In this document: piece by piece, positions 1-64,000 of the stretch
How the letters are laid out: each line of letters begins with the position of its first letter
How positions within the stretch are numbered: the stretch's first letter is position 1
Assembly (NCBI GenBank): GCA_021773835.1
Contig: JAJFJQ010000035.1
Location: forward strand, 183,213 to 247,212
Length of the DNA: 64,000 nt
Reading direction: 5' to 3'
From: Gammaproteobacteria bacterium
Lineage (GTDB): Bacteria > Pseudomonadota > Gammaproteobacteria > Ga0077536
Translations under genes and position numbers: made by a program
The notes under the pieces: model-generated
Told to the model about the DNA's origin: nothing
Databases searched by the model: none
Seen by the model: the letters and a program-made list of their open reading frames with translations, nothing else

Positions 1-227
1 ATGGTTCGCACGAGCTTCCCTTGCGGTCGCTTTAATTGATAGTGCAGGCCGCGAAGTACGCTACCGCGAGAGCGGGAATGATTGTCTTGGACAAAATCGT
101 ATCGGATCCCCACTTCATCCGCGTAGCGTCTAGCCGAATAACTCTCGAATAGAAACCCTCTTTCGTCACCAAAACATTTGGGTTCGATGATTTTCACGTC
201 AGGAATATTGGTTGAACGTACCTGCAT
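1..227 (-). CDS. rfbC: dTDP-4-dehydrorhamnose 3,5-epimerase (partial, runs off left edge)
   Basis: Not in the ORF track. Manual translation from ATG at 227: MQVRSTNIPDVKIIEPKCFGDERGFLFESY...FVQDNHSRSRGSVLRGLHYQLKRPQGKLVR, with the RmlC motifs DERG, QDNHS and RGLHYQ. Confidence 0.93.
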   Translation of the reverse strand, partial: MQVRSTNIPDVKIIEPKCFGDERGFLFESYSARRYADEVGIRYDFVQDNHSRSRGSVLRGLHYQLKRPQGKLVRT

Positions 228-321
228 GCCTGGGACCAACTTCAACCGACTATAGACCAGATCCGATAATTGAACCTGTATGAAGAGTTCGACGATACAT
301 GTGCAAGTAGACCCAAAGTTT

Positions 322-1206
322 TTATTGTCGCTTTACCAATCGTCGTTCAAAGTCCGCTTCCTTGTAATGCAGCGAAGAGATGAGCTCTGCAAGGATCCCA
401 ATAAGAAAGGTAAACAGCGACGATATCAGCAGCAGTGCACTCATGTTTGTGAATCGATGAGCTGAAATATAGGTATAACCATAGTACGCCGATCCGATGA
501 CGAATAACGCAACACTGACCGGTAAAAACAAGCGCATGGGTGAGAATAGGGTCCCAATTTTGATGATCACCATAAAGAACCTGGCGCCATCATTGAGAAT
601 TCGAATATGGCTTGAGCCTTCACGCTGGTGTGCTCGGATCGGAACGTATCTAACTGGTAATCCGGAGCGAAAAAACGCCATTGTGCACGTTGATGGATAG
701 GAAAATCCATTTGGCAACAAATACAAAAAACGTTGGAAGTGTCGCGCGCGGGCAGCTCTGAATCCGGACGTCAGGTCATCTATTCGGCTGGCCGTCATAT
801 AGGACGCAAGTCCGTTATAGACACGGTTGGCAAATCGTCGCCAGAGAGAGGCGTGGGTATCCCAGGCACGCGCACCAACAGCCATTTCGTAGCCATTGTC
901 TAGTGGCTCCAATAGACGCGGAATATCTTCAGGGTCATGCTGTCCATCAGCATCCATGAAAATAAGGATATTACCGCTGGCACGTCGCGTACCGGATTTT
1001 ATCGCGGCTCCATTGCCCATAGAGTAAGGATGCGAAACGCGTATGACACCATTTTCCGCGCAAATTTCCGGCGTGGTATCGGTACTGCCGTCGTCGACGA
1101 CGATAATTTCCGCCGTCGGGAATTTTGTTTTCAGTTTTGGTAGCAATGCCGAAAGACCAACCGCCTCGTTTTTCGCCGGCATGATGATGCTAATTGATTC
1201 GGCCAT
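322..1206 (-). CDS. Glycosyltransferase family 2 (DPM1-like) with C-terminal TM helices
   Basis: Motifs IIMPAKNE, VVDDGSTD, FMDADGQH and DLTSGFR; two hydrophobic C-terminal segments; upstream of rfbC. Confidence 0.9.
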   Translation of the reverse strand: MAESISIIMPAKNEAVGLSALLPKLKTKFPTAEIIVVDDGSTDTTPEICAENGVIRVSHPYSMGNGAAIKSGTRRASGNILIFMDADGQHDPEDIPRLLEPLDNGYEMAVGARAWDTHASLWRRFANRVYNGLASYMTASRIDDLTSGFRAARARHFQRFLYLLPNGFSYPSTCTMAFFRSGLPVRYVPIRAHQREGSSHIRILNDGARFFMVIIKIGTLFSPMRLFLPVSVALFVIGSAYYGYTYISAHRFTNMSALLLISSLFTFLIGILAELISSLHYKEADFERRLVKRQ

Positions 1207-1331
1207 GACGATTCTCTTGTTTGATAGCTTGTTGATAACCTCGGCGTTGCCGGTCGGTCATCTTGTTAATCGGATCCAGGTGCGTGCCGTCAAGTAGGTG
1301 CCGGCAACTAGCATACCCGGTGCCATCGTGT

Positions 1332-2114
1332 TTACGCACCATGGGATGTTAAAGTTTTTAGCATCGCGCGGTGGATGCGTGGCGACGCACATAGGATATT
1401 GCCGCTTTTTAGCAAATTGCTCGATCCATCAGGCTCGGTAACGATGCCCCCGGCTTCTTGTACGAGCAGCGCACCTGCTGCAATGTCCCACGGTTGCAAT
1501 CCGTATTCCCAAAACCCGTCCAGTCGACCGCAAGCAAGGAAAGCGAGGTCGAGGCTGGCAGCGCCCGCGCGACGCACGCCGGCGACCTGAGGCAAAAAAG
1601 CGGCCAAGGTCGGGAGGTAGGAATTGAGCAGTGCTGGATTGCGGATCGGAAATCCTGTGGCAAGTAATGCATGGTCTAACGACTGGCAGTCACTCACTCT
1701 AATTCGGCGATTGTTGAGTTGCGCACCGGCACCGCGCGATGCAGTGAATAATTCATCGCGAACGGGATCGAAGATGACCCCTTGATCCAGCTCGCCGCGC
1801 ACCGTCAGGGCAATAGAGACTGAGAACTGGGGGTAGCCATGGAGGAAATTTGTGGTGCCGTCGAGTGGGTCGATTATCCATTCGTATTCGCCGGATCCCT
1901 GCTCCCCGGACTCTTCTGCAACGATGCTGTGGTCAGGATAGGCAGCGAGGAGCGTTTGAATGATTGTCGCTTCGGCCTCGCGATCGATCTCGGTGACGTA
2001 ATCTTGATGCCCTTTGGTGTCGACACGAATGTCGCCGAGCCGGTTCAGGGCGCGGTTAATAACCGTTCCGGCGCGTCGTGCGGCGCGCACGGCTATATTG
2101 AGCATAGGATGCAT
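1332..2114 (-). CDS. suhB: Inositol-1-monophosphatase SuhB
   Basis: MHPMLNIAVRAAR N-terminus, WIIDPLDGTTNF and WDIAAG motifs. Confidence 0.96.
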   Translation of the reverse strand: MHPMLNIAVRAARRAGTVINRALNRLGDIRVDTKGHQDYVTEIDREAEATIIQTLLAAYPDHSIVAEESGEQGSGEYEWIIDPLDGTTNFLHGYPQFSVSIALTVRGELDQGVIFDPVRDELFTASRGAGAQLNNRRIRVSDCQSLDHALLATGFPIRNPALLNSYLPTLAAFLPQVAGVRRAGAASLDLAFLACGRLDGFWEYGLQPWDIAAGALLVQEAGGIVTEPDGSSNLLKSGNILCASPRIHRAMLKTLTSHGA

Positions 2115-2125
2115 GATAGTTAGTC

Positions 2126-2965
2126 GTGTATAAGGGCCGAGTTATAGTAACGGATACAGGCGAAGATGCGGTGACAAATTCAACTTTAAGCGGCGCAACA
2201 GGTACTCCGGGCGAACAGACCAATGGCGTTCGTATCGTCTTGGTGGGCACGACCCACCCTGGCAACATCGGCTCCAGCGCGAGGGCGATGAAGGTAATGG
2301 GCTTCGACGAACTGTATCTGGTTGCGCCACGGAACTTCCCAGCTGCGGCCGCAACCGCAATGGCATCTGGTGCTGATGACCTATTGATGTCCGCAAATGT
2401 GGTGGATTCCGTCGAGGAGGCAGTCGCCGGATGCGCCATGGTTTTTGGTACGACGGCACGCGATCGGCATCTGCAATGGCCAATTTTATCGCCTAGTGCT
2501 GCCGCTACCGAAGTCGAAGCCGCCCTTGTCTATGGCCCTATTGCGCTCGTATTCGGGCGCGAACAGGCCGGTTTGACCAACACTGAGCTCGACTTATGCC
2601 AACGCGTGATACGTATTCCAACTGATCCTAACTTCAATTCACTTAATCTCGCGCAGGCGGTCCAAATATGCGTCTACGAATTGCGTAAGAAAATTGTCAG
2701 CGAATCGAAGCACAGCGTTGGCGGTGGCGATAGAGATCGGATGGCCACCGCAGTGGAACTAGACCTGCTGTATCACCATTTAATCGAGTCGATGGCCAAG
2801 GTCGGTTATTTCGACCCAACCAATCCGCGGTTATTGGAGCGTCGTTTGCGACGCTTACTCAACGGTTCCAACGTGCGCCAAAGTGAAGCCCAAATTTTGC
2901 GTGGTTATCTGACGGCGATCGACCGCAAGCTGGCCGCGAATGCGAAGCTGCCAGGAAGTGAGTAG
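2126..2965 (+). CDS. trmJ: tRNA (cytidine/uridine-2'-O)-methyltransferase TrmJ (start may be GTG 2171)
   Basis: Motifs RIVLVGTTHPGNIGSSARAMKVMG, FGREQAGLTN and SLNLAQAV; divergent from suhB as is usual. Confidence 0.92.
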   Translation: MYKGRVIVTDTGEDAVTNSTLSGATGTPGEQTNGVRIVLVGTTHPGNIGSSARAMKVMGFDELYLVAPRNFPAAAATAMASGADDLLMSANVVDSVEEAVAGCAMVFGTTARDRHLQWPILSPSAAATEVEAALVYGPIALVFGREQAGLTNTELDLCQRVIRIPTDPNFNSLNLAQAVQICVYELRKKIVSESKHSVGGGDRDRMATAVELDLLYHHLIESMAKVGYFDPTNPRLLERRLRRLLNGSNVRQSEAQILRGYLTAIDRKLAANAKLPGSE

Positions 2966-2984
2966 GATTGCGAAGCCGGCTGAA

Positions 2985-4037
2985 TCAGACTAGCAAACCG
3001 CTATAGCTCACTTCGCCATTATTACCGGCGCCAACCGTTCCGATTTCGAATACGACTTCCCCAAGTTCGCTTAACACGGCGGCGACCTCGGCCGATTGCG
3101 CGTGTGGCACGATAACGGCCATCCCGATCCCGCAGTTAAAGGTTCGTAGTAGCTCCTGGTGTTCGATCGGGCCGGCTTTCGCTAACAACTCGAATATCGC
3201 CGGCAGCGTCCAACTATCGAGGTCAATCTTTACACTGGCCCCGGTGGGCATAACGCGCGGTAGATTTTCCGTAATACCACCGCCGGTAATGTGTGCCAAA
3301 CCGTGGATTTCGAACTCGTGCAAAATTTGTAGCAGCGGTTTTACATATATCCGTGTCGGCTCCATCAAGACATCAACGAGAGAGCGACCATCGATCTGGG
3401 TTGTGGCTAAGCTTGGTTGGTCAGCCAGTACTCGACGAACGAGCGAGTAACCGTTCGAATGGAGCCCACTCGATGCGATTCCGAGGATACGGTCTCCTAT
3501 TGCGACCGTGCTACCGTCCAGAATATTCTCGCGCTCTGCCGCACCGACACAAAAACCGGCCAGATCATAGTCACTGTCGGCATACATATCTGGCATTTCG
3601 GCGGTTTCGCCGCCCAATAGCGCTGCACCGGCGATCTCGCATCCGCGAGCAATGCCCTCTATAACCTGACGGGCTGTGGCCACGTCAAGCTTACCGCTGG
3701 CAAAATAGTCAAGAAAAAAAAGCGGCTCTGCGCCCTGCACAATGATGTCGTTGACGCACATTGCGACTAAGTCGATTCCCACTGTTGTATGCCGGGCGCT
3801 CTCCACCGCGAGTTTGAGTTTTGTTCCGACACCGTCGGTCGCGGAAACCAGCACGGGATCGCGGTAGCCGCAGTCCATCAGCGCGAACAGGCCACCGAAA
3901 CCGCCAAGGTCACTCGCAACCCCCGGACGATGGGTACGTTTCACTGCGGGCTTGATTTGCTCGACGAGGCTGGTGCCGCGCTCAATATCAACCCCGGCGT
4001 CCCGATAGGAGACGGGTTTTTTAATTTTTTCGGACAT
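2985..4037 (-). CDS. purM: Phosphoribosylformylglycinamidine cyclo-ligase
   Basis: Motifs SYRDAGVDI, ATDGVGTKL, SSGLHSNGYSL and FNCGIGM; start moved to ATG 4037 (MSEKIKK). Confidence 0.97.
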   Translation of the reverse strand: MSEKIKKPVSYRDAGVDIERGTSLVEQIKPAVKRTHRPGVASDLGGFGGLFALMDCGYRDPVLVSATDGVGTKLKLAVESARHTTVGIDLVAMCVNDIIVQGAEPLFFLDYFASGKLDVATARQVIEGIARGCEIAGAALLGGETAEMPDMYADSDYDLAGFCVGAAERENILDGSTVAIGDRILGIASSGLHSNGYSLVRRVLADQPSLATTQIDGRSLVDVLMEPTRIYVKPLLQILHEFEIHGLAHITGGGITENLPRVMPTGASVKIDLDSWTLPAIFELLAKAGPIEHQELLRTFNCGIGMAVIVPHAQSAEVAAVLSELGEVVFEIGTVGAGNNGEVSYSGLLV

Positions 4038-4325
4038 GTTGTAAATACGAGATGGTGTGGTCGGCATTCTGCACCAGAAACCTCAATTGAACCATTGCTC
4101 CAAGATGCGTTTGTAGCCCTGGGGGAGTCGTCCTGGAGACGGTCCTATGCCTCAATTCGAGCTTGAGTTGACGATATATGATGGTCTGCTAGCGGTGCGA
4201 CGGCGTTTGTTGAGTGAGCGACGGTTAGGCTGGCGGCCGGTCATCGCCGATTTTGCCCGAATATACATTGGTCCGGTTAGCGCCCGGGCCGGTGCGATTC
4301 ACGTGCATGGATTGTGGCGTGAGTC

Positions 4326-4355
4326 TTGACTTGCTAAATCGCTTTCGCATAGCGT
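4326..4355 (+). promoter_or_regulatory. Putative sigma70 promoter for the DUF2066 gene (possibly leaderless)
   Basis: TTGACT-N18-TAGCGT ending 6 nt before ATG 4362; no SD. Confidence 0.4.
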
Positions 4356-4361
4356 TCGTGA

Positions 4362-5405
4362 ATGCGGATCTTAAAGACACTTATAAGTATCGTATTCATT
4401 CTCTTTGCGATTAGCGTTGATGCAGCAGATGTTGAAGGGCTCAATAGCGCACGCGTACGCGTGTCAGACCGATCCGATGCAGAATTTGACCGAGGAGTCG
4501 CTCGAGCCCTAGAGGCCGTGATCATCAAGCTTACTGGCGATAGCGCCGCTCCCCGATCGAGCGGTGGCCGTGCGGTGGTTGGGCAAGCACAGCGGCTGGT
4601 GCAACAATTCGGCTACGAGCGACCGCGAAGCAGCGCCGCCCACGCCAATGATCTGGTGTTGCGAGTGGAGTTCGACGCGCGCATTTTGGCCGATCAAATG
4701 CGTTCTCAGAATCTCGTTGTATGGGGCAAGGAGCGACCAGAAACCTTAGTTTGGTTGGTCCTGGATGACGCTAGCGGGCGCAGGATTTTGGGTGCGCAAG
4801 ATACCCATGAACTCATTCGGGTGATGAAAAACCGCGCGCTTATCCGTGGTATTCCGCTTGTGTTTCCCCTGGCGGACATAGCGGAGACCAGCGTACTCGC
4901 TGACCAAATGCCTAACACTGCGTTGGCAAATGTGGTGTATGCGAACTCCGAAAAATACGGGGTCCGCTCGGTACTGATTGGGCACATTCGACAGGTAGCA
5001 TCATCGCTTTGGGAGAATCATTGGACCTTGCAGGTCGCCGGAAAGTCGATCACTTGGGACCAACAGGGCGATATCGTCGAGCTATTGGTCGAGGAATCCA
5101 CTGATAGTTTGGCCAATGCGCTTGGACGGCGTTATGCAGGAGCGGCCAATCAAAACGCCAATGACGTCGTTGCGGTAACTGTGACCGGGTTGCACTCCGC
5201 CGCCGACTACGCGCGTACCGAGCGATATTTGGCCACGCTTGATACCGTCACTGGTCTACTCGTGCGTCAGGTAGACGAGCAGGGGATAGTTTTCGATCTC
5301 TCTGTCCAGGGTGGCTTGTCGAGCTTGAATCAAAGCATTTCATTTGGGCAAACGCTCACGCCGGACCCAATCGATCCGGGCGTTTTCCGGCTCAATCCCC
5401 GATAG
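4362..5405 (+). CDS. DUF2066 family exported protein
   Basis: Signal peptide, VWGKERPETLVWL and RGIPLVFPLAD motifs; conserved position divergent from purM. Confidence 0.85.
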   Translation: MRILKTLISIVFILFAISVDAADVEGLNSARVRVSDRSDAEFDRGVARALEAVIIKLTGDSAAPRSSGGRAVVGQAQRLVQQFGYERPRSSAAHANDLVLRVEFDARILADQMRSQNLVVWGKERPETLVWLVLDDASGRRILGAQDTHELIRVMKNRALIRGIPLVFPLADIAETSVLADQMPNTALANVVYANSEKYGVRSVLIGHIRQVASSLWENHWTLQVAGKSITWDQQGDIVELLVEESTDSLANALGRRYAGAANQNANDVVAVTVTGLHSAADYARTERYLATLDTVTGLLVRQVDEQGIVFDLSVQGGLSSLNQSISFGQTLTPDPIDPGVFRLNPR

Positions 5406-5413
5406 CGTCGGCG

Positions 5414-6505
5414 GTGGTAATTTCCGACTCGCAGAAATGGTTGATTGTCGCGCTCATCGCGCTCAGCGGATGGCTTGTGTACCTGCTTGCACCGGTGCTA
5501 ACACCGTTTCTAATCAGCCTATTGTTATCCTATCTTGGTGATCCGTTGGTCGATCGCCTGGAGCGATTGCGGCTATCGAGAACCGTCTCAGTCGTAATTG
5601 TTTTCGTCGGTATGCTGTTATTCGGGTTCGCAGCGATTGTTGTTGTCGTGCCCGCATTGCAGGCGCAAGTAACCATCTTATTAGAACATATCCCGACCGC
5701 GATCGATTGGGTTCAGCAATGGTTGCTGCCTAAGATGTCAGCCTATCTATCGACTGAAGAAATACCAATTGACGCCGCGGCAATCAAAGAAGCGCTGCTA
5801 GGCCATTGGGCCGAGGTTGGTTCTGTAGCACGAAATCTAATGGGGCACATCGGGCGATCGGGTCAGTTGCTGGCCGGTTGGATCACCTACCTGCTTCTGA
5901 TCCCGGTCGTGACATTCTATTTGTTACGCGACTGGGACATCTTGGTTCACAACGTACACGATTTGATTCCACGCTCTCTAGAGCCGACGGTGGTGAGCTT
6001 GGCAAGAGAAATTGATGCAGTGTTGGCTGAATTTTTGCGCGGTCAACTCACGGTCATGGCAGCGTTGGCTACCATGTACGTGATCGGGCTATGGGCCGTT
6101 GGCTTGGAATTGGCGTTCATCGTTGGTGTACTCGCCGGCGTTGTCAGTTTTGTCCCCTACCTCGGGGTTATCGTTGGGGTCATTGTTGCTGGTCTAGCTG
6201 CGCTTGTGCAATTCCACGATGTGATTCATATCGTTGGGGTGGTCGCTGTATTTGGGGTCGGCCAGCTACTCGAAGGTATGGTGCTGTCGCCGCTATTAGT
6301 CGGTGATCGTATCGGCCTGCATCCGGTTGCGGTGATTTTCGCGGTTATGGCCGGCGGACAATTGTTCGGCTTCATCGGAGTGTTGTTGGCGTTGCCGGTG
6401 GCAGCGGTAATTGTCGTGCTGCTGCGGCACTCGAAGACGGAGTATCAGAAAAGCGAAATATACGGGTCGAACCCGCCTAGCGAAATTATTGTCGATGGTG
6501 ATTGA
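5414..6505 (+). CDS. AI-2E family transporter (PerM-like)
   Basis: Multi-TM protein with LAYLGDP-like, FLRGQL, VPYLG, P.LVGDRIGLHPV and GGQLFGFIG.LLALP motifs. Confidence 0.92.
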   Translation: MVISDSQKWLIVALIALSGWLVYLLAPVLTPFLISLLLSYLGDPLVDRLERLRLSRTVSVVIVFVGMLLFGFAAIVVVVPALQAQVTILLEHIPTAIDWVQQWLLPKMSAYLSTEEIPIDAAAIKEALLGHWAEVGSVARNLMGHIGRSGQLLAGWITYLLLIPVVTFYLLRDWDILVHNVHDLIPRSLEPTVVSLAREIDAVLAEFLRGQLTVMAALATMYVIGLWAVGLELAFIVGVLAGVVSFVPYLGVIVGVIVAGLAALVQFHDVIHIVGVVAVFGVGQLLEGMVLSPLLVGDRIGLHPVAVIFAVMAGGQLFGFIGVLLALPVAAVIVVLLRHSKTEYQKSEIYGSNPPSEIIVDGD

Positions 6506-6621
6506 AACCGGATGCTACGGCAAATAATGCCGAATTGCTTTCGTCAACCAGGATCCACTATTTGGGGTGACCCATCACTGATGCCCCGGCCGGTGGTGTA
6601 GCGCCTGCGACCATTGTTCCG

Positions 6622-7326
6622 ATGCCACTCTCCCTACCGCAGTTGACGCTAGCCTTATTCGATGAGGCGGCGCTTGATCTGGCAGACTTCATTCCCGGTG
6701 AAAATCAATTCGTCGTTGACGCAGTGACACGATGGGTGTCCAACGACGGCCCCTGGTACTTAATGCTATGGGGCGCCACTGGGACCGGAAAGTCGCATCT
6801 AATGCAATCTGCTATCCGCGCTGTCGGAGACCAGAAGCTTCGGGCAATGTATGTTCCGCTCGGCCAGGTGATGGAGTTCGAACCGGAAATACTCGAGGAT
6901 CTGGAATCAATCGATTTCATCGCTATTGACGATGTCCATCTTGCAGCGGGCGATAAGGCGTGGGAGCTCGCTTTGTTTAATTTGTTTAATCGTCTCCAGG
7001 CTTCGGGTACCCGCTTAGCGGTTAGTTCTAGCCACGGTCCGCAAAATCTTCTGCTTGATCTCCAGGATCTAAGTTCGCGTCTGAGCTCCGGATTGATCTG
7101 TCATCTTTCCGATCTCGACGACAGCGGCAAACAGGCTGTTCTGCAGCACCGCGCAATGCGGCGTGGTCTCAACATGCCGGATAATGTTGCACGCTACTTA
7201 ATCCACCGCCTGCGTCGCGATATGCGCGGCCTCAACATGATATTTGAGCGCATCGACGCGGCCTCGCTGAGTGCCGGTCGTGAACTAACGATCCCGTTTG
7301 TGCGCGATGTGCTCGGCCTGGACTAA
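6622..7326 (+). CDS. hda: DnaA regulatory inactivator Hda
   Basis: QLTL clamp-binding motif, G.TGTGKSHL, DDVH, LFNLFN and DLSSRLSSG. Confidence 0.93.
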   Translation: MPLSLPQLTLALFDEAALDLADFIPGENQFVVDAVTRWVSNDGPWYLMLWGATGTGKSHLMQSAIRAVGDQKLRAMYVPLGQVMEFEPEILEDLESIDFIAIDDVHLAAGDKAWELALFNLFNRLQASGTRLAVSSSHGPQNLLLDLQDLSSRLSSGLICHLSDLDDSGKQAVLQHRAMRRGLNMPDNVARYLIHRLRRDMRGLNMIFERIDAASLSAGRELTIPFVRDVLGLD

Positions 7327-7335
7327 GTTGCAAGC

Positions 7336-7929
<594 letters not shown>

Positions 7930-8283
7930 TCAATCCAGTGGCAAAGAATCAATGTTTTCTGGCGGACGTCCGATCACGGCTTGAGCACCAGCGATGACGA
8001 TCGGGCGTTCAATCAAGATCGGATTAGCCACCATCGCCTCGATTAGGTCATCGGCAGTCAACTTTGGATCCGCTAGCCCGAGCTCACCGTAACACGCCTC
8101 TTTATCCCGCATAAAATCGCGCGGGCTGATGTCGAGTTTTTTGAGGATTGATTTTAGGGTTTGAGCGTCAGGTGGGTTGACTAAATATTCGACGATGATC
8201 GGTTCCACGCCTTTGTCTAGCAATAGCTCTAAAGTCTTGCGCGACTTGGAACACCGTGGATTATGGTAGATAGTTACATTCAT
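7930..8283 (-). CDS. arsC: Arsenate reductase (glutaredoxin), ArsC family
   Basis: Motifs IYHNPRCSKSR and LIERPIV. Confidence 0.92.
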   Translation of the reverse strand: MNVTIYHNPRCSKSRKTLELLLDKGVEPIIVEYLVNPPDAQTLKSILKKLDISPRDFMRDKEACYGELGLADPKLTADDLIEAMVANPILIERPIVIAGAQAVIGRPPENIDSLPLD

Positions 8284-8449
8284 GGTGGACCACCTTTCTA
8301 CTGTGCGATTGATTGAGACGGTCGATATTGGTGCGCCATTTTAGCGAGAAATAATGACGGCGCACGATATTGTTACCGGCCACGGGTGAAGCCACTTCAG
8401 ACTAAGTGACAAAGACAGTGTCAAATAGCATCGGTAAACGGAAGTTCAT

Positions 8450-9730
8450 ATGGAACGGCTAATCAATATATTTCTACAGTTCGTCGATTTTTGCCGTTAC
8501 CTCAAGCAGCGCTTCGTCGCCGACCATTGCCTCAGCGCTGCCGCATCACTCGCCTACACTTCGCTGTTGGCCCTGGTGCCGTTGTTTACGATCATTTTCG
8601 TGACCTTAGCGGCATTCCCGGCCTTTCAAGAATGGCGGGGCGACATCGAGGATTTTATCTTTCGAAATTTTGTCCCGGCCCTGGGCGATCAGGTGCGCGG
8701 TTATTTAGTCGATTTCAGCGACAAGGCACGGGGACTCCAAGCGGTCGGCACAATCGTTCTAGTTGTTACGGTGCTCGCGATGATGTCGACCATTGAATCA
8801 ACGTTCAACGTCATTTGGCGGATCCAACGTCGCCGTCCCTTGGTAGTAAGGTTTCTGGTTTACTGGGCGGTACTGACGCTTGGTCCACTGCTGATCGGTG
8901 CCAGTATATTCGTCACCTCCTATCTGGTTTCCCTGCCATTTTTACCGTCGAGCGCCGAGACCCTCGGGTTGAAAACGCGATTGCTCAGTGCAGTCCCGAT
9001 TATGTCTACCACCTTGGCATTTGTAATGTTCTTCAAATTAATACCCTACCGACCCGTACCGTTCCGACATGCGTTGATCGGAGGTCTCGTCGCCGGCGTA
9101 TTGTTTGAATTGGCAAAACGCGGCTTCGCGGTGTATGTCACTGGGTTCACCGCGCAACAGGCGATCTACGGCGCCTTTGCAACACTGCCGATATTCTTGC
9201 TGTGGATCTATTTGTCCTGGACGGTAGTGTTGTTGGGCGCAGAGATCACGCAGTGCTTGACCACTTATAAGGCCGTCTCGAGCCGCCGTCGATCGAGTTT
9301 GTATAGCAACCCAATCTACGCCACGTTTCGGGTTCTGCTTCGGCTCTACGAAGGACAGGTCGCGGGCGCGCCCTTATCAGACAAACGGCTTTTTACCCGG
9401 GAACCTGATCTCGGATTCGATGCCATAAACCAGGCGCTAGACCGGCTCGATGCAGCGAATTGGATCAGTCGCAATGACGCATTTCATTGGGTTCTGGTTC
9501 GCGATCTTCATCGCGTGACAATCGTCGATCTCATGCAGATTGCGCCAACCATCGTGCACGCCGAGGATGTGCCAGATCTCAAACTCGATAGTGCCGACGA
9601 GCGTTTTGTGCACGCCTTACGCACCCATGCGGCGTGGCTCAACCATAATATGGATACGCCAATCGCAGAACTGATCCTTGAGCATTCCGCACTAGAGGAA
9701 CATGAGTCCTCAACGGTCCAATCACCATAA
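8450..9730 (+). CDS. YihY/BrkB family inner membrane protein with C-terminal winged-helix-like extension
   Basis: Motifs AASLAYTSLLALVP, YWAVLTLGP and IYGAFATLPIFLLWIYLSW..VLLGAE; about 140-aa soluble tail. Confidence 0.9.
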   Translation: MERLINIFLQFVDFCRYLKQRFVADHCLSAAASLAYTSLLALVPLFTIIFVTLAAFPAFQEWRGDIEDFIFRNFVPALGDQVRGYLVDFSDKARGLQAVGTIVLVVTVLAMMSTIESTFNVIWRIQRRRPLVVRFLVYWAVLTLGPLLIGASIFVTSYLVSLPFLPSSAETLGLKTRLLSAVPIMSTTLAFVMFFKLIPYRPVPFRHALIGGLVAGVLFELAKRGFAVYVTGFTAQQAIYGAFATLPIFLLWIYLSWTVVLLGAEITQCLTTYKAVSSRRRSSLYSNPIYATFRVLLRLYEGQVAGAPLSDKRLFTREPDLGFDAINQALDRLDAANWISRNDAFHWVLVRDLHRVTIVDLMQIAPTIVHAEDVPDLKLDSADERFVHALRTHAAWLNHNMDTPIAELILEHSALEEHESSTVQSP

Positions 9731-9739
9731 TTAAGTTGG

Positions 9740-10015
9740 TTGGTTGTGGTGGTCGCAAAGCATTTCCAGATACGCGGTCGCGTACAAGGTGTTTTCTATC
9801 GAGGATCGGCTCGCAATGAGGCGCGCCGTCTTGGTCTAGTCGGTTGGGTCAAGAACTTAGCCGGCGGTAGTGTCGAGGCGTACGCGTGTGGAGAAGAAAC
9901 TTCGCTGAATCAGTTCGAGGGATGGCTTAGAACTGGCCCACCTCATGCCCGAGTCAATGACGTCGTGGTTAGCGGAGCGGTCGTTGAGGAACTAGCAGAC
10001 TTTATCGTGCGCTAG
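9740..10015 (+). CDS. acyP: Acylphosphatase
   Basis: Motifs GRVQGVFYR, GWVKNL..GSVE and GPPHARV. Confidence 0.92.
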   Translation: MVVVVAKHFQIRGRVQGVFYRGSARNEARRLGLVGWVKNLAGGSVEAYACGEETSLNQFEGWLRTGPPHARVNDVVVSGAVVEELADFIVR

Positions 10016-10017
10016 CG

Positions 10018-11736
10018 CTACAACGAACTGGGTAACAGCTTGCCTTGAATAAAGCCCAAACAATCCTCTATCGGGATATCATCGGAAGCGTCGTCCGTGC
10101 GCCCTTTATATTCGAGTGTGCCAGCGTCTAGCCCGCGGTCACTCAGTACCAGTCGATGCGGAATGCCGATCAATTCAAGGTTAGCGAACATCACCCCTGG
10201 CCGTTCTTTACCATCGCACAATAAGACGTCGATGCCGGCGGTCATGAAGCGTTCGTACAGCGATTCTGCCATCGCTTGTACACGCGACGATTTATGCGCG
10301 TTAACCGGCGCGATCGCGACGTGAAACGGCGCAATTGAGGTCGGCCAGATGATCCCGCTCTCGTCGTGATTTTGCTCGATCGCAGCCGCCACTATTCGTG
10401 ACACGCCGATCCCGTAGCACCCCATCGCTAGCGTCACCGCCTTACCATTCTCATCGAGCACGGTGGCTTTCATTGCCTCACTATATTTGGTCCCAAGCTG
10501 AAAAATATGGCCGACTTCTATACCGCGCTTGACCTCGAGCGCGCCCGCGCCATCCGGGCTCTCATCGCCGCTTACAACGTTACGAATGTCAACACTCTCC
10601 GGCTCTGGAAGGTCACGTGCCCAATTTACTCCGCGTAGGTGCTGGCCTTCTTGGTTCGCGCCGCACACGAAATCTGTCAGCGCGCACGCAGCGTGATCCA
10701 CGAAAATAGGTACTTCAAGTCCGACTGGGCCGAGCGAACCCGGGCTACAACCGACCGCGGCTTGTATCTTCTGTGCCTCGGCAAAACGGATCGGAGATGC
10801 GACCCCCGGTAGGTTTTGCGCCTTGATCACATTAAGCTCATGATCGCCGCGCAATACTAGAGCGACAATGCTGTCCTGTGCACCTTCAACCATCAAGGTC
10901 TTCACGCATTGCGCGGGGGTCGTACCGAGAAAGTCGCTAACCGCCTCTATGGTGTGCTGGTCAGGCGTGTCCACGCTTTCGCACGGGCTGTTGCCATCCG
11001 CACGTGACGCAGTGGGTTTTACCGTCGCCACCATTTCGACATTCGCGGCAAATCGCCCATCACTGCTAAACGCGATCTGATCTTCGCCTGAGTCTGCGAG
11101 CACATGAAATTCATGCGAGGTGGAGCCGCCGATGTTACCGGTATCGGCGATCACCGCGCGGTAGCTTAGGCCGATGCGATCGAAAATTCGGCTATAGCTT
11201 GCGTACATTTGATCGTAGGTTTCTTGCAGTGAGTCGTGGTCAAGATGAAAGGAATACGCATCCTTCATTAGAAACTCTCGCGCTCGCATAATGCCGTAGC
11301 GCGGCCGGATCTCGTCGCGGAATTTCGTTTGTATTTGGTAGAAATTGGCGGGTAGTTGTTTGTAGCTTCGAACTTCGCGGCGCACTAGATCGGTGATGAT
11401 CTCTTCGTGCGTCGGTCCCAAACAAAATTGTCGTTGGTGGCGATCTTCGAAGCGAAGTAGTTCCGGACCGTAGGCGTCCCAACGACCAGATTCATTCCAC
11501 AGCTCCGCCGGCTGCACGCTCGACATCAAGATCTCTTGGGCGCCGGCGCGGTTCATTTCATCGCGAACGATATTTTCGACCCGGCGAAGTACTTTCAACC
11601 CGAGCGGTAACCAGGTGTAGATGCCGGCGGCCAGTTGGCGTACTAAACCGGCCCGAATCATCAGTTGGTGGCTGACGATCTCGGTATCAGCGGGCGATTC
11701 CCGCAAGGTTGGTAGCAGCAGTTTGGACAGTCTCAT
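10018..11736 (-). CDS. proS: Proline--tRNA ligase (with INS editing domain)
   Basis: Motifs [41 protein letters not shown] and [10 protein letters not shown]. Confidence 0.98.
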
Positions 11737-11877
11737 GGGTCGCTAGATTCCTGATTGGTCGCCGTCGTTGATGGTGCTCGTCGTCATTTGGCGTCCCGCA
11801 CTGACGATCCGCCGGGGTTTCCGTTGTTCTCTGCGATTGGATACAGGCGGGATCCGTCGCTGAAAAGCAGCGTTCGC

Positions 11878-11906
11878 ATTCTCGGTAGATAGAATGGTTT
11901 GTGCAA
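11878..11906 (-). promoter_or_regulatory. Putative sigma70 promoter of proS
   Basis: Minus strand TTGCAC-N17-GAGAAT. Confidence 0.45.
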
Positions 11907-11939
11907 CTTGCTGTTGAAATGTACCCGTGCCGCCGTCGC

Positions 11940-11968
11940 TTGACCTCTTGTTTGAATCCCAGTAATTT
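11940..11968 (+). promoter_or_regulatory. Putative sigma70 promoter of the ilv operon
   Basis: TTGACC-N17-TAATTT, about 130 nt upstream of the ilvB start. Confidence 0.55.
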
Positions 11969-12100
11969 GCCCTGTTCTCTGCATCTTAAGCGCAAACGGA
12001 GCGTCCACGATGGCGACTCCGGGCCGCGATGTCTTACCGGGGCACCAAGTGCCGGGCGCCGGTGCATTCAGTAACAACCGATGAGTTAGGAAGAGTTAAC

Positions 12101-13822
12101 GTGAGCGAGAAATTGAGGGGCGCGGAAATATTCTGCCGTGCGCTGGCGGATGAAGGTGTGGATATTGTTTTCGGCTACCCCGGCGGGGCCGTGCTGCACA
12201 TCTACGACGAGGTGTTTAAGCAAGACAAATTCAAGCACGTTCTCGTACGCCATGAGCAAGGCGCAACGCACGCAGCAGACGGCTATGCGCGTGCCACCGG
12301 CAAGCCGGGCGTTGTACTCGTCACCTCTGGCCCGGGCGCAACCAACTGCGTAACGGGCATCGCGACGGCGTATATGGATTCGATCCCGCTAGTGGTATTC
12401 ACCGGCCAGGTTTCGACAGCGCTGATCGGCAACGACGCTTTTCAGGAAGTCGATTGCGTTGGTATTACCCGCCCTTGTGTTAAACATAATTTTCTCGTCG
12501 AGCGGGTGGAAGATCTCGCCATTACGATCAAGAAGGCATTTTATATCGCCAGTTCCGGTCGGCCGGGCCCGGTGGTCGTCGACATTCCTAAAGACGTGAC
12601 TGCAAACGTGACGGAATACCACTACCCGGAGTCCGTCGACGTACGCTCCTACAAGCCGACGACGAAGGGACATCCAGGCCAAATCAAAAAGGCGTTGCAA
12701 CTAATTTCGCAGGCCTCTAAGCCGATGATCTATACCGGGGGTGGTGTCATTCTCGATAATGCCTCGGAGCAGTTAACGGAATTTACCCGGATCCTGGGCT
12801 TTCCAATCACAAATACGTTGATGGGTCTCGGTGCATATCCTGGTACCGATCCCCAATTCATCGGCATGCTCGGTATGCATGGCACTTACGAAGCGAACAT
12901 GGCCATGCACGAGTGCGATCTACTTATCGCGATAGGCGCACGATTTGACGATCGTGTGACCGGCGATCTCGCGCAGTTTTGTCCAGAGGCGAAAATTATC
13001 CACATTGATATCGACCCGTCTTCGATTTCGAAAAATGTCCCGGTCGACGTGCCGATCGTCGGCGGCGTGAGCCATGTTCTCAGCGAAATGAATCGCTTGT
13101 TGCGAGAAGACGAAGTCAAACCGGTCGACCGCGCAAAAGATCATTGGTGGCAGCAAATCGTTACCTGGCAGGGACTTGATTGTTTGAAATTCGATGGCGA
13201 CAGCCCATTGATCAAACCACAGGCAGTGGTGGAATCACTCTACGATGTGACGAAAGGGGATGCCTTCATTACTTCTGATGTAGGCCAACACCAAATGTGG
13301 GCCGCACAGTACTATAAGTTTGACCAGCCGCGACGTTGGATTAACTCTGGGGGGCTTGGCACAATGGGATTTGGCTTGCCGGCAGCGATGGGTGTTCAAT
13401 TCGCCTATCCGGATAGTGCTGTGGCGTGCATCACTGGAGAGGCAAGCGTCGTTATGTGCATCCAGGAATTATCTACGTGCTTGCAGTACGATCTGCCAAT
13501 AAAAATGATCAGTCTCAATAATCGTTACATGGGCATGGTGCGCCAATGGCAGGAGTTTTTTTACGATAGCCGGTATTCACACTCCTATATGGATGCGCTT
13601 CCAGACTTTGTTAAGCTCGCAGAGAGCTTCGGTCACGTCGGCATGCGGATCGAAAATCCGAGTGACGTTGACGGTGCCTTGAGAGAGGCATTCGCCATGA
13701 AAAATCGGCTCGTGTTCATGGATTTCGTTACTGACCAAAGTGAAAACGTCTATCCCATGATTGCCGCCGGCAAGGGCCAACATGAAATGCATTTAGCCAG
13801 TGACGTTCGCGAACTTGCATGA
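12101..13822 (+). CDS. ilvB: Acetolactate synthase large subunit (ilvI/ilvB)
   Basis: Motifs FGYPGGAVL, RHEQGA.HAADGYAR and SGGLGTMGFG; GTG start at 12101 after an AGGAAGAG SD (track start 12029 is too early). Confidence 0.97.
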   Translation: MSEKLRGAEIFCRALADEGVDIVFGYPGGAVLHIYDEVFKQDKFKHVLVRHEQGATHAADGYARATGKPGVVLVTSGPGATNCVTGIATAYMDSIPLVVFTGQVSTALIGNDAFQEVDCVGITRPCVKHNFLVERVEDLAITIKKAFYIASSGRPGPVVVDIPKDVTANVTEYHYPESVDVRSYKPTTKGHPGQIKKALQLISQASKPMIYTGGGVILDNASEQLTEFTRILGFPITNTLMGLGAYPGTDPQFIGMLGMHGTYEANMAMHECDLLIAIGARFDDRVTGDLAQFCPEAKIIHIDIDPSSISKNVPVDVPIVGGVSHVLSEMNRLLREDEVKPVDRAKDHWWQQIVTWQGLDCLKFDGDSPLIKPQAVVESLYDVTKGDAFITSDVGQHQMWAAQYYKFDQPRRWINSGGLGTMGFGLPAAMGVQFAYPDSAVACITGEASVVMCIQELSTCLQYDLPIKMISLNNRYMGMVRQWQEFFYDSRYSHSYMDALPDFVKLAESFGHVGMRIENPSDVDGALREAFAMKNRLVFMDFVTDQSENVYPMIAAGKGQHEMHLASDVRELA

Positions 13823-14319
13823 GCGTGCGTCACACGATCTCGATTTTGCTTGAGAACGAAGCCGGTGCGCTATCGCGCGTGGCCGGACTGTTTTCCGCGC
13901 GGGCCTACAATATTGAGTCGCTTTCGGTTGCGCCAACCGAAGATCCAACGGTATCGCGGCTGACGCTTGTGACGAGCGGTTCACCTGAGATAATCGAGCA
14001 AATCACTAAACAGTTAAACAAGCTCGTCGATGTTATACGGTTGGTCGATTTGAACGAAAGTCGTGCTATTGAGCGCGAGCTTATGTTGATCAAACTCCGC
14101 GCGGCCGGGGGCGAGCAACGCGAAGAGATGAAGCGTCTCATCGACATTTTCGAGGGCAGTGTCGTTGACGTGACCGAATCCACCTATACGGTCGAGATCA
14201 TTGGCGACGGCGAGAAGCTCGATTCCTTCATAGAGGCAGTGAGTCCGAAACGAATATTGGAAGTTGTCCGCTCTGGCGTACTTGGGATCCTACGCGGAAC
14301 CAAGGCACTTCGTGCCTAG
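13819..14319 (+). CDS. ilvN: Acetolactate synthase small subunit (ilvH/ilvN)
   Basis: Motifs ENEAGALSRVAGLFSARAYNIESL and QITKQLNKLVDV. Confidence 0.97.
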   Translation: MSVRHTISILLENEAGALSRVAGLFSARAYNIESLSVAPTEDPTVSRLTLVTSGSPEIIEQITKQLNKLVDVIRLVDLNESRAIERELMLIKLRAAGGEQREEMKRLIDIFEGSVVDVTESTYTVEIIGDGEKLDSFIEAVSPKRILEVVRSGVLGILRGTKALRA

Positions 14320-14353
14320 CAGCGGTCTCGAATATTGTCACGACTGCGTCTAA

Positions 14354-15433
<1,080 letters not shown>

Positions 15434-15532
15434 CGTCCAGGTCAGAGAACGGCAGGCATCGAGTTTACCCGGGAGCGGCGGTGCCTGGTGTCGACGTGGC
15501 AACGGTAGGAAAATTCAGCGATGTGATGGGTC

Positions 15533-16237
15533 GTGCCGACTAAGCAATACGCACTTATCGCGCGCGAATCCCACCCCACACTGGCGTTTGTCGGTGTTTG
15601 CGCAATCGCCGTGCACGTCGTATTTGGCGGCTATTTTGCGAGCCCTTTATGGTTGTTGCTCGGCTGCCTGTTTTATTTATTTCGGGACCCCACACAATCG
15701 CCACCCTCTCTTCCGTTAGCGATCGTAAGCCCCATCTATGGTACCGTGACAGCGCACGGGAACGTGCACGATCCATGGCTTAAGCGTCGCGCAGAAGCCA
15801 TTGTCATTCGGACCGGCCCGTTTGATGTGCGCAGCATCTACGCGCCGATCGAGGGGAAAATCATCGAACAGTGGAGTCGGATACCGAACCCCCAACCCGA
15901 CGACGATAGCCCTGCTCATTCATGCGCCTATTGGATCAAGACGGACGAGGATGACGACGTCGTGTTGGTCATCACGCGAGCTTCATGGGGTGGCCCGATC
16001 AGCTTTGGCTACAATCCGGGGGAGCGCGTCGGTCAAGGTCGGCGCGTCGGATTCGCCAATTTTGGCTGCAATGCGCGTGTGTATTTGCCGGTCGGGAGTC
16101 ATATTGAGGTCGCCGACGGTGATCGCGTTGCCGCCGGTAGTAGCGTGGTCGCGATGTTGGTCCACTTGACCCGGATGGCGAATCCGTCGAACCGCGGAAC
16201 TGACACCCAAATGAACACGCCTGAGGAAAGTAGTTGA
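15533..16237 (+). CDS. Phosphatidylserine decarboxylase-like protein, catalytic residues substituted
   Basis: LFRDP, AP.EGK and G.RVG.G.RVG...FG....YLP fold motifs; lies between ilvC and pssA; has FGC instead of FGS. Confidence 0.8.
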   Translation: MPTKQYALIARESHPTLAFVGVCAIAVHVVFGGYFASPLWLLLGCLFYLFRDPTQSPPSLPLAIVSPIYGTVTAHGNVHDPWLKRRAEAIVIRTGPFDVRSIYAPIEGKIIEQWSRIPNPQPDDDSPAHSCAYWIKTDEDDDVVLVITRASWGGPISFGYNPGERVGQGRRVGFANFGCNARVYLPVGSHIEVADGDRVAAGSSVVAMLVHLTRMANPSNRGTDTQMNTPEESS

Positions 16238-16274
16238 ACCCCGGCTCGTTATTTCGACTACAGTTATAGGAGTC

Positions 16275-17087
16275 ATGGACAGCAAGCACCAGCCCGAGTC
16301 CCCACTGCGCGAAGTGGCGCCCCACGCCGAGGTCAAGCCGCGTCGTAAGGGTATCTATCTGCTACCGAATTTGCTTACGACGGGCTCTTTATTTGCGGGT
16401 TTTTACGCCATCGTGGCCGCAATCAATGGAAGTTACGAGAGTGCTGCAATTTCGATTTTCGTGGCCATGGTCCTCGATGGTATGGACGGCCGCATCGCTC
16501 GAATGACGAATACTCAGAGTGACTTCGGCGCTGAATATGACAGCCTGGCGGACATGGTTTCGTTTGGGCTCGCTCCAGCGCTGGTTGCCTATGAGTGGAT
16601 CCTGGCAGACTTAGGTAAAATCGGTTGGTTGGGCGCGTTCGTGTTTACGTCAACCGCGGCGTTGCGCCTAGCTCGTTTTAACACCCAAGCAAGCGTTACA
16701 GATAAGCGATATTTTCAAGGGCTACCAAGTCCGGCAGCCGCAGCGGTTGTTGCTGGCATTATTTGGTTCGTCGAAAGCTACTCGTTGAAATCGGATCTGC
16801 CTGCCACCTCTGTGGTGTTCGTAGTGACGATCGCGATGGCATTTTTGATGGTGAGTAATATCCGCTACCACAGCTTCAAGGAACTTGATCTACGTGGCAA
16901 GGTGCCATTCGTCGCCGTGCTCGCGATTGTGCTCGGGTTCGTGCTCATCTCTATCGATCCGGCCGCGGTTTTGGCGCTTAGCTTTGTAGGCTATGCGGCG
17001 TCGGGTCCGCTGATGACCTTGCTGCAAATCCGCCAACGCCGGCGTGAACGAAGACAAGCGGCGCAATCTGATCGCGATGCTGCTTGA
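16275..17087 (+). CDS. pssA: CDP-diacylglycerol--serine O-phosphatidyltransferase (CDP-alcohol phosphotransferase type)
   Basis: Motifs [19 protein letters not shown]...SDFG..YDSLAD.VSFG and RLARFN. Confidence 0.96.
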
Positions 17088-17158
17088 TCGTTCTACTAGG
17101 GGACCGGTCGGCACGGCCGTTGGGTACGGCGTCAAATGCCGCCGATCCGATTTCGTAG

Positions 17159-17863
17159 GTGCGTCCTTCTCCTCGCTCGATTGATTCGGCGATAAAACGG
17201 GAACTGATTGACTTGCAACACACCGACAGTCTCGCGGCAATGGATATTGACGTTTGGGTTCGACGCTCGGTCGACGACGGCCCCGATGCCCCGACACCGG
17301 TGATCGATCCAGCGAAACTCGCAGCAGAGGTCGCACGGTGTACCAGGTGTGACCTACATAGAGAGCGAACCCAAACCGTGTTTGGGATTGGCAATTTAAG
17401 CGCAGATCTCCTGATCATTGGTGAAGCGCCTGGGGCCGAGGAAGATCGCCTTGGTGAGCCCTTTGTTGGACGTGCAGGGAAGCTACTCAATTCTATGTTG
17501 CGTGCAATCGGTCTAACCCGCGAGCAGGTCTACATCGCGAACATATTGAAGTGTCGACCGCCGGGAAATCGGGACCCTAGTCCTGAGGAGGTTGCGAACT
17601 GCGCCTCCTACCTTGCCCGACAGGTGGATATCATACGACCCCGCATGATTCTTGCTGTGGGTCGCATTGCAGCGCAAAATCTACTGCACCGGACCACCCC
17701 AATCGGTAAAATGCGAGGGCAGCGGTATACTTACGGGGACCCGGAGATCCCGGTCATCGTGACCTACCATCCGGCCTATCTGCTGCGTTCGCCCCGGGAA
17801 AAGCGTAAGGCCTGGGCCGATTTGTTGCTGGTAAAAGAACTGATAGAGGAACCGATTTTGTGA
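17159..17863 (+). CDS. Uracil-DNA glycosylase family 4 (Fe-S); start may be about 50-80 nt downstream
   Basis: [33 protein letters not shown] and TYHPAYLLR. Confidence 0.93.
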
Positions 17864-18339
17864 GTGCGGTACTCAAAGACCCACGCGCTAGCCTGCGACC
17901 AATGCGTGAGCATGACATTACTCAGGTATTCGCCATCGAGCGACGATCGTACGACTTTCCCTGGTCTGTTGGCGTATTCACCGACTGCCTTCGAGTCGGC
18001 TATTGCTGCTGGACGATCGTCGAGGAAAACGACCTGGCCGGTTACGGCATCATGACGGTAGCGGCCCAGGAGTGTCACATTCTGAATATTTGCGTCGACC
18101 CCAACTACCGCCGGCGCAGTTACGCGACAGCCCTGTTGGAGCAGCTGCTTGAGTCGGCGGCAACCCATGGCGCTACCACGGCTTATCTAGAGGTACGGCC
18201 TTCGAACATCGCTGCCATAGACCTCTACCTCGGGGCGGGTTTTTCCCGTATCGGAGAGCGGCCGAATTATTACCCAGCGAGAGATGGTCGAGAAGACGCG
18301 CTAGTATTGAGCATACCGGTCTCACCCACAGAGCCCTAG
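17860..18339 (+). CDS. rimI: Ribosomal protein S18 alanine N-acetyltransferase
   Basis: Motifs HILNICVDP, LEVRPSN..A..LY and R.NYYP....REDA. Confidence 0.93.
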   Translation: MSAVLKDPRASLRPMREHDITQVFAIERRSYDFPWSVGVFTDCLRVGYCCWTIVEENDLAGYGIMTVAAQECHILNICVDPNYRRRSYATALLEQLLESAATHGATTAYLEVRPSNIAAIDLYLGAGFSRIGERPNYYPARDGREDALVLSIPVSPTEP

Positions 18340-18446
18340 CGCGCGTTTAAGGGATGCATCCTCGGCTTGAATGAGACTCACATAAGCGCTAGCCTACTGC
18401 ACAAAGCTTCACAACAAATCCTTCAACAAAACCGCTGGTACCTTCA

Positions 18447-19013
18447 ATGAATGTTCGATCGTCGTCTGGGTTTGCCATCGCTTGCCTTACCGCCGCGCTC
18501 ACGCTCGTGATTGGCGCAAAACCAGCGCAAGCTTTGGACAGCATTGCGCTCGATCTCGGGACCGCCGCTGGCGATGCGGATGTTGAGCGATACGGGATCG
18601 CACTTACATGGGATTGGAATGCCCAGTGGCTTGCCGAAGGAGATTGGTATCTTGGTGGATATTGGGAGCTGGGCGCGAGCTATTGGGACGGAGATGAAGG
18701 GCGCACGGGCAATGATTCGCTCGGCGATTTTCATGTCACCCCCGTGCTGCGGTACCAACGAAAAGAGGGCTTAGCATTTTCGCCATTTGTTGAATTCGGC
18801 CTTGGTGCGCACGTGCACACGGACGACTCGATCGGTAATAAGCGGTTCGACGTACCATTCGCGTTTGGCAGTCATCTTGGGGGCGGTTTCCGATTTGGCA
18901 CGCAGGCGCAATATGAATTGATCTATCGTTTTCAACATTTATCGAATGCCGGAATTGGCGACGATAATCCGGGGATCAATTTTCACGTCTTGAACCTCCG
19001 CTACCGTTTCTAG
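18447..19013 (+). CDS. pagL: PagL-family outer-membrane lipid A 3-O-deacylase / acyloxyacyl hydrolase
   Basis: Signal peptide, amphipathic beta strands, YRFQHLSNAGI..NPGIN catalytic His-Ser motif and C-terminal Phe. Confidence 0.85.
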   Translation: MNVRSSSGFAIACLTAALTLVIGAKPAQALDSIALDLGTAAGDADVERYGIALTWDWNAQWLAEGDWYLGGYWELGASYWDGDEGRTGNDSLGDFHVTPVLRYQRKEGLAFSPFVEFGLGAHVHTDDSIGNKRFDVPFAFGSHLGGGFRFGTQAQYELIYRFQHLSNAGIGDDNPGINFHVLNLRYRF

Positions 19014-19147
19014 TCGGCAGTTTTCAATTATCGAATAGCACCTTGCCTTCCCGTTGGCCGTTCAACGGACAATCGACAAAAATGCTGGCGCACGCGACCC
19101 ATGGCCGCCGCAGCCACGCTCCTAGCTGCAATTTAAGCCCCGCCGTC

Positions 19148-19156
19148 TGCTAATAT
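19148..19156 (+). promoter_or_regulatory. Extended -10 element for cysM (probable leaderless start)
   Basis: TGCTAATAT followed by 6 nt then ATG 19163; no SD. Confidence 0.5.
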
Positions 19157-19162
19157 TTAGTC

Positions 19163-20053
19163 ATGGATCACTCAACGATAGAAGATTTCGTCGGCAATAC
19201 GCCATTAGTGCGTTTGCAGCGCCTGCCGGGGGCAACGACGAATACCATCTTGGCGAAACTTGAGGGCAATAATCCTGCGGGTTCGGTAAAGGATCGGCCG
19301 GCTATGTACATGATCCGCGGCGCGGAGGAGCGAGGGGAAATTGCCGCAGGAGATACCTTGATTGAAGCGACCAGTGGCAATACTGGCATCGCCTTGGCAA
19401 TGGCGGCTGCGATCAAGGGCTATCGAATGATTTTAGTGATGCCGGAAAATATGAGTGCCGAGCGTCGAGCAGTGATGAAGGCGTTTGGGGCGGAAATCGT
19501 TCTAACTTCACAGGAAGGCTCCATGGAGGAGGCGATTGATACCGCACGCACTATGGAGACGAATGGCGAGGGGATCATATTGGATCAGTTTTCGAACCCC
19601 GATAATCCACAGGCCCACTATCAGGGCACGGGGCCGGAAATATGGCGTGAAACGAACGGCGGCGTAACACATTTCGTAAGCTCCATGGGCACTACTGGAA
19701 CGATCATGGGGACCTCGAAATACTTGAAAGAATGTAATCCCGATGTTCAAGTTGTCGGTGTGCAACCGAAAGATGGTGCCTCAATCCCGGGCATTCGTCG
19801 CTGGCCAGAAGCCTACCTACCGAAAATTTACGACCGACAGCGAATCGATACGATTATCGAGGTTAGCCAAGAGGATGCCGAGGCAACGACCGTAGCGCTC
19901 GGTAAACGCGAAGGAATTTTCGCCGGTATCTCTTCCGGTGGTGCTGTTGCCGCTGCCTTGCGTTTGAGTGAGACGATCGAAAATTCTGTGATCGTCGTTA
20001 TCATTTGCGATCGTGGCGATCGATATTTATCTACCAACGTTTTTCCCAGTTAG
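19163..20053 (+). CDS. cysM: Cysteine synthase B
   Basis: Motifs AKLEGNNPAGSVKDR, EATSGNTG, IPGIRRWP and CDRGDRYLST. Confidence 0.97.
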   Translation: MDHSTIEDFVGNTPLVRLQRLPGATTNTILAKLEGNNPAGSVKDRPAMYMIRGAEERGEIAAGDTLIEATSGNTGIALAMAAAIKGYRMILVMPENMSAERRAVMKAFGAEIVLTSQEGSMEEAIDTARTMETNGEGIILDQFSNPDNPQAHYQGTGPEIWRETNGGVTHFVSSMGTTGTIMGTSKYLKECNPDVQVVGVQPKDGASIPGIRRWPEAYLPKIYDRQRIDTIIEVSQEDAEATTVALGKREGIFAGISSGGAVAAALRLSETIENSVIVVIICDRGDRYLSTNVFPS

Positions 20054-20071
20054 TTCCGCATCGCTTCGTCG

Positions 20072-22150
20072 GTGAGTCGATTAATTCGGTACCGACACTC
20101 CCGCGTCTGGCTGCCGTGCGTAATACGATGGTTTGTGATGGCGATTCTGTGCGCAGCCGTCGTCTCTATCAGTGCCGAAATCAATACTTCCGATACCGAG
20201 TCTATATCGGCTGATCCTATTAACCTTGAGTTCAGCATCGGCGACATAGAATTTTCCCCATCATTCCGGTTCAACGGAATCAGCGTACGTTGCACCATGT
20301 TGGCTTATGCATCAAATCAACTTCAATGCACTGAGGCGACGCTTCTCATCAGAGATTCGCCGATTGGGCCAATCTCACTTGCTGCGCGATTGACCTGGTA
20401 TCCAATCACTCGACGTTGGACCGTTGACGCGAACGGCGCTGTAGGCACGGCCAATAAACTCGAATTTCATTTAGATAGAACCGGTGACGATACGCATCTT
20501 CTCGTCGATCTCAGACAATTTGATATCACACTTTTGCCAAGGATTATTGGATCGCTAGTGCCTGAATTGGCGGAATACGATGTCGATTCCGGGACGCTGG
20601 ATCTGAAAGCGGATTGCCAGTTTAAAGCAAGCGTTGTTACTACATGTGATGCCGACGGCGAACTTGTAAACCTCAACGTAAATGGGGTTAACGTCGCAGA
20701 AAACGTGGCAATGGCCATTGCGTTTGCCTACGTCGCCGGCGGTGCCGGAACGCACCTCGACTTCAACATGTCTCTTCAGCGTGGTGCAATTTACGTCGAA
20801 CCAGGTTTCACACTAGGTGGAATAAACCCCGGGTTTCTAGTCACCGTAACTGATACTCCGATCGATGTGGCCGGTCGCGTGGAGTTGATGCGAACAGGCG
20901 AGGTCCGAGTCTTGGGTGCCGATCTATTGCATCGGGGGATTGTAGAAATGCATTTCGCCGGTGATCTCACGGTGACGCCGTCGCTTAACTGGCGCCTTCT
21001 CGATTTTTCCCTGCATGCAAAAGATGTGGCGGAGTTCTACAAAACTTATATGTTGCCCATTGCATTGAATACCGCATTCAGCTCGCTCGAAACGGCCGGT
21101 AGCGTGTCGGTGAACGTAATCGGATCCGATGATGTCATCACCGACTTCGATCTTCAGTTTGGCAAGGTTTATATCGACGATGAGGCAGGCCGATTCTCGC
21201 TGTACGACCTTGACGGCGACATCAAGTTGCATTCCGGTGACGAGATTTTGACGTCGCACCTCAACTGGATTGGTGGTGCTGTGTACCGGATTAACATTGG
21301 TCCCGGTCGAATCGACTGGGAATCCGCCGCAGGCAACTTAAAGATCGCTAGTTGGCAAGATGTGACCATTTTTGATGGTGAATTTCGCATGGATACGCTC
21401 GAGATAACGGATTTCAGCACAGAAGATGCAAAAGTCGTGCTATCCGGTAGTCTGAGCCCGATCACCTTGAGCGCATTGACATCGGCGTTTGGTTGGCTAC
21501 CGCTGTCGGGCAAGCTCGCCGGTACGATTCCACGGCTAAGCTACGCTGCGGACCGTCTCGAAATGGACGGTGACCTACATGTTAATGTCTTTGACGGCGA
21601 CATCTTTATTCGAGATCTCATGGTGGACAAGTTGTTCTCGACGCTGCCGCTGCTAACGGCAAACATCAGCCTTCGGCAGTTGGATTTGGAAGAAATCACT
21701 CACGCCTTATCGTTCGGGAACATCAGCGGGCGCGTGGACGGAAAGATAGCCGATCTTGAGCTGCAAGCGTGGCGCCCGATCCATTTTGATGCGGAGATTT
21801 CGACACCAGTAGATGACGACAGCCCGCACCGAATCAGTCGCCAAGCGGTCGATAATTTGGGGCGTTTAGGTGCCGGTACCGGCGGCGCGCTGTCGCAGGG
21901 GTGGCTGCGATTGATTCCCAATTATTCGTACGGTCGACTCGGTCTTAGTTGCCGATTATTGAATGGGTACTGCTCGATGGGTGGGGTGCAAGACGCATCC
22001 GATGGTGGTTTCTACATTCTTACGCGGGGCGGTATATTGCCGCCATGGATCGGTATCAAAGGATCGGGGCGCAGAATAAAATGGCAAACCTTGGTTGACG
22101 GTATTAAGCAGATTTCAGCAGGAAATTGGGAACTTGATGTCGGACTGTGA
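20072..22150 (+). CDS. Large YdbH/AsmA-like beta-rich envelope protein
   Basis: N-terminal hydrophobic anchor, long alternating beta-strand pattern, C-terminal dicarboxylate-transport/YdbH-like segment (VFDG...I.DL, ISRQAVDNL); directly upstream of a YdbL-like gene. Confidence 0.65.
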   Translation: MSRLIRYRHSRVWLPCVIRWFVMAILCAAVVSISAEINTSDTESISADPINLEFSIGDIEFSPSFRFNGISVRCTMLAYASNQLQCTEATLLIRDSPIGPISLAARLTWYPITRRWTVDANGAVGTANKLEFHLDRTGDDTHLLVDLRQFDITLLPRIIGSLVPELAEYDVDSGTLDLKADCQFKASVVTTCDADGELVNLNVNGVNVAENVAMAIAFAYVAGGAGTHLDFNMSLQRGAIYVEPGFTLGGINPGFLVTVTDTPIDVAGRVELMRTGEVRVLGADLLHRGIVEMHFAGDLTVTPSLNWRLLDFSLHAKDVAEFYKTYMLPIALNTAFSSLETAGSVSVNVIGSDDVITDFDLQFGKVYIDDEAGRFSLYDLDGDIKLHSGDEILTSHLNWIGGAVYRINIGPGRIDWESAAGNLKIASWQDVTIFDGEFRMDTLEITDFSTEDAKVVLSGSLSPITLSALTSAFGWLPLSGKLAGTIPRLSYAADRLEMDGDLHVNVFDGDIFIRDLMVDKLFSTLPLLTANISLRQLDLEEITHALSFGNISGRVDGKIADLELQAWRPIHFDAEISTPVDDDSPHRISRQAVDNLGRLGAGTGGALSQGWLRLIPNYSYGRLGLSCRLLNGYCSMGGVQDASDGGFYILTRGGILPPWIGIKGSGRRIKWQTLVDGIKQISAGNWELDVGL

Positions 22151-22191
22151 GCCGTAGTAATCGTAGAATTTGGAGTAAACGGAGAGTCGTT

Positions 22192-22806
22192 ATGAATATT
22201 CGTCACCTTTTCGCCGTCGGCTTAGGCGTATGTCTGGTGGCATGCGTTACGGTCAATGTCTATTTTCCAGAATCCGCGGCCGAGCGCGCCGCCGACATTT
22301 TTATCAAGGATGTTTATGGTGGCGATGAGAGCGACCATGACGGCGCATCAGCGCCAAGCGGCAGTCCGCAAGGTGCAATCGATTCCAAGGCGTCGTATCT
22401 ATTTGCCTTATCGTCTTGGGTAGGGAATATACTGATACCAAGTGCGGCCGCACAACCAATTGATATCAGTATCTCAACCCCTGGTATCAGCGCGTTGCAG
22501 AACGCTATGGAACAACGGCATCGTCAGTTGAAGGCGCACTACAACTCCGGCGCGATAGGGATGTCCGCCTCGGGATTAATAATCCTACGTGATCCCAAGC
22601 TTGTCGGGTTGCAACAGCGAAACCAGATAAAGAAACTTGTAGTCGACGAAAATGCCGATAGAAATCGACTCTATGGTGAAGTTGCCAAAGCCAATGGCCA
22701 CCCGGAATGGGAAAAAGACATTCGCGAAACGTTCGCGGCACGTTGGGTCGGCAATGCGCCCGCTGGATGGTGGTACCAAAGTGGTGGTAGTTGGAAGCAA
22801 AAGTAA
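22192..22806 (+). CDS. YdbL/DUF1318 family lipoprotein
   Basis: Lipobox LVAC, VTVNVYFP..AAERAAD, EN.DR..LY.E.A.AN and GWWYQ; ATG 22192 after a GGAGAG SD. Confidence 0.8.
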   Translation: MNIRHLFAVGLGVCLVACVTVNVYFPESAAERAADIFIKDVYGGDESDHDGASAPSGSPQGAIDSKASYLFALSSWVGNILIPSAAAQPIDISISTPGISALQNAMEQRHRQLKAHYNSGAIGMSASGLIILRDPKLVGLQQRNQIKKLVVDENADRNRLYGEVAKANGHPEWEKDIRETFAARWVGNAPAGWWYQSGGSWKQK

Positions 22807-22860
22807 GGTGACTCAATGCCCGCCGTTTAATGTCGTTTGTAACGCACTCGAGGTCTCAGC

Positions 22861-23667
22861 ATGAATGTGTTCGTGTTCGATATTGAGACGGTTCCGGATG
22901 TGGCGAGTGCGCGAAAGTTGTGGCAGATCGACGGTCTCGACGATCGCGACGTTGCCAACATCATGTTCAGTAAGCGGCAGCAAGAGACCGATGGACGTTC
23001 AGATTTCTTGCGTCACCATCTACACAAAATAGTCGCTATTTCTGCTGTTCTTCGTATCGATGACCGATTAACGGTGTGGTCGCTTGGCGAAGTTGATTCG
23101 CCTGAGGAGGAGTTGATCCGGCGTTTTTTTGAGGGCATAGAACGCTTCACCCCAGTCCTCGTATCTTGGAATGGGGGTGGGTTCGATTTGCCCGTGTTGC
23201 ACTACCGTACACTTCAACATGGGATCAGCGCGCCGCGCTACTGGGATACGGGATCCGACGATCCGAGTTTTCGCTACAATAATTACCTCGGCCGCTTTCA
23301 CTGGCGCCACATCGATTTGATGGATGTCATATCAGGCTATCAAGGCCGGGCTGTCGCGCCTTTAGACGAGATCGCGAGCTTACTCGGCTATCCGGGTAAA
23401 ATGGGCATGAGTGGGAAAGACGTCTGGCGACATTATTTAGATGGTGATGTCGGCGCGATTAGAGACTATTGTGAAACCGATGTTCTCAATACTTATCTCG
23501 TCTATTTGAGCTTCGAACGCATGCGTGGCCATCTCTTGGAGCCACAGTTCGATGCCGAGCTACAACGCCTACGAGCGTACCTTACCGACGCTAATCAAGC
23601 GCACTTTGCCCAGTTTTTAAGCGCATGGCCACTCGCCGCGGCCGTGAACGAAAGTGGAGCTGCATAG
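22861..23667 (+). CDS. PolB-type 3'-5' exonuclease-like protein
   Basis: DEDD motifs VFDIETVP, WNGGGFDLP, HIDLMD and YCETDV.NTY. Confidence 0.88.
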   Translation: MNVFVFDIETVPDVASARKLWQIDGLDDRDVANIMFSKRQQETDGRSDFLRHHLHKIVAISAVLRIDDRLTVWSLGEVDSPEEELIRRFFEGIERFTPVLVSWNGGGFDLPVLHYRTLQHGISAPRYWDTGSDDPSFRYNNYLGRFHWRHIDLMDVISGYQGRAVAPLDEIASLLGYPGKMGMSGKDVWRHYLDGDVGAIRDYCETDVLNTYLVYLSFERMRGHLLEPQFDAELQRLRAYLTDANQAHFAQFLSAWPLAAAVNESGAA

Positions 23668-23675
23668 GCTTCATA

Positions 23676-24986
23676 ATGGGACGGCAGAAAAGGCGCGAGC
23701 CGTATGTCATCAATATTGAAAATTTGTCACATGAGGGTCGTGGAATTGGGCGCCTTAACGGCAAAACTGTATTTGTCAGTGGCGCATTGCCGCAAGAGAC
23801 TGTACTAGCCCGAACAACTAAACGACGCGGTAGTTTTGATGAGGCAATTGCGCTTGAGATCCAGGTCGAAAGCGCCGATCGCATCGCGCCAAAATGTCCT
23901 CATGCAGGTGTTTGCGGCGGTTGTTCACTACAGCATTTGCCAGCTGAAAAACAAATTGAACACAAACAATCGGTTCTTTTCGAATTGCTTGCTCATCACG
24001 CAGGAGTCACCCAGTTTGTGCAGTTCCCGGCGCTCCTCGGTCCACAGTGGGGCTACCGACGCAAGGCGCGCCTTGGGGTAAAGTTCGTGCCAAAGAAGGG
24101 TGGGGCCTTAGTCGGATTCAGAGAAAAGGCTGCGCCCTACATCGCGGATATTAACGGTTGCGCCGTGCTGGATCCGGTCGTCGGGGGGAGGCTACTGGAG
24201 TTACGCCAGCTCATCGATGGATTGTCGATCCGGGATCGGATCCCTCAAATCGAAGTTGCTATCGGGGACAGCACCGCGGCCCTCGTATTTCGACATTTGG
24301 ATCCGTTTAACGACGCTGACATCGCCGCCTTCGCACAATTTCAAGAAAGTTCCGGGATCGGTATCTATTTACAACCGGGCGCTGAGAATTCGATGCATCG
24401 ACTAAACGACGCGACGGCGCTACTCAATTACAGTGTTGATGGCCTTCATTTCGACTTCTTGGCAACCGATTTCACCCAGGTCAATGGCGCAATGAACCGC
24501 GCTATGGTCAATTTGGTCCTGGAGCAATTGCAATTAAGCTCATCGGATCGTGTATTGGATTTGTTTTGCGGCCTTGGAAATTTTTCTCTACCGCTGGCGC
24601 GACCCGCCGCGCACGTGGTGGGAATTGAAGGTAGTGAAGATTTGGTATGTCGGGCACGGGAAAACGCGCTCAAGAACAACATCGATAATGTCAGTTTTCG
24701 CCGGGCGGATCTGGCTAACGCCGATGACGTAGCGAAGATAGACATGCGCGGTGTCACCAAATTGCTGCTTGATCCGCCGCGTACCGGGGCCGACGAGATA
24801 GTCAAAGGGCTCGACCTTCGGGACTTGAACCGCATCGTTTATGTCTCATGTAATCCGGTAACATTGGCCCGAGATACAAAAAGCATTCTCTCCAGCGGCG
24901 ATTTCGAACTTATTGGTGCTGGTGTTATGGACATGTTCCCGCATACGTCTCATGTTGAATCAATCGCGGTATTCGAAAATCGGTAA
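23676..24986 (+). CDS. rlmD: 23S rRNA (uracil1939-C5)-methyltransferase
   Basis: TRAM domain, CPHAGVCGGC Fe-S motif, DLFCGLGNF, DPPRTG, YVSCNP and DMFPHT.HVES. Confidence 0.96.
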   Translation: MGRQKRREPYVINIENLSHEGRGIGRLNGKTVFVSGALPQETVLARTTKRRGSFDEAIALEIQVESADRIAPKCPHAGVCGGCSLQHLPAEKQIEHKQSVLFELLAHHAGVTQFVQFPALLGPQWGYRRKARLGVKFVPKKGGALVGFREKAAPYIADINGCAVLDPVVGGRLLELRQLIDGLSIRDRIPQIEVAIGDSTAALVFRHLDPFNDADIAAFAQFQESSGIGIYLQPGAENSMHRLNDATALLNYSVDGLHFDFLATDFTQVNGAMNRAMVNLVLEQLQLSSSDRVLDLFCGLGNFSLPLARPAAHVVGIEGSEDLVCRARENALKNNIDNVSFRRADLANADDVAKIDMRGVTKLLLDPPRTGADEIVKGLDLRDLNRIVYVSCNPVTLARDTKSILSSGDFELIGAGVMDMFPHTSHVESIAVFENR

Positions 24987-26466
24987 GCGTTACGTAATTC
25001 TCATTGTTCTGGTTGCCGTAATCGGAGGATGTGGTCAAGCGAATGACGCTGCAATACGATTCGGATTAGCGACTCCTCCGGTCACACTCGATCCCCGCTA
25101 TGCTACCGATGCGACCTCGTATCGAATAATGCGGTTGATTTATCAGGCGCTAATCGATTTTGACGATAGCCATCGTGCAATACCAGCGCTAGCCACCTGG
25201 GAGGCGATTTCACCGTTACATTACCGATTCCTACTGCAGGACTCCCAACGTTTTCATGACGGCAGTACACTCGATAGCGACGACGTCATTGCGACCTATC
25301 GATCTGTGCTCGATCCGCGAACGGCGTCTCCACATCGGGGATCCCTAGCCAATATCGAATCGATCGAGGCGCCGACGCCGCTCACGGTCGATTTCTATCT
25401 CAAACAAGCCGATCCATTGTTTCCTGGCCTGCTTGTGCTTGGCATTATGCCGGCGGAGAAGGTGCGCGATACCTACGCTAGCGTGGAGCAACCGGTTGGT
25501 TCTGGACCATTTGCCGTGGAGGGGGTGCCAAAGGAGGCGCGATTACGGCTTCGTCGCCGCGCCGATGGACAATTGGTCGATTTCATTACGATTCGAGACG
25601 CGACCGTGCGTGCATTAAAAATACTGCATGGTGAGATCGATTTGATGCAAGGTTCGATGACACCTGAATTAGTCGACTGGTTGCACGGCAATAAGCATAT
25701 CGTGTCGGATCACCGACCAGGGACAACGTTTACTTACCTTGGATTCAATCTCAACGATCCATCTGTTGGTGACCTGCGGGTGCGTCGCGCAATCGCACAC
25801 GCGATCGATAGACGGTCACTAACGAAATATATGTTTGGCGATCGAGCTCGCCTCGCGCACGGAATTTTCACACCGAAGCATTGGGCTGGACATTCAAAAT
25901 TGCAAGCCGTTGATTTCGATCCTGCGCGTGCGCGTGAGCTACTCGCGGATTTGGGGTACAGCGACTCGAGACCGCTGCAATTAAGCTACAAGACGTCGAG
26001 CGACCATTTCAGGCTGCGCATTGCGACGGCGATTCAGGATCAGTTGGCCGATGTAGGGATCGAGCTTACGATATCGAGTTACGATTGGGGTACATTCTAC
26101 GCCGATGTAAAGGCCGGCAGGTTTCAACTGTACAGCCTCTCATGGGTCGGTCTTAAGCAGCCGGATATCTTTCGATATGCGTTCCATAGTTCATCTGTAC
26201 CACCGGAAGGTGCTAATCGAGGGCGCTACCACAGCGCCGCTGTCGATCAGATGATCGAGGTGGCTGAGTCGACAAAGGATCTGGCGACTCGTGCTGCTTT
26301 TTATCGGAATATTCAGCGACAGCTTCTGGTCGATTTACCCTACGTTCCACTATGGTATGAAGACACGACATTGATCGTGCGTGATTCCATTGTCGGATAT
26401 GACACCGGACTCGACGGTTATTATGATGGATTGGCGAAGACTCACAGGGTTACGACTAATGACTAA
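24952..26466 (+). CDS. Peptide/nickel ABC transporter substrate-binding protein (family 5), predicted lipoprotein
   Basis: Lipobox-like IGGC, TLDPR, FHDGS.L...DV, P.GSGPF and VRRAIAHAIDR. Confidence 0.9.
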   Translation: MLNQSRYSKIGKRYVILIVLVAVIGGCGQANDAAIRFGLATPPVTLDPRYATDATSYRIMRLIYQALIDFDDSHRAIPALATWEAISPLHYRFLLQDSQRFHDGSTLDSDDVIATYRSVLDPRTASPHRGSLANIESIEAPTPLTVDFYLKQADPLFPGLLVLGIMPAEKVRDTYASVEQPVGSGPFAVEGVPKEARLRLRRRADGQLVDFITIRDATVRALKILHGEIDLMQGSMTPELVDWLHGNKHIVSDHRPGTTFTYLGFNLNDPSVGDLRVRRAIAHAIDRRSLTKYMFGDRARLAHGIFTPKHWAGHSKLQAVDFDPARARELLADLGYSDSRPLQLSYKTSSDHFRLRIATAIQDQLADVGIELTISSYDWGTFYADVKAGRFQLYSLSWVGLKQPDIFRYAFHSSSVPPEGANRGRYHSAAVDQMIEVAESTKDLATRAAFYRNIQRQLLVDLPYVPLWYEDTTLIVRDSIVGYDTGLDGYYDGLAKTHRVTTND

Positions 26467-26944
26467 CCGTTTTGTCGAAATTTGTTTGTCAGAACAAACG
26501 CTAAACCTGTACGAACGGGACCGTGTCTTCCTGACGTTTCAGGTCTCTACCGCTGCCAACGGACCCGGCGAGCAAATGGACAGCGAGTGCACCCCGCGCG
26601 GGCGCCACGTGATCGATGAGAAAATTGGCCATGGCTGCGCTCCCAACACCGTATTTGTCGGTCGAGTTGCAACTGGCGAAATCTACGATGAAAAACTTGG
26701 TCGAATGCATCCTCGCAGAGATTGGATCCTGACTCGGATCCTGTGGTTACGCGGGCTTGAAGATGGCCGCAACAACGGCGGCAATGTCGATACCAAAGCG
26801 CGCTATATCTACATTCATGGATCGCCCGACAGTACGGCGATGGGTATCCCAGGGTCTCACGGCTGCATTCGCTTACACAATCACGATGTCACCCAGTTGT
26901 TTGATCTCGTTGAGGTTGGGACGCTAGTGAATGTCCTCGATTAA
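26459..26944 (+). CDS. YkuD / L,D-transpeptidase-family protein without a signal peptide
   Basis: Motifs TPRG.H, WILTRILWL.G.E and YIYIHGSP.....G.PGSHGCIRL (His/Cys intact); ATG 26459 overlaps the stop of the binding-protein gene. Confidence 0.9.
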   Translation: MTNRFVEICLSEQTLNLYERDRVFLTFQVSTAANGPGEQMDSECTPRGRHVIDEKIGHGCAPNTVFVGRVATGEIYDEKLGRMHPRRDWILTRILWLRGLEDGRNNGGNVDTKARYIYIHGSPDSTAMGIPGSHGCIRLHNHDVTQLFDLVEVGTLVNVLD

Positions 26945-27040
26945 GCGTTTTCTGATTTTAACATGGTTAACCATAACCTATTGATTAATAATAAAATATG
27001 TCGTTTCCGTAATCTGCTTGGAAAAAAAATTCTGCACGCG

Positions 27041-27068
27041 TGTCAACCGAAAGTCGATTGATGCGTTG
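27041..27068 (+). promoter_or_regulatory. Putative ECF-sigma promoter
   Basis: TGTCAACC...ATGCGTTG, i.e. AAC-N16-CGT, about 50 nt upstream of ATG 27116. Confidence 0.6.
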
Positions 27069-27115
27069 TTAGGGATGGAGAGATACAAAACTTCCTAATA
27101 ACGCAGGAGAACGAC

Positions 27116-27808
27116 ATGAAATCAACATCAATCATTTTGCTCGGTTTCGTCGCGGTGGCGTGTTTTCAGTCCCAAGCAATCTATGCGGATCCGGGCGACG
27201 TAATCGATGAACGTCTTGACCGGCGCGGAGACCGCATAGATGAGCGGCTGGATGCAAAGGGTGACCGGATCGAGCAGCGGCTAGACAATAAGGGTGATCG
27301 GATTGAAGACCGCTTTGATCGCAGGGCGGATCGTGCGCGGGATGCCGGAAAAGATGGCCTCGCCGATCGTCTGGAAGCGAAGGGTAATCGCATAGACAAT
27401 CGTCTGGATCGCAAGGGCGATCGAATTGAGAATCGATTGGACCGTCGTGGCGATCGGATTGATCGTCGTCTGGACCGCAAGGGTGATCGGCTCGAGCGGC
27501 GTTACGACAACCACCACGGCAACAACGATCAGGGCAACTATAATAGACCGGGCTACGACCGTGATCGCGTGGCTAATCGCATCGACAAGCGCGGCGACCG
27601 TATTGAACGGCGCGCGGACAGGCGCGGTGATCGGGTTAACCGTCGCTTGGATCGACGCTCCGATAGGGCGCTTGCCAGAGGTAACGATCGTCGCGCAGGA
27701 CGTCTTGACCGTGCCGGCGACCGCGCAAATCGACGTATCGACCGACGCGGTAAGCAGGCCAACAAGCGTCACGACCGAAGAGCGAACCGCGTTGCAAATC
27801 GGCGCTGA
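27116..27808 (+). CDS. Secreted Arg/Asp-rich 11-residue repeat protein
   Basis: AGGAG SD, Sec signal peptide (..QAIYA|DP), then repeats of G-D-R-I-D/E-x-R-L-D-R-K/R. Confidence 0.85.
   Translation: MKSTSIILLGFVAVACFQSQAIYADPGDVIDERLDRRGDRIDERLDAKGDRIEQRLDNKGDRIEDRFDRRADRARDAGKDGLADRLEAKGNRIDNRLDRKGDRIENRLDRRGDRIDRRLDRKGDRLERRYDNHHGNNDQGNYNRPGYDRDRVANRIDKRGDRIERRADRRGDRVNRRLDRRSDRALARGNDRRAGRLDRAGDRANRRIDRRGKQANKRHDRRANRVANRR
27194..27781 (+). repeat. Coding 33-nt tandem repeat units (about 13 recognisable hendecads in two modules)
   Basis: GDVIDERLDRR / GDRIDERLDAK / GDRIEQRLDNK / GDRIEDRFDRR ... GDRANRRIDRR; degenerate at the DNA level. Confidence 0.85.
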
Positions 27809-27892
27809 GGTGGCACCAATAGACGCAGGTGGGTATTGGATCCGGCATGTATAGTTGGTGATTGACCGGCGTCGGCCGACTGGAGGAACGGT

Positions 27893-28453
27893 CTGGATAA
27901 TTCGCAGGCGCTTAACAAATTCTTGGCAGGTATCGAGCGCCGCGCATTTCGGATGTCAGAAATTGCAACCGGAAATCGGGAGGATGCGCTCGATATCGTT
28001 CAAGATGCGATGATTAAGCTAGTCGACAAATATTCGGACCGCGGGCCTGACGATTGGGCACCGTTGTTCTACCGTATACTGCAGAGCCGGATATTGGATT
28101 GGCATCGGCGCACGACAGTCCGGCGGCGAGTTATGGGCTTCTTTCGTTCCGACAGTACCGAGGATACCGCAGGCGCCGACATTGAGGCTTATCCGGATAA
28201 CGAAAGTCGGCAGCCCGAGCGTCAATCGGAAAACGACCAGTTAATGCAGAGACTCGAGCCAGCGTTGGCTGCACTCCCACTGCGCCAGCAACAAGCGTTT
28301 TTAATGCGGATGTGGGAAGGGTTCGATGTGCGGCAAACCGCAACCGCGATGAGATGTTCCGAAGGAAGTGTCAAGACGCATTATTCACGTGCGCTTAAAG
28401 CGTTAAGAATGACTCTGCAAGAAGCTAACGGAGCAGACGATGAATCGAAGTAA
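27893..28453 (+). CDS. ECF RNA polymerase sigma factor (probable CTG start at 27893; track start 27923)
   Basis: Region 2 DALDIVQDAMIKL; region 4 LPLRQQQAFLMR...ETA-like...SEGSVKTHYSRA; GGAGG SD at 27882-27886. Confidence 0.9.
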   Translation: MDNSQALNKFLAGIERRAFRMSEIATGNREDALDIVQDAMIKLVDKYSDRGPDDWAPLFYRILQSRILDWHRRTTVRRRVMGFFRSDSTEDTAGADIEAYPDNESRQPERQSENDQLMQRLEPALAALPLRQQQAFLMRMWEGFDVRQTATAMRCSEGSVKTHYSRALKALRMTLQEANGADDESK

Positions 28454-28781
28454 CGAGACGCTCGTCGAGCAATGGCGCGAAGTGCTCGATACCGACGCGG
28501 AAAACATCGATGCGCGAACAGTTGCTCGACTGGCGCAGATTCGACGCAATGCAGTTTCGCGGCGCGACGTCCGGTCTACGCTACCACGATTCGCCCCTGC
28601 GATTGCTTTCGCGACGTCGGCGATTATGCTCGCGATCTTGTTACGCGTACCTGACGGATCGATACATGTATTAGACCCCGACGTTGTAATTTTCGAAATC
28701 GTTCTAGCTGACAGTGACCTCGAACTGATCGAAGATCTAGAGTTCTACCGCTGGCTGGATGCCAATGGAAACGCGGGGTAG
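28440..28781 (+). CDS. Putative membrane anti-sigma factor (DUF3619-like)
   Basis: ARLAQIRRNA helix, one TM segment, C-terminal DLELIEDLEFYRWL; overlaps the sigma stop. Confidence 0.75.
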   Translation: MNRSNETLVEQWREVLDTDAENIDARTVARLAQIRRNAVSRRDVRSTLPRFAPAIAFATSAIMLAILLRVPDGSIHVLDPDVVIFEIVLADSDLELIEDLEFYRWLDANGNAG

Positions 28782-28992
28782 TCGCTCATGGGCGCTTTTC
28801 TGTGTCGCTGTTTTTTTCTTGGCCAGCGCTGCTGCAGAGGAGTTTCCGGAGCTAGAGTTGCTCGAGTATCTGGCCGACTGGCAGGACGCGGATGGCGCCG
28901 TACTCGATCCAAGAATGTTCGACGACGACCCGCGTGCAGAGCCCGTGCCGGCGTCCGAAGACATGTCGAGAGTTCCCGATGCGTTTGAGTAG
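28765..28992 (+). CDS. Small exported acidic protein
   Basis: Signal peptide ending AAA|EE; mature part acidic (PELELLEYLADWQDADG..LDP); overlaps both neighbours. Confidence 0.65.
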   Translation: METRGSRSWALFCVAVFFLASAAAEEFPELELLEYLADWQDADGAVLDPRMFDDDPRAEPVPASEDMSRVPDAFE

Positions 28993-29608
28993 CGCAATCT
29001 TGTTCGTAGTGATCAGTTACGTCGGCTCTTGTCTGGCCGCTGACCCCAAATCGATCCCGTGGGCGGACCTCGGCGGCGAGGAGCAAAGGATCCTTGGGAA
29101 AGCGCAACCGAACTGGGACGACTACTCGGTAGAGCGTCAGCAAAAGTTGCTCGCCGGCGCACGAAAATGGAAGTCGCTTTCACACCCAGAGCGACAGACG
29201 ATGGAACGCAATTTGGCCAAGCTCAAGCAGATGGAGCCGGCGCGTCGAAAACAGGTATTACAGCGTTTGCAGCGATTTAAGTCATTGCCGGCCAAAGAGC
29301 GCGCGCGACTACGTGAATCCTTCCGCGCTTACAAGCGACTACCTACCGAGCGACGCCAGGAATTGCGACAGAAATGGCGCAAGAAAACCCCGGCAGAACG
29401 TCAAAGGTTTCGGAGCGAATGGAAACGTAAGCGATTAGATCGCCGCCGCGATGTCAATAATCAACGTAGAGATAGACCCGGTGTAATCCGTGATCGCCAA
29501 CGCCCCAATGATACTCCGCGCAAACGTTGGCAGCGGCAGGGGAAGCGGAGTGATTCTAAGGCGCGGCAGCAGCGTAATCGGGCACGAGGCGGGGTCCGGA
29601 AAGACTAA
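28979..29608 (+). CDS. DUF3106-like exported basic helical-repeat protein
   Basis: Signal peptide; five 18-residue W/F/Y-x-x-L-x-x-x-(E/R)-R/Q repeats then 15-mers; basic low-complexity tail. Confidence 0.78.
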   Translation: MRLSSAILFVVISYVGSCLAADPKSIPWADLGGEEQRILGKAQPNWDDYSVERQQKLLAGARKWKSLSHPERQTMERNLAKLKQMEPARRKQVLQRLQRFKSLPAKERARLRESFRAYKRLPTERRQELRQKWRKKTPAERQRFRSEWKRKRLDRRRDVNNQRRDRPGVIRDRQRPNDTPRKRWQRQGKRSDSKARQQRNRARGGVRKD

Positions 29609-29643
29609 TTACGATTAGGTCCCGTGATTCGGTTCAATTGAGA

Positions 29644-30147
29644 TTACGGATCCGTGCCGCCAGACGATTGTTGCACCAGGTGCTTAGCAAAGCGTTTTAT
29701 TTGCAGATCGTATAGCGCCAGCTCGCCGCCGGTTTTTATCGCCGCAATTGCGAGTCTGCCGACTAGCATGAGGAGCAAGATCCCAATCACCCACGCAACG
29801 AAATACGATAGGCGAAAACCCAATGCGTCATTCACCTCGCGGAGGCGAGCGCTACTCGCCAATCTTGCTTCCTCGGAGTCGCTAGATGAATCTGCAGCTC
29901 GGGGCTTTTCAGCCGCCGAGAGTGCCTTGTCCAGGTTGGAGCCTTTTTCGATCGCGCGCGCGAGCCGCTCGATGTTCTGCGGTTGCTGATAGAGGGACCA
30001 AGCTTCGTTAATTACCTTTAACCCGATCCATAAGCCGACGAACATCAAGATAAATCCGACGATTCGTACAATGAGCTGGGTTATTTGTGTGGTGTTGTCT
30101 AACCAACGATTCTCTTGGTCAACATCGTCGAATTGATAGCGGGCCAC
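29644..30147 (-). CDS. Hypothetical two-TM membrane protein
   Basis: 167-aa ORF with two clear hydrophobic helices flanking a soluble loop; fills the gap between the ECF cassette and the permeases. Confidence 0.7.
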   Translation of the reverse strand: MARYQFDDVDQENRWLDNTTQITQLIVRIVGFILMFVGLWIGLKVINEAWSLYQQPQNIERLARAIEKGSNLDKALSAAEKPRAADSSSDSEEARLASSARLREVNDALGFRLSYFVAWVIGILLLMLVGRLAIAAIKTGGELALYDLQIKRFAKHLVQQSSGGTDP

Positions 30148-30317
30148 TGATTATTCCCTGTGGAGTTGAAAAAAGAGCGGGCCAACTCTATCACAGCTAT
30201 AGGCGATCGACTCAAGAAATGACGTCGTCGGTGGTAGTCCAAGCTTAGTTTTGCTGGGCATGGCTGTTCGAGATAAGCTCTACGGGTGCTGCCTGACGAA
30301 TCGTTGCTCAAATCACC

Positions 30318-31238
30318 ATGGGATCACTAGCTGCTCATAGACTTGTTACCGCAGCGATCGTGCTTCTCGGTGTCTCGTCGATTACCTTTTTCCTACTGCA
30401 TTTAGTTCCAGGTGATCCGGTGGAGGTGATGTTGGGCGAATCGGCAAATATCGCTGATCGCGCACAACTTCGCGCCGAGCTTGGGCTCGATGCTCCGCTC
30501 CTTCAACAGTGGATGACGTTTCACAAAGGCTTGCTGACATTCGACTTTGGCAGCTCGCTGTATTCGAAAAAACCGATCGCGGCAGTGCTCGCAGAACGTA
30601 TCCCGTGGACGTTAATTCTCGCGGTTGCCAGTCTCTGCATCGCGATTCTTATCGCAGTCCCTTTGGGTGTGTTGGCTGCGTTGAGACCAAATACGTTGTG
30701 GGATTCGGTCGCCGCGACTGTGTCTCTACTCGGCGTATCGATTCCGAATTTTCTGCTCGGGCCGCTGCTGATCATTATATTTTCTATTGGACTCGGCTGG
30801 TTCCCCGTGAGTGGAACGGAGCGCATCACCTCGATCGTGCTACCCGCATTGACGCTCGGCGCATCATTGGCTGCGATACTGTCGCGCATGATTCGGGCGT
30901 CGTTGCTTGAGGTGTTGTCGGAAGAATATATCGTCTCGGCCCGGGCGCGAGGCCTTGGCGCGCTAGTGGTCGTCGGCTATCACGCGATGCCGAACGCCGC
31001 GCTTCCGATTTTAACGATTTTAGGTCTCCAACTCGGTGCGTTGTTAGGTGGCGCCGTAATTACCGAGATGATTTTCGCGTGGCCGGGAGTCGGGCAATTG
31101 ACAATTGAGGCGATACAGCGTCGTGATTATCCTTTGGTGCAGGCATGCGTGTTGGTTATTAGTTTTGCCTACGTAGCGGTCAACACGCTCACTGATCTCG
31201 TCTATGCCCGCGTTGATCCACGGATCAGGATGCAGTAG
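30318..31238 (+). CDS. Peptide/nickel ABC transporter permease (DppB/OppB-like)
   Basis: PGDPVE.MLG, EAA loop EEYIVSARARGL and E.IFAWPGVG......I.RRDYP.VQ. Confidence 0.93.
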   Translation: MGSLAAHRLVTAAIVLLGVSSITFFLLHLVPGDPVEVMLGESANIADRAQLRAELGLDAPLLQQWMTFHKGLLTFDFGSSLYSKKPIAAVLAERIPWTLILAVASLCIAILIAVPLGVLAALRPNTLWDSVAATVSLLGVSIPNFLLGPLLIIIFSIGLGWFPVSGTERITSIVLPALTLGASLAAILSRMIRASLLEVLSEEYIVSARARGLGALVVVGYHAMPNAALPILTILGLQLGALLGGAVITEMIFAWPGVGQLTIEAIQRRDYPLVQACVLVISFAYVAVNTLTDLVYARVDPRIRMQ

Positions 31239-32047
31239 TGCGGGTCGCGACAATAATGAGCATAGTGGTTGTCGGCTCATGGCTGACCGTCGCACTTCTA
31301 TCACCATTTGTCGTCGGAGAAGTCAACGCGATCAATCTCGAGCGCTTGTTCTCCGGACCGTCGAGCAGCGCGATATTCGGTTTTGATGATCTAGGCCGTG
31401 ACATCGGGCCGAGGATCCTCCGGGGTGCGACGGTATCTTGTACGGTTGCATTTTTTGTCGTCACCATATCAGTAGTGATCGGTACGACGTTCGGGATTTT
31501 TATTGCCTGGTACGGTGGCTTGGTCGATCTCATCGGTGTGCGTGTGATGGACGTGTTTCTTGCATTTCCGGGTATTTTACTGGCGATTGCATTGGCCGCG
31601 GTCCTAGGTCCAGGGGTCGAGAACGTTTTGATCGCTTTGTCGATTGTCAGCTGGGTGGGCTTTGCCCGCCTGAGCCGTGCGCAAACATTGAGTATTAAGC
31701 ATCGTGACCACGTCACCGTCGCTCAAGCGCTGGGTACGCCGGTATTCACCATATGTCGCCGTCACATTCTTCCCTTGATAGTGGCACCAATTATCGTTGA
31801 GGCGACGTTTGCCATTGCCGCTGTGATCATTGCGGAAGCTGGGTTGTCATTCCTCGGTCTGGGGGTGCAACCGCCGACCCCATCTTGGGGAGCGATGATT
31901 AAAGAAGGTACGCGATACCTATTGATCGCCCCGCATATGGCTCTTGGTCCGGGCTTGGCGCTGTTTTCTATCGTGATCGCCATCAACGCGCTCGGTGACC
32001 GACTCCGAGATAGCTTGCAAATCAAGCGCGGCGCGTTCCAAAATTGA
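31238..32047 (+). CDS. Peptide/nickel ABC transporter permease (DppC/OppC-like)
   Basis: FGFDDLGRD, D.FLAFPGILLAI, EAGLSFLGLGVQPP.PSWG and GDRLRD. Confidence 0.93.
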   Translation: MRVATIMSIVVVGSWLTVALLSPFVVGEVNAINLERLFSGPSSSAIFGFDDLGRDIGPRILRGATVSCTVAFFVVTISVVIGTTFGIFIAWYGGLVDLIGVRVMDVFLAFPGILLAIALAAVLGPGVENVLIALSIVSWVGFARLSRAQTLSIKHRDHVTVAQALGTPVFTICRRHILPLIVAPIIVEATFAIAAVIIAEAGLSFLGLGVQPPTPSWGAMIKEGTRYLLIAPHMALGPGLALFSIVIAINALGDRLRDSLQIKRGAFQN

Positions 32048-32078
32048 ACTCACTTCTCCCTCGGAGCGTGTAAGCAAC

Positions 32079-33137
32079 ATGACCCTTGGACCGTTGATGA
32101 CCGACTTTGATGGGCTTGAGTTGGATAGTGTCGATCGCGAAATATTGAGCCACCCCCTAATCGGGGGGGTCATTTTATTTTCACGTAATTATGCCGACCC
32201 CGAGCAGATCCGCGCGGTAACCGATGAGTTGCACGCGTTACGCTCTCCGGAGCTGTTGATTGCGGTTGACCACGAAGGCGGGCGAGTTCAGCGTTTTCGA
32301 AATGGCTTCACCGAACTACCAGCGGCTGCGATTATTGGCCGGGTGTACGACGACGACCCCGCCTTGGGCCTTGCATTTGCCGAACAATGTGGCTGGTTAA
32401 TGGCGGCGGAATTACGCAGCGTAGGTGTTGATTTCAGTTTTGCACCGGTGCTCGATCTCAGTAATCCGGCGAGCCGCATCATCGACGATAGGGCCTTCCA
32501 TCAAGACCCACATTGTGTGGCGCGGATTGCTCACGCGTACGTGAGAGGAATGCACAGTGCCGGTATGGCTGCAGTCGGAAAACATTTTCCCGGTCACGGT
32601 ACCGTAGCGGCCGATTCGCATTTGGAGTTGCCGGTCGATAAACGGAGTTATTACGATATCGCCAATAGCGACCTCATTAGCTTTCGCTTGTTAGCCCCGG
32701 ATATTGAAGGCGTAATGCCGGCGCACATTGTCTACCCTGAGGTCGACAATGAGCCGGCCGGTTTCTCGTCGGTCTGGGTGAAAAGCGTATTGCGTCAAGA
32801 GCTGGATTTTCAGGGGATTGTTTTCAGCGATGACCTTAACATGGCAGGGGCATCGGAAGTTGGTGGCGTCGTTGAACGCGCCTCCATAGCAATTTCCGCA
32901 GGTTGCGATGTCATTCTTCTGTGCAACGACAGGCCTGGCACTGAGCAATTACTTTCAAACTTTAGCGCACAAGTCGAACCAGTAACCCAGGTTCGGCTTA
33001 TGCGAATGCATGGCAAAGGCGAGCCCGGACACATCGAGGATCTCGCTGACGACGAGAGGTGGTTAACGGCTCGAACCCATATCGCTCAAGTTCATCAAAC
33101 ACGAATGCTCGACCTCGGCGACGATATGCTGGGTTAA
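32079..33137 (+). CDS. nagZ: Beta-N-acetylhexosaminidase
   Basis: Motifs GGVILFSRNY, VDHEGGRVQRFR, KHFPGHG...DSH and FSDDL.M.GA. Confidence 0.96.
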   Translation: MTLGPLMTDFDGLELDSVDREILSHPLIGGVILFSRNYADPEQIRAVTDELHALRSPELLIAVDHEGGRVQRFRNGFTELPAAAIIGRVYDDDPALGLAFAEQCGWLMAAELRSVGVDFSFAPVLDLSNPASRIIDDRAFHQDPHCVARIAHAYVRGMHSAGMAAVGKHFPGHGTVAADSHLELPVDKRSYYDIANSDLISFRLLAPDIEGVMPAHIVYPEVDNEPAGFSSVWVKSVLRQELDFQGIVFSDDLNMAGASEVGGVVERASIAISAGCDVILLCNDRPGTEQLLSNFSAQVEPVTQVRLMRMHGKGEPGHIEDLADDERWLTARTHIAQVHQTRMLDLGDDMLG

Positions 33138-33143
33138 CGAATA

Positions 33144-34067
33144 TTGAATTGCATCTATCGTCATATCCGTAAGCCTAGCTGTACTGGATTAATCCTTTTC
33201 TCCTTGAGTCTGTGCCAGCCGGCAGCGGCGCTTGATTGCACGAAACGTATGCAATCGGCGGCGCCATTTTCAGCCACGGAATTGACGCATGGCAATCTGT
33301 GGCGTGTTGAAACTAGCGACGGCAAGACCAATCACATTTTTGCGACCATACACCTATCGGATCCGCGCATCAGGCAATTGCAGCAGCACGTTGACGAAGC
33401 CCTGAACTCCAGTAATAGCTTCGGCATGGAGGTTGTGCTCGACCGTGATGCCCTCACATCGATGTCGAGTGCGATGCGGTTGGTTAATGGTCAAAGCTTA
33501 AAAATGCTACTTCAGCCGGAATTATTTGCCGCCACGGCGTTGCTGCTCGGTCGCTATGGGGTTCCTGTTCAGGCTACGGAGCGGCTGAAGCCGTGGGCGG
33601 CATTTGTTACCTTGTCACTGCCGCCCAGGCAGTCCGGCGTGCCGCTGGATATGATGCTTATGATCAAGGCGCAACGCGCTGGAATTCCCGTTTTCGGATT
33701 GGAAACCGTTGACGAGCAAATAGGGGTGTTCGACAACTTGAGCGATGCCGACGAAGTAGATTTACTGCGTGAATTGGTGTGCCACTACAACGAATATCAA
33801 TCCGACATTGCAACGATGACCGAACACTATATAGCTGAGGACTTGGATGCGGTGATGCAGATGGCGCTTCGCTACCGGTCGCCGTTGCAAGATCGATTTT
33901 TAGACGTATTATTGTGGCAGCGTAACCGCCGGATGGTTGCGAATATGGTGCCCCATTTAGAAACCGGTGGAACGTTCATCGCAGTCGGTGCCTTACACCT
34001 ACCAGGGCCCCGTGGCGTCCTAGACTTGCTCAGTAGACGCGGCTACACAATCGAAGCAATCCGCTGA
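33144..34067 (+). CDS. TraB/GumN family protein
   Basis: Signal peptide, ATIHLSD, GLETVDEQI, RNRRM and AVGALHL.G..G. Confidence 0.88.
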   Translation: MNCIYRHIRKPSCTGLILFSLSLCQPAAALDCTKRMQSAAPFSATELTHGNLWRVETSDGKTNHIFATIHLSDPRIRQLQQHVDEALNSSNSFGMEVVLDRDALTSMSSAMRLVNGQSLKMLLQPELFAATALLLGRYGVPVQATERLKPWAAFVTLSLPPRQSGVPLDMMLMIKAQRAGIPVFGLETVDEQIGVFDNLSDADEVDLLRELVCHYNEYQSDIATMTEHYIAEDLDAVMQMALRYRSPLQDRFLDVLLWQRNRRMVANMVPHLETGGTFIAVGALHLPGPRGVLDLLSRRGYTIEAIR

Positions 34068-34080
34068 TATAACTCCATCG

Positions 34081-34914
34081 ATGCAAATACCATTTACAAA
34101 AATGCACGGACTAGGGAATGATTTTGTCCTTCTGGATGAACGAGATTTCTCCTTCGGACTAAACGCTGCACAACTTGCGCTGATAGCCGACCGCCGATTT
34201 GGGATCGGTTGCGATCAGATCCTCACACTAGAAGCGTCGTCATTACCGGGAACACTTGGTCACTATCGAATTTTTAATGCCGACGGAAGTGAAGCAGAAC
34301 ATTGCGGTAACGGGGTTCGGTGCGTCGCGCACTACCTTCGTGATAGTGGAGACGTTCAAGGCGAGAAACTCGCATTGGAGGTTCGTGGGGCTGCTCTCGA
34401 ACTCACGTTCGAATCCGATGGGTTGGTTCGGGTAGATATGGGACCGCCCTCATTTGTGCCATCCGATATCCCAATTTCGACGGACACCATGGGACAGCGA
34501 TACGAAGTGGACGTTAATGGGGAGGCCTGTTCATTCGGTTGTGTCTCGATCGGCAATCCGCATGCGACGATGATTGTTGATGAAGTCGCCGTTGCCGACG
34601 TGATCGCAATCGGGTCGGCATTGCAAGATCATTGGTTTTTCCCACAAAAGGTTAACGTTGGATTCATGCAAGTTGTCGATCGTGACCGAATAAGATTGCG
34701 CGTTTTCGAGCGCGGCGTGGGGGAGACCTTAGCGTGTGGGACCGGCGCTTGCGCGGCAGTTGCGATCGGGGTGTTATGGGAGCAACTCGATGGCTCGGTC
34801 GATGTCGAGCTGCCGGGTGGCACTTTGCAAATTGAATGGTCTGGCATAGCTACGGACCCATTGTGGATGACGGGACCGGCCGAAACCGTATTCAAAGGTA
34901 TAATAGATCTATGA
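34081..34914 (+). CDS. dapF: Diaminopimelate epimerase
   Basis: Motifs FTKMHGLGNDF, EHCGNG.RC and ERGVGETLACGTGACA. Confidence 0.98.
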   Translation: MQIPFTKMHGLGNDFVLLDERDFSFGLNAAQLALIADRRFGIGCDQILTLEASSLPGTLGHYRIFNADGSEAEHCGNGVRCVAHYLRDSGDVQGEKLALEVRGAALELTFESDGLVRVDMGPPSFVPSDIPISTDTMGQRYEVDVNGEACSFGCVSIGNPHATMIVDEVAVADVIAIGSALQDHWFFPQKVNVGFMQVVDRDRIRLRVFERGVGETLACGTGACAAVAIGVLWEQLDGSVDVELPGGTLQIEWSGIATDPLWMTGPAETVFKGIIDL

Positions 34915-35633
34915 AACTGCAAGGTGATGATGAGGTAGGGGGCGTGCAAGCCAGCGTGAGTCCGGAGGTAGTCGCTGAGTATCTGCGAGCGCATCCGGAT
35001 TTTTTCGAAGTCTTTCCCGATGTGCTGCGCGAGATTGAGATAACGCATAGTGCAGGCGACGCAGTATCGTTGCTTGAACGGCAGGTTTCAGCACTGCGTG
35101 ACGACAATAGGCGAATGAAAGTTCGGTTTGAAGAACTTGTCGCGTTGGCAACGTCGAACGAGAATTTGATCAAACGTATTCACCAGCTCGCGCTTGCCTT
35201 GATGGAAGCGGCCGGTCCAGAGGCGATATTTGCGACCTTAAGCGGTCGTCTTGCCCAGGAGTTTGATGCGGATCGCGTGCGCACCGTCGTCTGTGCAAAT
35301 CCCGCGTTTGTGGATTCGAATTTGGTACCCGAATTTGTCGGAGCAAACTGGCCAGGTAGAACGCTATTCACCGATGTGCTGAATGCAAAGGCGCCGAAAT
35401 GCGGCGAATTGACCCAAGCTCAACGCGCCTCTTTGTTTCCGAGCGATACTGACGTAATCGGATCAGCAGCAGTCCTACCACTATCGGGTAAGGGATGGGA
35501 TGGGTTATTGATAATTAGTAGCGAAGATGCATCGCGATTTCGTCACGATATGGGGACTGACTTTTTGGCTTACCTGGGAGATATCGTTTCTCTCATCGTC
35601 GACCCCTGGGTCACAAGAGAAGAGCCGGGTTGA
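34911..35633 (+). CDS. DUF484 (YigA) family protein
   Basis: VAEYLRAHPDFF, AVSLLERQV..LR and F...MGTDFL.YLG; lies between dapF and xerC. Confidence 0.9.
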   Translation: MKLQGDDEVGGVQASVSPEVVAEYLRAHPDFFEVFPDVLREIEITHSAGDAVSLLERQVSALRDDNRRMKVRFEELVALATSNENLIKRIHQLALALMEAAGPEAIFATLSGRLAQEFDADRVRTVVCANPAFVDSNLVPEFVGANWPGRTLFTDVLNAKAPKCGELTQAQRASLFPSDTDVIGSAAVLPLSGKGWDGLLIISSEDASRFRHDMGTDFLAYLGDIVSLIVDPWVTREEPG

Positions 35634-36538
35634 TTGCAGCAAGCCGGCAAGCGCTGCTCGATGAGGTGGACGAGTTTCTCGTTACCTTGACAGGGCATTC
35701 TCGCAATACTCAAGTCGCTTACCGCCGGGATTTGAATCAGTTATCGACCTTCGTATCTGAAAACGATTTAACGCATTGGGGATCGGTTGATACGCAAGCA
35801 GTGCGGAGCTTCATTGCATTCCAGCACCGTAACGGCAAGAGCAGTCCGAGCCTAGCCAGGATGCTATCTTCAATACGCGCATTTTTTACTTACTTGGTTG
35901 ATCGCGGGCGCATGGATGGTAATCCGGCCAAGGATGTGCGAGCGCCAAAACAATCGCGACATCTGCCGAGCGCGCTGGATGTTGATCAAGCTGGAAAGTT
36001 GCTAGCGGCGAAGCCGCAAAGTTTTCTCGCGATACGTGATCTGGCGATGTGGGAATTAATGTACTCGAGCGGGTTAAGGGTATCTGAGTTGGTCGGCTTG
36101 GATTCAGGAGATCTGGATCCAAGTGATGGCCACGTCCGGGTAGTGGGGAAGGGAAATAAAGAACGCATCGTGCCGGTTGGCCGTATGGCCTGGGATGCGG
36201 TAAATAGATGGAAGCAATTTCGCCAAACCTGCATAAAAGATGACGTGACTGCGCTTTTCATCAGCCAGCGTGGAACGCGTTTAACACCGCGCTCAGTGCA
36301 AAAGCGGCTGCGCGCATGGGCACTTAAGCAAGGGCTTGAAACCCATGTCCATCCGCACATGCTTAGGCATTCGTTCGCAACACACATGCTGGAGTCGTCT
36401 GGAGATCTACGGGCCGTCCAAGAGTTGTTAGGCCACTCCAATATCGCTACGACTCAAATTTACACCCATCTAGACTTTCAGCATTTAGCAAAGGTCTATG
36501 ATGCGGCTCATCCGCGCGCGCGGCGCAAACCGCGCTAG
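35630..36538 (+). CDS. xerC: Tyrosine recombinase XerC
   Basis: [28 protein letters not shown] and LGH...[23 protein letters not shown]; chromosomal dapF context. Confidence 0.96.
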
Positions 36539-36569
36539 GCGAGTCGCAGCACCTTCGTCCGCTAGCAAA

Positions 36570-36595
36570 GCCGCGAATCTCGCGGCCTGTTGTGT
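36570..36595. terminator. GC hairpin after xerC, possible weak terminator
   Basis: GCCGCGA-atc-TCGCGGC stem with only a poor U-tract. Confidence 0.3.
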
Positions 36596-36699
36596 ACGTA
36601 ATATTGAGTCGGCGGCTTCAGAATACGCGCTGTTCAACTCCAGTAGGTACCTGGATTTCGTGTACAATTCGCCGTTCACTTGCACATGACACACGATTG

Positions 36700-37248
36700 A
36701 TGGAACGCATACGCTCTACAACTATTTTGTCGGTAAGACGCCCTGGACAGGTTGTGATCGGCGGCGACGGGCAGGTTACGCTCGGTGATACAGTGCTAAA
36801 GGGAAACGCGCGAAAAATTCGGCGCCTCTACCACGATAAAGTCCTTGCTGGATTCGCAGGCGGTACCGCGGATGCGTTTACTTTGTTTGAGCGTTTTGAA
36901 GCGAAGTTGGACAAGCATCAAGGCAATCTCTTGCGCTCGGCGGTGGAACTCGCGAAAGACTGGCGCACCGATCGATTGTTGCGGCGTCTGGAGGCATTGT
37001 TAGCAGTAGCCGACACGCAGAATTCACTGATTATCTCTGGGACGGGTGACGTAATCGAACCGGAACATGCGGTCATGGCGATCGGCTCGGGCGGCGCGTA
37101 TGCAACGGCGGCTGCACGGGCGATGTTGGAAAATACTGAACTCGATGCAGAGGACATTGTTCGCAAGGGCTTACAGATTGCGGCGGACATTTGCGTATAT
37201 ACGAACACCAACGTTGACGTTGAAACATTGCAAACGGACTCGGAATGA
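36700..37248 (+). CDS. hslV: ATP-dependent protease subunit HslV
   Basis: [21 protein letters not shown] and AIGSGG.YA; ATG 36700. Confidence 0.97.
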
Positions 37249-37258
37249 TTCGAAAACT

Positions 37259-38584
37259 ATGACCTCATTAACACCGCAAGAGATCGTAGACCAGCTTGAC
37301 CACCACATTGTCGGACAGAGCGCTGCGAAACGTGCTGTGGCGATTGCATTGCGGAACCGGTGGCGGCGTGCTCAAGTTGAGCCCGGGCTGCGTAACGAAA
37401 TAACGCCCAAGAATATTTTGATGATCGGCCCTACCGGAGTCGGCAAAACGGAAATTGCGCGACGGCTGGCAAAATTGTCGGGAGCTCCGTTCATTAAAGT
37501 CGAGGCCACGAAATTTACGGAGGTTGGCTACGTTGGACGAGACGTCGAGTCAATCGTCCGAGATCTTGTCGATGTCGCAGTAAATTCCGAGCGTGATGGC
37601 GCCATGGACAACGTCCGCAAGCAAGCTGAAGATGCGGCGGAAGAACGGATTTTAGATGCGCTACTGCCGGGGCCGCGGATGGCCGGTGAGCCTGCAGAAA
37701 ACGAAGAATCTACGACCCGTCAGAAATTTCGAAAAATGCTGAGAGAAGGTGATCTCGATGATAAGGAAATAGACATTGAGCTTGAAGCAGCGAATATCGG
37801 CGTGGAAATCATGGCGCCCCCCGGCATGGAGGAGATGACGAACCAGCTCCAAGGAATGTTCCAAAATCTCGGGCAGGGTCGCAAACGGAGCCGGCGCATT
37901 GCGGTGGCGCATGCCCTACGACTGCTTAGTGAAGAGGAGGCGGGAAAGCTCATCAACGAGGATGACATTCGGGCGAGGGCACTTGAGAGCGTCGAACAAA
38001 ACGGCATTGTATTTCTCGACGAACTCGACAAAGTCGCACAACGCACCGGCGGCAGTGGGCCCGACATATCGCGCGAAGGGGTACAACGTGACCTGCTGCC
38101 TTTAGTGGAAGGCTGTACAGTGAATACGAAGCACGGAATGCTTAAAACGGATCACATTCTATTTATTGCCTCCGGCGCATTTCACTTGTCGAAACCTTCC
38201 GATTTGATCCCAGAGTTGCAGGGTCGCTTACCCAATCGAGTTGAACTCGGGCCCTTAGGTGTAGGTGATTTCATTCGAATACTGACGGAACCGGATGCAT
38301 CGCTGACCGAACAGTATCAGGCCTTACTGGCGACCGAAGGCGTCGATATTGAGTTTAGTGACGACGGTATCGCGCGAATTGCTGAGATTGCGCATCATGT
38401 AAATGAGCAAACCGAAAACATTGGGGCACGGCGCTTGCACACCGTAATGGAACGACTGCTTGAAGCATTATCGTTCACCTCGCCCAGTCTCCAGGGACAG
38501 ACAGTTACGATCGACTCGAACTATGTCGATCAACATCTGGGGGAATTCTTAAAGGACGAAGATCTCGCGCGTTATATTCTATAA
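37259..38584 (+). CDS. hslU: ATP-dependent protease ATPase HslU
   Basis: [31 protein letters not shown] and NIGARRLHT; ATG 37259. Confidence 0.98.
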
Positions 38585-38595
38585 GAGTCTTGCCA

Positions 38596-38946
38596 ATGGC
38601 CACGCACACACCTACCAACATCGTTTTACACCAAACGTCGCGCGTTCTAGAACTCGAGTTCGATGACAACTCGAAATTCGAATTGCCGTGCGAGTTCCTG
38701 CGGGTGTACTCCCCGTCCGCCGAGGTTCGTGGTCATGGTCCCGGCCAGGGAACGCTACCAGTTGGAAAAGACAAGGTCGGCATAGATAACGTCGAACCAG
38801 TCGGAAATTACGCGATAAAACTCGAGTTCGATGATGGTCATAACACGGGGTTGTACTCGTGGGATTATCTGTACGAACTTGGATGTAATCACGAGCGCCT
38901 GTGGCACGAGTACCGTGAGAAGGTAAAGCAGCTCGGCCATGACTGA
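38596..38946 (+). CDS. DUF971 (gamma-butyrobetaine hydroxylase N-terminal-like) protein
   Basis: Motifs EFLRVYSPSAEVRGHG, VGNYA, FDDGH.TG.YSW.YL. Confidence 0.9.
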   Translation: MATHTPTNIVLHQTSRVLELEFDDNSKFELPCEFLRVYSPSAEVRGHGPGQGTLPVGKDKVGIDNVEPVGNYAIKLEFDDGHNTGLYSWDYLYELGCNHERLWHEYREKVKQLGHD

Positions 38947-39703
38947 GAAAAGCGCTGCCGATGAAAAGCTCGTCGACTTTGGGTTTGAGAGCGTCGGCGA
39001 GGCTGAGAAGACACAACGAGTAAAAGCGGTATTCGATTCCGTCGCACATAATTACGACGTGATGAACGACTTGATGTCGTTCGGTTTGCATAGGTTGTGG
39101 AAGCGTATTGCCGTAATGGCCACACATGCGCGCCCCGGGCACCAGATCCTCGATCTTGCCGGCGGTAGTGGCGATCTCAGTCGCTTATTTGCCCAGCGGA
39201 TCGGGGACAATGGGCTCGTCGTAATTTCGGACATCAATGGAGAAATGTTGAGCCGTGGTCGAGACCGGCTAATCGATAGCGGCTGCGGTAATAACCTAGC
39301 GATTGTGCAAGCCAATGCAGAATCTCTTCCATTTGAAGGAGGCAGATTCGATATTGTAACTATCGCCTTCGGACTGCGTAACGTGACAAATAAGGTTGCG
39401 GCGCTCGGTGAGATGCACCGAGTTTTACGCCCGGGAGGGCGGGCCCTAATCTTGGAGTTCTCCGAGCTAAAAATACCAGCCTTGCAAAAAGCCTATGACG
39501 CTTTTTCGTTTCGAGTGTTACCACGATTGGGCGAATGGGTGGCCAAAGACGGTGACAGCTATCGCTATCTCGCTGAATCGATCCGTGTCCATCCAAATCA
39601 AGAAACGTTGTTATCAATGATGCGGGCCGCCGGATTTGAGCGCACACGTTGTAGAAATTTAGCCGGCGGCATCGTCGCGCTACATGATGGAATGAGAATC
39701 TAG
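38939..39703 (+). CDS. ubiE: Ubiquinone/menaquinone C-methyltransferase
   Basis: Motifs VFDSVA..YD.MND.MS.G.HRLWK, LDLAGGSGD and YRYLAESIR.HP.QE. Confidence 0.97.
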   Translation: MTEKSAADEKLVDFGFESVGEAEKTQRVKAVFDSVAHNYDVMNDLMSFGLHRLWKRIAVMATHARPGHQILDLAGGSGDLSRLFAQRIGDNGLVVISDINGEMLSRGRDRLIDSGCGNNLAIVQANAESLPFEGGRFDIVTIAFGLRNVTNKVAALGEMHRVLRPGGRALILEFSELKIPALQKAYDAFSFRVLPRLGEWVAKDGDSYRYLAESIRVHPNQETLLSMMRAAGFERTRCRNLAGGIVALHDGMRI

Positions 39704-39706
39704 CAA

Positions 39707-40363
39707 ATGTTCCAACGGCGCGGCTTACGGCAGGATCCGGCTGGCATTGGCCACGAAAATCCACTGCTAGAGCGCTTGGGTGTGCTCCTAAATCGCGCTA
39801 TCGAACTCGATGAGAGGACTCGACATCGAATAACTGAACTTGGGAATTGCTCGATCGCGTTCAAACTTCGAGGTAGCGATGCGCGGATCTTAGTAACGAT
39901 CCTCAACGGCAACCTATCACTCTCGAGCGACCACGAGACCAAGCCCGATGTTCAAATTGAAGGTGGTCTGACGGATTTTATTGCCATGGCGAGAACGCAG
40001 CGCGATGGTACGACGCTCGCCGCGGGTAAGGTTGAAATCCAGGGCGATCTCGCTACCGCGCAGCTGATCCAATCCGTAATTGCTGAAGCGGCTTTCGACT
40101 GGGAAGAACTGATAGCGAGTAGAACTGGCGATGTGCTTGCACGGCAAATTGGGCGTGGCGTAAGGGGCGGGGTCAGCTGGATTCGCGCGACCGGAAAAAT
40201 CCTTGAGCGTGACCTCAGCGAATATTTGCGTTACGAGCAACGCCTGTTACCCACCGATCGTGAGATCGAACATTTTGTGCGCGAAGGTGCAGCGATTGTT
40301 GCCGGGGTTGAGCGCTTGCAAGCGAGAATTTCAAGAATTCAACGAAGACGGGAACAAACTTGA
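39707..40363 (+). CDS. ubiJ: Ubiquinone biosynthesis accessory factor (SCP2 domain)
   Basis: SCP2-like I.GDL..AQ, DWEE..A...GDV.A and EY...E..LLP; lies between ubiE and ubiB. Confidence 0.85.
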   Translation: MFQRRGLRQDPAGIGHENPLLERLGVLLNRAIELDERTRHRITELGNCSIAFKLRGSDARILVTILNGNLSLSSDHETKPDVQIEGGLTDFIAMARTQRDGTTLAAGKVEIQGDLATAQLIQSVIAEAAFDWEELIASRTGDVLARQIGRGVRGGVSWIRATGKILERDLSEYLRYEQRLLPTDREIEHFVREGAAIVAGVERLQARISRIQRRREQT

Positions 40364-42042
40364 TCACCCCGGGACAGTTTTTTCGCGTTTTGGCGATCCA
40401 ACGTGTACTCATTCGGCATGGCTTGGATGAGTTGTTATTTACCACACCAATTCTGCGTTCGTTGAGATTTTTGCTGTATCTGCTTCCTTGGAATTGGTTC
40501 CGGGGCAAGCATGGGCCGAGAGCGGACCGCATTAGAATGGTATTGGAGCAACTGGGCCCAATATTTATTAAATTCGGCCAGATACTCTCTACTCGCCGCG
40601 ATTTCCTACCCGATGATATTGCCGAAGAGCTGTCGCAACTTCAGGATAACGTACCACCGTTTCCAGGTGAGCAGGCGCGTGCGATCGTGGAGAAAGCTTA
40701 CGGGTGCCCGGTAGCCGAAGTTTTTGATGATTTCGATGAGAGCCCACTGGCGTCTGCATCGATCGCTCAAGTCCATTCGGCCTCGTTGAAAGATGGTCGC
40801 AAAGTGATCGTGAAAGTTGTGCGGCCGAATATCAAAACTACCATTGAGCGCGATATCGGGTTGATGAGGATACTGGCTAATACTGCCGAACGTTATTCGT
40901 CACAAGGTAGGGAGCTTAATTTACTCGGGGTCGTCGACGAGTTTGAGAAAACTATCCTCGACGAACTCGATATGATGCGCGAAGCTGCAAACGCGTCGCA
41001 GCTACGACGGAATTTTGCCGATTCCGCCAAGATGTATGTGCCCGAAATAGTTTGGTCACTGACGCGTCAAAATGTGATGGTGATGGAACGTGTTTCTGGC
41101 ATCGAGATCGATAAAATCGACGAACTGCGCGCAACAGGTGTCGACCTTCATCAGCTTGCCGAGACTGGGGTGGAAGTATTCTTTACGCAGGTATTTCGCG
41201 ACCATTTTTTCCACGCCGACATCCACCCCGGAAATATTTTTATCAAACCCGGGGAAAACGGCGAACCGGCGATGTACGTACCGGTCGATTTTGGGATCAT
41301 GGGGTCTCTTAGCGAGTTCGATCAACGATATCTTGCGGAAAATTTTTCGGCATTCCTGGATCGAAATTATCGTCGAGTTGCGGAATTGCACGTGGAGTCA
41401 GGCTGGGTCCCAAAGGACACTCGGGTCGATGAGTTTGAGTTTGCGATCCGCACCGTGTGCGAACCGATTTTCGACCGACCGGTGAAGGACATCTCCGTCG
41501 GCGCTCTCCTATTACGTCTATTTCAAACCGCGCGACGATTTCACATGAAGATTCTGCCGCAACTGCTCTTGCTGCAGAAGACAATCGTTAATGTTGAGGG
41601 TATTGGGCGCCAGCTGGATCCTGATTTGGACTTATGGCGTGCAGCTCGTCCACCGTTGGAGGCCTGGATGCGTGACCGTGTTGGCCTGCGATCAGTCTTG
41701 CGCAGTACGCGCCAAAACGTACCGCTGTGGATCGATCGGTTGCCCGAGCTACCGGGGCTTACGTTTGAAATTCTCGATCAGATCCGTAGCGGTCGGATCC
41801 AAGTGGTTAGCGATGATCCGCAACTAAGGGAGATCCGGCGCGAAATTGAGCGGATCCACCGGCGTCTCGTTCTGGCGGTGGTTGGAGTTGGATTGATCAT
41901 CGGGGCAGGGGTACTTAATGGTGTCTCTGTCCAGACCTCCCGCCTGATCGGACCGCTACCACTTAGTGTATGGATCCTGGGTGGGCTTGGGATGGTCGCC
42001 GTGATTGCCGCATTCCGCGGCGCTAAACCCACTGGATTGTAA
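40360..42042 (+). CDS. ubiB: Ubiquinone biosynthesis kinase-like protein
   Basis: Motifs LGPIFIKFGQ.LSTRRD, ASASIAQVH, FHADIHPGN and DFGIMG. Confidence 0.96.
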   Translation: MITPGQFFRVLAIQRVLIRHGLDELLFTTPILRSLRFLLYLLPWNWFRGKHGPRADRIRMVLEQLGPIFIKFGQILSTRRDFLPDDIAEELSQLQDNVPPFPGEQARAIVEKAYGCPVAEVFDDFDESPLASASIAQVHSASLKDGRKVIVKVVRPNIKTTIERDIGLMRILANTAERYSSQGRELNLLGVVDEFEKTILDELDMMREAANASQLRRNFADSAKMYVPEIVWSLTRQNVMVMERVSGIEIDKIDELRATGVDLHQLAETGVEVFFTQVFRDHFFHADIHPGNIFIKPGENGEPAMYVPVDFGIMGSLSEFDQRYLAENFSAFLDRNYRRVAELHVESGWVPKDTRVDEFEFAIRTVCEPIFDRPVKDISVGALLLRLFQTARRFHMKILPQLLLLQKTIVNVEGIGRQLDPDLDLWRAARPPLEAWMRDRVGLRSVLRSTRQNVPLWIDRLPELPGLTFEILDQIRSGRIQVVSDDPQLREIRREIERIHRRLVLAVVGVGLIIGAGVLNGVSVQTSRLIGPLPLSVWILGGLGMVAVIAAFRGAKPTGL

Positions 42043-42795
42043 CGGTGGAGCGCTCGAACCTCCGAAGCCTTGGTACTTTTTAATATATTCGCTCAGCTTC
42101 ACGATCCGGACGCCGGCAGCGGCAGGGTCCCAATTTCGAAATACAGCAAGGCTTAGCGGATGTGGATGGGCGATGCCCAAGGCATGTCCATTTTGTTTGG
42201 CCTTGGCGACTAAATTGTTGAGCTGTTTTTCGATATGTTCTCTCGTCTGAACATTATCCAGAAAAACATCACGAAAACTCGCAGCGATCTGCTCTCGCAC
42301 GGCCCATTTCAGGGCTACGCTGCTACCGGTAGTTCGAGAATCAACAAAGAACAATCCACCGCGTTGACGGATCGCGTGCATTAACCAACGCATATGTTCT
42401 GGCTCACGCGTTAGTCGACTACCCATATGGTTATTGACCCCAACCGCATGAGGAACGGCAGCAATCGATTCGCGGAATGATTTCTCTATTTCATTTTGTG
42501 ACATACCAACGAGCAACGCGCCCGGACCGAGTAGATGATTGTCGTGATCGGCTTCCATTGGGAGATGCACCAGCACGTCTTTGTCGAGCGAGTTGGCCAT
42601 GCGCGCAAGGCCTTTTGCGTGAGGGGAAAACGGTAACATTGCGTAGGCAAACGCATGCGGAATTTCCACCGCCGCGCGACCCGTCTCATAGGAATTTCCG
42701 ATGTCATCGATGATTAACGCTACTTCGGGCGGGTTGGGCGGATCGTTTGAAAATCCAATGCAGCTCGCGATTACAACGGCAGCAACGCTAAACAT
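41956..42795 (-). CDS. Divergent polysaccharide deacetylase family protein (YibQ-like)
   Basis: Motifs ALIIDDIG, VHLPME, GVNNHMGS, FFVDSRT, RDVFLDN and GIAHPHP. Confidence 0.92.
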   Translation of the reverse strand: MFSVAAVVIASCIGFSNDPPNPPEVALIIDDIGNSYETGRAAVEIPHAFAYAMLPFSPHAKGLARMANSLDKDVLVHLPMEADHDNHLLGPGALLVGMSQNEIEKSFRESIAAVPHAVGVNNHMGSRLTREPEHMRWLMHAIRQRGGLFFVDSRTTGSSVALKWAVREQIAASFRDVFLDNVQTREHIEKQLNNLVAKAKQNGHALGIAHPHPLSLAVFRNWDPAAAGVRIVKLSEYIKKYQGFGGSSAPPLQSSGFSAAECGNHGDHPKPTQDPYTKW

Positions 42796-42839
42796 CTACG
42801 GAACCGCATCTCTGTACGCGTTCATGTGCGCGAACAAAC

Positions 42840-44189
42840 TTAGTTACTCGAGCTTCTAGCCTGCAGAATGTTCATCCCTTTGAGCAAGTTTAGGGCTTCA
42901 AATAACTCGAAATCAGAAGCAGCTAATCCATCTTGATTCTCCGACAGCTTCTTTTTAGTTTTCGGATCGTTGTCTGGATCGTTTTCAAGGTGTCCGGTGA
43001 GATTAGCTTCTTTAACAATAGCGGACCGTGAAACTTCAATTGAAGATAGTTTAACTTTATCAATCAAGATGTCGGGAACGATTCCTTCGGCTTGAATCGA
43101 ACGTCCCGACGGCGTGAAATATCGCGCGGTGGTGAGTTTTAGCGCAGCGTCATTATTCATCGGTAGGATCGTTTGTACTGATCCTTTGCCGAATGAACGC
43201 CGGCCCATAATGATCGCACGCTTTTGGTCTTGCAGCGCACCCGCAACGATCTCGGAGGCGGATGCAGATCCTTCATTGACTAGAACGACAAGTGGCGCGC
43301 CATCGATTAAGTCCGGTGGCTTGGCGTTGAATTCTAGTTCCGCGTCTTGTGCGCGTCCCTCGGTGTAGACGATCCGGCCCTCATTGAGAAATGCATCGGA
43401 CACCGCCACCGCGGCGCCGAGAACACCGCCGGGATTATTTCTCATGTCTAATATGACCCCTTTCAATCCGTTAGGGGCCTTACTTTTAAGCTCCTTGAGT
43501 TGTTTTTGTAGCGTGTCGCCAGTGCGAGACTGAAAGGCTGAAACTCGGATATAGGCGTAACCTGGTTCTAAGAAGCGGCTTTTAACGCTCTTGATCTTGA
43601 TCACGTCTCGCACGATGGTCAATTCCAATGGCTTATCTTCACCGTCTCGAATTATCGAAAGTACAATTTTGGTGCCCGATTTGCCGCGCATCATTTTCAC
43701 AGCTTCGTTCAAACTCAGACCTTTGACAGGTGTGTCGTCGAGCCGAACGATTACATCGCCGGCCTCTACGCCAGCACGTTGAGCCGGGGTGTCATCAATC
43801 GGCGCAATAACCTTTAGAAACCCATTTTCCGTTCCGACCTCAATTCCGAGGCCGCCAAATTCTCCGGTAGTTCCTTGCTGAAGCGAAAGGTAGCCTTCGG
43901 CGTCTAGATATGACGAATGCGGATCAAGGCCTGCGAGCATTCCGCGGACCGCATTCTCGAGGAGATCTTTATCGCTTATTGGTTCAACGTAGTCCTTCTT
44001 AATTTTGTGAAAAACCTCGACAAGTATCCGAATGTCATCGAGCGGGATTACGTCGGCCTTGCCGGCTTGTTCCACCTGCGTTGGTGGTTCGCTCGTGGCA
44101 CTTTCCGCACAAAACGCCGGTTGGCAGATGCAGGCGAGGACGACTAAGGCGGATATTTTCGTCAGACTATTTTTTGTATTGATAACCAT
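42840..44189 (-). CDS. ctpA: Carboxy-terminal processing protease, S41 family (CtpA)
   Basis: LDPHS.YL, GLGIEV PDZ, D.RNNPGG.L, SASASEIVAGALQD and SFGKGSVQ; likely start ATG 44189. Confidence 0.93.
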   Translation of the reverse strand: MVINTKNSLTKISALVVLACICQPAFCAESATSEPPTQVEQAGKADVIPLDDIRILVEVFHKIKKDYVEPISDKDLLENAVRGMLAGLDPHSSYLDAEGYLSLQQGTTGEFGGLGIEVGTENGFLKVIAPIDDTPAQRAGVEAGDVIVRLDDTPVKGLSLNEAVKMMRGKSGTKIVLSIIRDGEDKPLELTIVRDVIKIKSVKSRFLEPGYAYIRVSAFQSRTGDTLQKQLKELKSKAPNGLKGVILDMRNNPGGVLGAAVAVSDAFLNEGRIVYTEGRAQDAELEFNAKPPDLIDGAPLVVLVNEGSASASEIVAGALQDQKRAIIMGRRSFGKGSVQTILPMNNDAALKLTTARYFTPSGRSIQAEGIVPDILIDKVKLSSIEVSRSAIVKEANLTGHLENDPDNDPKTKKKLSENQDGLAASDFELFEALNLLKGMNILQARSSSN

Positions 44190-44331
44190 CTCCTTGGGCC
44201 GCTTCACAGTCGAACCCACAGCGCGATCGCCTTGCGATTCAATGCCAATTCCATAGGCGGCAATTTTCCAGAATAGTGACATCAAGTACCCCTTCTTACG
44301 AATTATGCAGGCATTTAAAGATTATTGACCG

Positions 44332-45525
44332 TTAGTTCTTACACCACTTTCGTGGGTCCTGAGGCATACCGTTTTGTCGGATCTCGAAATACAAGCCGGA
44401 ACTACTGCGCCCGCCCGTGTCACCAACGGTTGCGACAGCTTCGCCCGCCGATACCGAATCACCGCTCTCTTTGTACAACTCCTGGTTGTGGCCGTAAAGG
44501 CTCATGTAACCATCCCCGTGATCAATAATCACCAATAGACCTAAGTTTCTAAACCAATCCGCAAATGCAACCTGGCCGTCGGCGACTGCTGTAACTACTG
44601 TTCCGGGATCAGACTCAATAATAACCCCGCTCCATTTCGCGCCGCCTTCGCGCATTGCCCCACCGGGCGCTTTTGCGATGCGGCCGGCCGTTGGCCAGTC
44701 CAGGTGGCCCTTTAAACCGCCAAACGGCGCGTGGCTTTCGGGCGCGGCGAAGACACTTTCGGTTACGTCATCAACTAGCCGTGTGAGCTGAACTTCATCG
44801 TCACGCAACTGCTCCAAGGCGTGCTCGTTTTCCTTTACAAGCAATTCAAGTGTTTTCGCCACTTGTCTGCGGCGCTCTAGGTTTTCGTTAAGTTCGACAG
44901 ATTGCTCTTCAGCCTGGTTACGCATGAGTCGAAGCCTCGACGCCTCCAACTTGAGCGCTGCTTCAACACCGCGAATTTGGCCGATTTCGGTGGATTGCTT
45001 TGTTAAGTTTTGATTATTGGCCGTAGCGATGTAGTCGAAAAACGTAAGTTGTCGCTGCAACCTTGAGATGTGCGTGTTGTTCAGCAATATTTTTAGCTTT
45101 GGCTGTCGCCACAGCATATACCGGGCGAGGAGCGTTTTCTTCATCGCCTCTGTTGTTGCGTCATAAGCGCGGTTTAATCGATCACGCTGTGCCCGTAATG
45201 AGTCAATTCGCTTAGATTTAGCCTCCAGTTCCAACCGAAATTTCTCTTTCTGTTGGCGCGCACCGTGCAGTCGACGTTCAATTTCCGTGATTTCTTCCCG
45301 TGCAGTCTTAAATTTCACTGCTTCGTTGGCAATAGAGACTTCCAGTCGATCAATTCGTTTGCGAACGTCTTGTAGATCGGCTGATGGTGCGTTTTGGGCA
45401 AGTGTTTGATTGGCGAGGCTGGAAAGAATCACTAAGGCGAGCGCGCGACTTATGCTGTCCCATATTGGCGTTTGATCCACGAGATTGATGCGTTCTCGTG
45501 ATTTGCCGCAGATCGCAATATTCAT
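44332..45525 (-). CDS. envC: Murein hydrolase activator EnvC (coiled coil plus M23-like domain)
   Basis: Long coiled coil, KG.L.WP..G and DHGDGYMSLYGHNQ...LYFEIR. Confidence 0.9.
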   Translation of the reverse strand: MNIAICGKSRERINLVDQTPIWDSISRALALVILSSLANQTLAQNAPSADLQDVRKRIDRLEVSIANEAVKFKTAREEITEIERRLHGARQQKEKFRLELEAKSKRIDSLRAQRDRLNRAYDATTEAMKKTLLARYMLWRQPKLKILLNNTHISRLQRQLTFFDYIATANNQNLTKQSTEIGQIRGVEAALKLEASRLRLMRNQAEEQSVELNENLERRRQVAKTLELLVKENEHALEQLRDDEVQLTRLVDDVTESVFAAPESHAPFGGLKGHLDWPTAGRIAKAPGGAMREGGAKWSGVIIESDPGTVVTAVADGQVAFADWFRNLGLLVIIDHGDGYMSLYGHNQELYKESGDSVSAGEAVATVGDTGGRSSSGLYFEIRQNGMPQDPRKWCKN

Positions 45526-45648
45526 TAAGCCATATTCTAGCAGTACCTCCGATCGAAACTATTGACTTGAGCGTGCGCGCCAATGATTAGAAGTTGTGGG
45601 CATACAAAATGCGGATGGCGGGTCGGATCGAGGGAGTGCTGCCGCTGA

Positions 45649-47208
45649 TTACTCGCTGTCAGATAGAGTCACTAAGGACTCCCCGGTCATCTCGGCCGGG
45701 ATTTCGACTCCCATCAACGATAGCATCGTCGGTGCTATATCGCTCAGACATCCGTTTGGTGTGATCCGGGCTCGGCGACCAATATATACCAGAGGTACAA
45801 GATTACTGGTATGAGCTGTGTGTGCTTGCTCATTTCCATCGCCTGACGACCGCATTTTTTCCGCATTGCCATGATCCGCCGTGATCAACACCTCAAGGCC
45901 AGATTCTTGCGCCGCGGAAACTATCTTTTCCAGGCAATCATCCAAGGTCTCAATACAGCGAATCGTCGCTTCAAAATTTCCCGTATGGCCGACCATGTCC
46001 GCATTCGCGTAATTGCATATTATTGCATCATAGGTCTTGGATCTTATTTCTTTAACGAGTCTCGCCGTTAATTCTCCGGCGCTCATCTCGGGTTTGAGAT
46101 CGTAGGTTGCAACGTCTGGCGATTGGATCAAGATGCGTTCCTCACCTGCGCTTATTTTTTCTCGACCACCGTTGAAAAAGAAGGTCACGTGCGCGTACTT
46201 TTCTGTCTCCGCGATTCGTAGCTGACGCAGTCCTTGCGTTGCCACCCAATCGCCAAACGTGTTGGACAATGTCTCTTGCGGAAACGCGACTGGAACGTCG
46301 AAACTTGCACTGTAATCGGTCATCGTGATGAACGAATCGATAGCGACGGTCCTGCTACGCCTAAATTCAGCAAACTTTGGATCGATAAACGCTCGAGTCA
46401 GTTGGCGTGCGCGATCCGCGCGAAAATTCGCAAAAACGATTAAATCCCCATCTTCGACTTCGACCGCACGACCACCATCAGCAACGACAGTCGTCGCTTG
46501 CACGAATTCATCGCTCTCGTCCCGCTTGTATGCCTCGTTTAAGCCTTGTTCCGGGTCGTTCGATTCATGCAATCCTCGACCCGAGACGATAAGTTCGTAT
46601 GCCGCTTGCGTTCTGTCCCAGTTGTTATTGCGATCCATTGCGTAATAGCGACCAACAATGCTGGCGATTTGACCAACCCCGGAAGCTTTGCACGCTTGTT
46701 GTACGCGCTGAATAGAATGCATAGCGCTCTTCGGAGGCGTATCGCGGCCGTCCAGAAAGGCGTGCAGGTAGACTCGTTGCACATTGGTTTGTTGCGCGAG
46801 ATCGAATAAGGCGAGCAGGTGATCCTCGTGGCTATGAACGCCACCTGGGGATAGGAGCCCAAAAATATGCACGGCCCGGCTGTTCGTTGCGGCTCGCTCG
46901 AATGCCGGTTTAAGCACGGAATTGGAGAAAAACTCCCGTTCGACAATCGCTCTCGAAATGCGTGTGAAGTCTTGGTTCACCGTGCGTCCTGCACCGAGGT
47001 GCATGTGTCCAACCTCTGAGTTCCCCATTTGCTGGTCGGGTAATCCAACATCGTTCCCCGAACAACGAATTAGTGAGTGCGGTTGATCGCGCCATAAGCG
47101 ATCCCAAGTATGCGTCGTCGCTTTGTGGATCGCGTTGTACTCGGTATCCTCGCTATGGCCCCAGCCGTCCAGCACGACTAACATGACAGGATGGTCGACA
47201 GTACTCAT
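45649..47208 (-). CDS. gpmI: 2,3-bisphosphoglycerate-independent phosphoglycerate mutase
   Basis: Motifs LDGWG, QMGNSEVGH, ETEKYAHVTFF, NADMVGHTG and TADHGN. Confidence 0.98.
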   Translation of the reverse strand: MSTVDHPVMLVVLDGWGHSEDTEYNAIHKATTHTWDRLWRDQPHSLIRCSGNDVGLPDQQMGNSEVGHMHLGAGRTVNQDFTRISRAIVEREFFSNSVLKPAFERAATNSRAVHIFGLLSPGGVHSHEDHLLALFDLAQQTNVQRVYLHAFLDGRDTPPKSAMHSIQRVQQACKASGVGQIASIVGRYYAMDRNNNWDRTQAAYELIVSGRGLHESNDPEQGLNEAYKRDESDEFVQATTVVADGGRAVEVEDGDLIVFANFRADRARQLTRAFIDPKFAEFRRSRTVAIDSFITMTDYSASFDVPVAFPQETLSNTFGDWVATQGLRQLRIAETEKYAHVTFFFNGGREKISAGEERILIQSPDVATYDLKPEMSAGELTARLVKEIRSKTYDAIICNYANADMVGHTGNFEATIRCIETLDDCLEKIVSAAQESGLEVLITADHGNAEKMRSSGDGNEQAHTAHTSNLVPLVYIGRRARITPNGCLSDIAPTMLSLMGVEIPAEMTGESLVTLSDSE

Positions 47209-47415
47209 TATTTCCTCGGCGAGATGTACTCATGTTGTCGCCGAAATCGTAGTATCTCGGCATTATTCGTTGGAGATTTCAATCGGTAGTAGCGGGCGAA
47301 GGTGTTAATTCAGCGCTGATTACGAAAGATTTGCAGTGTATCATATCCAACCCTACGCCTTGCTCCCGGTATAGCAAATTTAACTCGCAGCCTAGTAACG
47401 CAGTAACTAATTACC

Positions 47416-47835
47416 ATGACGCAATTCATCGAATTCGCCGGCAACCATTTGATCCTGGTTGGCGCCTTTGTTTTTATCTCGGTCATGCTCGTAATCAACG
47501 TATTACAAGGGGGTGGAGCGAAAGCAGTCCTGCCGATTCAAGCCGTTCAAATGCTCAATAGAGATGATGCGTTGATGTTGGATATTCGAAGTGCTTCAGA
47601 ATTTGAAGCTGGCCATGTCATCAATGCGCGGAACATCCCCGCGGCAGATCTGAAATCTAAAATCGGTGAGCTAAATAAATTTAAGGATCGACCGATTGTC
47701 GTGTGCTGTGCGACTGGGACTTCTGCGGGCGCTGCGATCCGTGAATTGTCGAATGCAGGATTCGAACAATTACACAGTTTGAAAGGCGGCATCTCGGCAT
47801 GGCGAAATGACAATTTACCCTTAACATCAACCTAG
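47416..47835 (+). CDS. Rhodanese-like domain membrane protein
   Basis: N-terminal TM, D.R...EF..GH...A.NIP, VCCATG and LKGG...W. Confidence 0.9.
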   Translation: MTQFIEFAGNHLILVGAFVFISVMLVINVLQGGGAKAVLPIQAVQMLNRDDALMLDIRSASEFEAGHVINARNIPAADLKSKIGELNKFKDRPIVVCCATGTSAGAAIRELSNAGFEQLHSLKGGISAWRNDNLPLTST

Positions 47836-47860
47836 CACACGACAATTAATCAGGTGATAC

Positions 47861-48349
47861 ATGGCAGACGATATTTCTGCGGCTAACTCAGAGCAGCAAG
47901 CGAATACTGGTCAACTAGCGATCCAGAAAATCTACGTAAAGGATCTGTCTTTCGAGGCACCGAATACGCCGGCGGTGTTTACAGAAAAACTGAATCCCGC
48001 GGTGGACATCCACTTTTCCAACGAAACATTGGAGCTAGGCGAGAAGCAGCATGAGGTTGCCCTATCGGTCACTGTCACGGTGAAGCAAGAAGAGCGCACG
48101 ATTTACCTAGTCGAAGTGAAGCAGGCCGGTATCTTTACCATCGATGGGTTTTCGAGTGAGCACTTATCGGCAATATTGGCAACAGCGTGTCCAAACATTC
48201 TCTTCCCGTACGCCCGAGAGGTGGTTTCAGACATCGTAACAAAAGGCGGCTTTCCACAAATTCTACTCGCGCCGGTAAATTTTGATGTGTTGTATGCGCA
48301 AGAATTGCAACGTCAACAGCAAGCAGAATCTAATCCGTCAACACACTAA
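47861..48349 (+). CDS. secB: Protein-export chaperone SecB
   Basis: Motifs IQKIYVKDLSFEAP and CPNILFPYARE. Confidence 0.97.
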   Translation: MADDISAANSEQQANTGQLAIQKIYVKDLSFEAPNTPAVFTEKLNPAVDIHFSNETLELGEKQHEVALSVTVTVKQEERTIYLVEVKQAGIFTIDGFSSEHLSAILATACPNILFPYAREVVSDIVTKGGFPQILLAPVNFDVLYAQELQRQQQAESNPSTH

Positions 48350-48418
48350 ACAGATTTGCGCACCGCAGGCAATTTTACTAGTTGATCGCAGACGTGCTCG
48401 GTAGCGATACCTAATCTT

Positions 48419-49441
48419 ATGGCTAATCGATCGCGAGTTTTAGTGCTTGGAGCGGGTGCTTGGGGTACCGCGCTCGCGCTCGCGCTTACCCGCAACAATA
48501 GCAACGAAGTATTTCTGTGGGGGCGCGATGGTGCCGCCATCGAAGCAATGCGACATGCTGAGATGAACGAGCGCTATTTGCCGGAGATTTCGTTGCCGGC
48601 ACAATTAAACTTGATAGCCGATGATGACTATCCGGCGGGTACGGAAATCGTAGTTGCGGCAATCCCGTTTCAGACTTTGCGCGGAGTGTTAGGAGGTTTC
48701 ATTTCGAAAATGGGCCCGCCTAAGGTGATCGCATGTGCTTGCAAGGGAATTGAAAAGGATAGCTTTCTGCGCGCCGATCAAATCGTCAGCGATCTCTGTT
48801 CTGATGGCACTACCTTCGCCATGCTCTCAGGTCCAAACTTCGCGCTTGAGGTAGCACGCGCGCTGCCGGCGGCGATGACTATCGCAACCGAAGATCATAA
48901 TTGGGGCCGTGAGTTGGTTAACCGCTTTCATTCGAATTCGTTTCGACCGTATTTCAGCGCCGACGTTATTGGCGTCGAAATTGGCGGGGCAATCAAAAAC
49001 GTAATGGCGATCGCTGCAGGAATTTGCGATGGGCTGAACTTGGGTGCTAATAGTCGGGCGGCGCTCATCACGCGCGGCCTGGCGGAAATCAGCCGTTTTG
49101 GTATCGCGCAAGGTGGGCAGATCGAGACGTTTATGGGCCTTTCCGGTCTGGGTGACCTAGTCCTAACCTGTACCGACGACAAGTCCCGTAACAGGCGCTT
49201 TGGACTCCAGTTAGCGGCTGGGTTAAATGTCAAAGAGGCGATCGAGAAAATCGGGCTGGTGGAGGGCGCGACAACAGCTACGGCATTGGTGGCGCTGGCG
49301 CGGCAGCTGAAAATTGATATGCCGATTTCCGAAGAGGTAGCCGCGACAATTGCTGGTACAACGACGCCGGAGCAGGCCGTTCGAAACTTACTCGCCCGAG
49401 ATCCGGTGGCAGAATCGACAGGGCTTAAGCTACCCCAGTAG
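48419..49441 (+). CDS. gpsA: NAD(P)H-dependent glycerol-3-phosphate dehydrogenase
   Basis: Motifs GAGAWGTAL, SGPNFA.EV, GGAIKNV.AIA.G and GLGDLVLTCT...SRN. Confidence 0.97.
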   Translation: MANRSRVLVLGAGAWGTALALALTRNNSNEVFLWGRDGAAIEAMRHAEMNERYLPEISLPAQLNLIADDDYPAGTEIVVAAIPFQTLRGVLGGFISKMGPPKVIACACKGIEKDSFLRADQIVSDLCSDGTTFAMLSGPNFALEVARALPAAMTIATEDHNWGRELVNRFHSNSFRPYFSADVIGVEIGGAIKNVMAIAAGICDGLNLGANSRAALITRGLAEISRFGIAQGGQIETFMGLSGLGDLVLTCTDDKSRNRRFGLQLAAGLNVKEAIEKIGLVEGATTATALVALARQLKIDMPISEEVAATIAGTTTPEQAVRNLLARDPVAESTGLKLPQ

Positions 49442-49636
49442 TAGAATTGCGCAGAAGGCGCGGCGCCAAATTTTCTGCTCGCGCGCGAGGCATTGTGCGC
49501 CAGATCACAAACTCGTGCTGGCGTCTTAAGTTCTCCTAGCAAGCAGCCGATCAGGATCGCGTGAAATCCGCGAAGTGCATTCCACCAGGCCCTTGTGGCG
49601 CCAATTCGTAGTTCTAGTCGCTAAAGGAGTAGCAAA

Positions 49637-50098
49637 TTGATATATCGTGGACAAAAATCTATAACCCCTCTGATCGTCGTTGCTAGCGTGATTGGATTGT
49701 TAGTGGTGGCTGCAAATGAGCGGGTTGCCGCTCTAGAAGCACAAAGACGCTCACTTGCGATAAACGGCCTCGCCGGTAGTGTACGCAGTGCCGCCGCCCT
49801 TGCGCATGCAAAATGGATGTCTGAAGGATCCAATTCAACTGCAGTTAATCTCGACAATAAGCAAACAATTGAAATTGACCTTTTGACAGGATACCCAAGC
49901 GCAAACAGCACTGGTATTCGGGGGGTGATGCCCAATATTGTCGGATTCTATGGGATCGATAGTGGGGCGAGCTATGTTTTCTCCCTCGTCGGCGTGTCAG
50001 CCAGTGCATGCAACGTCACCTATTCAGTTGGGAAAGTGGCCGGAGAGCCGCCGCGGGTTACCGTGAGGAACAACAAGAACGGCGGTGATTGCAGTTAA
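49637..50098 (+). CDS. MSHA/type IV pilin-like protein with degenerate prepilin N-terminus
   Basis: AAGGAG SD 7 nt before TTG; hydrophobic N-helix; GLAGSVRSAAALAHAK, GYPSA...GI and C-terminal Cys pair typical of MshA/MshB-like pilins. Confidence 0.65.
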   Translation: MIYRGQKSITPLIVVASVIGLLVVAANERVAALEAQRRSLAINGLAGSVRSAAALAHAKWMSEGSNSTAVNLDNKQTIEIDLLTGYPSANSTGIRGVMPNIVGFYGIDSGASYVFSLVGVSASACNVTYSVGKVAGEPPRVTVRNNKNGGDCS

Positions 50099-50214
50099 CT
50101 ATCTTGGCGCCCTTGTGACCCGATAGTGTGTTTTCAGTTTCCCGATTGCCGCGGCACCGGTAAATCGTCGATTTAATCCATTTGTCGCTAACCTACAATC
50201 CACTCCGCTATTAT

Positions 50215-50685
50215 TTAGACCTTTATTAGATCGCCGAAGCCGCATTGTCGCCAAGCCTCATAGATCACGACCGCAACGGTATTAGATAAATTCAAACTCC
50301 GGCTCGATTCAATCATCGGTACACGTAACAAACGCTCGGGAGCGAAGGAATCCCGGATCGGGATTGGCAGTCCGCGCGTCTCCGGTCCGAACAAGAATAC
50401 ATCTCCCTGCTGAAAACGCACGTCGAAAAAATTCAAATTCGCATGTGTCGAAAGCGCGAATACGCGTTGCCCGACCGTTGTCGCCGAGAACTTAGGATAA
50501 TCCACATGCGTAATGATCGAGGCGTACTCGTGATAATCGAGTCCAGCCCGTTTCAGTTCGCGGTCGTCAAGCGAAAATCCAAGCGGTTCTATTAGATGCA
50601 ATGCCGATCCGGTGTTCGCACAAAGGCGTATAATATTTCCTGTGTTCGGTGGGATTTCGGGTTCGAATAGTGCGACTTGGAACAT
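50215..50685 (-). CDS. trmL: tRNA (cytidine34-2'-O)-methyltransferase
   Basis: LFEPEIPPNTGNIIRLCANT, RAGLDY, FGPETRGLP and RSLNLSN; ATG 50685. Confidence 0.96.
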   Translation of the reverse strand: MFQVALFEPEIPPNTGNIIRLCANTGSALHLIEPLGFSLDDRELKRAGLDYHEYASIITHVDYPKFSATTVGQRVFALSTHANLNFFDVRFQQGDVFLFGPETRGLPIPIRDSFAPERLLRVPMIESSRSLNLSNTVAVVIYEAWRQCGFGDLIKV

Positions 50686-50711
50686 ATAGACAGCTGGTTT
50701 CCGTTTAGGAC

Positions 50712-51662
50712 GTGGTGAATTCCAAGCCGCAACAACGCGCTGAGATCGCAATTGAATTTTGCGGATTAAACTTCAGCTCGCCCTTGGTACTACTGTCCGG
50801 ATGCGTTGGGTTCGGCGAAGAATATACTCGAGTCGAAGGATTTTCCAATCGTGACGTTGGCGCCGTTTGTTTGAAGGGGACGACGCTTGCGCCGAGGCTC
50901 GGCAACCCGGCCCATCGGCTGGCGGAAGCGCCCGCGGGGATGCTCAACGCAATTGGGCTGCAAAACCCGGGCGCGAGCGCAGTTGTGGACCAATATCTGA
51001 CGCAATTGGACTTCGGTGAGACGCGTTTTATTGCCAATGTTTCGGGATCGACGGTTGACGAATACGAGACGGTGACCCGCATATTTGACGATTCCCCAAT
51101 CGACGCAATCGAAATCAACATTTCATGTCCTAACGTTAAGGAAGGCGGAGTTCAATTTGGCAATGACCCGGAGATGTCGGCCCAAGTCGTTGCAGCGTGC
51201 AGGCGCGCGACCTCTAAACCGCTCATTACTAAACTATCACCAAATCAAACAGACATTGCAGAAAACGCGCGGCGTTGCATCGAGGCCGGTACAGACGCAT
51301 TCGCCGTCATTAACACATTGATGGGAATGGCGGTCAACATCGAGACACAGAAACCGGTTATCGGAAATAATCAAGGAGGGCTTTCCGGGCCGGCGATAAA
51401 ACCGATTGCGTTGCTAAAGGTCCATCAGGTGTACCAGGTGGCGAAACATCACGATATTCCGATCATTGGTCAAGGCGGAATTATGAACGCGAATGATGCC
51501 ATCGAGTTCATGCTGGTTGGAGCATCTGCGGTTGGGATTGGTACGGCATTATTTTATGACCCGCTAGTATGTTCTGGAATCAACCAAGGGATCGTCGACT
51601 ATTTGGCGCTCCACGATTATGCGAGCATCGGTGAGATTGTGGGGTCGCTTGTTCTAAACTGA
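50712..51662 (+). CDS. pyrD: Dihydroorotate dehydrogenase, family 1 (soluble, 1B-like catalytic subunit)
   Basis: NAIGLQNPG, EINISCPN (catalytic Cys), KLSPN and GGLSGPAIKP; no N-terminal membrane domain of family 2. Confidence 0.9.
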   Translation: MVNSKPQQRAEIAIEFCGLNFSSPLVLLSGCVGFGEEYTRVEGFSNRDVGAVCLKGTTLAPRLGNPAHRLAEAPAGMLNAIGLQNPGASAVVDQYLTQLDFGETRFIANVSGSTVDEYETVTRIFDDSPIDAIEINISCPNVKEGGVQFGNDPEMSAQVVAACRRATSKPLITKLSPNQTDIAENARRCIEAGTDAFAVINTLMGMAVNIETQKPVIGNNQGGLSGPAIKPIALLKVHQVYQVAKHHDIPIIGQGGIMNANDAIEFMLVGASAVGIGTALFYDPLVCSGINQGIVDYLALHDYASIGEIVGSLVLN

Positions 51663-51977
51663 TTGTTTTCTGAGCCGCTTTAAAAACACATTCATTTCTT
51701 TGGCTGCCTGTTTGTCGCCGTTTTCCTCGGCCACCTTAATACCTACCTGATAGGCGTCAATTGCGGCGCCAATGTCACCCTGCAGGTTTAGTGCTTTGCC
51801 GAGATTTTTCCATGCAGCTGAATATTGCGGATCGAGGACGACCGCCCTCGAAAAATGTGCTGCGGCCGACGCCGGGTCATCGTTGAGATACGCATTGCCG
51901 AGACTGAATCGAAGTAATGCGGTGTCTGGGCCGGCGTCAAGCAACGCCTCGAGCTTATCGACAAGGTGGCTGCTCAT
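51654..51977 (-). CDS. Small TPR protein
   Basis: LRFSLGNAYL, YSAAWKNLGKAL and GD.QA.KEM.VF..RL. Confidence 0.85.
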   Translation of the reverse strand: MSSHLVDKLEALLDAGPDTALLRFSLGNAYLNDDPASAAAHFSRAVVLDPQYSAAWKNLGKALNLQGDIGAAIDAYQVGIKVAEENGDKQAAKEMNVFLKRLRKQSV

Positions 51978-53425
51978 GCGCGCCAGAATGCAGGGGTTAG
52001 TAATACGAGTAAGGTAAATATTTCCAACCGACCAAGCACCATCGCGAACCCAAGGATCATTTTGGCGGTGCTCGGAAGCGCACCGTAATGGGCGCTAACG
52101 TCGCCGAGCCCGGGACCGAGATTATTCAAACACGCGGCAACTGCGGAAAACGCCGTAACCTGATCGAGACCGGTTGCCATCACGGACAATAGCAGTAGTG
52201 CGAAAACTGCTATGTAGGTGACGAAAAATCCCCAGACCGCATCAACGACTCGGTCGTTGACTGGTCGTCCCCCCATTTTTATCGTGACGATAGCGCTCGG
52301 GTGTATCAGCCGTTGGATCTCTCGTCGTCCTTGTTTATATAACAACAATATGCGGATAACTTTAATTCCGCCGCCAGTCGACCCCGCACAGGCGCCGACA
52401 AAACTCGCGAAAATCAGTAATACCGGCAGGAATCCTGGCCAACTTTGGAATCCCGCCGTGGTGAAGCCGGTCGTTGTCCCGATAGACACCGCTTGGAAAA
52501 TGCCTAACCGAAATGCGTGGATCCAGTCGTTCTGGTACAGCGTTAGACTCAAACCAAGGCCGCAGACTAGGCATACACCAACAGTGACCGCGGTATACAT
52601 TTTGAACTCTGAGTCGAACACGTAGGGTTTTGCATTGCGGTGCCGCCATGCGAGAAAGTGCAAAGAAAAATTCACCCCGGCTAGAAACATGAACAACACC
52701 GCAATAGCTTCAATCAATGGATTGTCGAAATAACCCAAAGACAAGTCGTGGGTAGAGAAGCCACCGATCGCGACGGTGCTAAAACTGTGTGCGATCGCGT
52801 CAAAAACGTTCATGCCAGCGACGAAATAGGCGAGCGCACAAGCGACGGTTAATCCGAGGTAGATGTACCATAATGCCTTCGCAGTTTCGGTAATGCGCGG
52901 CGTCAGCTTTGCATCTTTCATCGGACCCGGAGTTTCCGCACGATAGAGCTGCATCCCGCCGACCCCAAGGATCGGAAGTATGGCGACTGCTAATACGATA
53001 ATGCCCATACCGCCAAGCCACTGCAGTAACTGGCGATAAAATAGAATCGACGGCGGAAGATGGTCTATGCCAACGATTACGGTTGCGCCCGTTGTGGTTA
53101 AGCCAGACAGCGATTCGAAAATCGCATCCGGCAGCGACATATTGAGTCCATCGACAAGCATGAACGGTATAGAACCGCTTGTACCCAACACAACCCAGAA
53201 TAAAACCACTACGATGAAGCCATCGCGAAGTTTCATGTCTCTGTCTACCTTTCGTACTGGGGCCCACAAGATCAAACCAGCGCTAAAAATAACTGCAATC
53301 GCGATCGCGAAGGCCTCGGTTGCACCATCGCCGGTCCAATGCGCAATCACGAGCGGCGGTACCAGCGCGAAGCTGAATATCGACAGCAGTAGACCCAGAA
53401 TTTTTTGGATCACTCTCAGTCGCAT
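51974..53425 (-). CDS. trkH: Trk potassium uptake permease
   Basis: FES.SGLTTTGAT, QWLGGMGII, GGFST, GSTGGGIK and NNLGPGLG. Confidence 0.97.
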   Translation of the reverse strand: MRLRVIQKILGLLLSIFSFALVPPLVIAHWTGDGATEAFAIAIAVIFSAGLILWAPVRKVDRDMKLRDGFIVVVLFWVVLGTSGSIPFMLVDGLNMSLPDAIFESLSGLTTTGATVIVGIDHLPPSILFYRQLLQWLGGMGIIVLAVAILPILGVGGMQLYRAETPGPMKDAKLTPRITETAKALWYIYLGLTVACALAYFVAGMNVFDAIAHSFSTVAIGGFSTHDLSLGYFDNPLIEAIAVLFMFLAGVNFSLHFLAWRHRNAKPYVFDSEFKMYTAVTVGVCLVCGLGLSLTLYQNDWIHAFRLGIFQAVSIGTTTGFTTAGFQSWPGFLPVLLIFASFVGACAGSTGGGIKVIRILLLYKQGRREIQRLIHPSAIVTIKMGGRPVNDRVVDAVWGFFVTYIAVFALLLLSVMATGLDQVTAFSAVAACLNNLGPGLGDVSAHYGALPSTAKMILGFAMVLGRLEIFTLLVLLTPAFWRA

Positions 53426-53575
53426 GCGAGATCCTCGATCATGATTCAGTAACTACGTGCTGTGGTGGGGATTGGCAATCGCATAATTGCATTACCGGTA
53501 GCAAGACAGCGTCCGTTGCAAGATGGCGTCCTGCAAAATGGGCTGAAGAAATTTTCGAACGAAAGGCAACTGGGA

Positions 53576-54949
53576 TCACAGAAACGTGACACTGACCTGA
53601 AACAATCGCTCAACGTCGCGCACATGATGTTTATTCGTAACGATCATGATCACGTGATCTTCGGCTTCGATCACCGTGTCGTGGTGCCCCATTATCACCG
53701 CATCGCCGCGCACGAGGGCACCGATGGTCGTGCCTGGTGGGAGGTCAATGTCGTCGAGTGTCCGACCGACGACCTGGCTAGAATTCCGATCCCCGTGCGC
53801 AATTGCCTCGATGGCTTCCGCTGCTCCGCGTCTCAGTGCATGCACTTTAACGACGTCGCCGCGCCGAACATGGGCAAGCAGACTGCCGATAGTGGCCTGT
53901 TGCGGCGAAATCGCAATATCAATGATGTCTCGTTGAACGAGGTCGACATAGGCAGCCCGGTTAATTAATGCCATAACGGTTTTCGCGCCCAGGCGCTTCG
54001 CCAACATCGACGAAATAATGTTGGCTTCATCCGCGTTCGTTAGCGCGCAAAATACGTCGGTTTGCTCGATGTTTTCTTCAACCAATAAATCTTCGTCAGC
54101 CGCGTCCCCAAGCAAAACATATGCTTGTTTCAGTTCTTCTGAGATGCTTAATGCCCGATCGGCATTGTTCTCGATGATTTTAATATTGCATTGACTCTCA
54201 AGCGCTAGCGCCAGGCGTTTCCCGATATTCCCACCGCCAGCGACGATGATGCGCTTATTCGGTGAATCGAGACGTTGAAATTCACTTATTACCGCGCGGA
54301 TATGTTTCGGCGCGGCGACGAAAAAAACATCGTCACCGGTTTCAATAACGGTATCGCCATTTGGAATGATCGGTTCAAATCTGCGATAAATTGCAACAAC
54401 GCGGGTTTCGACTCCCGGGAGCTGGTTTGGTAAATCTCGAAGTTGGTGCCCGACTAGCGGCCCGCCGTACACGGCGCGTGCAGCGACCAATTGAACTCTT
54501 CCGTTAGCGAAATCTAGAACTTGCAGGGCGCCCGGAAACTCAATTAAGCGGCGGATGTAGTCAGTTACTTCCTGTTCCGGGCTTATGAGTACATCTATTG
54601 GAAGTGCTTCTTGCGCGAAAAGCTCGGTCGCCTTCTGGTACTGTGTCTCTCGGATTCGGGCAATCTTTGTCGGGGTTCTAAAGAGGGTGTACGCAACCTG
54701 ACAGGCGATCATGTTTGTTTCATCGCTGTTGGTTACCGCAATCATCATGTCCGCATCTTGTGCACCGGCTCGAGCAAGCACATCGGGGTGCGACCCATGC
54801 CCGACCACGCCACGTAAGTCGAGTCGATCTTGCAGTACTTGCAGACATGCCGGATTGAGATCGACAACCGTAATGTCATTGGCCTCGCCGCATAGATTTG
54901 CAGCGACCGACGAGCCCACTTGGCCAGCGCCGAGAATGATTATTTTCAT
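53576..54949 (-). CDS. trkA: Trk potassium uptake regulatory subunit
   Basis: Two RCK domains, GAGQVG and [15 protein letters not shown]. Confidence 0.97.
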
Positions 54950-56325
54950 GCGCTACTAGATGATTCTTTAATCTGCTTTGGATCGATTCCAAGGCTGCGC
55001 AATTTTCGGTATAGATGTGTTCGCTCGATTCCGACTCGCTCCGCCACTTTGCTGACGCTACCGTGCAAAGCGTGAAGCTGGAATTCGAGGTAGGCTTTCT
55101 CAAACTTTTCTCGCGCTTCGCGTAGGGGTAACTCGAAGCCGGGAAAAGGAAGATCACCATCGGCCTGTGGTCGAATCCCTAGTGCGGAGTTGATCTCTTG
55201 AACCGATACTTGTTCATTGCTCCCAAGAATCATCAACCGCTGGACTAGATTTTTTAGTTCGCGCACATTTCCAGGCCATTCGTAATCACGTAGTCGATTC
55301 TTGGCACCGCTGGAAAATTCTCTGCGAGGAAGTCCTTCGTTGAGTTCAAAGTAGTCCAAATAATAAGCAATGAGCAAATCGATATCTTCTGTTCGGTCAC
55401 GTAGCGACGGTACATTCAATGGCACAACGTTGAGGTGATAGTACAAATCATCCCGGAATGTCCCAGCAGCTACACCGTCGCCTAAGTCCCGGCGGGTTGC
55501 AGCAATTACCCGTACATCTATCTGAACGGGTTCTCGACCTCCGACGCGCAGCAGCGATTCATTTTCCAGTGCACTAAGCAATCGCGCTTGTGTATTGAGA
55601 TCCATATCCGCAATGTCTTTTAGGAACAACGAGCCGCCATTGGCTTGTTCCAGGGAGCCGAAAGTAACCTGCCCATCATGCTCCGTGCCGAATAGCTCTG
55701 CATCTGGATTTTCGCGCGCGAGACCGGCAACGCCAACGGTGATGAATGGCCCACTAGCACGCGGACTTTGCTTGTGAATGTAGCGCGCAATCACTTCTTT
55801 GCCACTGCCGGACTCACCAGTTATGAAAATTGCAGTCTTATGTTGCGCAATGCGTCCTGCGTTCGTGCGCAACTTTCGAATCGGCGCACTATTTCCAATC
55901 GGATCGTCCAGCGGCGAAATCCCTTTGCGTAGACCAATGTTCTCACGTTGTAAGTCGGCGGTCTCTAGCGCACGTTGGACGGTCAATAAGAGTTTTGCGA
56001 TTGATAACGGCTTTTCGATGAAGTCATAGGCGCCCAGCCGAGTCGCTTCGACGGCGGTTTCAACCGTTCCGTGACCGGACATCATTATCACCGGCACATC
56101 GACGTGACCACTATCAGACCATTCTTTAAGTAAGCTGATGCCATCGGTATCCGGCATCCATATATCCAACAATATGAGATCCGGACGACGGTGGCGTCGA
56201 GCGTCGCGGGCTTCGCCGGCGTTTTCCGCTACGCTTATTTCAAATCCCTCGTCCTCTAGGATCTCTTTCAGCAGGCTCCGAATGTCGGGTTCGTCGTCGA
56301 CGACCAGAATATGGGGAGAGCTCAT
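54946..56325 (-). CDS. ntrX: NtrX-type response regulator (REC-AAA-Fis HTH)
   Basis: LDIWMP receiver, [17 protein letters not shown] and ERTHLYRKL; lacks GAFTGA; downstream of an NtrY-like kinase. Confidence 0.88.
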
Positions 56326-58586
56326 ATTGCGTTCCTCGTTAACGGAATGCCTAGTGTATCGCCAACGCCCTCGATTGGCAGTCTGATTATTGCCGCGGCA
56401 CCTATGTCCGAATTGTTCTCCAAAGAGACGATCCCGCCATGTTCTTCCACAATCTTCTTCACAATCGCCAATCCGAGACCGGTTCCCCGGGTTTTATTGG
56501 TGACGTAAGGCTCGAAGATATTTTCTGATAATTCTTCGTTGATACCTTCACCGCGGTCTTCGACGCGGATTTCAACGTAAGTTCCCGCGTCGACCGTAAA
56601 TAGATTCGTACGAACGATGATCACCGCTTCGGTGGCGGTCCCCGATGCCTCAATCGCATTTTTTACGAGATTGTTAATTACTTGTCGTAGCCTGCCGGCA
56701 TCGGCCGGTATTTGCGGTAAATTTTCGTCTAGCTCAAGCTCAAACTTAATGGTGTTGTAGCCACTTCTGAATAAATCGACAACGCCGCTAACTAATTCGT
56801 TCAAGTCCGTTGTTTCAGGGTTAATCTTCGGCGGCCTCGCGTAATCCGAAAATGTGTTGACCATCGACTTCATCGTATCGACTTGCTGGATTATGGTTGC
56901 GGTCAGGCGTTCCAAGGTTTCGGCATCACGGTCGGTCATCTTGCCTAAATATTTCTGGCGCAGGCGTTCCGCTGATAACTGAATAGGCGTCAATGGGTTT
57001 TTTATTTCGTGAGCCAGCCGACGGGCAACCTCTGACCAAGCGGCGTCTCTTTGGCCTTGAATTATCGGCGTAATGTTGTCGAACACAATTACACTACCAG
57101 TCAACTCTCCCTCATTTGATGCCATTTTTGTTCCGCGGCACATCAATACCCGTCGCCCGGTGGGTCGAAATATCACGATTTGTTGCTGCCAACGACCTTC
57201 TGCGGCATCCAGTAGTGGGGTAATACCATCGACGAATGGTCGCAGGTGATCTTTTTCGTTATCGAGGTCAGCAAGCCGCTTCCCATCAACTGAACTTTTA
57301 CCGAGCCCTAATATCTCGCGCGCGCTGTCATTGATCGTCGTTATTACCGTATCTTTATCTAATGCGATTACGCCGGATGATAATTGTCCTAGTACGGTAT
57401 CTAGATATCGGTGCTGCGCTTGAACTTCCCGGCGTGCAATTGCGACTCGTTTCGTCATGTCGTTAAAGGATCGTACGAGAAATCCGATGTCGTCTTTGCT
57501 CTGAACTGGGAGGCTCGTCTCATAGTCGCCCGCAGCCACCGCCGCGGTTCCCGCAGCGAGATCTCTGATCGGTTGTACAAAACGCCGTGCTGAATAGAAC
57601 GCGGCCCACACGGCCGTTACGATACTAAACAGCAGAACCAGCGTTAGCGTCATCGCAAAACTGAGTTTTAGTTTGTCGCGCAAATATGCGAGCTCGTTAT
57701 ATTCCGCGTACGCCGCTTCGACACTATCGGCAAGGCGATTCAATCGCGACGCAAGCGGATATAAAGCGTGCAAGATTTTCCTGCCCGAGCCGAGTGAAAG
57801 CTCAGGAACGTTCACCGCGACCCTGACGTAAAGCCCGCTGTCCCGAATCGGATCGAGACCGATATAGCTACGACCTTGGCGGAGTTGCAACAAGATGGCA
57901 TCCGGCGGCAGATTGGGGACGATCGCAGTGGCACCGGTGCTGCTGCCAAGTAGGCGGCCATCGCGTGTTAATAACGTTAACTCGTCGGCGCCGCTGCGTT
58001 CCCGTAGCAGGTCAAGATCGCGTGGTGCAATACCAATCGAGTTTGCAACAATCGTGCTGTCTGGGTTGCGTAATACGTCTAGGTTCAATGGTGCGGGCGC
58101 CCGCGCGCCTTGCCCCACCTCGTATGCCATTTGTTCAGTTTGTCCAAGAAGGTCGCGCATCTTGAGGTCAAGTGCAGCCCGGCTAAGTTCCAGTGAATCG
58201 TTTAACGCTCGGTCGATCTCGACATCAAACCAACTGTCAATTCCGCGGCGCAAAAAATCTAGGGAAAACCCGTAGACTACGAGCACCGGGACTACAGCGA
58301 GCGTGACGAAAATCACCAGCATTCGAAGTGTTAGACGAGCGCCAGGTTCGCGTCTTTTGAGTTGCTGGACTAATCGGCGGACGTTAATCGCTATCAATGC
58401 AATAAACATCAATAGCCCGACCGAATTTAAGATCAGAAGGACTGAGTAGGTCGCGCCAAACTTGCCAGAATTTTGTATCGCGGCGCTCATTAAGACCAAC
58501 GATGCCAACAACGAAACGCTGAGTAGCGTTACAGCGACTAAAACTGTTGCGCGTCGCTTTAGCGGGTCAATGTCCATTGATACCAT
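56322..58586 (-). CDS. ntrY: NtrY-type sensor histidine kinase (HAMP-PAS-HisKA)
   Basis: AW.EVARRLAHEIKNPLTPIQLSAERL, N.VKNA and GTGLGL; start uncertain (58604/58586/58577). Confidence 0.9.
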   Translation of the reverse strand: MVSMDIDPLKRRATVLVAVTLLSVSLLASLVLMSAAIQNSGKFGATYSVLLILNSVGLLMFIALIAINVRRLVQQLKRREPGARLTLRMLVIFVTLAVVPVLVVYGFSLDFLRRGIDSWFDVEIDRALNDSLELSRAALDLKMRDLLGQTEQMAYEVGQGARAPAPLNLDVLRNPDSTIVANSIGIAPRDLDLLRERSGADELTLLTRDGRLLGSSTGATAIVPNLPPDAILLQLRQGRSYIGLDPIRDSGLYVRVAVNVPELSLGSGRKILHALYPLASRLNRLADSVEAAYAEYNELAYLRDKLKLSFAMTLTLVLLFSIVTAVWAAFYSARRFVQPIRDLAAGTAAVAAGDYETSLPVQSKDDIGFLVRSFNDMTKRVAIARREVQAQHRYLDTVLGQLSSGVIALDKDTVITTINDSAREILGLGKSSVDGKRLADLDNEKDHLRPFVDGITPLLDAAEGRWQQQIVIFRPTGRRVLMCRGTKMASNEGELTGSVIVFDNITPIIQGQRDAAWSEVARRLAHEIKNPLTPIQLSAERLRQKYLGKMTDRDAETLERLTATIIQQVDTMKSMVNTFSDYARPPKINPETTDLNELVSGVVDLFRSGYNTIKFELELDENLPQIPADAGRLRQVINNLVKNAIEASGTATEAVIIVRTNLFTVDAGTYVEIRVEDRGEGINEELSENIFEPYVTNKTRGTGLGLAIVKKIVEEHGGIVSLENNSDIGAAAIIRLPIEGVGDTLGIPLTRNAI

Positions 58587-59116
58587 CCGCTCGACATGCG
58601 CCAACTTGGAGAAATATAGGCGATCGGCCGAAGTGGGCCGGGTAAAGACTCCAGATCTAGTCGGGCCCGCAGGCCAACTCGATATTCGTACGCGCTATCG
58701 AACGCGGACTCTTCGGCGATTGGGACGGTGCGGATACGCCCAAGGTCATCTATCGCGGACTCTAGCGAATCATATATCCGTCGATCGTCGGTGACGAGAT
58801 CGGTGATCACATACCGGTCAGTTAGGGCATGACGCTCGAGACGGTACCGCCGAGACAGTTTCAGCACGCTACGGTCCCACACGTAAGGCCGTTGCCGCTT
58901 GACCCTGAAATCAACATCGATAAACAACGCAACGCCGCTACGCAGCGCGTCGAGCGCATCGTCGCTGAAGGCGAATTTAACTTCGGCGTTAACCACATGC
59001 ATCTGATTGACAATGCTTGAGTCGGCGGAGTTAACCGTGACGTTGCCCGCAAGCGCAGTTACAGCGAAACCGCTGAATAGAATGCTTAACACCAGCTTTA
59101 CGTACATTTTGGTCAT
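58559..59116 (-). CDS. DUF4390 family exported protein
   Basis: DAL.SGV.L, R..LD...LP.PL and W...S.W; lies between rsmB and ntrY. Confidence 0.85.
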   Translation of the reverse strand: MTKMYVKLVLSILFSGFAVTALAGNVTVNSADSSIVNQMHVVNAEVKFAFSDDALDALRSGVALFIDVDFRVKRQRPYVWDRSVLKLSRRYRLERHALTDRYVITDLVTDDRRIYDSLESAIDDLGRIRTVPIAEESAFDSAYEYRVGLRARLDLESLPGPLRPIAYISPSWRMSSGWYQWTLTR

Positions 59117-59194
59117 CTCGGAGTCAAGATCGGACGCTAGACGGATTCGCGAAGGCGATTTCTCGGTGATCGATTACGACAACCACCGACCCAC

Positions 59195-60499
59195 CTACAC
59201 TTTTGCGAGTCGGGCGTAGTAGAACCCATCCATGCGTCCATCTCCCGTTATGATTTGGCGTCCACAATTAGTCGCCGTTCCCCACTCAGCATCAATTTGA
59301 TCGAGTCGAACCCGGTTCGTGTTGGCAACAAACTTAGAAACTACTCCGTCGTTTTCAGCTTTTAGGAGCGAACAAGTCGCGTAGACAAGCTTACCTCCAG
59401 CTTTAAGCAGTGGCCATAAGGAATTCAACAGTTGTTCCTGTTGGCAGACTAAACGCCGAACGTCGTCCAATCGGCGGTGGATCTTGATATCCGGATGGCG
59501 TCGAATAACGCCGCTACCCGAGCAGGGTGCGTCTATTAGGATGCGATCGAATTCGACACCATCCCACCAGTCCTTGATCTTCGTCGCGTCACAATGATGC
59601 AATCGCGCGCGCAACGCCAAGCGTCGGAGGGTATCTTCTACTAGAGCGACCCGGTGCTTTGAACGATCGATTGCGACGACCTCTAGTCGCCCGCTGCATT
59701 GTTCAAGGATATGAGCGGTTTTCCCTCCGGGCGCTGCGCATGCGTCGAGAATTTGTCCGGTATCCGGCAGCTCCAATAGTCCAGCCGCAATTTGTGCCGC
59801 TTCGTCTTGCACGGATACCCCACCGCCATTGAAGTCGGGTAGCTTTTCGACCGGGACCGGCTTATCTAAAGTGATCCCGTGGTCGGCGAAGCGCGTTATG
59901 TGTGCGTCGAAGCCCGCCTCCGAAAGGAGATTGAGGTATTGCTCGCGTGAATGCTTCTGAACGTTAACCCGCAGGGTAAACGGCGGATGCTGATTGTTGG
60001 CCGCTAGTATCGCTTCCCAGTGATCCGGCCAATCCTGCTGTACGGCCTCGATGAACCACTCGGGGTGCGCCGTACGCGCGGAAATCGACCCAGCTTGTGC
60101 CTGCTCGAGGTCGCGGCAGCGGCGTATAGCGTTGCGCAGCGTGGCATTCACTAAACCCTTTGCCCATGCCTTATTCCGCGCTTCGCAAGCGGCGACCGTC
60201 GCGGCAACCGCAGCGTGCACTGGGGTCGACAAATAGCGTAATTGATACAAGCCGATGAGCAGCAACATTTCGATATCCTGATCGCGCGGCCGCAGTGGCC
60301 GATGCATGAGATCTCGAAGTTGCGGAATTAAATTCCAGTACCAGCGCAGTACGCCGTAGACCAATTCTTGCGCAAACGCACGGTCGCGTGGATCAGGCAG
60401 CCGGTTGAGTTCGTCTGGTAAAACCCCGTCCAAAGTTTTGCCGTCGCGGAGCACGCCCATCAAAGCTGTTGCTGCGACGCTGCGCGAAGGGTGCTTCAC
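59195..60499 (-). CDS. rsmB: 16S rRNA (cytosine967-C5)-methyltransferase
   Basis: NusB-like N-domain, VQDEAAQ, DACAAPGGKT, DAPCSGSG..RRHPD and YATCS. Confidence 0.97.
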   Translation of the reverse strand: MKHPSRSVAATALMGVLRDGKTLDGVLPDELNRLPDPRDRAFAQELVYGVLRWYWNLIPQLRDLMHRPLRPRDQDIEMLLLIGLYQLRYLSTPVHAAVAATVAACEARNKAWAKGLVNATLRNAIRRCRDLEQAQAGSISARTAHPEWFIEAVQQDWPDHWEAILAANNQHPPFTLRVNVQKHSREQYLNLLSEAGFDAHITRFADHGITLDKPVPVEKLPDFNGGGVSVQDEAAQIAAGLLELPDTGQILDACAAPGGKTAHILEQCSGRLEVVAIDRSKHRVALVEDTLRRLALRARLHHCDATKIKDWWDGVEFDRILIDAPCSGSGVIRRHPDIKIHRRLDDVRRLVCQQEQLLNSLWPLLKAGGKLVYATCSLLKAENDGVVSKFVANTNRVRLDQIDAEWGTATNCGRQIITGDGRMDGFYYARLAKV

Positions 60500-60505
60500 C
60501 TCGGA

Positions 60506-61462
60506 TCAGATGACCGGTAACAGTCGCTGAAATCCGTTGATAAAATCGGTCGCGCTCATCGCGCGTTTACCGTCCGGTTGGAGGCGAGTTATACGTAATA
60601 TGCCCTCGCTGGTGGCGACGTCAATTCCACGCTCACCCACCGCGACAAGTGATCCGGGAGGTTTACTCGAGGTTTCAGCAACGACGTCTGCAGACCAAAC
60701 CTTTATGCGCTCTGCCCCAAGCTCCATGGTCGCGATCGGAGTGGGGTTCAAAGCACGCACCTGTCGCTCAAGTTCGGCCGCGGTTCGGGTCCAAACAAGC
60801 GGTCGGTCAGCGGCGGTAATTTTATCGGCATAGATAACCTTTGCCTCATCCTGTGGTGATTCCTTGGTTTGATCAGCTAGCCATTCGTCGATCACGGCGG
60901 TGAGCGTCTGTGCGCCCAACAGCATGAGTTTGTCGTGTAATGTGCCGGCGGTTTCCATTGTGTCAATGGCGCACCTTCTTTGTAGCAACACCGGCCCCGC
61001 ATCGAGCGCCTCCACGATCCGCATCATACTGATCCCGGTGTATTGGTCACCGGCCATAATTGCACGTTGGATCGGTGCGGCGCCGCGCCATCTGGGTAAC
61101 AAGGATGCATGGACGTTCAGTGCAAGATGCGGAATCTCGATGATTTCCTGTGGCAGCATTAATCCGTACGCCGCAACCACCAGCAGTTCGGCGTTATGTG
61201 AGCGGAAACGATCCGCCTCAGCAATCGATTTTAAGCTAGCGGGTTGCAGGGCTGGAATCGACAGTTCCATTGCAGCCTGTTTGACGCTACCTAGCTTCGC
61301 TCGACGTCCTCGCCCCGATGGCCTGTCCGGTCGTGTATAGACAGCAACCAAGTCGACATTTGGGTGGGCGTTAAGCGCGCGTAATGCCGGCACGGCGAAA
61401 TCGGGAGTTCCCGCGAAAATGGCACGCACTCGAGTGGTCTGGTTAGCGTGCATTGACGTCAA
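60506..61462 (-). CDS. fmt: Methionyl-tRNA formyltransferase
   Basis: Motifs FAGTPDFA, VAAYG, NVHASLLPRWRGAAPIQRAI and LDAGP. Confidence 0.97.
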   Translation of the reverse strand: MTSMHANQTTRVRAIFAGTPDFAVPALRALNAHPNVDLVAVYTRPDRPSGRGRRAKLGSVKQAAMELSIPALQPASLKSIAEADRFRSHNAELLVVAAYGLMLPQEIIEIPHLALNVHASLLPRWRGAAPIQRAIMAGDQYTGISMMRIVEALDAGPVLLQRRCAIDTMETAGTLHDKLMLLGAQTLTAVIDEWLADQTKESPQDEAKVIYADKITAADRPLVWTRTAAELERQVRALNPTPIATMELGAERIKVWSADVVAETSSKPPGSLVAVGERGIDVATSEGILRITRLQPDGKRAMSATDFINGFQRLLPVI

Positions 61463-61501
61463 CGGGTTATAGCGGCAATCGTCTATCTGACGTGGCGTCG
61501 T

Positions 61502-62005
61502 CTATGACGATTGTTTTTGGATTTTTTCTAGCTTTTTACGGATTCTGGTGCGTTTTAGTTGCGACAGATAGTCGACAAATAATTTGCCGTCGAGATGGTC
61601 GATCTCGTGCTGTATGCAGACCGCAAGCAGACCATCAGCCTCAAGCTCAATCGGCTGGCCATACTGGTCTTGAGCTTGCACCTCAATATAGTTCGCGCGT
61701 TCGACCGCCTCAAAAACACCCGGAAGCGAGAGGCAACCTTCTTCCATTTGGTCTGCGCCGGAACTTGTAGCGATGACGGGGTTAATCAAGCACACCGGTT
61801 CGCTTCGGCTATCCGACACGTCTGCCACTAGCAGGCGCCGATGGACATTGACCTGTGTCGCCGCGAGGCCAATCCCCGGTGCGTCATACATGGTGTCGAA
61901 CATGTCATCGACCAGGCGCCGGATATCGTCGTCCACGGTTGATACGGGTGCGGCGACGTTACGCAGGCGTGGATCGGGGTAATGGAGGATTTGCAGGATG
62001 CTCAT
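61502..62005 (-). CDS. def: Peptide deformylase
   Basis: [14 protein letters not shown] and QHEIDHLDG; ATG 62005. Confidence 0.98.
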
Positions 62006-62011
62006 GGTCGA

Positions 62012-62020
62012 AGTATGCCA
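62012..62020 (-). promoter_or_regulatory. Extended -10 element for def (probable leaderless start)
   Basis: Minus strand TG-G-CATACT, 6 nt, then ATG; no SD. Confidence 0.4.
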
Positions 62021-62158
62021 CTCGGGTGGACGCAGAATACTGATAAGACCCTGATTATTCAAATGGATTCCGTCTGTCGACGTCGAACAACAGTTTTATT
62101 TCGACAATCATAATTAATCTGCTAAACTACCTTAAGGAACGCACGTAAGGGTATTGAG

Positions 62159-63340
62159 ATGCCTACAAAAATTATAGTTTTACTTATCACGCTAATATGG
62201 CTCAGCCCAGCCGTTGGCGATGAAGTTTCGATCAATCCGGATAATCCTGGCAACTACACGGTCGTCAAAGGGGACACCCTATGGGATATTTCGGGTCGGT
62301 TTTTGACCTATCCCTGGCAATGGCCCGATATATGGCAGGTGAATCCGCAGATCGAAAATCCACATCTAATCTACCCAGGCGATCAAGTCTATTTGACTTA
62401 CAAGGATGGCCGGCCGATTTTGAACCTCGCCAGGGGTGGCCAATACGGTGGGCGGCGAGTCAAGTTGTCGCCGTCGGTTAGGGAATACAAGCATGACGAC
62501 GCGATTACGCCAATCCCGCTAGACGCGATCCGACCGTTTCTTTCGCGCCCACAGGTAATGGAGCTAGAGGACATAGAAAAGACGGGTTATGTCGTAGCCA
62601 GTGAGGATCTGCACCTCGCCAACGGCACTGGCAATCGCATCTACATCCGCAATCTCGACAATTTGACGACTGATAAGTATTCGATTTTCCGTATAGGCGG
62701 CGAATATCGCGATGGTGTCACCAACGAATTGTTGGGTCATGAGGCACTGCACATCGGTGACGTGGTGATCGAGCGCGGCGGTGATCCCGCAACTGCGCGA
62801 GTTGTCTACGCAAGCAAGGAAATATTGGCTGGCGACCGCTTGATGCCGCAACAAGAGGACGAATATCCCGACTTTATTCCCCGCGCCCCTGACGGCGGTG
62901 TCGACGGGCGGGTTATATCCGTCATCGATGGCGTTTCTCAAATCGGGCAATATGCGGTCGTCGTACTCGACCGCGGTGCGGCCGACGGCGTGCTTCCGGG
63001 CCATGTCTTGGCAATCTATCAGGCCGGCCCAGTAGTCGAAGACGAGCTGGCGTCGGCGATCGACGCTCAGGAGAAGTACGATGCTATTCAGCGCGCGCCA
63101 GAGTCCAGTACAGGCCTGAAGCACGTTAGCGACAGCATCGTCGCGAATGTCATGGCGGCAAAAAATTCACTCGACGAATTCCTCAACGAACCCAAAGGCG
63201 GGTTTCCCCAATTGGTGACGCTGCCTGATGAACGGGCAGGTGAACTAATGGTTTTTCGCTCTTTTGATAACGTCAGCTACGCGCTTGTCATGAATACGCA
63301 ACGCGCGGTGCATTTGTTGGATAAGGTGAAGAATCCCTAG
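62159..63340 (+). CDS. LysM domain protein (TsaP-like)
   Basis: Signal peptide, YTVVKGDTLWDIS..FL..PW.WP.IW..NPQI.NPHLIYPG and C-terminal LPDERAG.LMVFR.F...SYALVM; def/dprA context. Confidence 0.88.
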   Translation: MPTKIIVLLITLIWLSPAVGDEVSINPDNPGNYTVVKGDTLWDISGRFLTYPWQWPDIWQVNPQIENPHLIYPGDQVYLTYKDGRPILNLARGGQYGGRRVKLSPSVREYKHDDAITPIPLDAIRPFLSRPQVMELEDIEKTGYVVASEDLHLANGTGNRIYIRNLDNLTTDKYSIFRIGGEYRDGVTNELLGHEALHIGDVVIERGGDPATARVVYASKEILAGDRLMPQQEDEYPDFIPRAPDGGVDGRVISVIDGVSQIGQYAVVVLDRGAADGVLPGHVLAIYQAGPVVEDELASAIDAQEKYDAIQRAPESSTGLKHVSDSIVANVMAAKNSLDEFLNEPKGGFPQLVTLPDERAGELMVFRSFDNVSYALVMNTQRAVHLLDKVKNP

Positions 63341-63422
63341 ACCGGCGCAGACCGACCAAGAAACTTGATGTACAGCGCCCCGGTGGTGCACGCGATGGGG
63401 TTCGGCGCTATGATGGACGCCG

Positions 63423-64000
63423 ATGGACAAAGGACTGGACATCGCCGAACGTCGTTGCGTACTGGCTTTTCACGCCGCCGCTCCCGATAGTCGACGCAAG
63501 CTCGCGAAATTTGCGCGAGAATTCGTCTCCGCACGCTCGTCTGGGGAGTCGGTACCCCGTGTTGGTCGGCGGCTTGGTGGTTTAGCGAAGACACTAAAAA
63601 CCGAGTTGGATTGGGCAGCTGCCGATCGCGCCTTGCGTTGGGTTGAGTCGCCTCGGCGCCAAATCGTCACGATATTCGACCCAGATTATCCAGCGCTATT
63701 ACGTGAAATACCGGCGCCGCCAATTGTTCTATTCGCCCAGGGCAACTTCGGCATCATAGACAACCCTCAAATTGCAATGGTTGGGAGCCGTGCGGCGAGC
63801 CACTACGGATTGGACGCGGCGTTTCAGTTCGCCCGCATGTTGGGCGCGCGAGGTTTCACTATTACCAGTGGACTAGCCGCCGGGATTGATGGTTCGGCGC
63901 ACCGCGGTGCCTTATCCAATGGAAGTGCTACGGTTGCGGTTTACGGTTGTGGTATTGACCGCGTATACCCTCGGCGTCACCGAGAATTAGCCGAGGAAAT
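63423..64000 (+). CDS. dprA: DNA-processing protein DprA (partial, runs off right edge)
   Basis: Not in the ORF track. Manual translation from ATG 63423 gives DYPALLREIPAPPIVLFAQG, IAMVGSRAAS.YG, ITSGLAAGIDGSAHRGAL and AVYGCGIDRVYPRRH. Confidence 0.95.
   Translation, partial: MDKGLDIAERRCVLAFHAAAPDSRRKLAKFAREFVSARSSGESVPRVGRRLGGLAKTLKTELDWAAADRALRWVESPRRQIVTIFDPDYPALLREIPAPPIVLFAQGNFGIIDNPQIAMVGSRAASHYGLDAAFQFARMLGARGFTITSGLAAGIDGSAHRGALSNGSATVAVYGCGIDRVYPRRHRELAEE

Follow-up and report, generated by a model that had tools for sequence, protein, structure and literature searches.

A short-type phosphatidylserine decarboxylase homologue that has lost its catalytic residues is kept under selection next to pssA and probably has a new role in lipid synthesis

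Bacteria are usually said to make phosphatidylethanolamine with two enzymes, PssA and then Psd, and active Psd obtains its pyruvoyl group from an Asp-His-Ser-dependent self-cleavage at a Gly-Ser site. The locus described here raises the question of what a Psd homologue might be kept for when all three of these residues have been replaced. The window, by which we mean the whole stretch of 64,000 nucleotides of gammaproteobacterial DNA that was analyzed, contains such a gene, here called psdL (Table 1). An earlier note, made from the sequence alone, had described a full-length reading frame with an N-terminal anchor, placed 37 nt before pssA, in which Y69, R100, and C179 stand in place of Asp-His-Ser. 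The frame, of 234 aa, is present, and the spacing is as described (16237 is the last nucleotide of the stop codon, and 16275 the first of pssA). psdL begins with a GTG start codon and shares the N terminus MPTKxY with its orthologues. Its hairpin of two AlphaFold2-predicted helices, residues 11–31 and 33–49, is taken to be a membrane anchor from its hydrophobic sequence.

Table 1. Coordinates, within the window, of psdL, its neighbors, and the residues discussed in the text
Feature	Position	Strand	Description
ilvC	14411..15433	+	Pfam KARI_N, KARI_C; upstream neighbor of psdL
psdL	15533..16237	+	234-aa short-type phosphatidylserine decarboxylase homologue, catalytic apparatus lost
N-terminal helical hairpin, residues 11–49	15563..15679	+	AlphaFold2 helices 11–31, 33–49
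Tyr69 codon TAT	15737–15739	+	Aligned to the triad Asp of SPADG
Arg100-Ser-Ile-Tyr103	15830..15841	+	Active short Psds have His-x-Asn-Arg there
Glu107	15851..15853	+	Glu in 125/126 D-[YFLW]-x, 47/47 HRC, and 6/6 DHC sequences; variable in 16 active short Psds
D138-E139-D140-D141-D142 acidic motif	15944..15958	+	D138, E139, and D141 at >=97% in triad-less groups; variable in active short Psds
Gly178-Cys179	16064..16069	+	GGC TGC; aligned to the Gly-Ser self-cleavage site
His211	16163..16165	+	His in 98/126 D-[YFLW]-x and 46/47 HRC sequences
pssA	16275..17087	+	Type II (CDP-alcohol) phosphatidylserine synthase, housekeeping copy; TIGR00473 125.6 versus cut-off 107

At the level of codons, Arg100 (CGC, 15830–15832) stands for the triad His (E. 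coli His144), and codons 177–179 (TTT GGC TGC, 16061–16069) encode Phe-Gly-Cys179. A BLASTP comparison with a canonical short Psd (P0073) paired SPIYG with SPADG, FDVRSIYAP with FDVHVNRAP, and FGC with FGS, and the same residue equivalence held in MAFFT alignments of >200 homologues. Codon reading, BLASTP, MAFFT, and the structure match described below therefore all confirm the replacement of the triad that the earlier note had claimed. Further, Tyr103 stands where active and other triad-less members both conserve Arg. Profile searches placed psdL in the Psd domain family, with PF02666 matching residues 46–206 at 45.9 bits against a gathering cut-off of 22. The NCBIfam equivalog cut-off was missed: the best model, NF003680, reached 99.8 bits against a cut-off of 262, and all 11 Psd models with E <0.01 were far below threshold. 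No other enzyme family in Pfam or NCBIfam matched psdL by sequence, and a search of the ESM Atlas returned nothing beyond "Psd family protein" clusters. Members of the clade to which psdL belongs are labeled by NCBI either "hypothetical protein" or "phosphatidylserine decarboxylase."

The AlphaFold2 model of psdL (mean pLDDT 89.4) and its structure matches support membership in the Psd fold. VIA-align superimposed the model on E. coli Psd (6l06_A) with a Z score of 8.8 and an rmsd of 2.9 Å over 122 aligned residues. In this match, model residues 50–177 pair with residues 67–252 of the E. coli beta chain and the correspondence stops exactly at the cleavage boundary, thus placing Cys179 at Ser254. 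The related EIIA-Glc fold matched the model with a Z score of 13.7. Foldseek likewise ranked EIIA-Glc and M23 domains highest, and the Psd match surfaced only with VIA-align. A sequence profile of the psdL family run against the PDB gave only a weak biotin-carrier match and did not retrieve E. coli Psd.

Comparison with known systems indicates what has been kept and what has been lost. psdL resembles the short-type Psds (the PRK05305 group, NF003680) in fold, length, and N-terminal helical hairpin, in its place in the ilvC-psd-pssA slot, in the motifs FRDP, SPxxG, and PxxG, and in the Gly before the cleavage position. It differs from them in having Tyr (or, in relatives, His), Arg, and Cys for Asp, His, and Ser and in the loss of ∼30 other positions. 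E. coli Psd uses D90/D142-H144-S254, of which H144 is indispensable for both cleavage and decarboxylation (PMC7952604); D90, H144, and S254 of that enzyme (PDB 6L06, 7CNW–7CNZ) correspond to Tyr, Arg, and Cys in psdL. Both H144A and H144N abolish decarboxylation by E. coli Psd (PMC7952604), and the window protein has Arg there.

The earlier note had also raised the matter of a second, E. coli-type psd, and an intact copy was found on another contig of the same genome. This long Psd (296 aa, L001:1471–2358, minus strand) passes TIGR00163 with a score of 216.9 against a cut-off of 111.75 and carries the motifs CPADG, YHRVH, and MGST. At the position of E. coli Asp142 the same protein (genome G000, contig C59) has Asn, within HNYHRVH; in E. 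coli, Asp142 is reported as the back-up of Asp90 during self-cleavage. We then compared 61 genomes, from 18 genera, of the window's GTDB family. psdL was present in 22 of the 61 genomes and in 8 of the 18 genera, with the remaining 39 genomes giving no psdL match, and a strong long Psd was nearly universal in the sample. All but one of the 22 carriers (21 genomes) had the long Psd as well, and the one that gave none is a 93%-complete assembly of 350 contigs. Genomes of the family with D/N-H-C forms of psdL also had the long Psd (three of three), and the long Psd was intact in every checked carrier of the Cys types.

To set these observations in a wider frame, we turned to 401 genomes sampled from the class, with Psd domains tallied over 400 of them (the tally takes in one unpublished genome, G099, which is a non-carrier and on which no claim depends). 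A short Psd-family member was found in 111 of the 401 genomes and some Psd domain in 381 of the 400. Leaving out the window genome, the 110 class carriers were split by comparing the two tallies side by side: 94 had a strong long Psd, 11 had a single mid-scoring Psd hit, and 5 had no strong Psd. A prediction set beforehand was that carriers whose short copy is the sole Psd should hold genuine enzymes. As expected, all 11 read D-H-S with IRFGSRVD, these genomes falling in ∼7 families and so not all being independent, whereas D-H-S was found in none of the 29 checked carriers that have a long Psd. Across the 45 carriers checked overall the rule holds cleanly: an intact triad is confined to genomes that have no Psd besides the short copy. 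Because the triad is intact only in such sole-Psd carriers, loss of function elsewhere is a well-founded reading, and for psdL itself the sequence and co-occurrence data together argue strongly that Psd chemistry has been lost. D-H-C forms were not present in the class sample.

The 5 class carriers without a strong Psd count against the reading favored below, and two of them are 97–98% complete. These two genomes carry D-F-R forms of psdL (G202:C5:5857–6462, L078; and G388:C28:7745–8356, L079) and gave no PF02666 match at all, and a second genome of the family of G202 likewise had no PF02666 match. A recognizable Psd may be absent from these lineages.

An exhaustive search of representative sequences returned 965 clusters at E <=1e-3, of which 321 lay at E <=1e-10, and revealed that psdL is one member of a large triad-less family. 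Asp-His-Ser was found in just 5 of ∼210 full-length sequences, the commonest triad states being H-R-C (38), D-Y-A (20), D-F-G (11), D-Y-S (10), and D-Y-G (10). In most triad-less short Psds beside pssA the triad positions are D-[Tyr/Phe]-[Ala/Gly/Ser] and the RSP motif retains its Arg, whereas the window's clade reads His/Tyr-Arg-Cys and has Tyr in place of that Arg; put differently, Tyr-x-x-Arg in most triad-less members becomes Arg-x-x-Tyr in the window's clade. In its position by pssA, its co-occurrence with the long Psd, and its gained residues, the clade is like the other triad-less members.

To define these lost and gained residues, 16 active short Psds were compared with 126 D-[YFLW]-x, 6 D-H-C, and 47 H/Y-R-C sequences. 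Approximately 30 positions that the active enzymes conserve have been lost from each of the three other groups (D-[YFLW]-x, DHC, and HRC). The lost positions include H100 and S179 as well as R180, N128, E129, N131, Q147, A149, G150, R154, and R155; the latter nine are all replaced, and are variable, in the window's clade. Conversely, at six positions that vary among the active enzymes the triad-less groups hardly vary at all, and the window protein has all six of the residues concerned, E107, D138, E139, D141, R165, and H211 (see Table 1 for frequencies). At the His211 position, His is not among the three commonest states of active short Psds. The gained residues are shared across >100 other triad-less lineages.

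The His/Tyr-Arg-Cys state itself is common to 47 sequences and is therefore not a chance feature of the window. Of 35 non-redundant clade members, 33 carry His at position 69 and 2 carry Tyr, so that Tyr69 of the window protein is the minority state, and P57, H69, W82, Y103, Q113, R170, A181, L212, and T213 are conserved specifically in the clade. At position 179, the 47 HRC sequences comprise 41 with Cys, 5 with Ser, and 1 with Gly. Adding the DHC group, in which all six have Cys, brings Cys179 to 47 of 53. In the other triad-less lineages, this position drifts: of 126 sequences, 37 have Ala, 27 have Gly, 21 have Ser, and the remainder have other residues, a contrast that indicates that Cys in particular is preferred. 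The family tree nests the H-R-C clade (49 rows) in a well-supported clade of 61 rows whose basal members are D-H-C. Forms that read D-H-C or N-H-C are also found in a second genus of this GTDB family, at the same locus and alongside a long Psd. The Ser-to-Cys change therefore came before the changes of Asp and His.

The strong preference for Cys179 hints at a specific role for the thiol, which a pseudoenzyme reading leaves unexplained. One alternative is that psdL is a self-processing enzyme based on Cys: Cys179 would attack the Gly178 carbonyl, the thioester would eliminate to an N-terminal pyruvoyl group, and the protein would decarboxylate phosphatidylserine or some other lipid with an amino-acid head group, while Arg100 would hold the carboxylate. 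A Gly-Cys pair lies exactly at the cleavage site, the Cys frequencies given above have persisted across divergences saturated at synonymous sites, and the sole replacements seen are Ser and Gly. Moreover, Cys does give rise to a pyruvoyl group in two reductases, PrdA and GrdE, the only proteins in which Cys-derived pyruvoyl groups are known (PMC11229817). These share with psdL a Cys where the chain would be cut, which is a resemblance only, because they are unrelated reductases, not decarboxylases, and PrdA requires the helper PrdH and PrdB for its maturation (PMC11229817). Against such chemistry, all pyruvoyl decarboxylases use Ser (PMC11229817), psdL has Arg in place of the His that is essential to decarboxylation by E. 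coli Psd (PMC7952604), and the ∼30 further positions of active Psds are gone. In addition, when the 168 core positions are ordered by how well the clade conserves them, the three triad sites come no higher than 48th, 60th, and 62nd, variants with Gly179, Leu100, or Tyr69 exist, and an intact long Psd accompanies every checked Cys-type carrier. Overall, we consider a Cys-based enzyme unlikely. It is also quite improbable, in our estimate, that the lineage leading from D-H-C to H-R-C represents a natural Cys-type Psd, the first in its family, acting by thioester self-processing or directly through the thiol on a lipid other than bulk phosphatidylserine; were this so, the preference for Cys179 would mark a live active site and not a fossil.

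A further possibility is that psdL acts as the trypanosomatid AdoMetDC prozyme does, pairing with the long Psd and controlling its maturation or activity. The precedent is close in one respect, as the prozyme is a dead paralogue of a pyruvoyl decarboxylase, serves as an activator, and is selected alongside the active enzyme (PMC5201418). It differs in having an unrelated fold, and it is known to heterodimerize with, and activate, its partner (PMC5201418). Triad-less psdL occurs almost only where a long Psd is present, and the asymmetric unit of E. coli Psd crystals contains two or four alpha-beta heterodimers, which is compatible with pairing of Psd-fold proteins (PMC7952604). However, the short and long types are so distant that the psdL-family profile misses E. 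coli Psd in the PDB, the two genes are unlinked and lie on different contigs, and most relatives use the long Psd without psdL. We therefore give an activator of this kind a low probability.

psdL might also be a new enzyme on the old fold, in which E107, D138, E139, D141, and H211, joined in the clade by His69 and Cys179, would form a putative metal or catalytic site for another reaction on lipid head groups. Near-invariance of these residues in triad-less members, and their variability in active short Psds, favor such a site, and zinc-dependent M23/LytM peptidases share the fold of the psdL model (Z ∼8). Nonetheless, the Pfam and NCBIfam searches matched psdL to no other enzyme family, and the same fold superfamily also holds the non-catalytic LytM regulators. 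A low probability is likewise what we assign to this reading.

We next considered how psdL has been maintained. Synonymous sites were saturated in most within-genus pairs, so that dN/dS (NG86) rests on the two unsaturated same-genus pairs, in which psdL gave 0.089 and 0.076, ilvC 0.021 and 0.013, and pssA 0.031 and 0.076. The dN/dS comparison proposed in the earlier note thus gives 0.08–0.09 for psdL, which reflects purifying selection and not neutral decay. All eight genomes sampled from the genus have an intact psdL frame, as do 21 of the 22 carriers of the family (the remaining one has a single in-frame TGA), and 38 core positions are invariant across the clade. Within the genus, identity was 62–68% for psdL, 77–83% for PssA, and 90–93% for IlvC. 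Many psdL matches elsewhere (G004:C31:127159–127839 and several class loci) showed one in-frame stop within the matched span; mostly, the match probably overruns the true end of the gene, and some could be broken copies.

In the 10 non-carrier genomes of the GTDB family that were examined, ilvC adjoins pssA directly, and a proxy tree built from IlvC and PssA requires at least four changes of psdL presence or absence. Because relatives in which ilvC adjoins pssA have lost psdL cleanly several times, the gene is dispensable and its role is non-essential. That psdL is a decaying relic, redundant, without function, and drifting to loss, is most improbable: its faster evolution relative to ilvC and pssA and its repeated loss in relatives would fit, but purifying selection together with intact frames excludes neutral decay, and the clade-invariant positions and the new constraints common to >100 lineages argue likewise against it. 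Given the dN/dS values and the intact frames, we rejected a pseudogene reading.

The surroundings of psdL are conserved. ilvB, ilvN, and ilvC lie upstream, type II pssA orthologues occur in 58 of the 61 genomes of the GTDB family, and the order ilvC-psdL-pssA held, down to 32% identity, in every locus long enough to show both neighbors. A short-type psd originally sat between ilvC and pssA, and psdL inherited its slot from this psd-pssA arrangement. Because the adjacency is ancestral, it is not independent evidence of a partnership with PssA or of a functional link. A complex prediction for psdL and PssA, both entered as alignments, scored 0.00 against a mark of 0.32, which weighs neither way. 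Our search found no psdL fusions (such as psdL-PssA) or other longer forms, which is weak evidence. A promoter and terminator scan of 11500–19200 gave sites no more numerous than in shuffled sequence. The public runs listed as containing 14400–17100 are biofilm metagenome assemblies, with no RNA run among them. Neither PrdA/GrdE-type families nor a PrdH-like maturation factor came up among the Pfam matches of psdL and its seven neighboring products or among the NCBIfam matches of psdL and PssA.

Downstream of pssA lie a gene of the UDG superfamily (17159–17863), a GNAT acetyltransferase gene that overlaps it by 4 nt (17860–18339), and, after these, a gene for the lipid A 3-O-deacylase PagL (18447–19013). 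The order UDG-GNAT-PagL also follows pssA in metagenome contigs with D-H-C forms of psdL. One such contig (L066:6848–8386) has a leuA-like gene (HMGL-like, LeuA_dimer) between pssA and the UDG gene, which is missing from that place in the window.

With somewhat better than even confidence, we favor the view that psdL is a neofunctionalized, non-pyruvoyl pseudo-Psd that is accessory to the PssA-to-Psd step. psdL is kept under selection next to pssA despite its lost catalytic residues, and it therefore probably has a new role in lipid synthesis. The stability of the locus, and an old pocket that is remodeled and not erased, are the reasons for which we favor an accessory role; a tie to PssA or to phosphatidylserine is the weaker part of this proposal. 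In the sequence of events that we envisage, a short-type psd between ilvC and pssA would have lost Asp-His-Ser and the ∼30 other positions to become psdL, with phosphatidylethanolamine presumably made by type II PssA and the separate intact long Psd of the same genome. psdL would no longer self-cleave or decarboxylate phosphatidylserine. Instead, it may be a membrane-anchored accessory protein of the PssA-to-Psd step, whose remodeled pocket would bind phosphatidylserine or another anionic head group, or which would contact PssA, or both. In this manner psdL might tune or organize the synthesis and hand-off of phosphatidylserine without catalysis.

The earlier note had offered two readings, a pseudoenzyme or a rare Cys-based variant. 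The former is strengthened by the replaced triad, the ∼30 lost positions, the intact second Psd, and the purifying selection, and the latter is weakened by Arg at the needed His and by the Ser and Gly that replace Cys in some members. New here are the H/Y-R-C clade with its Cys, the descent of this clade from D-H-C forms, the test tying triad integrity to sole-Psd status, and the lists of lost and gained positions. Our literature search found no description of a dead or pseudo-Psd, of S254C, or of psd, pssA, and ilvC together.

The Cys-bearing clade is the best place to ask whether any chemistry survives. More broadly, the pssA locus of 111 of the 401 class genomes holds a conserved third protein in addition to the two enzymes PssA and Psd, a Psd descendant that is putatively membrane-anchored and predicted not to be a Psd. 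Should psdL regulate PssA, bind phosphatidylserine, or aid the active Psd, then a core membrane pathway would have been described without one of its components, and psdL would be a bacterial example of a pyruvoyl-enzyme pseudo-paralogue.

Follow-up and report, generated by a model that had tools for sequence, protein, structure and literature searches.

ElsL of Acinetobacter baumannii has a single YkuD domain with catalytic His and Cys residues and no signal peptide (PMC8649774), and import in this host proceeds via AmpG. The 788 ElsL orthologues listed were mostly from Gamma- and Betaproteobacteria, and the paper does not mention NagZ, synteny or an ABC-transporter context (PMC8649774). Import of cell-wall fragments by ABC systems of the PepT family is known from E. 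coli, where the cluster-C binding protein MppA, an orphan borrowing the permeases and ATPases of Opp, delivers a cell-wall peptide, murein tripeptide, for recycling (PMC3173086). In Agrobacterium, anhydromuropeptides are imported by another PepT-family system, YepA-YejBEF, which replaces or supplements AmpG in muropeptide uptake; YepA, an orphan on the Yej core, was reported as restricted to Alphaproteobacteria (PMC9790009). For the transporter genes described here, the nearest permease models and binding-protein fold were those of the nickel importers NikABCDE/NikZ and of S. aureus Opp2 (NikBCDE) and Opp5A (NikA), Opp5A being named a nickel-binding protein and Opp2B/Opp2C nickel permeases in NCBIfam. 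Opp5A and Opp2 of S. aureus have their genes at different loci, which sets a precedent for sharing components across loci.

The window, a 64-kb stretch of DNA, contained five genes of a comparable kind, encoding a substrate-binding (SBP) lipoprotein, an ElsL-type YkuD protein, the permeases PermB and PermC, and NagZ (Table 1). They formed two separate blocks, SBP-ElsL and permB-permC-nagZ. Because 26945-30317 was occupied by six other genes, one of them on the minus strand, the module in the source genome was of the two-block type; this gap of about 3.4 kb had gone unmentioned in the sequence-only reading. The SBP gene, starting at the ATG at 24952, overlapped the rlmD stop by 35 nt, and its own stop (26464-26466) shared 8 nt (26459-26466) with the start of the YkuD gene inside the string ATGACTAA. 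The permB stop and permC start had one base in common, and the nagZ ATG at 32079 was 31 nt past the permC stop. Both the SBP-YkuD overlap and the DppB/DppC-like permeases leading into nagZ had been claimed from the sequence alone and were borne out, and the observed gene arrangement was confirmed as real and conserved. The same reading had also counted dapF, close behind nagZ, as part of the picture; its position was correct, after the TraB/GumN gene, but it was not evidence for the module because it is the first gene of an ordinary dapF-DUF484-xerC cluster, with DUF484 and then a XerC-type integrase downstream.

Table 1. Features of the locus, in window coordinates.
Feature	Position	Strand	Details
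rlmD, 23S rRNA m5U methyltransferase, flank	23676..24986	+	orthologues' stored Pfam: TRAM, tRNA_U5-meth_tr
Family-5 (cluster C) substrate-binding lipoprotein (SBP)	24952..26466	+	504 aa; Pfam SBP_bac_5 PF00496, E 3e-63
ElsL-type cytoplasmic YkuD protein	26459..26944	+	161 aa; Pfam YkuD E 3e-22; NCBIfam ElsL NF040925
Secreted protein, 11-residue repeats	27116..27808	+	signal-like N-terminus; repeat of 33 bp period
ECF-sigma module	27923..29608	+	NCBIfam PRK09047; Pfam DUF3619, DUF3106
ECF sigma factor	27923-28453	+	NCBIfam PRK09047 224 bits (cut-off 173)
DUF3619 protein	28440-28781	+	Pfam DUF3619
77-aa ORF of ECF-sigma module	28759-28992	+	
DUF3106 protein	about 28979-29608	+	Pfam DUF3106
167-aa membrane protein, divergent from permB	29644..30147	-	no Pfam family
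permB, ABC permease DppB/NikB/GsiC type	30318..31238	+	306 aa; Pfam BPD_transp_1 + N-terminal domain
permC, ABC permease DppC/NikC type	31238..32047	+	269 aa; Pfam BPD_transp_1
nagZ, cytoplasmic beta-N-acetylglucosaminidase	32079..33137	+	352 aa; NCBIfam NF003740; Pfam Glyco_hydro_3
TraB/GumN-family periplasmic protein, flank	33144..34067	+	Pfam PF01963
dapF, flank	34081..34914	+	stored Pfam DAP_epimerase in relatives

The likeness of the YkuD protein to ElsL, proposed earlier, held up. NCBIfam ElsL was its only strong match (E 1e-53, 181 bits, full length), the Pfam YkuD match spanned residues 4-159, and the AF2 model matched YkuD/L,D-transpeptidase folds only. The catalytic residues were intact (H120-G-S and S133-H-G-C136), with H120 and C136 invariant in the alignment, and the N-terminus was charged, with no hydrophobic stretch, in agreement with the earlier view that a signal peptide is missing. 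In these features, and in size (161 aa for a 164-position model), the protein resembled A. baumannii ElsL, and it counts as an orthologue by the definition used there (PMC8649774). It scored under the NCBI naming cut-off of 270, as did the Psychrobacter proteins (211). It is an ElsL-family member with predicted L,D-carboxypeptidase activity. In the Psychrobacter loci, from the family of Acinetobacter, ElsL occurred without any of the other four genes nearby. The nagZ product scored 454 bits against the NF003740 equivalog (cut-off 207) and carried the motif KHFPGHGTVAADSH.

A synteny survey, suggested in the sequence-only reading, was run on 80 species-level loci fetched via ElsL, which ranked highest in similarity to the query ElsL and were not a random sample, with about 20 kb covered per genome. 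The result was positive: the order SBP-ElsL-permease-permease-nagZ was kept, often contiguously. SBP-ElsL-permB-permC was contiguous in 16 of the 80 loci, with codons overlapping or near-touching and nagZ next wherever the contig reached, and 8 more showed the split arrangement seen in the window. The SBP stop overlapped the ElsL start or lay within 10 nt of it in 27 of 33 loci, the ElsL stop and permB start were -8 to +23 nt apart in most compact loci, and nagZ directly followed permC in 22 of 23 cases. SBP-centred and permease-centred loci gave the same partners as the ElsL-centred sampling. In most loci the SBP gene had rlmD upstream, the exceptions being L021, L025, L028 and L087, and the module partners held despite such differing flanks (sdh genes upstream in L087, no rlmD in L021 and L025). 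The cluster is conserved in many Gammaproteobacteria and some Betaproteobacteria, and the gene linkage is far beyond chance, since dozens of species, some with different flanks, have these genes side by side. ElsL adjoined nagZ directly in 8 transporter-less genomes, and the small genome of L018 kept ElsL and nagZ with only pseudogene fragments of SBP, permB and permC. The location of ElsL inside the transporter operon, together with the L018 remnants, fits an ancestral five-gene cluster that was repeatedly lost. No enrichment of ampD, anmK, mpl or ldcA was found near the operons in the fetched loci, and no description of this transporter/ElsL/nagZ arrangement was found in the searchable literature.

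Among the intervening genes, the repeat protein was kept only in the close relatives L001-L004. In L007, L010-L013, L029, L032 and L088-L090, too, the ECF-sigma module separated ElsL from permB or nagZ. Neither is part of the transport and trimming module. Besides the window, 13 fetched loci had a homologue of the membrane protein directly upstream of permB; in L013 one lay upstream of nagZ.

We consider it slightly better than an even chance that the five genes constitute a module dedicated to the uptake and trimming of products of peptidoglycan turnover, split in this lineage by the ECF-sigma insertion, and the transporter is most likely a peptidoglycan-fragment importer, akin in its proposed role to YepA-YejBEF. 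As in MppA-OppBCDF, a cluster-C binding protein is combined with PepT-family permeases; unlike the orphans MppA and YepA, however, the SBP here has its own permeases, whereas the ATPases are missing. The N-terminus of the SBP, MLNQSRYSKIGKRYVILIVLVAVIGGC, was a lipoprotein signal with the lipobox Cys at residue 27, invariant in 32 of 32 orthologues. The residue R354, the carboxylate-binding Arg of the family, was kept and aligned with R344 of NikZ. In the alignment the Asp that anchors the free peptide N-terminus in OppA/MppA was absent, so the protein would suit a ligand with a MurNAc-blocked N-terminus, and the MppA ligand residues R402, R411 and D417 corresponded to V386, S395 and a gap. 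Co-expression with NagZ would fit a disaccharide-peptide substrate.

The transporter could instead import cargo other than peptidoglycan, such as nickel or a metallophore complex, glutathione, ordinary di- or oligopeptides or an opine-like compound, beside ElsL and nagZ through inherited housekeeping gene order. The AF2 model of the SBP (pLDDT 88.9) had NikZ as its top structural neighbour (TM 0.85), with DppA, GbpA and MppA also among the nearest PDB folds, all four at ~20-25% identity, and no entry named YejA was among the 60 best PDB sequence matches listed. The ligands of the closest structures include nickel-histidine, peptides, glutathione, opines and sialic acid, so the fold does not discriminate between ligands. 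Both permeases scored best on nickel-type models (PermB, Opp2B 346 bits, cut-off 350, a "nickel ABC transporter permease" model; PermC, Opp2C 248 and NikC 236), and the orthologues were named only "peptide/nickel transport system" by their sources. Assignment of the permeases as OppB/OppC orthologues (185 and 135 bits, cut-offs 388 and 433) or as YejB/YejE orthologues (112 and 89 bits) was rejected. Gene order is also kept without a functional link across cysK-like, RNase H-like, rlmD, dapF and xerC genes, which are unrelated housekeeping genes in an extended stretch of conserved synteny; with the rlmD/SBP overlap, this makes conserved order and overlaps weaker evidence than they appear. Nevertheless, the nickel ligands of NikZ, H26, H480 and H481 of the GHHG prong (bioRxiv 10.1101/2022.10.03.510666), were replaced by A54, Y490 and Y491, leaving neither the double-His prong nor His26. 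All NCBIfam peptide, nickel and glutathione binding-protein models fell far under their cut-offs, every SBP equivalog model scoring less than one third of its own (NikA/NikZ-type, 108-112 bits against 393-600). An unrelated transporter would moreover have had to retain, in many lineages with varied flanks, a gene for a cytoplasmic recycling enzyme that sits between those for its SBP and permeases and has overlapping codons. Non-peptidoglycan cargo is judged unlikely.

Somewhat less probable again is that the same parts scavenge cell-wall debris of other bacteria as nutrient or building blocks, while AmpG may still serve self-recycling. By their record titles, the carriers were largely sediment, symbiont and groundwater Gammaproteobacteria, and the transporter was dispensable, with loss or pseudogenisation of its genes in genomes that retained ElsL and nagZ, which fits an accessory route. 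ABC importers with a high-affinity binding protein are suited to dilute external substrates. The SBP tether was very short (4-6 residues from the Cys to the first strand), which places the protein at the membrane surface equally under self-recycling or scavenging.

As the sequence-only reading had stated, no ABC ATPase was found in the window: no LSGGQ-type signature appeared in any frame, none came up when 40 of the 49 larger ORFs were scanned with Pfam, and none was among the stored Pfam hits of a metagenome contig matching the right end. The sole Walker A candidate (6622-7326) was rejected as an ABC ATPase, being Hda. ATPase genes were likewise missing beside the permeases in all 32 fetched permease-bearing loci. 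On this ground the permease genes might be relics without a working transporter, but this is very improbable given that they were conserved better than any other gene of the cluster (94% identity to the L001 counterparts, 81% for ElsL) and full length with intact EAA loops even in distant taxa (EEYIVSARARGL in PermB of the window), whereas true decay, as in L018, left fragments only.

For the peptidoglycan uptake-and-trimming module, we infer which ligand is bound, which way metabolites flow and that ATPases are shared, as follows. In the periplasm, the lipid-anchored SBP would capture a cell-wall fragment that bears a carboxylate, most likely GlcNAc-anhydroMurNAc-tetrapeptide or a MurNAc-linked or free tetrapeptide. 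A PermB/PermC heterodimer would move it across the membrane, driven by two nucleotide-binding subunits whose genes would lie elsewhere in the genome. In the cytoplasm, NagZ would remove GlcNAc, and the ElsL-type L,D-carboxypeptidase would remove the terminal D-Ala to give a tripeptide stem that Mpl could re-ligate. The arrangement adds the context of an ABC importer to ElsL, a link absent from the ElsL paper (PMC8649774).

The ORF listing and the domain scans of the window gave the gene map in the table. The overlap of the SBP (substrate-binding protein) stop with the YkuD ATG, within the string ATGACTAA, the HGS and SHGC residues of the YkuD protein, and the order of the permease genes and nagZ, all described in the sequence-only reading, were present in this map. 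That reading had also joined the binding protein, the YkuD protein, the two permeases and NagZ into a single module. All five genes were found, but in this genome they formed two blocks with about 3.4 kb between them, a separation that had gone unmentioned. The dapF gene, cited as part of the same evidence, headed a dapF-DUF484-xerC cluster and added nothing; this order is also a known arrangement in E. coli.

Genes in and around the two blocks of the cluster
Gene or product	Position	Strand
rlmD	23676-24986	+
Family-5 substrate-binding protein (SBP)	24952-26466	+
161-aa YkuD protein	26459-26944	+
Secreted protein with 11-residue repeats	27116-27808	+
ECF sigma factor	27923-28453	+
DUF3619	28440-28781	+
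77-aa ORF	28759-28992	+
DUF3106	about 28979-29608	+
167-aa membrane protein	29644-30147	-
permB	30318-31238	+
permC	31238-32047	+
nagZ	32079-33137	+
TraB/GumN-family protein	33144-34067	+
dapF	34081-34914	+
DUF484, then xerC	34836-36538	+

The remaining genes of the window were housekeeping genes, and look-up of the genes at its ends revealed solely housekeeping and sugar-nucleotide genes. Rfam gave no match in the window, and the promoter and terminator scan gave matches at or below the shuffled expectation. A minus-strand group at 41956-47208 (a divergent polysaccharide deacetylase, an S41 tail-specific protease, an EnvC-like M23 peptidase and iPGM) and a LysM-domain protein adjoining def-fmt-rsmB (62159-63340) are cell-wall related, ordinary and unlinked to the importer. 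Upstream of an RNase H-like gene, a pair encoding a 692-aa protein without a Pfam match and a DUF1318 protein (20072-22806) was also kept in distant loci (L013, L017, L035, L038, L070, and L084).

The YkuD protein contained a Pfam YkuD domain over residues 4-159 and no second Pfam domain. By inspection of the translation, its N-terminus (MTNRFVEICLSEQTLNLYERDRV) was charged and had no hydrophobic run, and H120 and C136, in the motifs H120-G-S and S-H-G-C136, were invariant across 22 aligned sequences, in agreement with the earlier description of an enzyme with intact catalytic residues and no signal peptide. The sole structural matches of its AF2 model (pLDDT 82.7) were YkuD/L,D-transpeptidase folds. 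Among NCBIfam models, only the ElsL model NF040925 matched strongly (E 1e-53, 181 bits, model positions 8-158 of 164). This score was below the “exception”-type cut-off of 270 bits, as were those of Psychrobacter proteins (211 bits) and of proteins from six other taxa (171-205 bits). Acinetobacter proteins appear to be the only ones named at this cut-off; as it leaves out even Psychrobacter, the tested genus closest to Acinetobacter, it is no boundary for the wider family. The ElsL family, with 788 members, and its occurrence across Gamma- and Betaproteobacteria have been published, with orthologues defined as BLAST relatives of 105-200 aa that have no export signal, transmembrane helix or PG-binding domain (PMC8649774); the window protein, at 161 aa, showed these properties. 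It qualifies as a predicted ElsL-class cytoplasmic L,D-carboxypeptidase, the activity of this class being defined by cutting of the terminal D-Ala from tetrapeptide stems with pentapeptides spared. The identity of nagZ was upheld by the equivalog model NF003740 (454 bits against a cut-off of 207) and by the string KHFPGHGTVAADSH in its translation, which matched the NagZ motif KH(F/I)PG(H/L)GxxxxD(S/T)H. In one lineage, a second, partial YkuD/ElsL-like frame of about 92 aa, 63% identical, lay directly 3' of the full ElsL gene (L011 10480-10755, the same as L089 480-758).

The conservation of the linkage was surveyed with an alignment of ElsL relatives (A1), from which 80 loci, one per species, were fetched with as much as 10 kb of either flank, and the window proteins were mapped onto them by tblastn. 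Among these 80, which matched the query alignment best among at least 598 and do not give population frequencies, SBP-ElsL-permB-permC were contiguous in 16, with nagZ next where the contig reached, and were split by insertions as in the window in eight. SBP and ElsL were seen with the permeases outside the fetched DNA in eight others, and permeases with no intact SBP in five. No transporter was found in eight loci where nagZ directly followed ElsL or in three with nagZ within 10 kb; ElsL stood alone in 32, of which 11 were Psychrobacter. The contiguous loci came from Chromatiaceae/Chromatiales, Candidatus Thiodiazotropha, Sedimenticolaceae, a tubeworm symbiont, Thiotrichales, Granulosicoccaceae, a Legionellales MAG and Methylotenera. 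Some MAGs titled Enterobacteriaceae, Klebsiella, Gemmatimonadota and Myxococcota were set aside, as their contigs were probably mis-binned. The nagZ gene lay 3' of permC in 22 of the 23 loci extending far enough. The SBP stop overlapped the ElsL start or lay within 10 nt of it in 27/33 loci, and in most compact loci the distance from the ElsL stop to the permB start was -8 to +23 nt. Sampling centred on the binding protein found YkuD next to it in all three places, in one of which succinate dehydrogenase genes replaced rlmD upstream and permB-permC-GH3 lay 3.6 kb downstream. Sampling centred on the permeases gave permB-permC-GH3-TraB in all three places, preceded by SBP-YkuD and the ECF module. 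The linkage, whose survey the sequence-only reading had proposed, is real and conserved.

Gene order and overlaps weigh less than usual here, because in these lineages unrelated housekeeping genes kept their order over a long stretch, from a cysK-like gene to xerC, and rlmD had a 35-nt overlap of its own with the SBP gene. More weight falls on the persistence of SBP-ElsL and permBC-nagZ despite changed flanks and on the joint presence or absence of the transporter genes. The rlmD stop lay inside the SBP gene (24952-24986), and the junctions in four loci (L001, L003, L085, and L086) were comparable, overlapping by 35 nt or 4 nt or leaving a gap of 2 nt, so that one transcript may carry rlmD together with the SBP and ElsL genes. 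Pfam profiling of the neighbour ORFs showed that ampD, anmK, mpl and ldcA were not enriched near the cluster. A gene of about 360 aa after nagZ, considered as AnmK, proved to be an MscS channel by Pfam profile.

Between ElsL and permB (or nagZ), several lineages had an ECF sigma factor, DUF3619, an ORF of about 70 aa, DUF3106 and a divergent 167-aa membrane protein (27923-30147 in the window). The ECF-sigma module was also present in L007, L010-L013, L029, L032, and L088-L090, and the membrane protein occurred at that site without the module in L017, L020, and L058. In L005, by ElsL identity the nearest relative at species level, ElsL adjoined permB with no ECF module. The secreted protein following ElsL in the window had 230 aa, with RLDxKGDRIExR-like 11-residue repeats of 33-bp period and weak apolipoprotein/phasin-like matches, and was kept solely in close relatives. 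In six loci of the split or SBP-ElsL-only type (L007, L010, L012, L016, L085, and L086), the gene right after ElsL was an ORF of about 140 aa, for which a stored Pfam match in L085 and L086 was Bac_globin, as for four of the 150 profiled neighbour ORFs. The TraB/GumN-family protein, with a signal-like N-terminus, was found 3' of nagZ here and in at least 11 other loci, often with an MscS-type channel next to it, and its gene may or may not be part of the module.

The ElsL gene sits between the SBP and permease genes, an order that cannot arise from an ElsL-nagZ pair by one insertion, whereas transporter loss from a five-gene cluster gives the order rlmD-ElsL-nagZ. In L018, a 2.1-Mb gammaproteobacterial chromosome, SBP, permB and permC were fragments (9159-9711 and 12722-13699) and ElsL and nagZ were intact, which looks like transporter decay in progress. 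A neighbour-joining tree of ElsL, weak at 161 residues, showed transporter-bearing loci interspersed with ElsL-nagZ loci and ElsL-only loci. The cluster may have spread horizontally; the gene order suggests that an ancestral five-gene cluster would have lost its transporter genes in some lineages.

The binding protein matched PF00496 (E 3e-63) and carried a lipoprotein signal with an invariant Cys. It scored less than a third of the cut-off against every named NCBIfam SBP model, and its fold had TM values of 0.75-0.85 to NikZ, DppA and MppA. In Foldseek, its AF2 model (pLDDT 88.9) was about equally like NikZ, an uncharacterised Bacillus protein, DppA, GbpA, MppA, AppA and sialic-acid/opine binders, at 19-25% identity; these neighbours bind many different ligands, and the fold did not discriminate among them. 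In MppA, murein tripeptide is held by R402, R411 and D417, and D417 anchors its free N-terminus as in OppA (PMC3173086). These anchors aligned to V386, S395 and a gap (HMMER alignment to 4toz), so the protein lacks the MppA ligand signature. The nickel signature of the NikZ/NikA type was absent as well: NikZ binds nickel through H26 and an H480-H481 prong (bioRxiv 10.1101/2022.10.03.510666), His26 corresponded to A54 and the GHHG prong to G489-Y490-Y491, and the NikA models gave 108-112 bits against cut-offs of 393-600. The carboxylate-holding R344 of NikZ corresponded to R354, invariant in the orthologues. Since R354 is kept and the Asp that anchors the N-terminus is absent, a MurNAc-linked peptide, with a carboxylate and no anchored alpha-amino group, would fit as the ligand, and co-expression with NagZ would point to a disaccharide-peptide. 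The protein was a lipoprotein in all 32 orthologues of alignment A2 (24952-25060 in the window), with 4-6 residues from the lipidated Cys to the first strand. The residue after this Cys was G, A, S, T, E or D, and because of this variation, sorting to the inner or outer membrane is not readable from the sequence.

Both permeases carried BPD_transp_1 and were Dpp/Nik/Gsi-like. EAA-type coupling-loop motifs were found in permB and permC (EEYIVSARARGL and DHVTVAQALG) and were kept in L022 and L064. The permeases were the best conserved proteins of the cluster, with 94% identity to those of L001 as against 81% for ElsL. PermB scored 346 bits with Opp2B (cut-off 350) and 185 bits with OppB; for the permeases of the YepA-YejBEF transporter, the YejB model (112 bits) and the YejE-type model (89 bits) fell far under their cut-offs of 445 and 439. 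The low OppB, YejB and YejE scores indicate that the permeases are not OppBC or YejBE orthologues. In its exported cluster-C family-5 binding protein and its two different permeases the cluster agreed with PepT-family (Opp/Dpp/Nik) ABC importers, and it departed from them in having no pair of ATPase genes with the permeases.

The earlier statement that the window encodes no ATPase subunit was borne out by a six-frame motif search, which found no LSGGQ-type signature, and by Pfam scans, of 40 ORFs directly and of the last nine large ORFs (about 54946-63340) through stored matches of a metagenome contig that matches the window there. The Walker-A ORF at 6622-7326, considered as an ABC ATPase, was Hda. 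No ABC ATPase adjoined the permeases or the operon in any fetched locus. The motif search detected seven ABC ATPase motif ORFs among 87 loci, and Pfam assigned ABC_tran to three of 150 unassigned neighbour ORFs; one of the inspected matches, about 7 kb upstream in L028, was of the Opp/Dpp type, and the others were unrelated. No shared motif was evident across lineages in the intergenic region upstream of permB. On the simplest interpretation, other loci encode the nucleotide-binding subunits, which may be shared. To our knowledge, there is no described case in the peptide-transporter family of a permease pair without ATPase genes of its own sharing the ATPase of another transporter.

Known muropeptide uptake comprises AmpG and two ABC cases, in each of which an extra SBP borrows a general peptide transporter. 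These two, MppA-OppBCDF (PMC3173086) and YepA-YejBEF, which is reported to be restricted to Alphaproteobacteria (PMC9790009), import cell-wall fragments, whereas the cluster here has its own SBP and permeases and no ATPase genes. The publication on ElsL did not mention nagZ or an ABC context (PMC8649774), and no description of the SBP-ElsL-permease-NagZ cluster was found in the open-access full text searched. The function slightly favored for the cluster is the uptake and trimming of peptidoglycan fragments. The independence from AmpG and LdcA that the sequence-only reading inferred is hypothetical. A more specific proposal, put forward tentatively, is a third, independently recruited ABC recycling route, in which a dedicated Dpp/Nik SBP-permease pair, ancestral to much of the Gamma- and Betaproteobacteria, would be expressed together with ElsL and NagZ, would import anhydromuropeptides and, never having ATPase genes of its own, would depend on shared nucleotide-binding subunits. 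With ATPase genes constantly absent, whether members of the peptide-transporter family share ATPases becomes a concrete question. If the proposal is true, the importer, being dedicated and genetically fused with ElsL and NagZ, would offer a clear, testable candidate route of recycling for the cell wall of many uncultured and symbiotic Gammaproteobacteria and would give the 788-member ElsL family a genomic context. Recycling routes bear on beta-lactam susceptibility and on the release of immunostimulatory fragments, so the map of this pathway would matter beyond these organisms.

Follow-up and report, generated by a model that had tools for sequence, protein, structure and literature searches.

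What does the repeat-protein gene at the head of this gammaproteobacterial sigma factor cassette have to do with the regulatory genes that follow it, and what is the regulatory circuit to which they belong? The cassette lies in the window—the whole stretch of DNA that was analyzed, 64,000 nt long, in whose numbering all positions are given here—and it is a real five-gene stress-signaling unit, comprising an ECF sigma factor, a membrane anti-sigma factor, two exported partners and, first in line, a secreted repeat protein that we refer to as the RD protein. A first-pass annotation of the window had described five genes, the last four overlapping in a chain, preceded by an AAC-N16-CGT element and with no terminator on the 3′ side of the RD gene. 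All of these features lie where it placed them:

27041..27068, + strand: ECF-type promoter-like element (−35 TGTCAAC(C) at 27041–27048; −10 (G)CGTTG at 27063–27068)
27116..27808, + strand: RD-repeat gene, 230 aa (ATG start; AGGAG at 27105–27109)
27809..27892, + strand: RD–sigma spacer, 84 nt (Shine–Dalgarno sequence GGAGGA at 27882–27887)
27893..28453, + strand: ECF sigma factor gene, 186 aa (length taken from the CTG start)
28440..28781, + strand: single-pass anti-sigma candidate, 113 aa (near-threshold DUF3619 match)
28759..28992, + strand: small acidic exported protein, 77 aa (signal peptide and conserved motif)
28979..29608, + strand: exported DUF3106 protein, 209 aa (Pfam DUF3106)

The sigma, anti-sigma, small-protein and DUF3106 genes overlap, in that order, by 14, 23 and 14 nt. 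The five-gene order is common to the closest relatives of the cassette, and close relatives carry it at the same place. We saw no mobility sign that would point to recent horizontal transfer (GC is 0.56 in the cassette and 0.52–0.53 in its flanks), and neither the RD gene nor the sigma gene has a paralogue within the 64-kb window. Our reading, to which we give a probability of about 0.7, is that the cassette is an autoregulated ECF module of the NF006550 (PRK09047) family, built from the sigma factor, a DUF3619-like anti-sigma factor, the small acidic protein and the DUF3106 protein.

The sigma factor can be assigned to its family with ease. Residues 3–178 match positions 10–190 of the 194 in NCBIfam model NF006550 at 235.5 bits (cut-off 173); TIGR02937 matches at 83 bits (cut-off 42.9); and in Pfam, Sigma70_r2, Sigma70_r4_2 and Sigma70_ECF score 27.5, 56.1 and 23.5 bits, against cut-offs of 24, 25.7 and 21.1. 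The protein has sigma regions 2 and 4 only, and its 186 aa fall within the range of about 170–220 aa expected of the ECF factors (group 4); a putative anti-sigma gene overlaps its stop codon, and an AAC/CGT motif lies 5′ of the operon in 38 of 40 loci. On the two Pfam regions and the NF006550 score, the locus is indeed the ECF sigma cassette that it had been taken for. The suggestion that its group might be ECF18 found no support, and we set that label aside. According to PMC7826278, the cognate regulator of the ECF18 (RpoT-like) sigmas is an RskA-like anti-sigma factor; the anti-sigma protein here has only its near-threshold resemblance to DUF3619, with no RskA or zinc-finger anti-sigma match at E up to 0.1. 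The main text of the ECF reclassification and the orthogonal-switch paper mention neither DUF3619 nor DUF3106, nor the motif, for a proteobacterial group, and the sole match to TGTCAACC in this literature is an ECF39 promoter. Among solved structures, the nearest sigma sequences reach only E of about 5e-6. The NF006550-type family is a large one: at E of 1e-20 or better, at least 7,890 protein clusters match, and species-representative genomes contain at least 579 confirmed sigma loci. Its members come from both the Gamma- and the Betaproteobacteria, among them Burkholderia, Paraburkholderia, Cupriavidus and Lysobacter. A literature search returned nothing relevant on DUF3619 or DUF3106, and no experimental work on the family.

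Where the sigma gene begins is less obvious than what it encodes. Between the in-frame stop at 27863 and the TTG at 27923, which is residue 11, there is no in-frame ATG, GTG or TTG. The CTG at 27893, with GGAGGA 5′ of it, has counterparts in about 30 distinct loci, where a CTG with a Shine–Dalgarno sequence stands at the aligned position; in 12 of these, the first canonical in-frame start comes no earlier than residue +10 to +20. The gene appears, from this alignment, to start at the conserved CTG codon, and automated gene calls, which begin the protein at Met21, lose about 20 residues. One close relative, L087, has CCG at the proposed start.

The promoter-like element consists of TGTCAAC at 27041–27047, with its AAC at 27045–27047, and CGT at 27064–27066, separated by a spacer of exactly 16 nt. 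In the window, the loose pattern AAC-N16-CGT shows no excess over chance (27 matches, 39.4 expected); the longer GTCAAC-N15-18-CGTT occurs twice (0.5 expected), and no other regulon member was found in the window, the sole further match, at 6042, lying inside an ORF. The significance of the element comes only from comparison across loci. Of 40 related gammaproteobacterial loci, 38 have TGTCAACC-N16/17-CGTT upstream of the sigma gene. Where no extra gene is present, the motif is some 140–200 nt 5′ of the sigma start; in the 10 loci that have one, it is 500–950 nt 5′ of the sigma gene and precedes the first gene instead. Such a shift is the placement to be expected of an autoregulatory ECF promoter behind which a gene has been inserted. 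The slot behind the promoter is occupied by secreted EF-hand calcium-binding proteins in L003 and L036, and by RD proteins in other lineages.

RD genes carry the motif far beyond the sigma loci. It precedes 66 of 74 metagenome RD genes, at about −50 to −93 from the start codon, in a scan that used a single protein as query. In its generalized form it occurs 74 times in 701 kb of RD-family loci, and 66 of these occurrences are within about 200 nt upstream of an RD gene. Even RD genes that lie at least 1.5 kb from any sigma gene bear it (10 metagenome loci, and also L083–L085). Because the motif precedes RD genes even where no sigma gene is near, we regard the RD gene as a signature target of the promoter; comparatively, it is the motif's most consistent target, also where it is unlinked to the sigma gene. 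The first-pass annotation was right, then, in its choice of promoter, the element being the conserved promoter-like motif of the sigma family and of RD genes alike, and it found support in naming the repeat gene as an output. The repeat gene stands outside the core of the module, however: of 40 related loci at the species level, just 7 have it next to the sigma gene. The consensus of 123 unique instances of the motif is TGTCAACcaat-N-GCGTTnT. A variant −35 box, TGTCGTC or TGTAGAC, accompanies the replacement of Gly by Ser in sigma region 4.2 (CSESSVKTH versus CSEGSVKTH), a co-variation that may represent a single event in one clade.

The RD protein begins with a signal peptide, which is followed by eight clean repeats of 11 residues each, G-D-R-I-[DE]-x-R-L-D-x-[KR], grouped as a block of four on either side of a DAGKDGLA turn. 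Beyond these lies a His/Asn/Gly/Tyr spacer, and then a second module that is degenerate. The period of 11 is pronounced (45% identity at lag 11), and the mature protein, 29% Arg and 19% Asp, has a net charge of +22. AlphaFold models it as helices at residues 26–76, 80–139 and 149–229, with a mean pLDDT of 84. None of its 153 homologues is informatively named, and no curated family matches it. A PDB sequence search gave no significant match, and Foldseek returned insignificant hairpin matches only (to ESCRT-III, PspA and Vipp1, with E of 0.45 at best). Two identifications were considered and rejected: that the RD protein is an apolipoprotein A1/A4/E (PF01442, 28.4 bits against a cut-off of 90; PDB apolipoprotein A-IV, E = 0.17), and that it and the DUF3106 protein are of the CpxP/Spy type (no LTXXQ Pfam match at E up to 0.1, and no such structure from Foldseek). 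Since their models resemble no solved structure significantly, the functions that we suggest for the RD and DUF3106 proteins are guesses.

Might the RD frame not encode a protein at all, and be instead a low-complexity repeat, open by chance, across which the promoter serves the sigma gene by way of a long leader? The region is repetitive, to be sure, and its opposite strand has long open frames, too; but the gene is furnished with a signal peptide and a Shine–Dalgarno sequence, its homologues are of the same architecture, stand-alone copies have a promoter motif of their own, the helical model is confident, and differences between repeats are concentrated at third codon positions (214, versus 89 and 58 at the other two). 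We find the notion barely credible: by these marks, the RD gene truly encodes a protein and evolves under purifying selection. Whether it shares a transcript with the sigma gene is another matter. The two could belong to separate transcription units, the ECF promoter driving the RD gene only and a second promoter, in the spacer, driving the genes from sigma to DUF3106, in which case autoregulation would be absent or indirect. At least 10 metagenome loci, and also L083–L085, have the RD gene as a monocistronic unit with no link to the sigma gene. Among 44 related RD–sigma spacers, 36 are free of terminators and eight have strong terminator-like hairpins, complete with T-tracts; because of the latter, the RD gene is perhaps largely its own transcription unit in some lineages. 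The spacer in the window contains TATAGT, at 27850–27855, and the leaders of loci with no cargo gene have −10-like boxes 50–70 nt 5′ of the sigma start. Against this, the window spacer has no hairpin with a T-tract anywhere in 27809–27892—the absence of a U-tract terminator had been noticed at the outset—and contains neither a sigma-70-type promoter nor, in its 84 nt, a second ECF motif. Its RNA folds only mildly more stably than shuffled sequence (z = −2.1) and matches nothing in Rfam. TATAGT fails as a conserved housekeeping promoter, for it is not kept in the four closest relatives. In cargo-free loci, moreover, the motif lies directly 5′ of the sigma gene, so loss of read-through would put an end to the family's usual autoregulation. 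We consider separate units unlikely; in the window, the RD and sigma genes very probably share a transcript. A scan of 26800–30400 for sigma-70-type promoters found none; a purely autoregulated sigma factor would need a basal promoter, and none is found in this interval.

Nor need the recognizer of TGTCAACC-N16-CGTT be the sigma factor encoded beside it. AAC/CGT promoter motifs are common to many ECF groups, and the element might be recognized by another ECF sigma or be an operator for a DNA-binding regulator. Its sigma dependence is presumptive, and a similar −35/−10 pair, TGTCAACC-N-CGTC, is present in the engineered promoter of an unrelated group, ECF39 (supplement of PMC3817407), a parallel that also counts in favor of an ECF-type promoter. 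The element travels with the NF006550 sigma family, however, across very different genomic contexts; two boxes set 16–17 nt apart have the form of a promoter, not of a palindromic operator; and the −35 variant changes along with sigma region 4.2. Recognition by something else is, in our opinion, very unlikely, and we infer that the sigma factor of the cassette uses the promoter at 27041–27068.

The three remaining proteins would supply the control. The anti-sigma candidate matches positions 4–57 of the 130 in Pfam DUF3619 (PF12279), the N-terminal part only, at 21.8 bits, a shade below the 22.2-bit threshold; the Paraburkholderia protein that occupies its position scores 131.7. It is likely, from these alignments, to be homologous to DUF3619, though divergent and shorter. 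The positive-inside rule predicts some 49 cytoplasmic residues, a membrane helix at about 50–68, and a periplasmic tail that ends in the acidic sequence DLELIEDLEFYRWLD. The tail motif, (D/E)L(D/E)FYxWL, is conserved, its F and W being invariant in 25 sequences. Behind the anti-sigma gene comes the small acidic protein, with a signal peptide, the motif P-x-L-(D/E)-(L/F)-L-E-(F/Y)-L-(G/A)-x-W and an acidic tail; it matches no Pfam or NCBIfam family. This had seemed an unexplained extra. It is no oddity: an ORF with the same motif lies between the anti-sigma and DUF3106 genes throughout the gammaproteobacterial loci, a feature conserved across that branch, and is absent from the betaproteobacterial ones. 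The small protein and the anti-sigma tail are both acidic, with aromatic residues. That the one mimics the other was considered and dropped, profile–profile comparison giving a probability of 1% and a single aligned column.

The DUF3106 protein covers positions 1–103 of the 104 in its Pfam model (PF11304) at 77.3 bits, against a threshold of 24.3. It is basic, made up of repeated helices of about 15 residues, and has an Arg/Lys-rich disordered tail. Its AlphaFold model, which was built from two sequences only (a word-indexed homology search found one relative), has pLDDT values of 70–82 over residues 23–150 and helices at 51–66, 69–84, 87–101, 105–119, 123–134 and 138–164. The protein resembles nothing in the PDB by sequence or, using Foldseek, by fold.

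How might such a module work? In the resting state, the sigma factor would be bound by the N-terminal, cytoplasmic segment of the anti-sigma factor. A signal from the envelope, read in the periplasm by the acidic tail of the anti-sigma factor in concert with the DUF3106 and small acidic proteins, would release the sigma factor, whereupon sigma and RNA polymerase would initiate at TGTCAACC-N16-CGTT (27041–27068) and transcribe the RD gene and then the four regulatory genes. The outcome would be positive feedback and a burst of RD protein; the weak CTG start would keep sigma translation low relative to that of the RD protein. Once exported, the RD protein, with its predicted long helices and DAGKDG turn, would act as the envelope effector, in a role that might be protective, polyanion- or cation-handling, or possibly that of a feedback modulator. 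In this scheme, how the partners interact, what the signal is and what the RD protein does biochemically are all presumptive, as is the label 'envelope stress' itself. Bolder still, and distinctly doubtful, is the idea that what the system senses and buffers is the ionic state of the envelope—the loss of the divalent cations that bridge LPS, for example—with RD polycations stabilizing anionic envelope polymers when such cations run short, and with the DUF3106 and small proteins forming a new kind of periplasmic sensing pair on the anti-sigma tail. If that were so, RD proteins would be the first of a new class: polycationic, helical proteins of the periplasm, built from 11-residue repeats.

What is new for this sigma family is a concrete predicted promoter, a signature target family, that of the RD-repeat proteins—which no database describes—and a corrected start codon. 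Together they bring the system within reach of a direct test that combines a reporter, the sigma and anti-sigma factors and a single effector gene. And should the promoter prove to have the specificity that its conservation suggests, it could serve as an orthogonal ECF switch for synthetic biology.

Among the closest known systems are the clusters of Paraburkholderia, Cupriavidus and Polynucleobacter, whose orthologous sigmas are 43–48% identical and which share the order sigma, DUF3619, DUF3106. They differ in having neither the RD gene nor the small acidic protein, in being followed by an RDD-family membrane protein, and in starting the sigma at ATG; these betaproteobacterial loci lack TGTCAACC upstream, and a few have GTAAACC-N16-CGTT. 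Further afield, the rpoE-rseA-rseB-rseC operon of E. coli is autoregulated, its single-pass anti-sigma gene comes directly after the sigma gene and overlaps it, and it includes periplasmic accessories. Our cassette resembles it in its overlapping single-pass anti-sigma gene, in its periplasmic accessories encoded in the same operon and, as proposed here, in its autoregulation. But its anti-sigma factor, with about 49 cytoplasmic residues, is DUF3619-like rather than RseA-like; its DUF3106 and small acidic proteins are unlike any Rse protein by sequence or fold; its promoter motif is TGTCAACC-N16-CGTT; and its first gene encodes an exported repeat protein.

For a cytoplasmic segment of only 49 residues that holds a sigma factor, the closest analogy is CnrY-CnrX-CnrH of Cupriavidus metallidurans, in which a very small single-pass anti-sigma factor, its sigma-binding cytoplasmic segment short, is paired with an all-helical periplasmic sensor whose gene lies alongside. 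The two systems have no sequence match, however, the gene order differs, and there is no hint here of a metal-binding site; the sole Foldseek match to a Cnr entry, 4cxf, is meaningless (E = 6, TM 0.12). In its position in the circuit, the RD protein recalls CpxP, Spy and ZraP: these all-helical proteins are likewise exported and highly charged, no other members of their envelope stress regulons are induced as strongly, and CpxP also feeds back on its own pathway. Their control lies with two-component systems rather than with an ECF sigma, and, unlike them, the RD protein consists of 11-residue repeats and is 29% Arg. Apolipoproteins A/E and the group-3 LEA proteins share its 11-residue periodicity and long helices, and its best, sub-threshold matches in Pfam and the PDB are apolipoproteins. 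The RD repeat differs from theirs in having only two hydrophobic positions, Ile and Leu, and in being built of Arg and Asp, rather than of Lys, Glu and Ala.

The cassette is laid out as the first-pass annotation had described it: the five genes, the chain of overlaps and the AAC-N16-CGT element are all present on the + strand at 27041–29608, arranged as follows.

27041–27047, +, TGTCAAC, read in the sequence
27064–27066, +, CGT of the motif; AAC-to-CGT gap of 16 nt
27116–27808, +, RD (Arg/Asp-repeat) gene, 230 aa, with Shine-Dalgarno sequence and signal peptide
84 nt between 27808 and 27893, +, RD–sigma spacer, no gene
27893–28453, +, sigma gene, first of four overlapping genes
28440–28781, +, membrane protein (anti-sigma), 113 aa, overlapping the sigma gene by 14 nt
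28759–28992, +, acidic exported protein, 77 aa, overlapping the membrane-protein gene by 23 nt
28979–29608, +, exported basic protein (DUF3106), 209 aa, overlapping the 77-aa gene by 14 nt

In profile searches the sigma factor passes Pfam Sigma70_r2, r4_2 and Sigma70_ECF, and it matches the NCBIfam equivalog NF006550/PRK09047 at 235.5 bits (cut-off 173). DUF3106 is clear for the last gene (77.3 bits vs a cut-off of 24.3), and the 113-aa membrane protein reaches 21.8 bits for DUF3619, against a threshold of 22.2, over its N-terminal part only. Neither the RD protein nor the 77-aa protein matched a curated family; the best match for RD was Apolipoprotein, at 28 bits vs 90. The pair of genes 3' of sigma in betaproteobacterial relatives scores 131.7 bits for DUF3619 and 114.5 bits for DUF3106, and an RDD-family protein follows. 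Because both families are unambiguous there, the sigma/DUF3619/DUF3106 core claimed at the outset is real; an ECF18 assignment of the sigma is not supported, since ECF18 sigmas pair with RskA-like anti-sigma factors (PMC7826278), and the ECF papers searched do not name this context under a numbered ECF group.

In the window alone, the promoter motif does not exceed chance: AAC-N16-CGT occurs 27 times vs 39 expected, and GTCAAC-N15-18-CGTT twice vs 0.5 expected, the second match lying inside an ORF. Comparison changes the picture. We took 80 loci with sigma relatives from species-representative genomes; 40 are of gammaproteobacterial type (sigma plus DUF3106), and 38 of these 40 carry TGTCAACC-N16/17-CGTT(A/G)T upstream, one of the two exceptions having merely 148 nt of upstream sequence. 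Under a stricter N16 pattern the motif lies at most 250 nt from the sigma start in 22 loci, all without an extra gene, and 497–943 nt upstream in 10 loci, all with an extra first gene. Whichever gene comes first, then, the motif precedes it, and no second copy occurs between first gene and sigma gene in the gammaproteobacterial-type loci. Over 123 unique instances the consensus reads TGTCAACcaat...GCGTTnT. The ECF group ECF39 is actinobacterial and distinct from the sigmas compared here. An engineered ECF39 promoter contains TGTCAACC...CGTC (supplement, PMC3817407), so the motif architecture is of a known ECF type. In one sub-clade the –35 box is TGTCGTC or TGTAGAC, and sigma region 4.2 has CSESSVKTH vs CSEGSVKTH in the others. 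The paired changes would fit sigma–promoter co-evolution, weakly, since they probably represent a single event.

In 7 of the 40 loci (L001, L002, L004, L019, L024, L027 and L028 among our numbered comparison loci) an RD homologue takes the place of the extra first gene. Querying metagenomes with the RD protein added 80 further loci, 74 of them with at least 130 nt upstream, and in 66 of those 74 TGT[CA][AG][ATC]C-N16-CGT[TG] stands just 5' of the RD gene, a pattern with 74 occurrences in total in 701 kb, both strands; the remaining eight of the 74 loci have one-base variants. The motif's usual position is –63 to –72 relative to the RD start codon (–75 in the window). Downstream, sigma begins no more than 300 nt after RD in 43 metagenome loci; in 10, one gene for a 244–260-aa DUF3106-like repeat protein intervenes; and in 10 no sigma is seen for at least 1.5 kb, opposite-strand genes coming next. 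Unlinked RD copies found through the protein collection (L083–L085) have the motif or a GTAAACC variant, and the RD–promoter link is thus independent of physical linkage to sigma. Lysobacter helvus and a further locus repeat the order RD–sigma–DUF3619-like–DUF3106, again with the motif. Judged from these sequences, the RD gene is the signature target of the motif.

Other genes can occupy the promoter-proximal slot: exported EF-hand proteins (Pfam EF-hand above threshold) at L003 735–1211 and L036 3182–3850, and a 134-aa exported beta-lactamase-family fragment with an SxxK motif at L030 3515–3919. One metagenomic lineage encodes another exported repeat protein between RD and sigma, 244–260 aa long and with MSPEQRE-type repeats (L091 3312–4091, L092 2348–3130, L099 4322–5056 and L138 3146–3880); the protein has a sub-threshold DUF3106 match (23.5 bits), and no DUF3106 gene like the window's was detected 3' of sigma in these four loci. 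At L082 (~3670–3960), 5' of the RD gene, is a tandem array of ~36-nt units, CTTCCCGCTTGCGGGAGAAGGAAG....

As first noted, no terminator follows RD: a pattern scan of the RD–sigma spacer (27809–27892) found no terminator-like site, and no sigma-70-type promoter was found across 26800–30400. The spacer also has no second motif and no predicted housekeeping promoter. TATAGT at 27850–27855 is not kept in the four closest relatives, and the predicted RNA fold of the spacer is just mildly unusual (z = –2.1). Elsewhere, 36 of 44 distinct RD–sigma spacers are terminator-free; the other eight (L019 ~3895–3983, L024 ~3909–3986, L027 ~3907–3986, L090, L112 and L135–L137) have a strong hairpin with a GC-rich stem of 10–12 bp and a T-rich tail, with runs of six or seven T in the first three. 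Given the bare spacer here and the terminator-free majority, co-transcription in the window is likely, at about three chances in four, and read-through is probably attenuated in some lineages. Such hairpins may act as attenuators and so fix how much RD protein is made relative to sigma, a ratio that attenuated read-through would keep high.

The sigma gene itself apparently opens with CTG, a non-canonical start codon that is conserved (within window 27863–27925) and lies 5–9 nt 3' of a GGAGG-like Shine-Dalgarno sequence. The CTG is found in L005, L008, L013–L015, L018, L020, L023, L025, L031, L032, L035, L037, L038, L040 and L044, and further in L086, L088, L089, L091–L093, L095, L098, L099, L102 and L135–L138; 12 loci have no in-frame ATG, GTG or TTG before residue +10 to +20. 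The same position is TTG, GTG or ATG in other lineages (ATG in betaproteobacterial orthologues) and CCG in L087, a close relative. Automated gene calling gives proteins of 165–166 aa for the window's sigma and for close relatives of it, shortened so as to begin at an internal Met.

In the anti-sigma, ~49 residues are predicted to be cytoplasmic, followed by a single membrane helix and a periplasmic tail that carries a conserved (D/E)L(D/E)FYxWL motif. The small acidic protein, initially regarded as extra and unexplained, is a conserved member: throughout the gammaproteobacterial branch, the anti-sigma and DUF3106 genes have between them an ORF with a signal peptide, PxL(D/E)(L/F)LE(F/Y)LGxW and an acidic tail; betaproteobacterial loci lack it. 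As a mimic of the anti-sigma tail it found no support (profile–profile probability 1%). The DUF3106 protein is modeled, from two sequences and with moderate confidence, as stacked ~15-residue helices plus a disordered Arg/Lys tail, with no structural relative in the PDB.

Arg makes up 29% and Asp 19% of the mature RD protein, which has a net charge of +22 and a period of exactly 11 residues, G-D-R-I-[DE]-x-R-L-D-x-[KR]. Across the family the module runs as four repeats, then a DAGKDGLA turn, then another four repeats; beyond these the window's copy has a His/Asn/Gly/Tyr spacer and a degenerate second module. Differences among repeats concentrate at third codon positions (214 vs 89 and 58), so selection acts on the protein sequence. 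With 54 family sequences as input, AlphaFold models three long helices (26–76, 80–139 and 149–229; mean pLDDT 84), for which Foldseek returned insignificant hairpin matches alone (ESCRT-III, PspA, Vipp1; E ≥ 0.45). None of 153 RD homologues has an informative name; one has the JGI label RcnB.

Directly after the cassette, and convergent with it, lies a gene for a 167-aa membrane protein without a family match (29644–30147, –); it recurs in 10 loci, and in close relatives is 87% and 79% identical vs 40–77% for the cassette genes. The cassette and this 167-aa gene are enclosed by what looks like a peptide-uptake or cell-wall-recycling cluster: 24913–26944 holds a family-5 solute-binding protein plus an ElsL-like YkuD L,D-carboxypeptidase, and 30318–33137 holds two ABC permeases plus a GH3 (NagZ-like) hydrolase. 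Close relatives keep this placement; in distant ones the neighbors are instead priA-like, ilvI-like or pntAB. In L081 (Lysobacter helvus AP024546.1, 540674–549267) an RD–sigma–anti-sigma–DUF3106 cluster without the small acidic gene lies between pntB/PNTB_4TM genes and a pntA-like transhydrogenase gene. In Cocleimonas (L007, L009 and L010, ~3165–3830, –) a divergent gene just 5' of the sigma promoter encodes a 203–216-aa exported Arg/Lys-rich protein whose first 70 residues matched no Pfam family.

Alongside the observed gene content, motif conservation and placement, and RD–motif link, we infer the sigma–promoter specificity, topology, partner interactions, signal and RD function. By the usual ECF logic, the anti-sigma would hold the sigma until a periplasmic event, involving its tail, the DUF3106 protein and the small acidic protein, frees it; free sigma would then transcribe RD and its own operon, and the RD protein would act in the envelope. 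The sigma family is catalogued (NF006550, DUF3619, DUF3106) yet appears unstudied, a full-text literature search with the DUF3619 and DUF3106 names having returned nothing relevant. Of these features, the conserved promoter, its signature target (the RD family), the small acidic component and the conserved CTG start seem new. The cassette will not surprise a specialist, but it offers a firm and testable way into an orphan ECF system that is very widespread. Its closest working analogies, all unrelated to it by sequence or fold, are rpoE-rseABC; CnrYXH, with its tiny anti-sigma and helical periplasmic sensor; and CpxP/Spy, where the leading member of the regulon is a periplasmic protein, helical and charged.

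Follow-up and report, generated by a model that had tools for sequence, protein, structure and literature searches.

A predicted secreted, arginine- and aspartate-rich hendecad hairpin protein that looks like a target of an ECF37-type sigma factor

The window analysed here, a stretch of 64,000 nucleotides of DNA, contains at its positions 27116-27808 a reading frame whose product is nearly half arginine and aspartate, set in 11-residue repeats. The question raised by this locus is whether so repetitive a frame encodes a protein at all and, if it does, to what family the protein belongs, how its gene is controlled and what it might do. The coordinates of all features are collected in Table 1.

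Reading frame, export signal and family

Repeats of this type create long additional open reading frames on both strands, so the gene is prone to mis-annotation. In the window two such frames, 27281..27772 (minus) and 27426..27854 (plus), overlap the gene, and a collection of 15 billion proteins contained no entry identical to the exact protein or to either alternative-frame product. The overlap and the missing protein would suit the idea that the frame is a by-product of a DNA repeat, or that a different frame, on either strand, is the true gene. Comparison with an orthologue (L001) argues against it: the two genes differ at 45, 42 and 140 first, second and third codon positions, respectively, so that third positions dominate the substitutions, and the changed codons comprise 99 synonymous and 65 non-synonymous changes. 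Moreover, the frame opens with an ATG behind a Shine-Dalgarno sequence and with a signal peptide, frame and signal peptides are kept in hundreds of homologues, and a conserved promoter lies upstream. On these grounds the frame is, as judged from its sequence, a genuine and selected protein-coding gene, the two overlapping frames are by-products of its repeats, and a non-protein origin is hardly credible.

An earlier sequence-only reading of this DNA had described a secreted protein with a 24-residue signal peptide. This agrees with the prediction here: a signal peptide opens the frame in the window and in 79 of 80 homologous loci, with cleavage likely after A21 or A24, and in the AF2 model it forms a short helix of its own (residues 4-16). 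The lipobox-like VAVAC in the window signal peptide is weak (A-V-A-C16, with Ala at -3); the I-V-A-C of the L001 orthologue fits the lipobox [LVI][ASTVI][GAS]C, and the cysteine is absent from most family members.

The related loci (n=80) were gathered with the single window protein as query. The A3 profile of the family matched 950, 384 and 35 cluster representatives at E<=1e-3, 1e-10 and 1e-30, respectively, and matched the window protein twice, in module A (4.7e-50) and in module B (8.2e-19). Searches of Pfam and NCBIfam gave no match above cut-off for the repeat protein, the family profile found no PDB sequence at E<=1, and a literature search for the repeat peptide strings returned nothing relevant. 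Kinship with a characterised family of a different role would have told against the sequence-only reading; no such match was found above threshold in Pfam, NCBIfam or PDB. The search for homologues and their neighbours that it had proposed yielded the 384 representatives at E<=1e-10 and the conserved sigma/DUF3619/DUF3106 cassette described below. From these profile matches, the repeat protein does belong to a real, widespread and unnamed family.

The hosts of this family are Gamma- and Betaproteobacteria, many of them aquatic or marine. Its members share one layout: a signal peptide, an acidic or neutral arm of LDxKGDRIExR hendecads, a turn, and a more basic arm with a basic tail. The turn has the consensus RADxAxxxGxxxxAxxL[DE] with an invariant Gly (alignments A1 and A3); in every repeat Gly is invariant, and D9 and R3 are nearly so. 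Members range in length from 104 to over 270 aa and differ in their number of modules. The giant sequences P0145 and P0157 were set aside as other 11-mer repeat proteins outside the family, and the JGI label RcnB on P0033 looks like a low-complexity artefact, there being no RcnB Pfam match. RGD and KGD strings were likewise rejected as integrin-binding motifs; they are part of the structural repeat, and the hosts are free-living environmental bacteria.

Table 1. Features of the repeat gene and its neighbourhood, in positions of the window.
Feature	Position	Strand	Description and basis
ECF37-type promoter	27041..27067	+	-35 TGTCAACC 27041-27048, 15-nt spacer, -10 GCGTT 27063-27067; sequence
Shine-Dalgarno AGGAG	27105..27109	+	6 nt before ATG; sequence
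Repeat-protein gene	27116..27808	+	230 aa + stop; ORF, codon-position test, homologues
Signal peptide (aa 1-24), MKSTSIILLGFVAVACFQSQAIYA	27116..27187	+	sequence; n-h-c equivalents in 79/80 homologues
Module A arm 1 (aa 25-69)	27188..27322	+	four hendecads, net -4; AF2 helix 26-76, pLDDT >90
Module A turn (aa 70-87), RADRARDAGKDGLADRLE	27323..27376	+	conserved hairpin turn of the family, net 0; AF2 break 77-79
Module A arm 2 (aa 88-133)	27377..27514	+	four hendecads, net +6; AF2 helix 80-139
Asn/Gly/Tyr/His linker (aa 134-148)	27515..27559	+	predicted disordered, net -1; pLDDT <50 at 142-148
Module B (aa 149-230), degenerate copy of module A	27560..27805	+	module alignment, separate A3 profile match
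Parts of module B			arm 1b 149-180 (+7), turn RSDRALARGNDRRAGRL 181-197 (+4), arm 2b 198-230 (+10)
Spacer between repeat and sigma genes	27809..27892	+	no second ECF37 promoter
ECF sigma factor, NF006550/PRK09047, ECF37-type	27893..28453	+	NCBIfam 224 bits vs 173 cut-off
DUF3619-like single-pass membrane protein, acidic periplasmic tail ...DLELIEDLEFYRWLD	28440..28781	+	PF12279 21.8 bits, under 22.2 cut-off
Small very acidic secreted/anchored protein, 77 aa, ELELLEYLADW motif	28759..28992	+	ORF
DUF3106 secreted protein, strongly basic C-terminus	28979..29608	+	Pfam PF11304 E 1.4e-21

Charge pattern and predicted fold

The mature part (residues 25-230, 206 aa) contains 60 R and 39 D, together 48.1%; the earlier hand count of 99 was reproduced exactly. 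With 19 G, 9 K and 8 E, 56% of its residues are charged; net charge is +22, pI 11.3, GRAVY -2.05 and mass 24.7 kDa. Successive GDR or GNR anchors are 11 residues apart, position 4 being occupied by I/V and position 8 by L/F/Y, and the periodicity of hydrophobic residues and Asp has its maximum at 11/3 = 3.67 residues, which confirms the register of the 11-mer GDRIDxRLDRK, hydrophobics at 4 and 8, that had been proposed. At the DNA level, TRF reports a 33-nt period at 27366-27490.

Modules A (25-133) and B (149-230) align without gaps over 80 residues, with a BLOSUM62 score of 202 against 65 +/- 10 for shuffled sequences. The internal duplication that had been noted is thus real, and so is the charge gradient from a near-neutral N-module to a basic C-module, the net charge of the arms rising from -4 to +10 along the protein (Table 1). 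The non-repeat insert reported in both modules fared differently: it is duplicated, both copies falling within the gapless alignment, but it is no insertion; it is the conserved hairpin turn that defines the family. The linker between the modules is missing from single-module homologues.

AF2 gave the window protein a pLDDT of 83.5, with a hairpin of residues 26-76/80-139 above 90, and a canonical family member (L007) a pLDDT of 87.3 and pTM of 0.65. The monomer prediction that the sequence-only reading had called for therefore returned a helical hairpin and, together with the computed 11/3 periodicity, supports the helical hendecad character proposed there, at the level of a model. AF2 can be over-confident on repetitive helices. 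Module B was modelled as one long straight helix with a pLDDT dip at 180-200; AF2 did not fold it back, but with arms of equal length (32/33) it would probably form a second hairpin. Among family members the lengths of arms 1 and 2 co-vary (r = 0.81, range 32-65 aa), and in 52/52 members the more basic arm is arm 2 (mean +7.5, vs -1.2 for arm 1). Foldseek searches of the PDB with two models returned generic hairpins alone, at E>0.3; the hendecad hairpin protein has no structural precedent in the PDB.

The sequence-only reading had pointed to LEA group 3 and apolipoprotein-like helices. On that model the protein would be a hydrophilin-like protectant, mostly disordered in solution, that folds into helices during drying or osmotic upshift or when it touches lipid, and shields periplasmic membranes and proteins. 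The 11-residue periodicity, the GRAVY and the Gly content (9.2%) are as expected for it; hydrophilins, as Garay-Arroyo and colleagues reportedly set out in 2000, combine a Gly content of more than about 6% with a high mean hydrophilicity. The repeat protein has both properties, which mark a compositional class and no homology family. Like charges at i/i+3/i+4 should, by sequence logic, destabilise a lone helix, and there is weak profile similarity to Phasin and to Apolipoprotein (PF01442; E 1.6e-6, one stretch, residues 30-128). As a claim of membership, however, the kinship fails: LEA_4 gave no match at E<=10, and the apolipoprotein match reached 28.4 bits against a cut-off of 90. The invariant Gly, near-invariant D9 and R3, mid-point turn and matched arms argue for a defined, folded hairpin, the hydrophobic face is 2-3 residues wide, and aquatic or marine habitats are common among the hosts. 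We consider a protectant of this type quite unlikely. Some homologues bear a precomputed PF01442 label.

Promoter, operon and distribution

The predicted promoter of the repeat gene lies 49-75 nt before the ATG (extended form TGTCAACC-N15-GCGTTGT at 27041-27069). The strict motif GTC[AG][AT]C-N15-17-CGT was found in 67 of 79 related loci and in the window, 56-146 nt upstream of the start codon, against a background of 1.6% of 300-nt windows. A GTAGAC variant is present in five more loci, from Methylotenera, and the motif is conserved in about 85-93% of the related loci. The motif of the window and the family matches the ECF37 (RpoR) consensus xGTCAAC / xxCGTTAT, with -35 GTCAAC and -10 CGTT(A/G)T (PMC13492112, Table 4). 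In the window's 6.1-Mb genome, TGTCAACC-N15-GCGTT is the only full-form copy. The shorter TGTCAAC-N15-17-CGTT occurs 7 times genome-wide, and the control gave the same count, 7. Apart from the promoter of the repeat gene, the genomic sites, six in number, are without the full form or implausibly close to ORFs; no wider regulon is therefore claimed.

An ECF sigma gene (NF006550) lies directly downstream of the repeat gene in 58/80 loci (58 of about 76 with enough flank). In the window its score of 224 bits was obtained on 27923-28453, where TTG 27923 is the first canonical start; the HMM match begins at 27896, and the start is probably CTG 27893 behind GGAGGA 27882-27887. DUF3619 and DUF3106 genes come after the sigma gene: the DUF3619-like gene, conserved in this place, encodes a putative anti-sigma factor, and DUF3106 is conserved in 44 loci. 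The 77-aa acidic protein between them had no Pfam match; small acidic ORFs occupy this place in other loci too. Literature searches on DUF3619/DUF3106 and on PF12279/PF11304/PRK09047 gave nothing relevant, and Rfam gave no match on 26500-30300.

The repeat gene is thus placed between the sigma factor's own promoter and the sigma/DUF3619/DUF3106 genes. In genomes without it, the same promoter stands directly before the sigma gene: the motif precedes 16/18 sigma genes that lack an adjacent repeat gene, by 86-621 nt (mostly 86-250) as measured to the start of the tblastn hit. Relocated copies of the repeat gene in other genomes retain a TGTCAACC-N15-GCGTT-type promoter. The motif is found in 18/22 loci where no ECF gene was seen on the downstream side (for 4 of the 22 that flank is too short to tell), and in five sampled genomes it precedes both an orphan repeat gene and a distant sigma gene. 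A second motif between the two genes was found in 0/50 adjacent loci, and a terminator or attenuator there is not general (mean folding z -0.24; 6/51 loci below -2). From this placement across genomes, the repeat gene would be transcribed first and the sigma operon by read-through.

Among 300 class-level genomes, the repeat family is present in 28 and the sigma family in 72. The sigma factor accompanies the repeat family in 23 of those 28, the five exceptions being weak matches or at a contig edge; conversely, the repeat family is missing from 49 of the 72 sigma-bearing genomes. The repeat gene is distant from the sigma gene in 6/23 sampled genomes and in about 18 loci. The neighbours of such orphan copies (OmpA-TSP3, alkaline phosphatase, DUF1508-like) are lineage-specific and uninformative. 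An ECF37-type promoter upstream and a cognate sigma gene in the genome, which together would place a gene in an ECF37 regulon, are both present for the window gene. Read from promoter and synteny, control of the repeat gene by the ECF37-type sigma factor looks like the arrangement here, and the envelope role that had been proposed gains backing from the apparent link to an ECF, that is envelope-signalling, sigma factor.

Small periplasmic proteins beside envelope sensors are often regulators (CpxP, ZraP, RseB): CpxP acts on CpxA, RseB on RseA and ZraP on ZraS as feedback modulators. The basic repeat protein could similarly tune sigma release by binding the small acidic protein, the acidic periplasmic tail of the putative DUF3619 anti-sigma factor, or both. 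Its gene heads the sigma operon, the DUF3619 periplasmic tail is conserved and very acidic (...ELELxEDLEFYxWL), and the small secreted protein after DUF3619 has a net charge of -6 to -16, as against +22 for the repeat protein. However, a family missing from most sigma-bearing genomes is dispensable for signalling, copies occur far from the sigma gene, a variable number of modules is unusual for a specific docking partner, and unrelated secreted proteins can fill the slot: an EF-hand protein at locus L099 and a TQ/Gly-Met-rich one at L101. We hold feedback modulation to be unlikely. The 49 genomes without the repeat gene and the filling of its slot by other secreted proteins suggest that the repeat protein is an accessory output and no core part of the signalling.

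The same slot bears on another reading, in which the protein is a periplasmic ion buffer whose Asp stripes chelate Ca2+, Mg2+ or metals, or whose Arg stripes sequester phosphate or polyanions, with ECF37 adjusting envelope ions. The secreted protein at L099 has three EF-hands (Pfam EF-hand_1, 8.7e-9), and that at L101 is rich in Gly and Met; OmpA-like proteins that carry Ca-binding thrombospondin-type repeats are encoded close to 6/19 orphan loci, and like-charged stripes facing each other in an antiparallel hairpin could, geometrically, be bridged by counter-ions. Nevertheless, Pfam and NCBIfam showed no known metal-binding motif or family match, Asp is always paired with Arg, which competes with cations, and the neighbourhood evidence is weak and lineage-bound. 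An ion buffer seems very unlikely to us.

Proposed role and comparison with known systems

Probably, then, an ECF37-type system has the repeat protein as its main exported output, and in the periplasm the protein would act through charge-based binding, a biochemical role that we infer. What is new is the genomic context of the repeat gene, with its predicted ECF37 promoter and its sigma/DUF3619/DUF3106 cassette. Once the sigma factor is released, transcription would proceed in the order given above, and the strong Shine-Dalgarno sequence and ATG of the repeat gene, as against the probable CTG of the sigma gene, would give far more effector than sigma factor. The pre-protein would be exported by Sec and cleaved near Ala21/Ala24, leaving a mature protein in which a flexible Asn/Gly/Tyr linker connects two helical hairpins. 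In an 11/3 helix, residues G1, I4 and L8 of the repeat would form a narrow seam, D2, E/D5 and D9 an acidic stripe, and R3, R7, x10 and K/R11 a basic one.

The neutral or acidic arm 1 may zip with the basic arm 2 through the seam and charge attraction; an antiparallel hairpin puts like stripes face to face across the seam, so the proposed geometry of this pairing is tentative. The hydrophobic seam is too narrow for classical membrane insertion. The surplus charge of +22 and the exposed stripes would allow multivalent binding of anionic envelope material. Purely as candidates, we infer LPS or phospholipid head groups, periplasmic glucans, or exposed acidic protein segments as ligands; the strongly acidic periplasmic tails encoded in this cassette would suit a regulatory partner just as well. 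The roles named in the sequence-only reading, an LPS or membrane protectant, a chaperone or a polyanion binder, are possible too. Such an effector might shield the envelope or buffer it, in the manner of Spy, CpxP and ZraP within their own stress systems.

A further reading, which we find decidedly doubtful, takes the family to be a self-assembling material of the periplasm. Its three faces (hydrophobic seam, Asp stripe and Arg stripe) would lie about 120 degrees apart, hairpins would zip sideways, acidic to basic face, into a lattice, gel or condensate sensitive to salt, cations or pH, and the number of modules (one, two or more hairpins) would set the valency; ECF37 would deploy this material to stiffen or re-buffer the periplasm.

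Of the Gamma- and Betaproteobacterial genomes sampled, about a quarter (72/300) encode an ECF37-type sigma factor, and the literature searched gave no signal, target or phenotype for these factors. With a conserved promoter and a putative target gene that is both conserved and nearly exclusive, ECF37 becomes a testable system, in which a promoter-reporter could screen for inducers and one candidate effector gene is at hand for deletion. The repeat protein is itself an extreme sequence design, more than half charged, with Gly, Asp and Arg fixed in an 11/3 helix and an acidic arm set against a basic one. Were it found to work as a chaperone, to bind LPS or to self-assemble into a scaffold, the envelope-stress effectors would gain a new type, and charge-patterned helical hairpins a natural model.

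Published data on an ECF37 system were found for C. metallidurans alone, and ECF37/RpoR appeared only in papers on this organism. Its RpoR-RsrA-RsrB system, possibly homologous to the cassette in the window, shares the promoter consensus, and its operon likewise has a sigma gene with two conserved downstream genes. No RpoR-dependent autoregulation was reported there under the conditions tested and no function was assigned; in the literature searched we found no mention of a repeat protein at that locus. The ECF37 sigma factor is a regulator, whereas the repeat protein is a putative target.

LEA_4 proteins, apolipoproteins A-I/A-IV/E (PF01442) and alpha-synuclein also form 11/3 helices from 11-residue repeats. 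In contrast to these, the repeat protein has a hydrophobic face of only G/I/L, one acidic and one basic stripe in place of the class-A pattern, and an invariant Gly per repeat with a central hairpin turn. PspA, Vipp1 and Snf7 (ESCRT-III), the top Foldseek neighbours of both models, resemble it in their long antiparallel helical hairpins, a structural match that is not significant (E 0.3-2, best 0.34-0.47; TM <=0.42), and no PspA-family Pfam match or other sequence similarity to them was found. These proteins are stress-induced, membrane-protecting, polymerising and cytoplasmic; the repeat protein differs in its predicted export.

CpxP, Spy and ZraP (LTXXQ, PF07813) are small, Sec-exported, helical hairpin-based periplasmic proteins of E. 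coli with highly charged or basic surfaces, whose genes adjoin an envelope-stress regulator and are its strongest target. No LTXXQ Pfam match at E<=10 and no LTXXQ string were found in the repeat protein. By analogy, the repeat protein is likewise small, predicted to be exported and helical, and encoded beside an envelope regulator. It differs in its apparent control by an ECF sigma factor, where theirs is by two-component systems, and in its hendecads, segregated Asp and Arg stripes and variable number of modules.

Sequence, conservation, and spread of the repeat family

A recount gave 60 Arg and 39 Asp among the 206 residues past residue 24 of the hendecad repeat protein (48.1%), identical to the hand count in the sequence-only reading. 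The computed values for the mature protein are 24.7 kDa, pI 11.3, GRAVY -2.05, and net charge +22, with 9.2% Gly and 56% charged residues. The 11-mer with hydrophobic residues at positions 4 and 8 described in that reading is present: the GDR/GNR anchors are spaced by 11 residues, position 4 being I or V and position 8 being L, F, or Y. In the hydrophobic and the Asp signal alike, the strongest period is 3.67 (11/3), which is the one expected for a hendecad helix. The internal duplication and the charge gradient were likewise recovered. The two modules (residues 25-133 and 149-230) align without gaps across both supposed inserts, scoring 202 versus 65 +/- 10 for shuffled sequence; the net charges are -4, 0, and +6 for arm 1a, turn A, and arm 2a, -1 for the linker, and +7, +4, and +10 for arm 1b, turn B, and arm 2b, respectively.

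Compared to its orthologue at the related locus L001, the repeat gene differs at 45, 42, and 140 first, second, and third codon positions, respectively. This distribution speaks against the ORF being an artefact that encodes no real protein, which we regard as exceedingly improbable. As judged from the substitutions, selection sits on the frame of the repeat ORF, and the gene is shown to be real and under purifying selection. The two alternative-frame ORFs (see the table) were rejected as by-products of the repeat. No exact match to the repeat protein or to either alternative-frame ORF was found in a collection of 15 billion proteins; therefore, the source genome may carry no annotation or a wrong call for the gene, and gene callers may miss it or place it on the wrong strand. 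It is single-copy in the window's own genome. A possible lipobox lies inside the signal peptide (FVAVAC, window 27146-27163, aa 11-16; FVIVAC in the L001 orthologue). Most family members have no Cys; therefore lipidation, if real, would be lineage-specific.

No Pfam or NCBIfam model reached its own cut-off with the repeat protein. The top match was to Apolipoprotein (28 bits, cut-off 90), LEA_4 and LTXXQ gave no match even at E<=10, and the family profile had no match among PDB sequences. Membership in LTXXQ, LEA_4, Apolipoprotein, and PspA/ESCRT-III was tested, and each was rejected; the earlier likeness to LEA group 3 and apolipoproteins does not extend to membership. A LEA/hydrophilin-like protectant would fit the low GRAVY, the Gly content, and the 11/3 periodicity, but with LEA_4 unmatched we consider it improbable.

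A word-indexed search found 153 homologues at E<=1e-3, and 80 loci with a homologue were located in named genomes and MAGs; the hosts include Microbulbifer, Methylotenera, Methylophilus, Cycloclasticus, Methylophaga, Simiduia, Lysobacter, Woeseiaceae, and Steroidobacteraceae. When 1.84 billion representatives were searched exhaustively with the family profile, 950 proteins matched at E<=1e-3, 384 at 1e-10, and 35 at 1e-30; the weak tail takes in other 11-mer proteins, e.g., the matches P0145 and P0157. Every homologue found is labeled "hypothetical"; on the sequence comparisons, the family is real but unnamed. Canonical members are 104-180 aa long and consist of a signal peptide, 3-5 LDxKGDRIExR hendecads, a conserved RADxAxxxGxxxxAxxL[DE] element, 3-5 further hendecads, and a basic tail. 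Within the repeats, Gly1 is invariant, followed by Asp9 (97-98%), Arg3 (91-93%), Leu8 (~85%), and Ile4 (~80%). The window protein and its closest relatives (L001-L006, L015) have the two-module form. Long runs of similar 11-mers (ERVDRAGDFIE ~13x and ITxRGDxxAxR) also occur in the unrelated P0157 (585 aa) and P0145 (1444 aa); therefore, the xDRxGDxIExR hendecad may be a more general building block.

Predicted fold and geometry

The structure prediction proposed in the sequence-only reading was run for the monomer (AlphaFold2, 63 sequences) and gave a pLDDT of 83.5 for the window protein. In the model, helices 26-76 and 80-139 form a helical hairpin with a pLDDT above 90, and linker 142-148 is disordered; module B was not folded back and is one long helix with a dip in confidence at 180-200. 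For the canonical member L007, modeled from the clean family alignment A3, the pLDDT is 87.3 and the pTM 0.65, with helices at 22-78 and 82-141. Among 52 members, the lengths of arm 1 (32-65 residues) and arm 2 co-vary (r = 0.81), and in all 52 the more basic arm is arm 2 (mean net charge +7.5, compared with -1.2 for arm 1). Arm-length covariation and the arm-charge rule support the hairpin independently of AlphaFold2; helical hairpins that combine an acidic arm with a basic one are the fold predicted for the protein. From the predicted hairpin and the arm statistics, the "non-repeat insert" noted earlier, which is present in both modules, is better read as a predicted hairpin turn conserved throughout the family; likewise, since the arm-charge rule holds in all 52 members, the charge gradient is a rule of the whole family.

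In our own geometric reading, the 11/3 wheel would present three faces: a narrow seam (G1, I4, L8), an acidic stripe (D2, E/D5, D9), and a basic stripe (R3, R7, x10, K/R11). An antiparallel pair of arms would oppose like stripes across the seam; therefore, stripe-to-stripe pairing may count for less than the overall attraction between the acidic and the basic arm, or than bridging by counter-ions. Parallel, intermolecular pairing would be charge-complementary, which leaves room for self-assembly.

The putative ECF37 promoter and the sigma-factor cassette

In the 200 nt preceding the repeat genes, an unbiased dyad count found GTCAA-N17-CGTT in 50 of 78 regions. The window and 67 of 79 loci have the strict pattern GTC[AG][AT]C-N15-17-CGT at 56-146 nt 5' of the start codon (background 1.6% per 300-nt window), and several loci without it have obvious variants, e.g., TTGTAGACAAA...GCGTTTTGA in Methylotenera. 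The motif is kept in 18 of the 22 loci without a detected downstream ECF gene (4 of the 22 have a downstream flank too short to tell whether one adjoins), and in 50 loci where the repeat and sigma genes are adjacent, no second copy was found between them. Of 18 genomes in which the sigma gene stands apart from any repeat gene, 16 have the motif 86-621 nt (mostly 86-250) 5' of where the tblastn match to the sigma gene starts. In five genomes, the repeat gene lies far from the sigma gene and each of the two has its own motif, which is 62-68 nt upstream in the case of the repeat gene. Because of these orphan, spacer, solo-sigma, and five-genome results, we identify the motif as the putative promoter of the sigma factor itself and the repeat gene as its probable direct target. 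The motif equals the ECF37 (RpoR, operon rpoR-rsrA-rsrB) consensus from C. metallidurans, xGTCAAC at -35 and xxCGTTAT at -10 (2026; PMC13492112, Table 4). No RpoR-dependent autoregulation was seen in C. metallidurans under the conditions used, and no function was assigned (PMC13492112). Elsewhere in the window's own genome the loose motif occurs at chance level (7 matches versus 7 in the control), and no larger regulon is seen there. Between the YkuD-like gene and the promoter, an AT-rich stretch contains a perfect 12-bp palindrome (ATGGTTAACCAT, window 26963-26974), which may serve as an operator or belong to a terminator.

Features of the window around the repeat gene
Feature	Position	Strand	Remarks
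Family-5 solute-binding protein	24913-26466		ABC-transporter set
YkuD/ElsL-like L,D-carboxypeptidase	26381-26944		interrupts ABC-transporter set
Promoter site	27041-27048, 27063-27067	+	motif match: TGTCAACC, 15-nt spacer, GCGTT
Repeat ORF, 230 aa	27116-27808	+	ATG; AGGAG 6 nt 5' of ATG
Alternative-frame ORF, 163 aa	27281-27772	-	
Alternative-frame ORF, 142 aa	27426-27854	+	
Sigma factor	27923-28453		NF006550 (PRK09047), 224 bits, cut-off 173
DUF3619-like protein	28440-28781	+	tail ...DLELIEDLEFYRWLD
Small secreted acidic protein, 77 aa	28759-28992	+	ELELLEYLADW; related LEFLxxW motif
DUF3106	28892/28979-29608		
Membrane protein, 167 aa	29644-30147	-	interrupts ABC-transporter set
Permeases	30318-32047		ABC-transporter set

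The neighbours of the homologues, a check suggested earlier, were compared across the 80 loci. In tblastn searches of these with the window's neighbour proteins, a sigma factor homologue adjoins the repeat gene in 58, typically beginning 40-185 nt 3' of it and followed by DUF3619-like and DUF3106 homologues. Four loci outside the 58 have flanks too short for judging adjacency, and about 18 hold true "orphan" copies. OmpA-like lipoproteins that carry thrombospondin-type Ca-binding repeats are often encoded close to orphan copies (L008, L021, L013, L046, L056, L079); in the Steroidobacteraceae-type loci L058, L060, L064, and L077, the orphan adjoins an alkaline-phosphatase-like gene.

Among 300 genomes of the window's class (the GTDB class takes in the former Betaproteobacteria), 28 have the repeat family and 72 the sigma family. 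The sigma factor is present in 23 of the 28 repeat-bearing genomes, and therefore the repeat family is nested within ECF37-bearing genomes; the other five comprise four weak matches (E 1e-11 to 1e-17) and one gene located at the edge of a contig. Of the 23 genomes with both genes, 17 have them side by side. Two thirds of the ECF37-bearing genomes are without the repeat family; on this distribution, the repeat protein is an accessory output and not a core signalling part. At the level of sequence, promoter, position, and phylogenetic profile show the repeat gene to be tied to ECF37.

Ahead of its conserved N-terminus (GLDNSQALNKFLAG...), the window's sigma gene lacks any ATG, GTG, or TTG. Its frame opens past the TGA located at 27863, with the NF006550 match beginning at 27896 (window 27866-27925); the sole plausible start is a CTG at 27893, 5 nt 3' of GGAGGA (27882-27887). 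A "CTG only" pattern, mostly with a Shine-Dalgarno (SD) sequence, occurs in 11 of 77 sigma genes of the family, also at L001, L003, L007, L052, L080, L092, L099, and L100, which suggests that the sigma factor is translated weakly by design.

The contents of the promoter-to-sigma slot vary among genomes, as read from their sequences. In L099 (G161, ~2750-3154, minus strand; Pfam EF-hand_1, 8.7e-9) it is occupied by a secreted protein with three EF-hands, and in L101 (G164) by a secreted TQ-repeat/Gly-Met-rich protein. An extra secreted "MSPEER" repeat protein lies between the hendecad and sigma genes in the window's nearer relatives L003, L005, L006, and L015; it has 244-260 aa and is DUF3106-like (borderline DUF3106/DUF1104). 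The YkuD-like gene, the ECF37 cassette, and the membrane protein gene split a set of peptide ABC-transporter genes in the window (24913-32047); this interrupted order recurs in L001 and L015, and in L100 minus the hendecad gene.

Proposed mode of action and comparison with known systems

The DUF3619-like single-pass protein has a very acidic periplasmic tail ending in ...ELELxEDLEFYxWL, and DUF3106, a secreted protein, is strongly basic, with net charges of +11 to +41 in other loci. The cassette (window 28440-29608) places very acidic periplasmic pieces, the DUF3619 tail and the 77-aa secreted protein, alongside the strongly basic secreted DUF3106 and hendecad proteins. Competition between partners, like that in a charge-based partner switch, is hinted at by the shared LEF/LxxW motif. 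A feedback modulator, in which the repeat protein would bind the acidic tails of the cassette proteins, is a reading we hold to be unlikely; that the protein serves as an ion buffer appears less likely still than the LEA-like protectant.

The repeat protein is shown to be exported, as far as its signal peptide tells. Upon ECF37 activation, the repeat gene would be transcribed first and the sigma operon via read-through. The strong SD and ATG of the repeat gene, compared with the probable CTG start of the sigma gene, would skew output toward the effector, and the strongly basic, charge-striped mature protein would then probably engage in multivalent electrostatic binding in the periplasm. We found no paper on the repeat family, on DUF3619/DUF3106 in the context of a sigma cassette, or on ECF37 targets.

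Foldseek found no significant neighbour of the modeled repeat proteins in the PDB; the leading matches, PspA, Vipp1, and Snf7, are hairpins like the modeled protein, with non-significant E values of 0.3-2 and TM <=0.42. The role of the repeat protein is most likely protective or buffering, and nearest to it in mode of action, though not in ancestry, would be the small periplasmic stress-regulon proteins Spy, CpxP, and ZraP.
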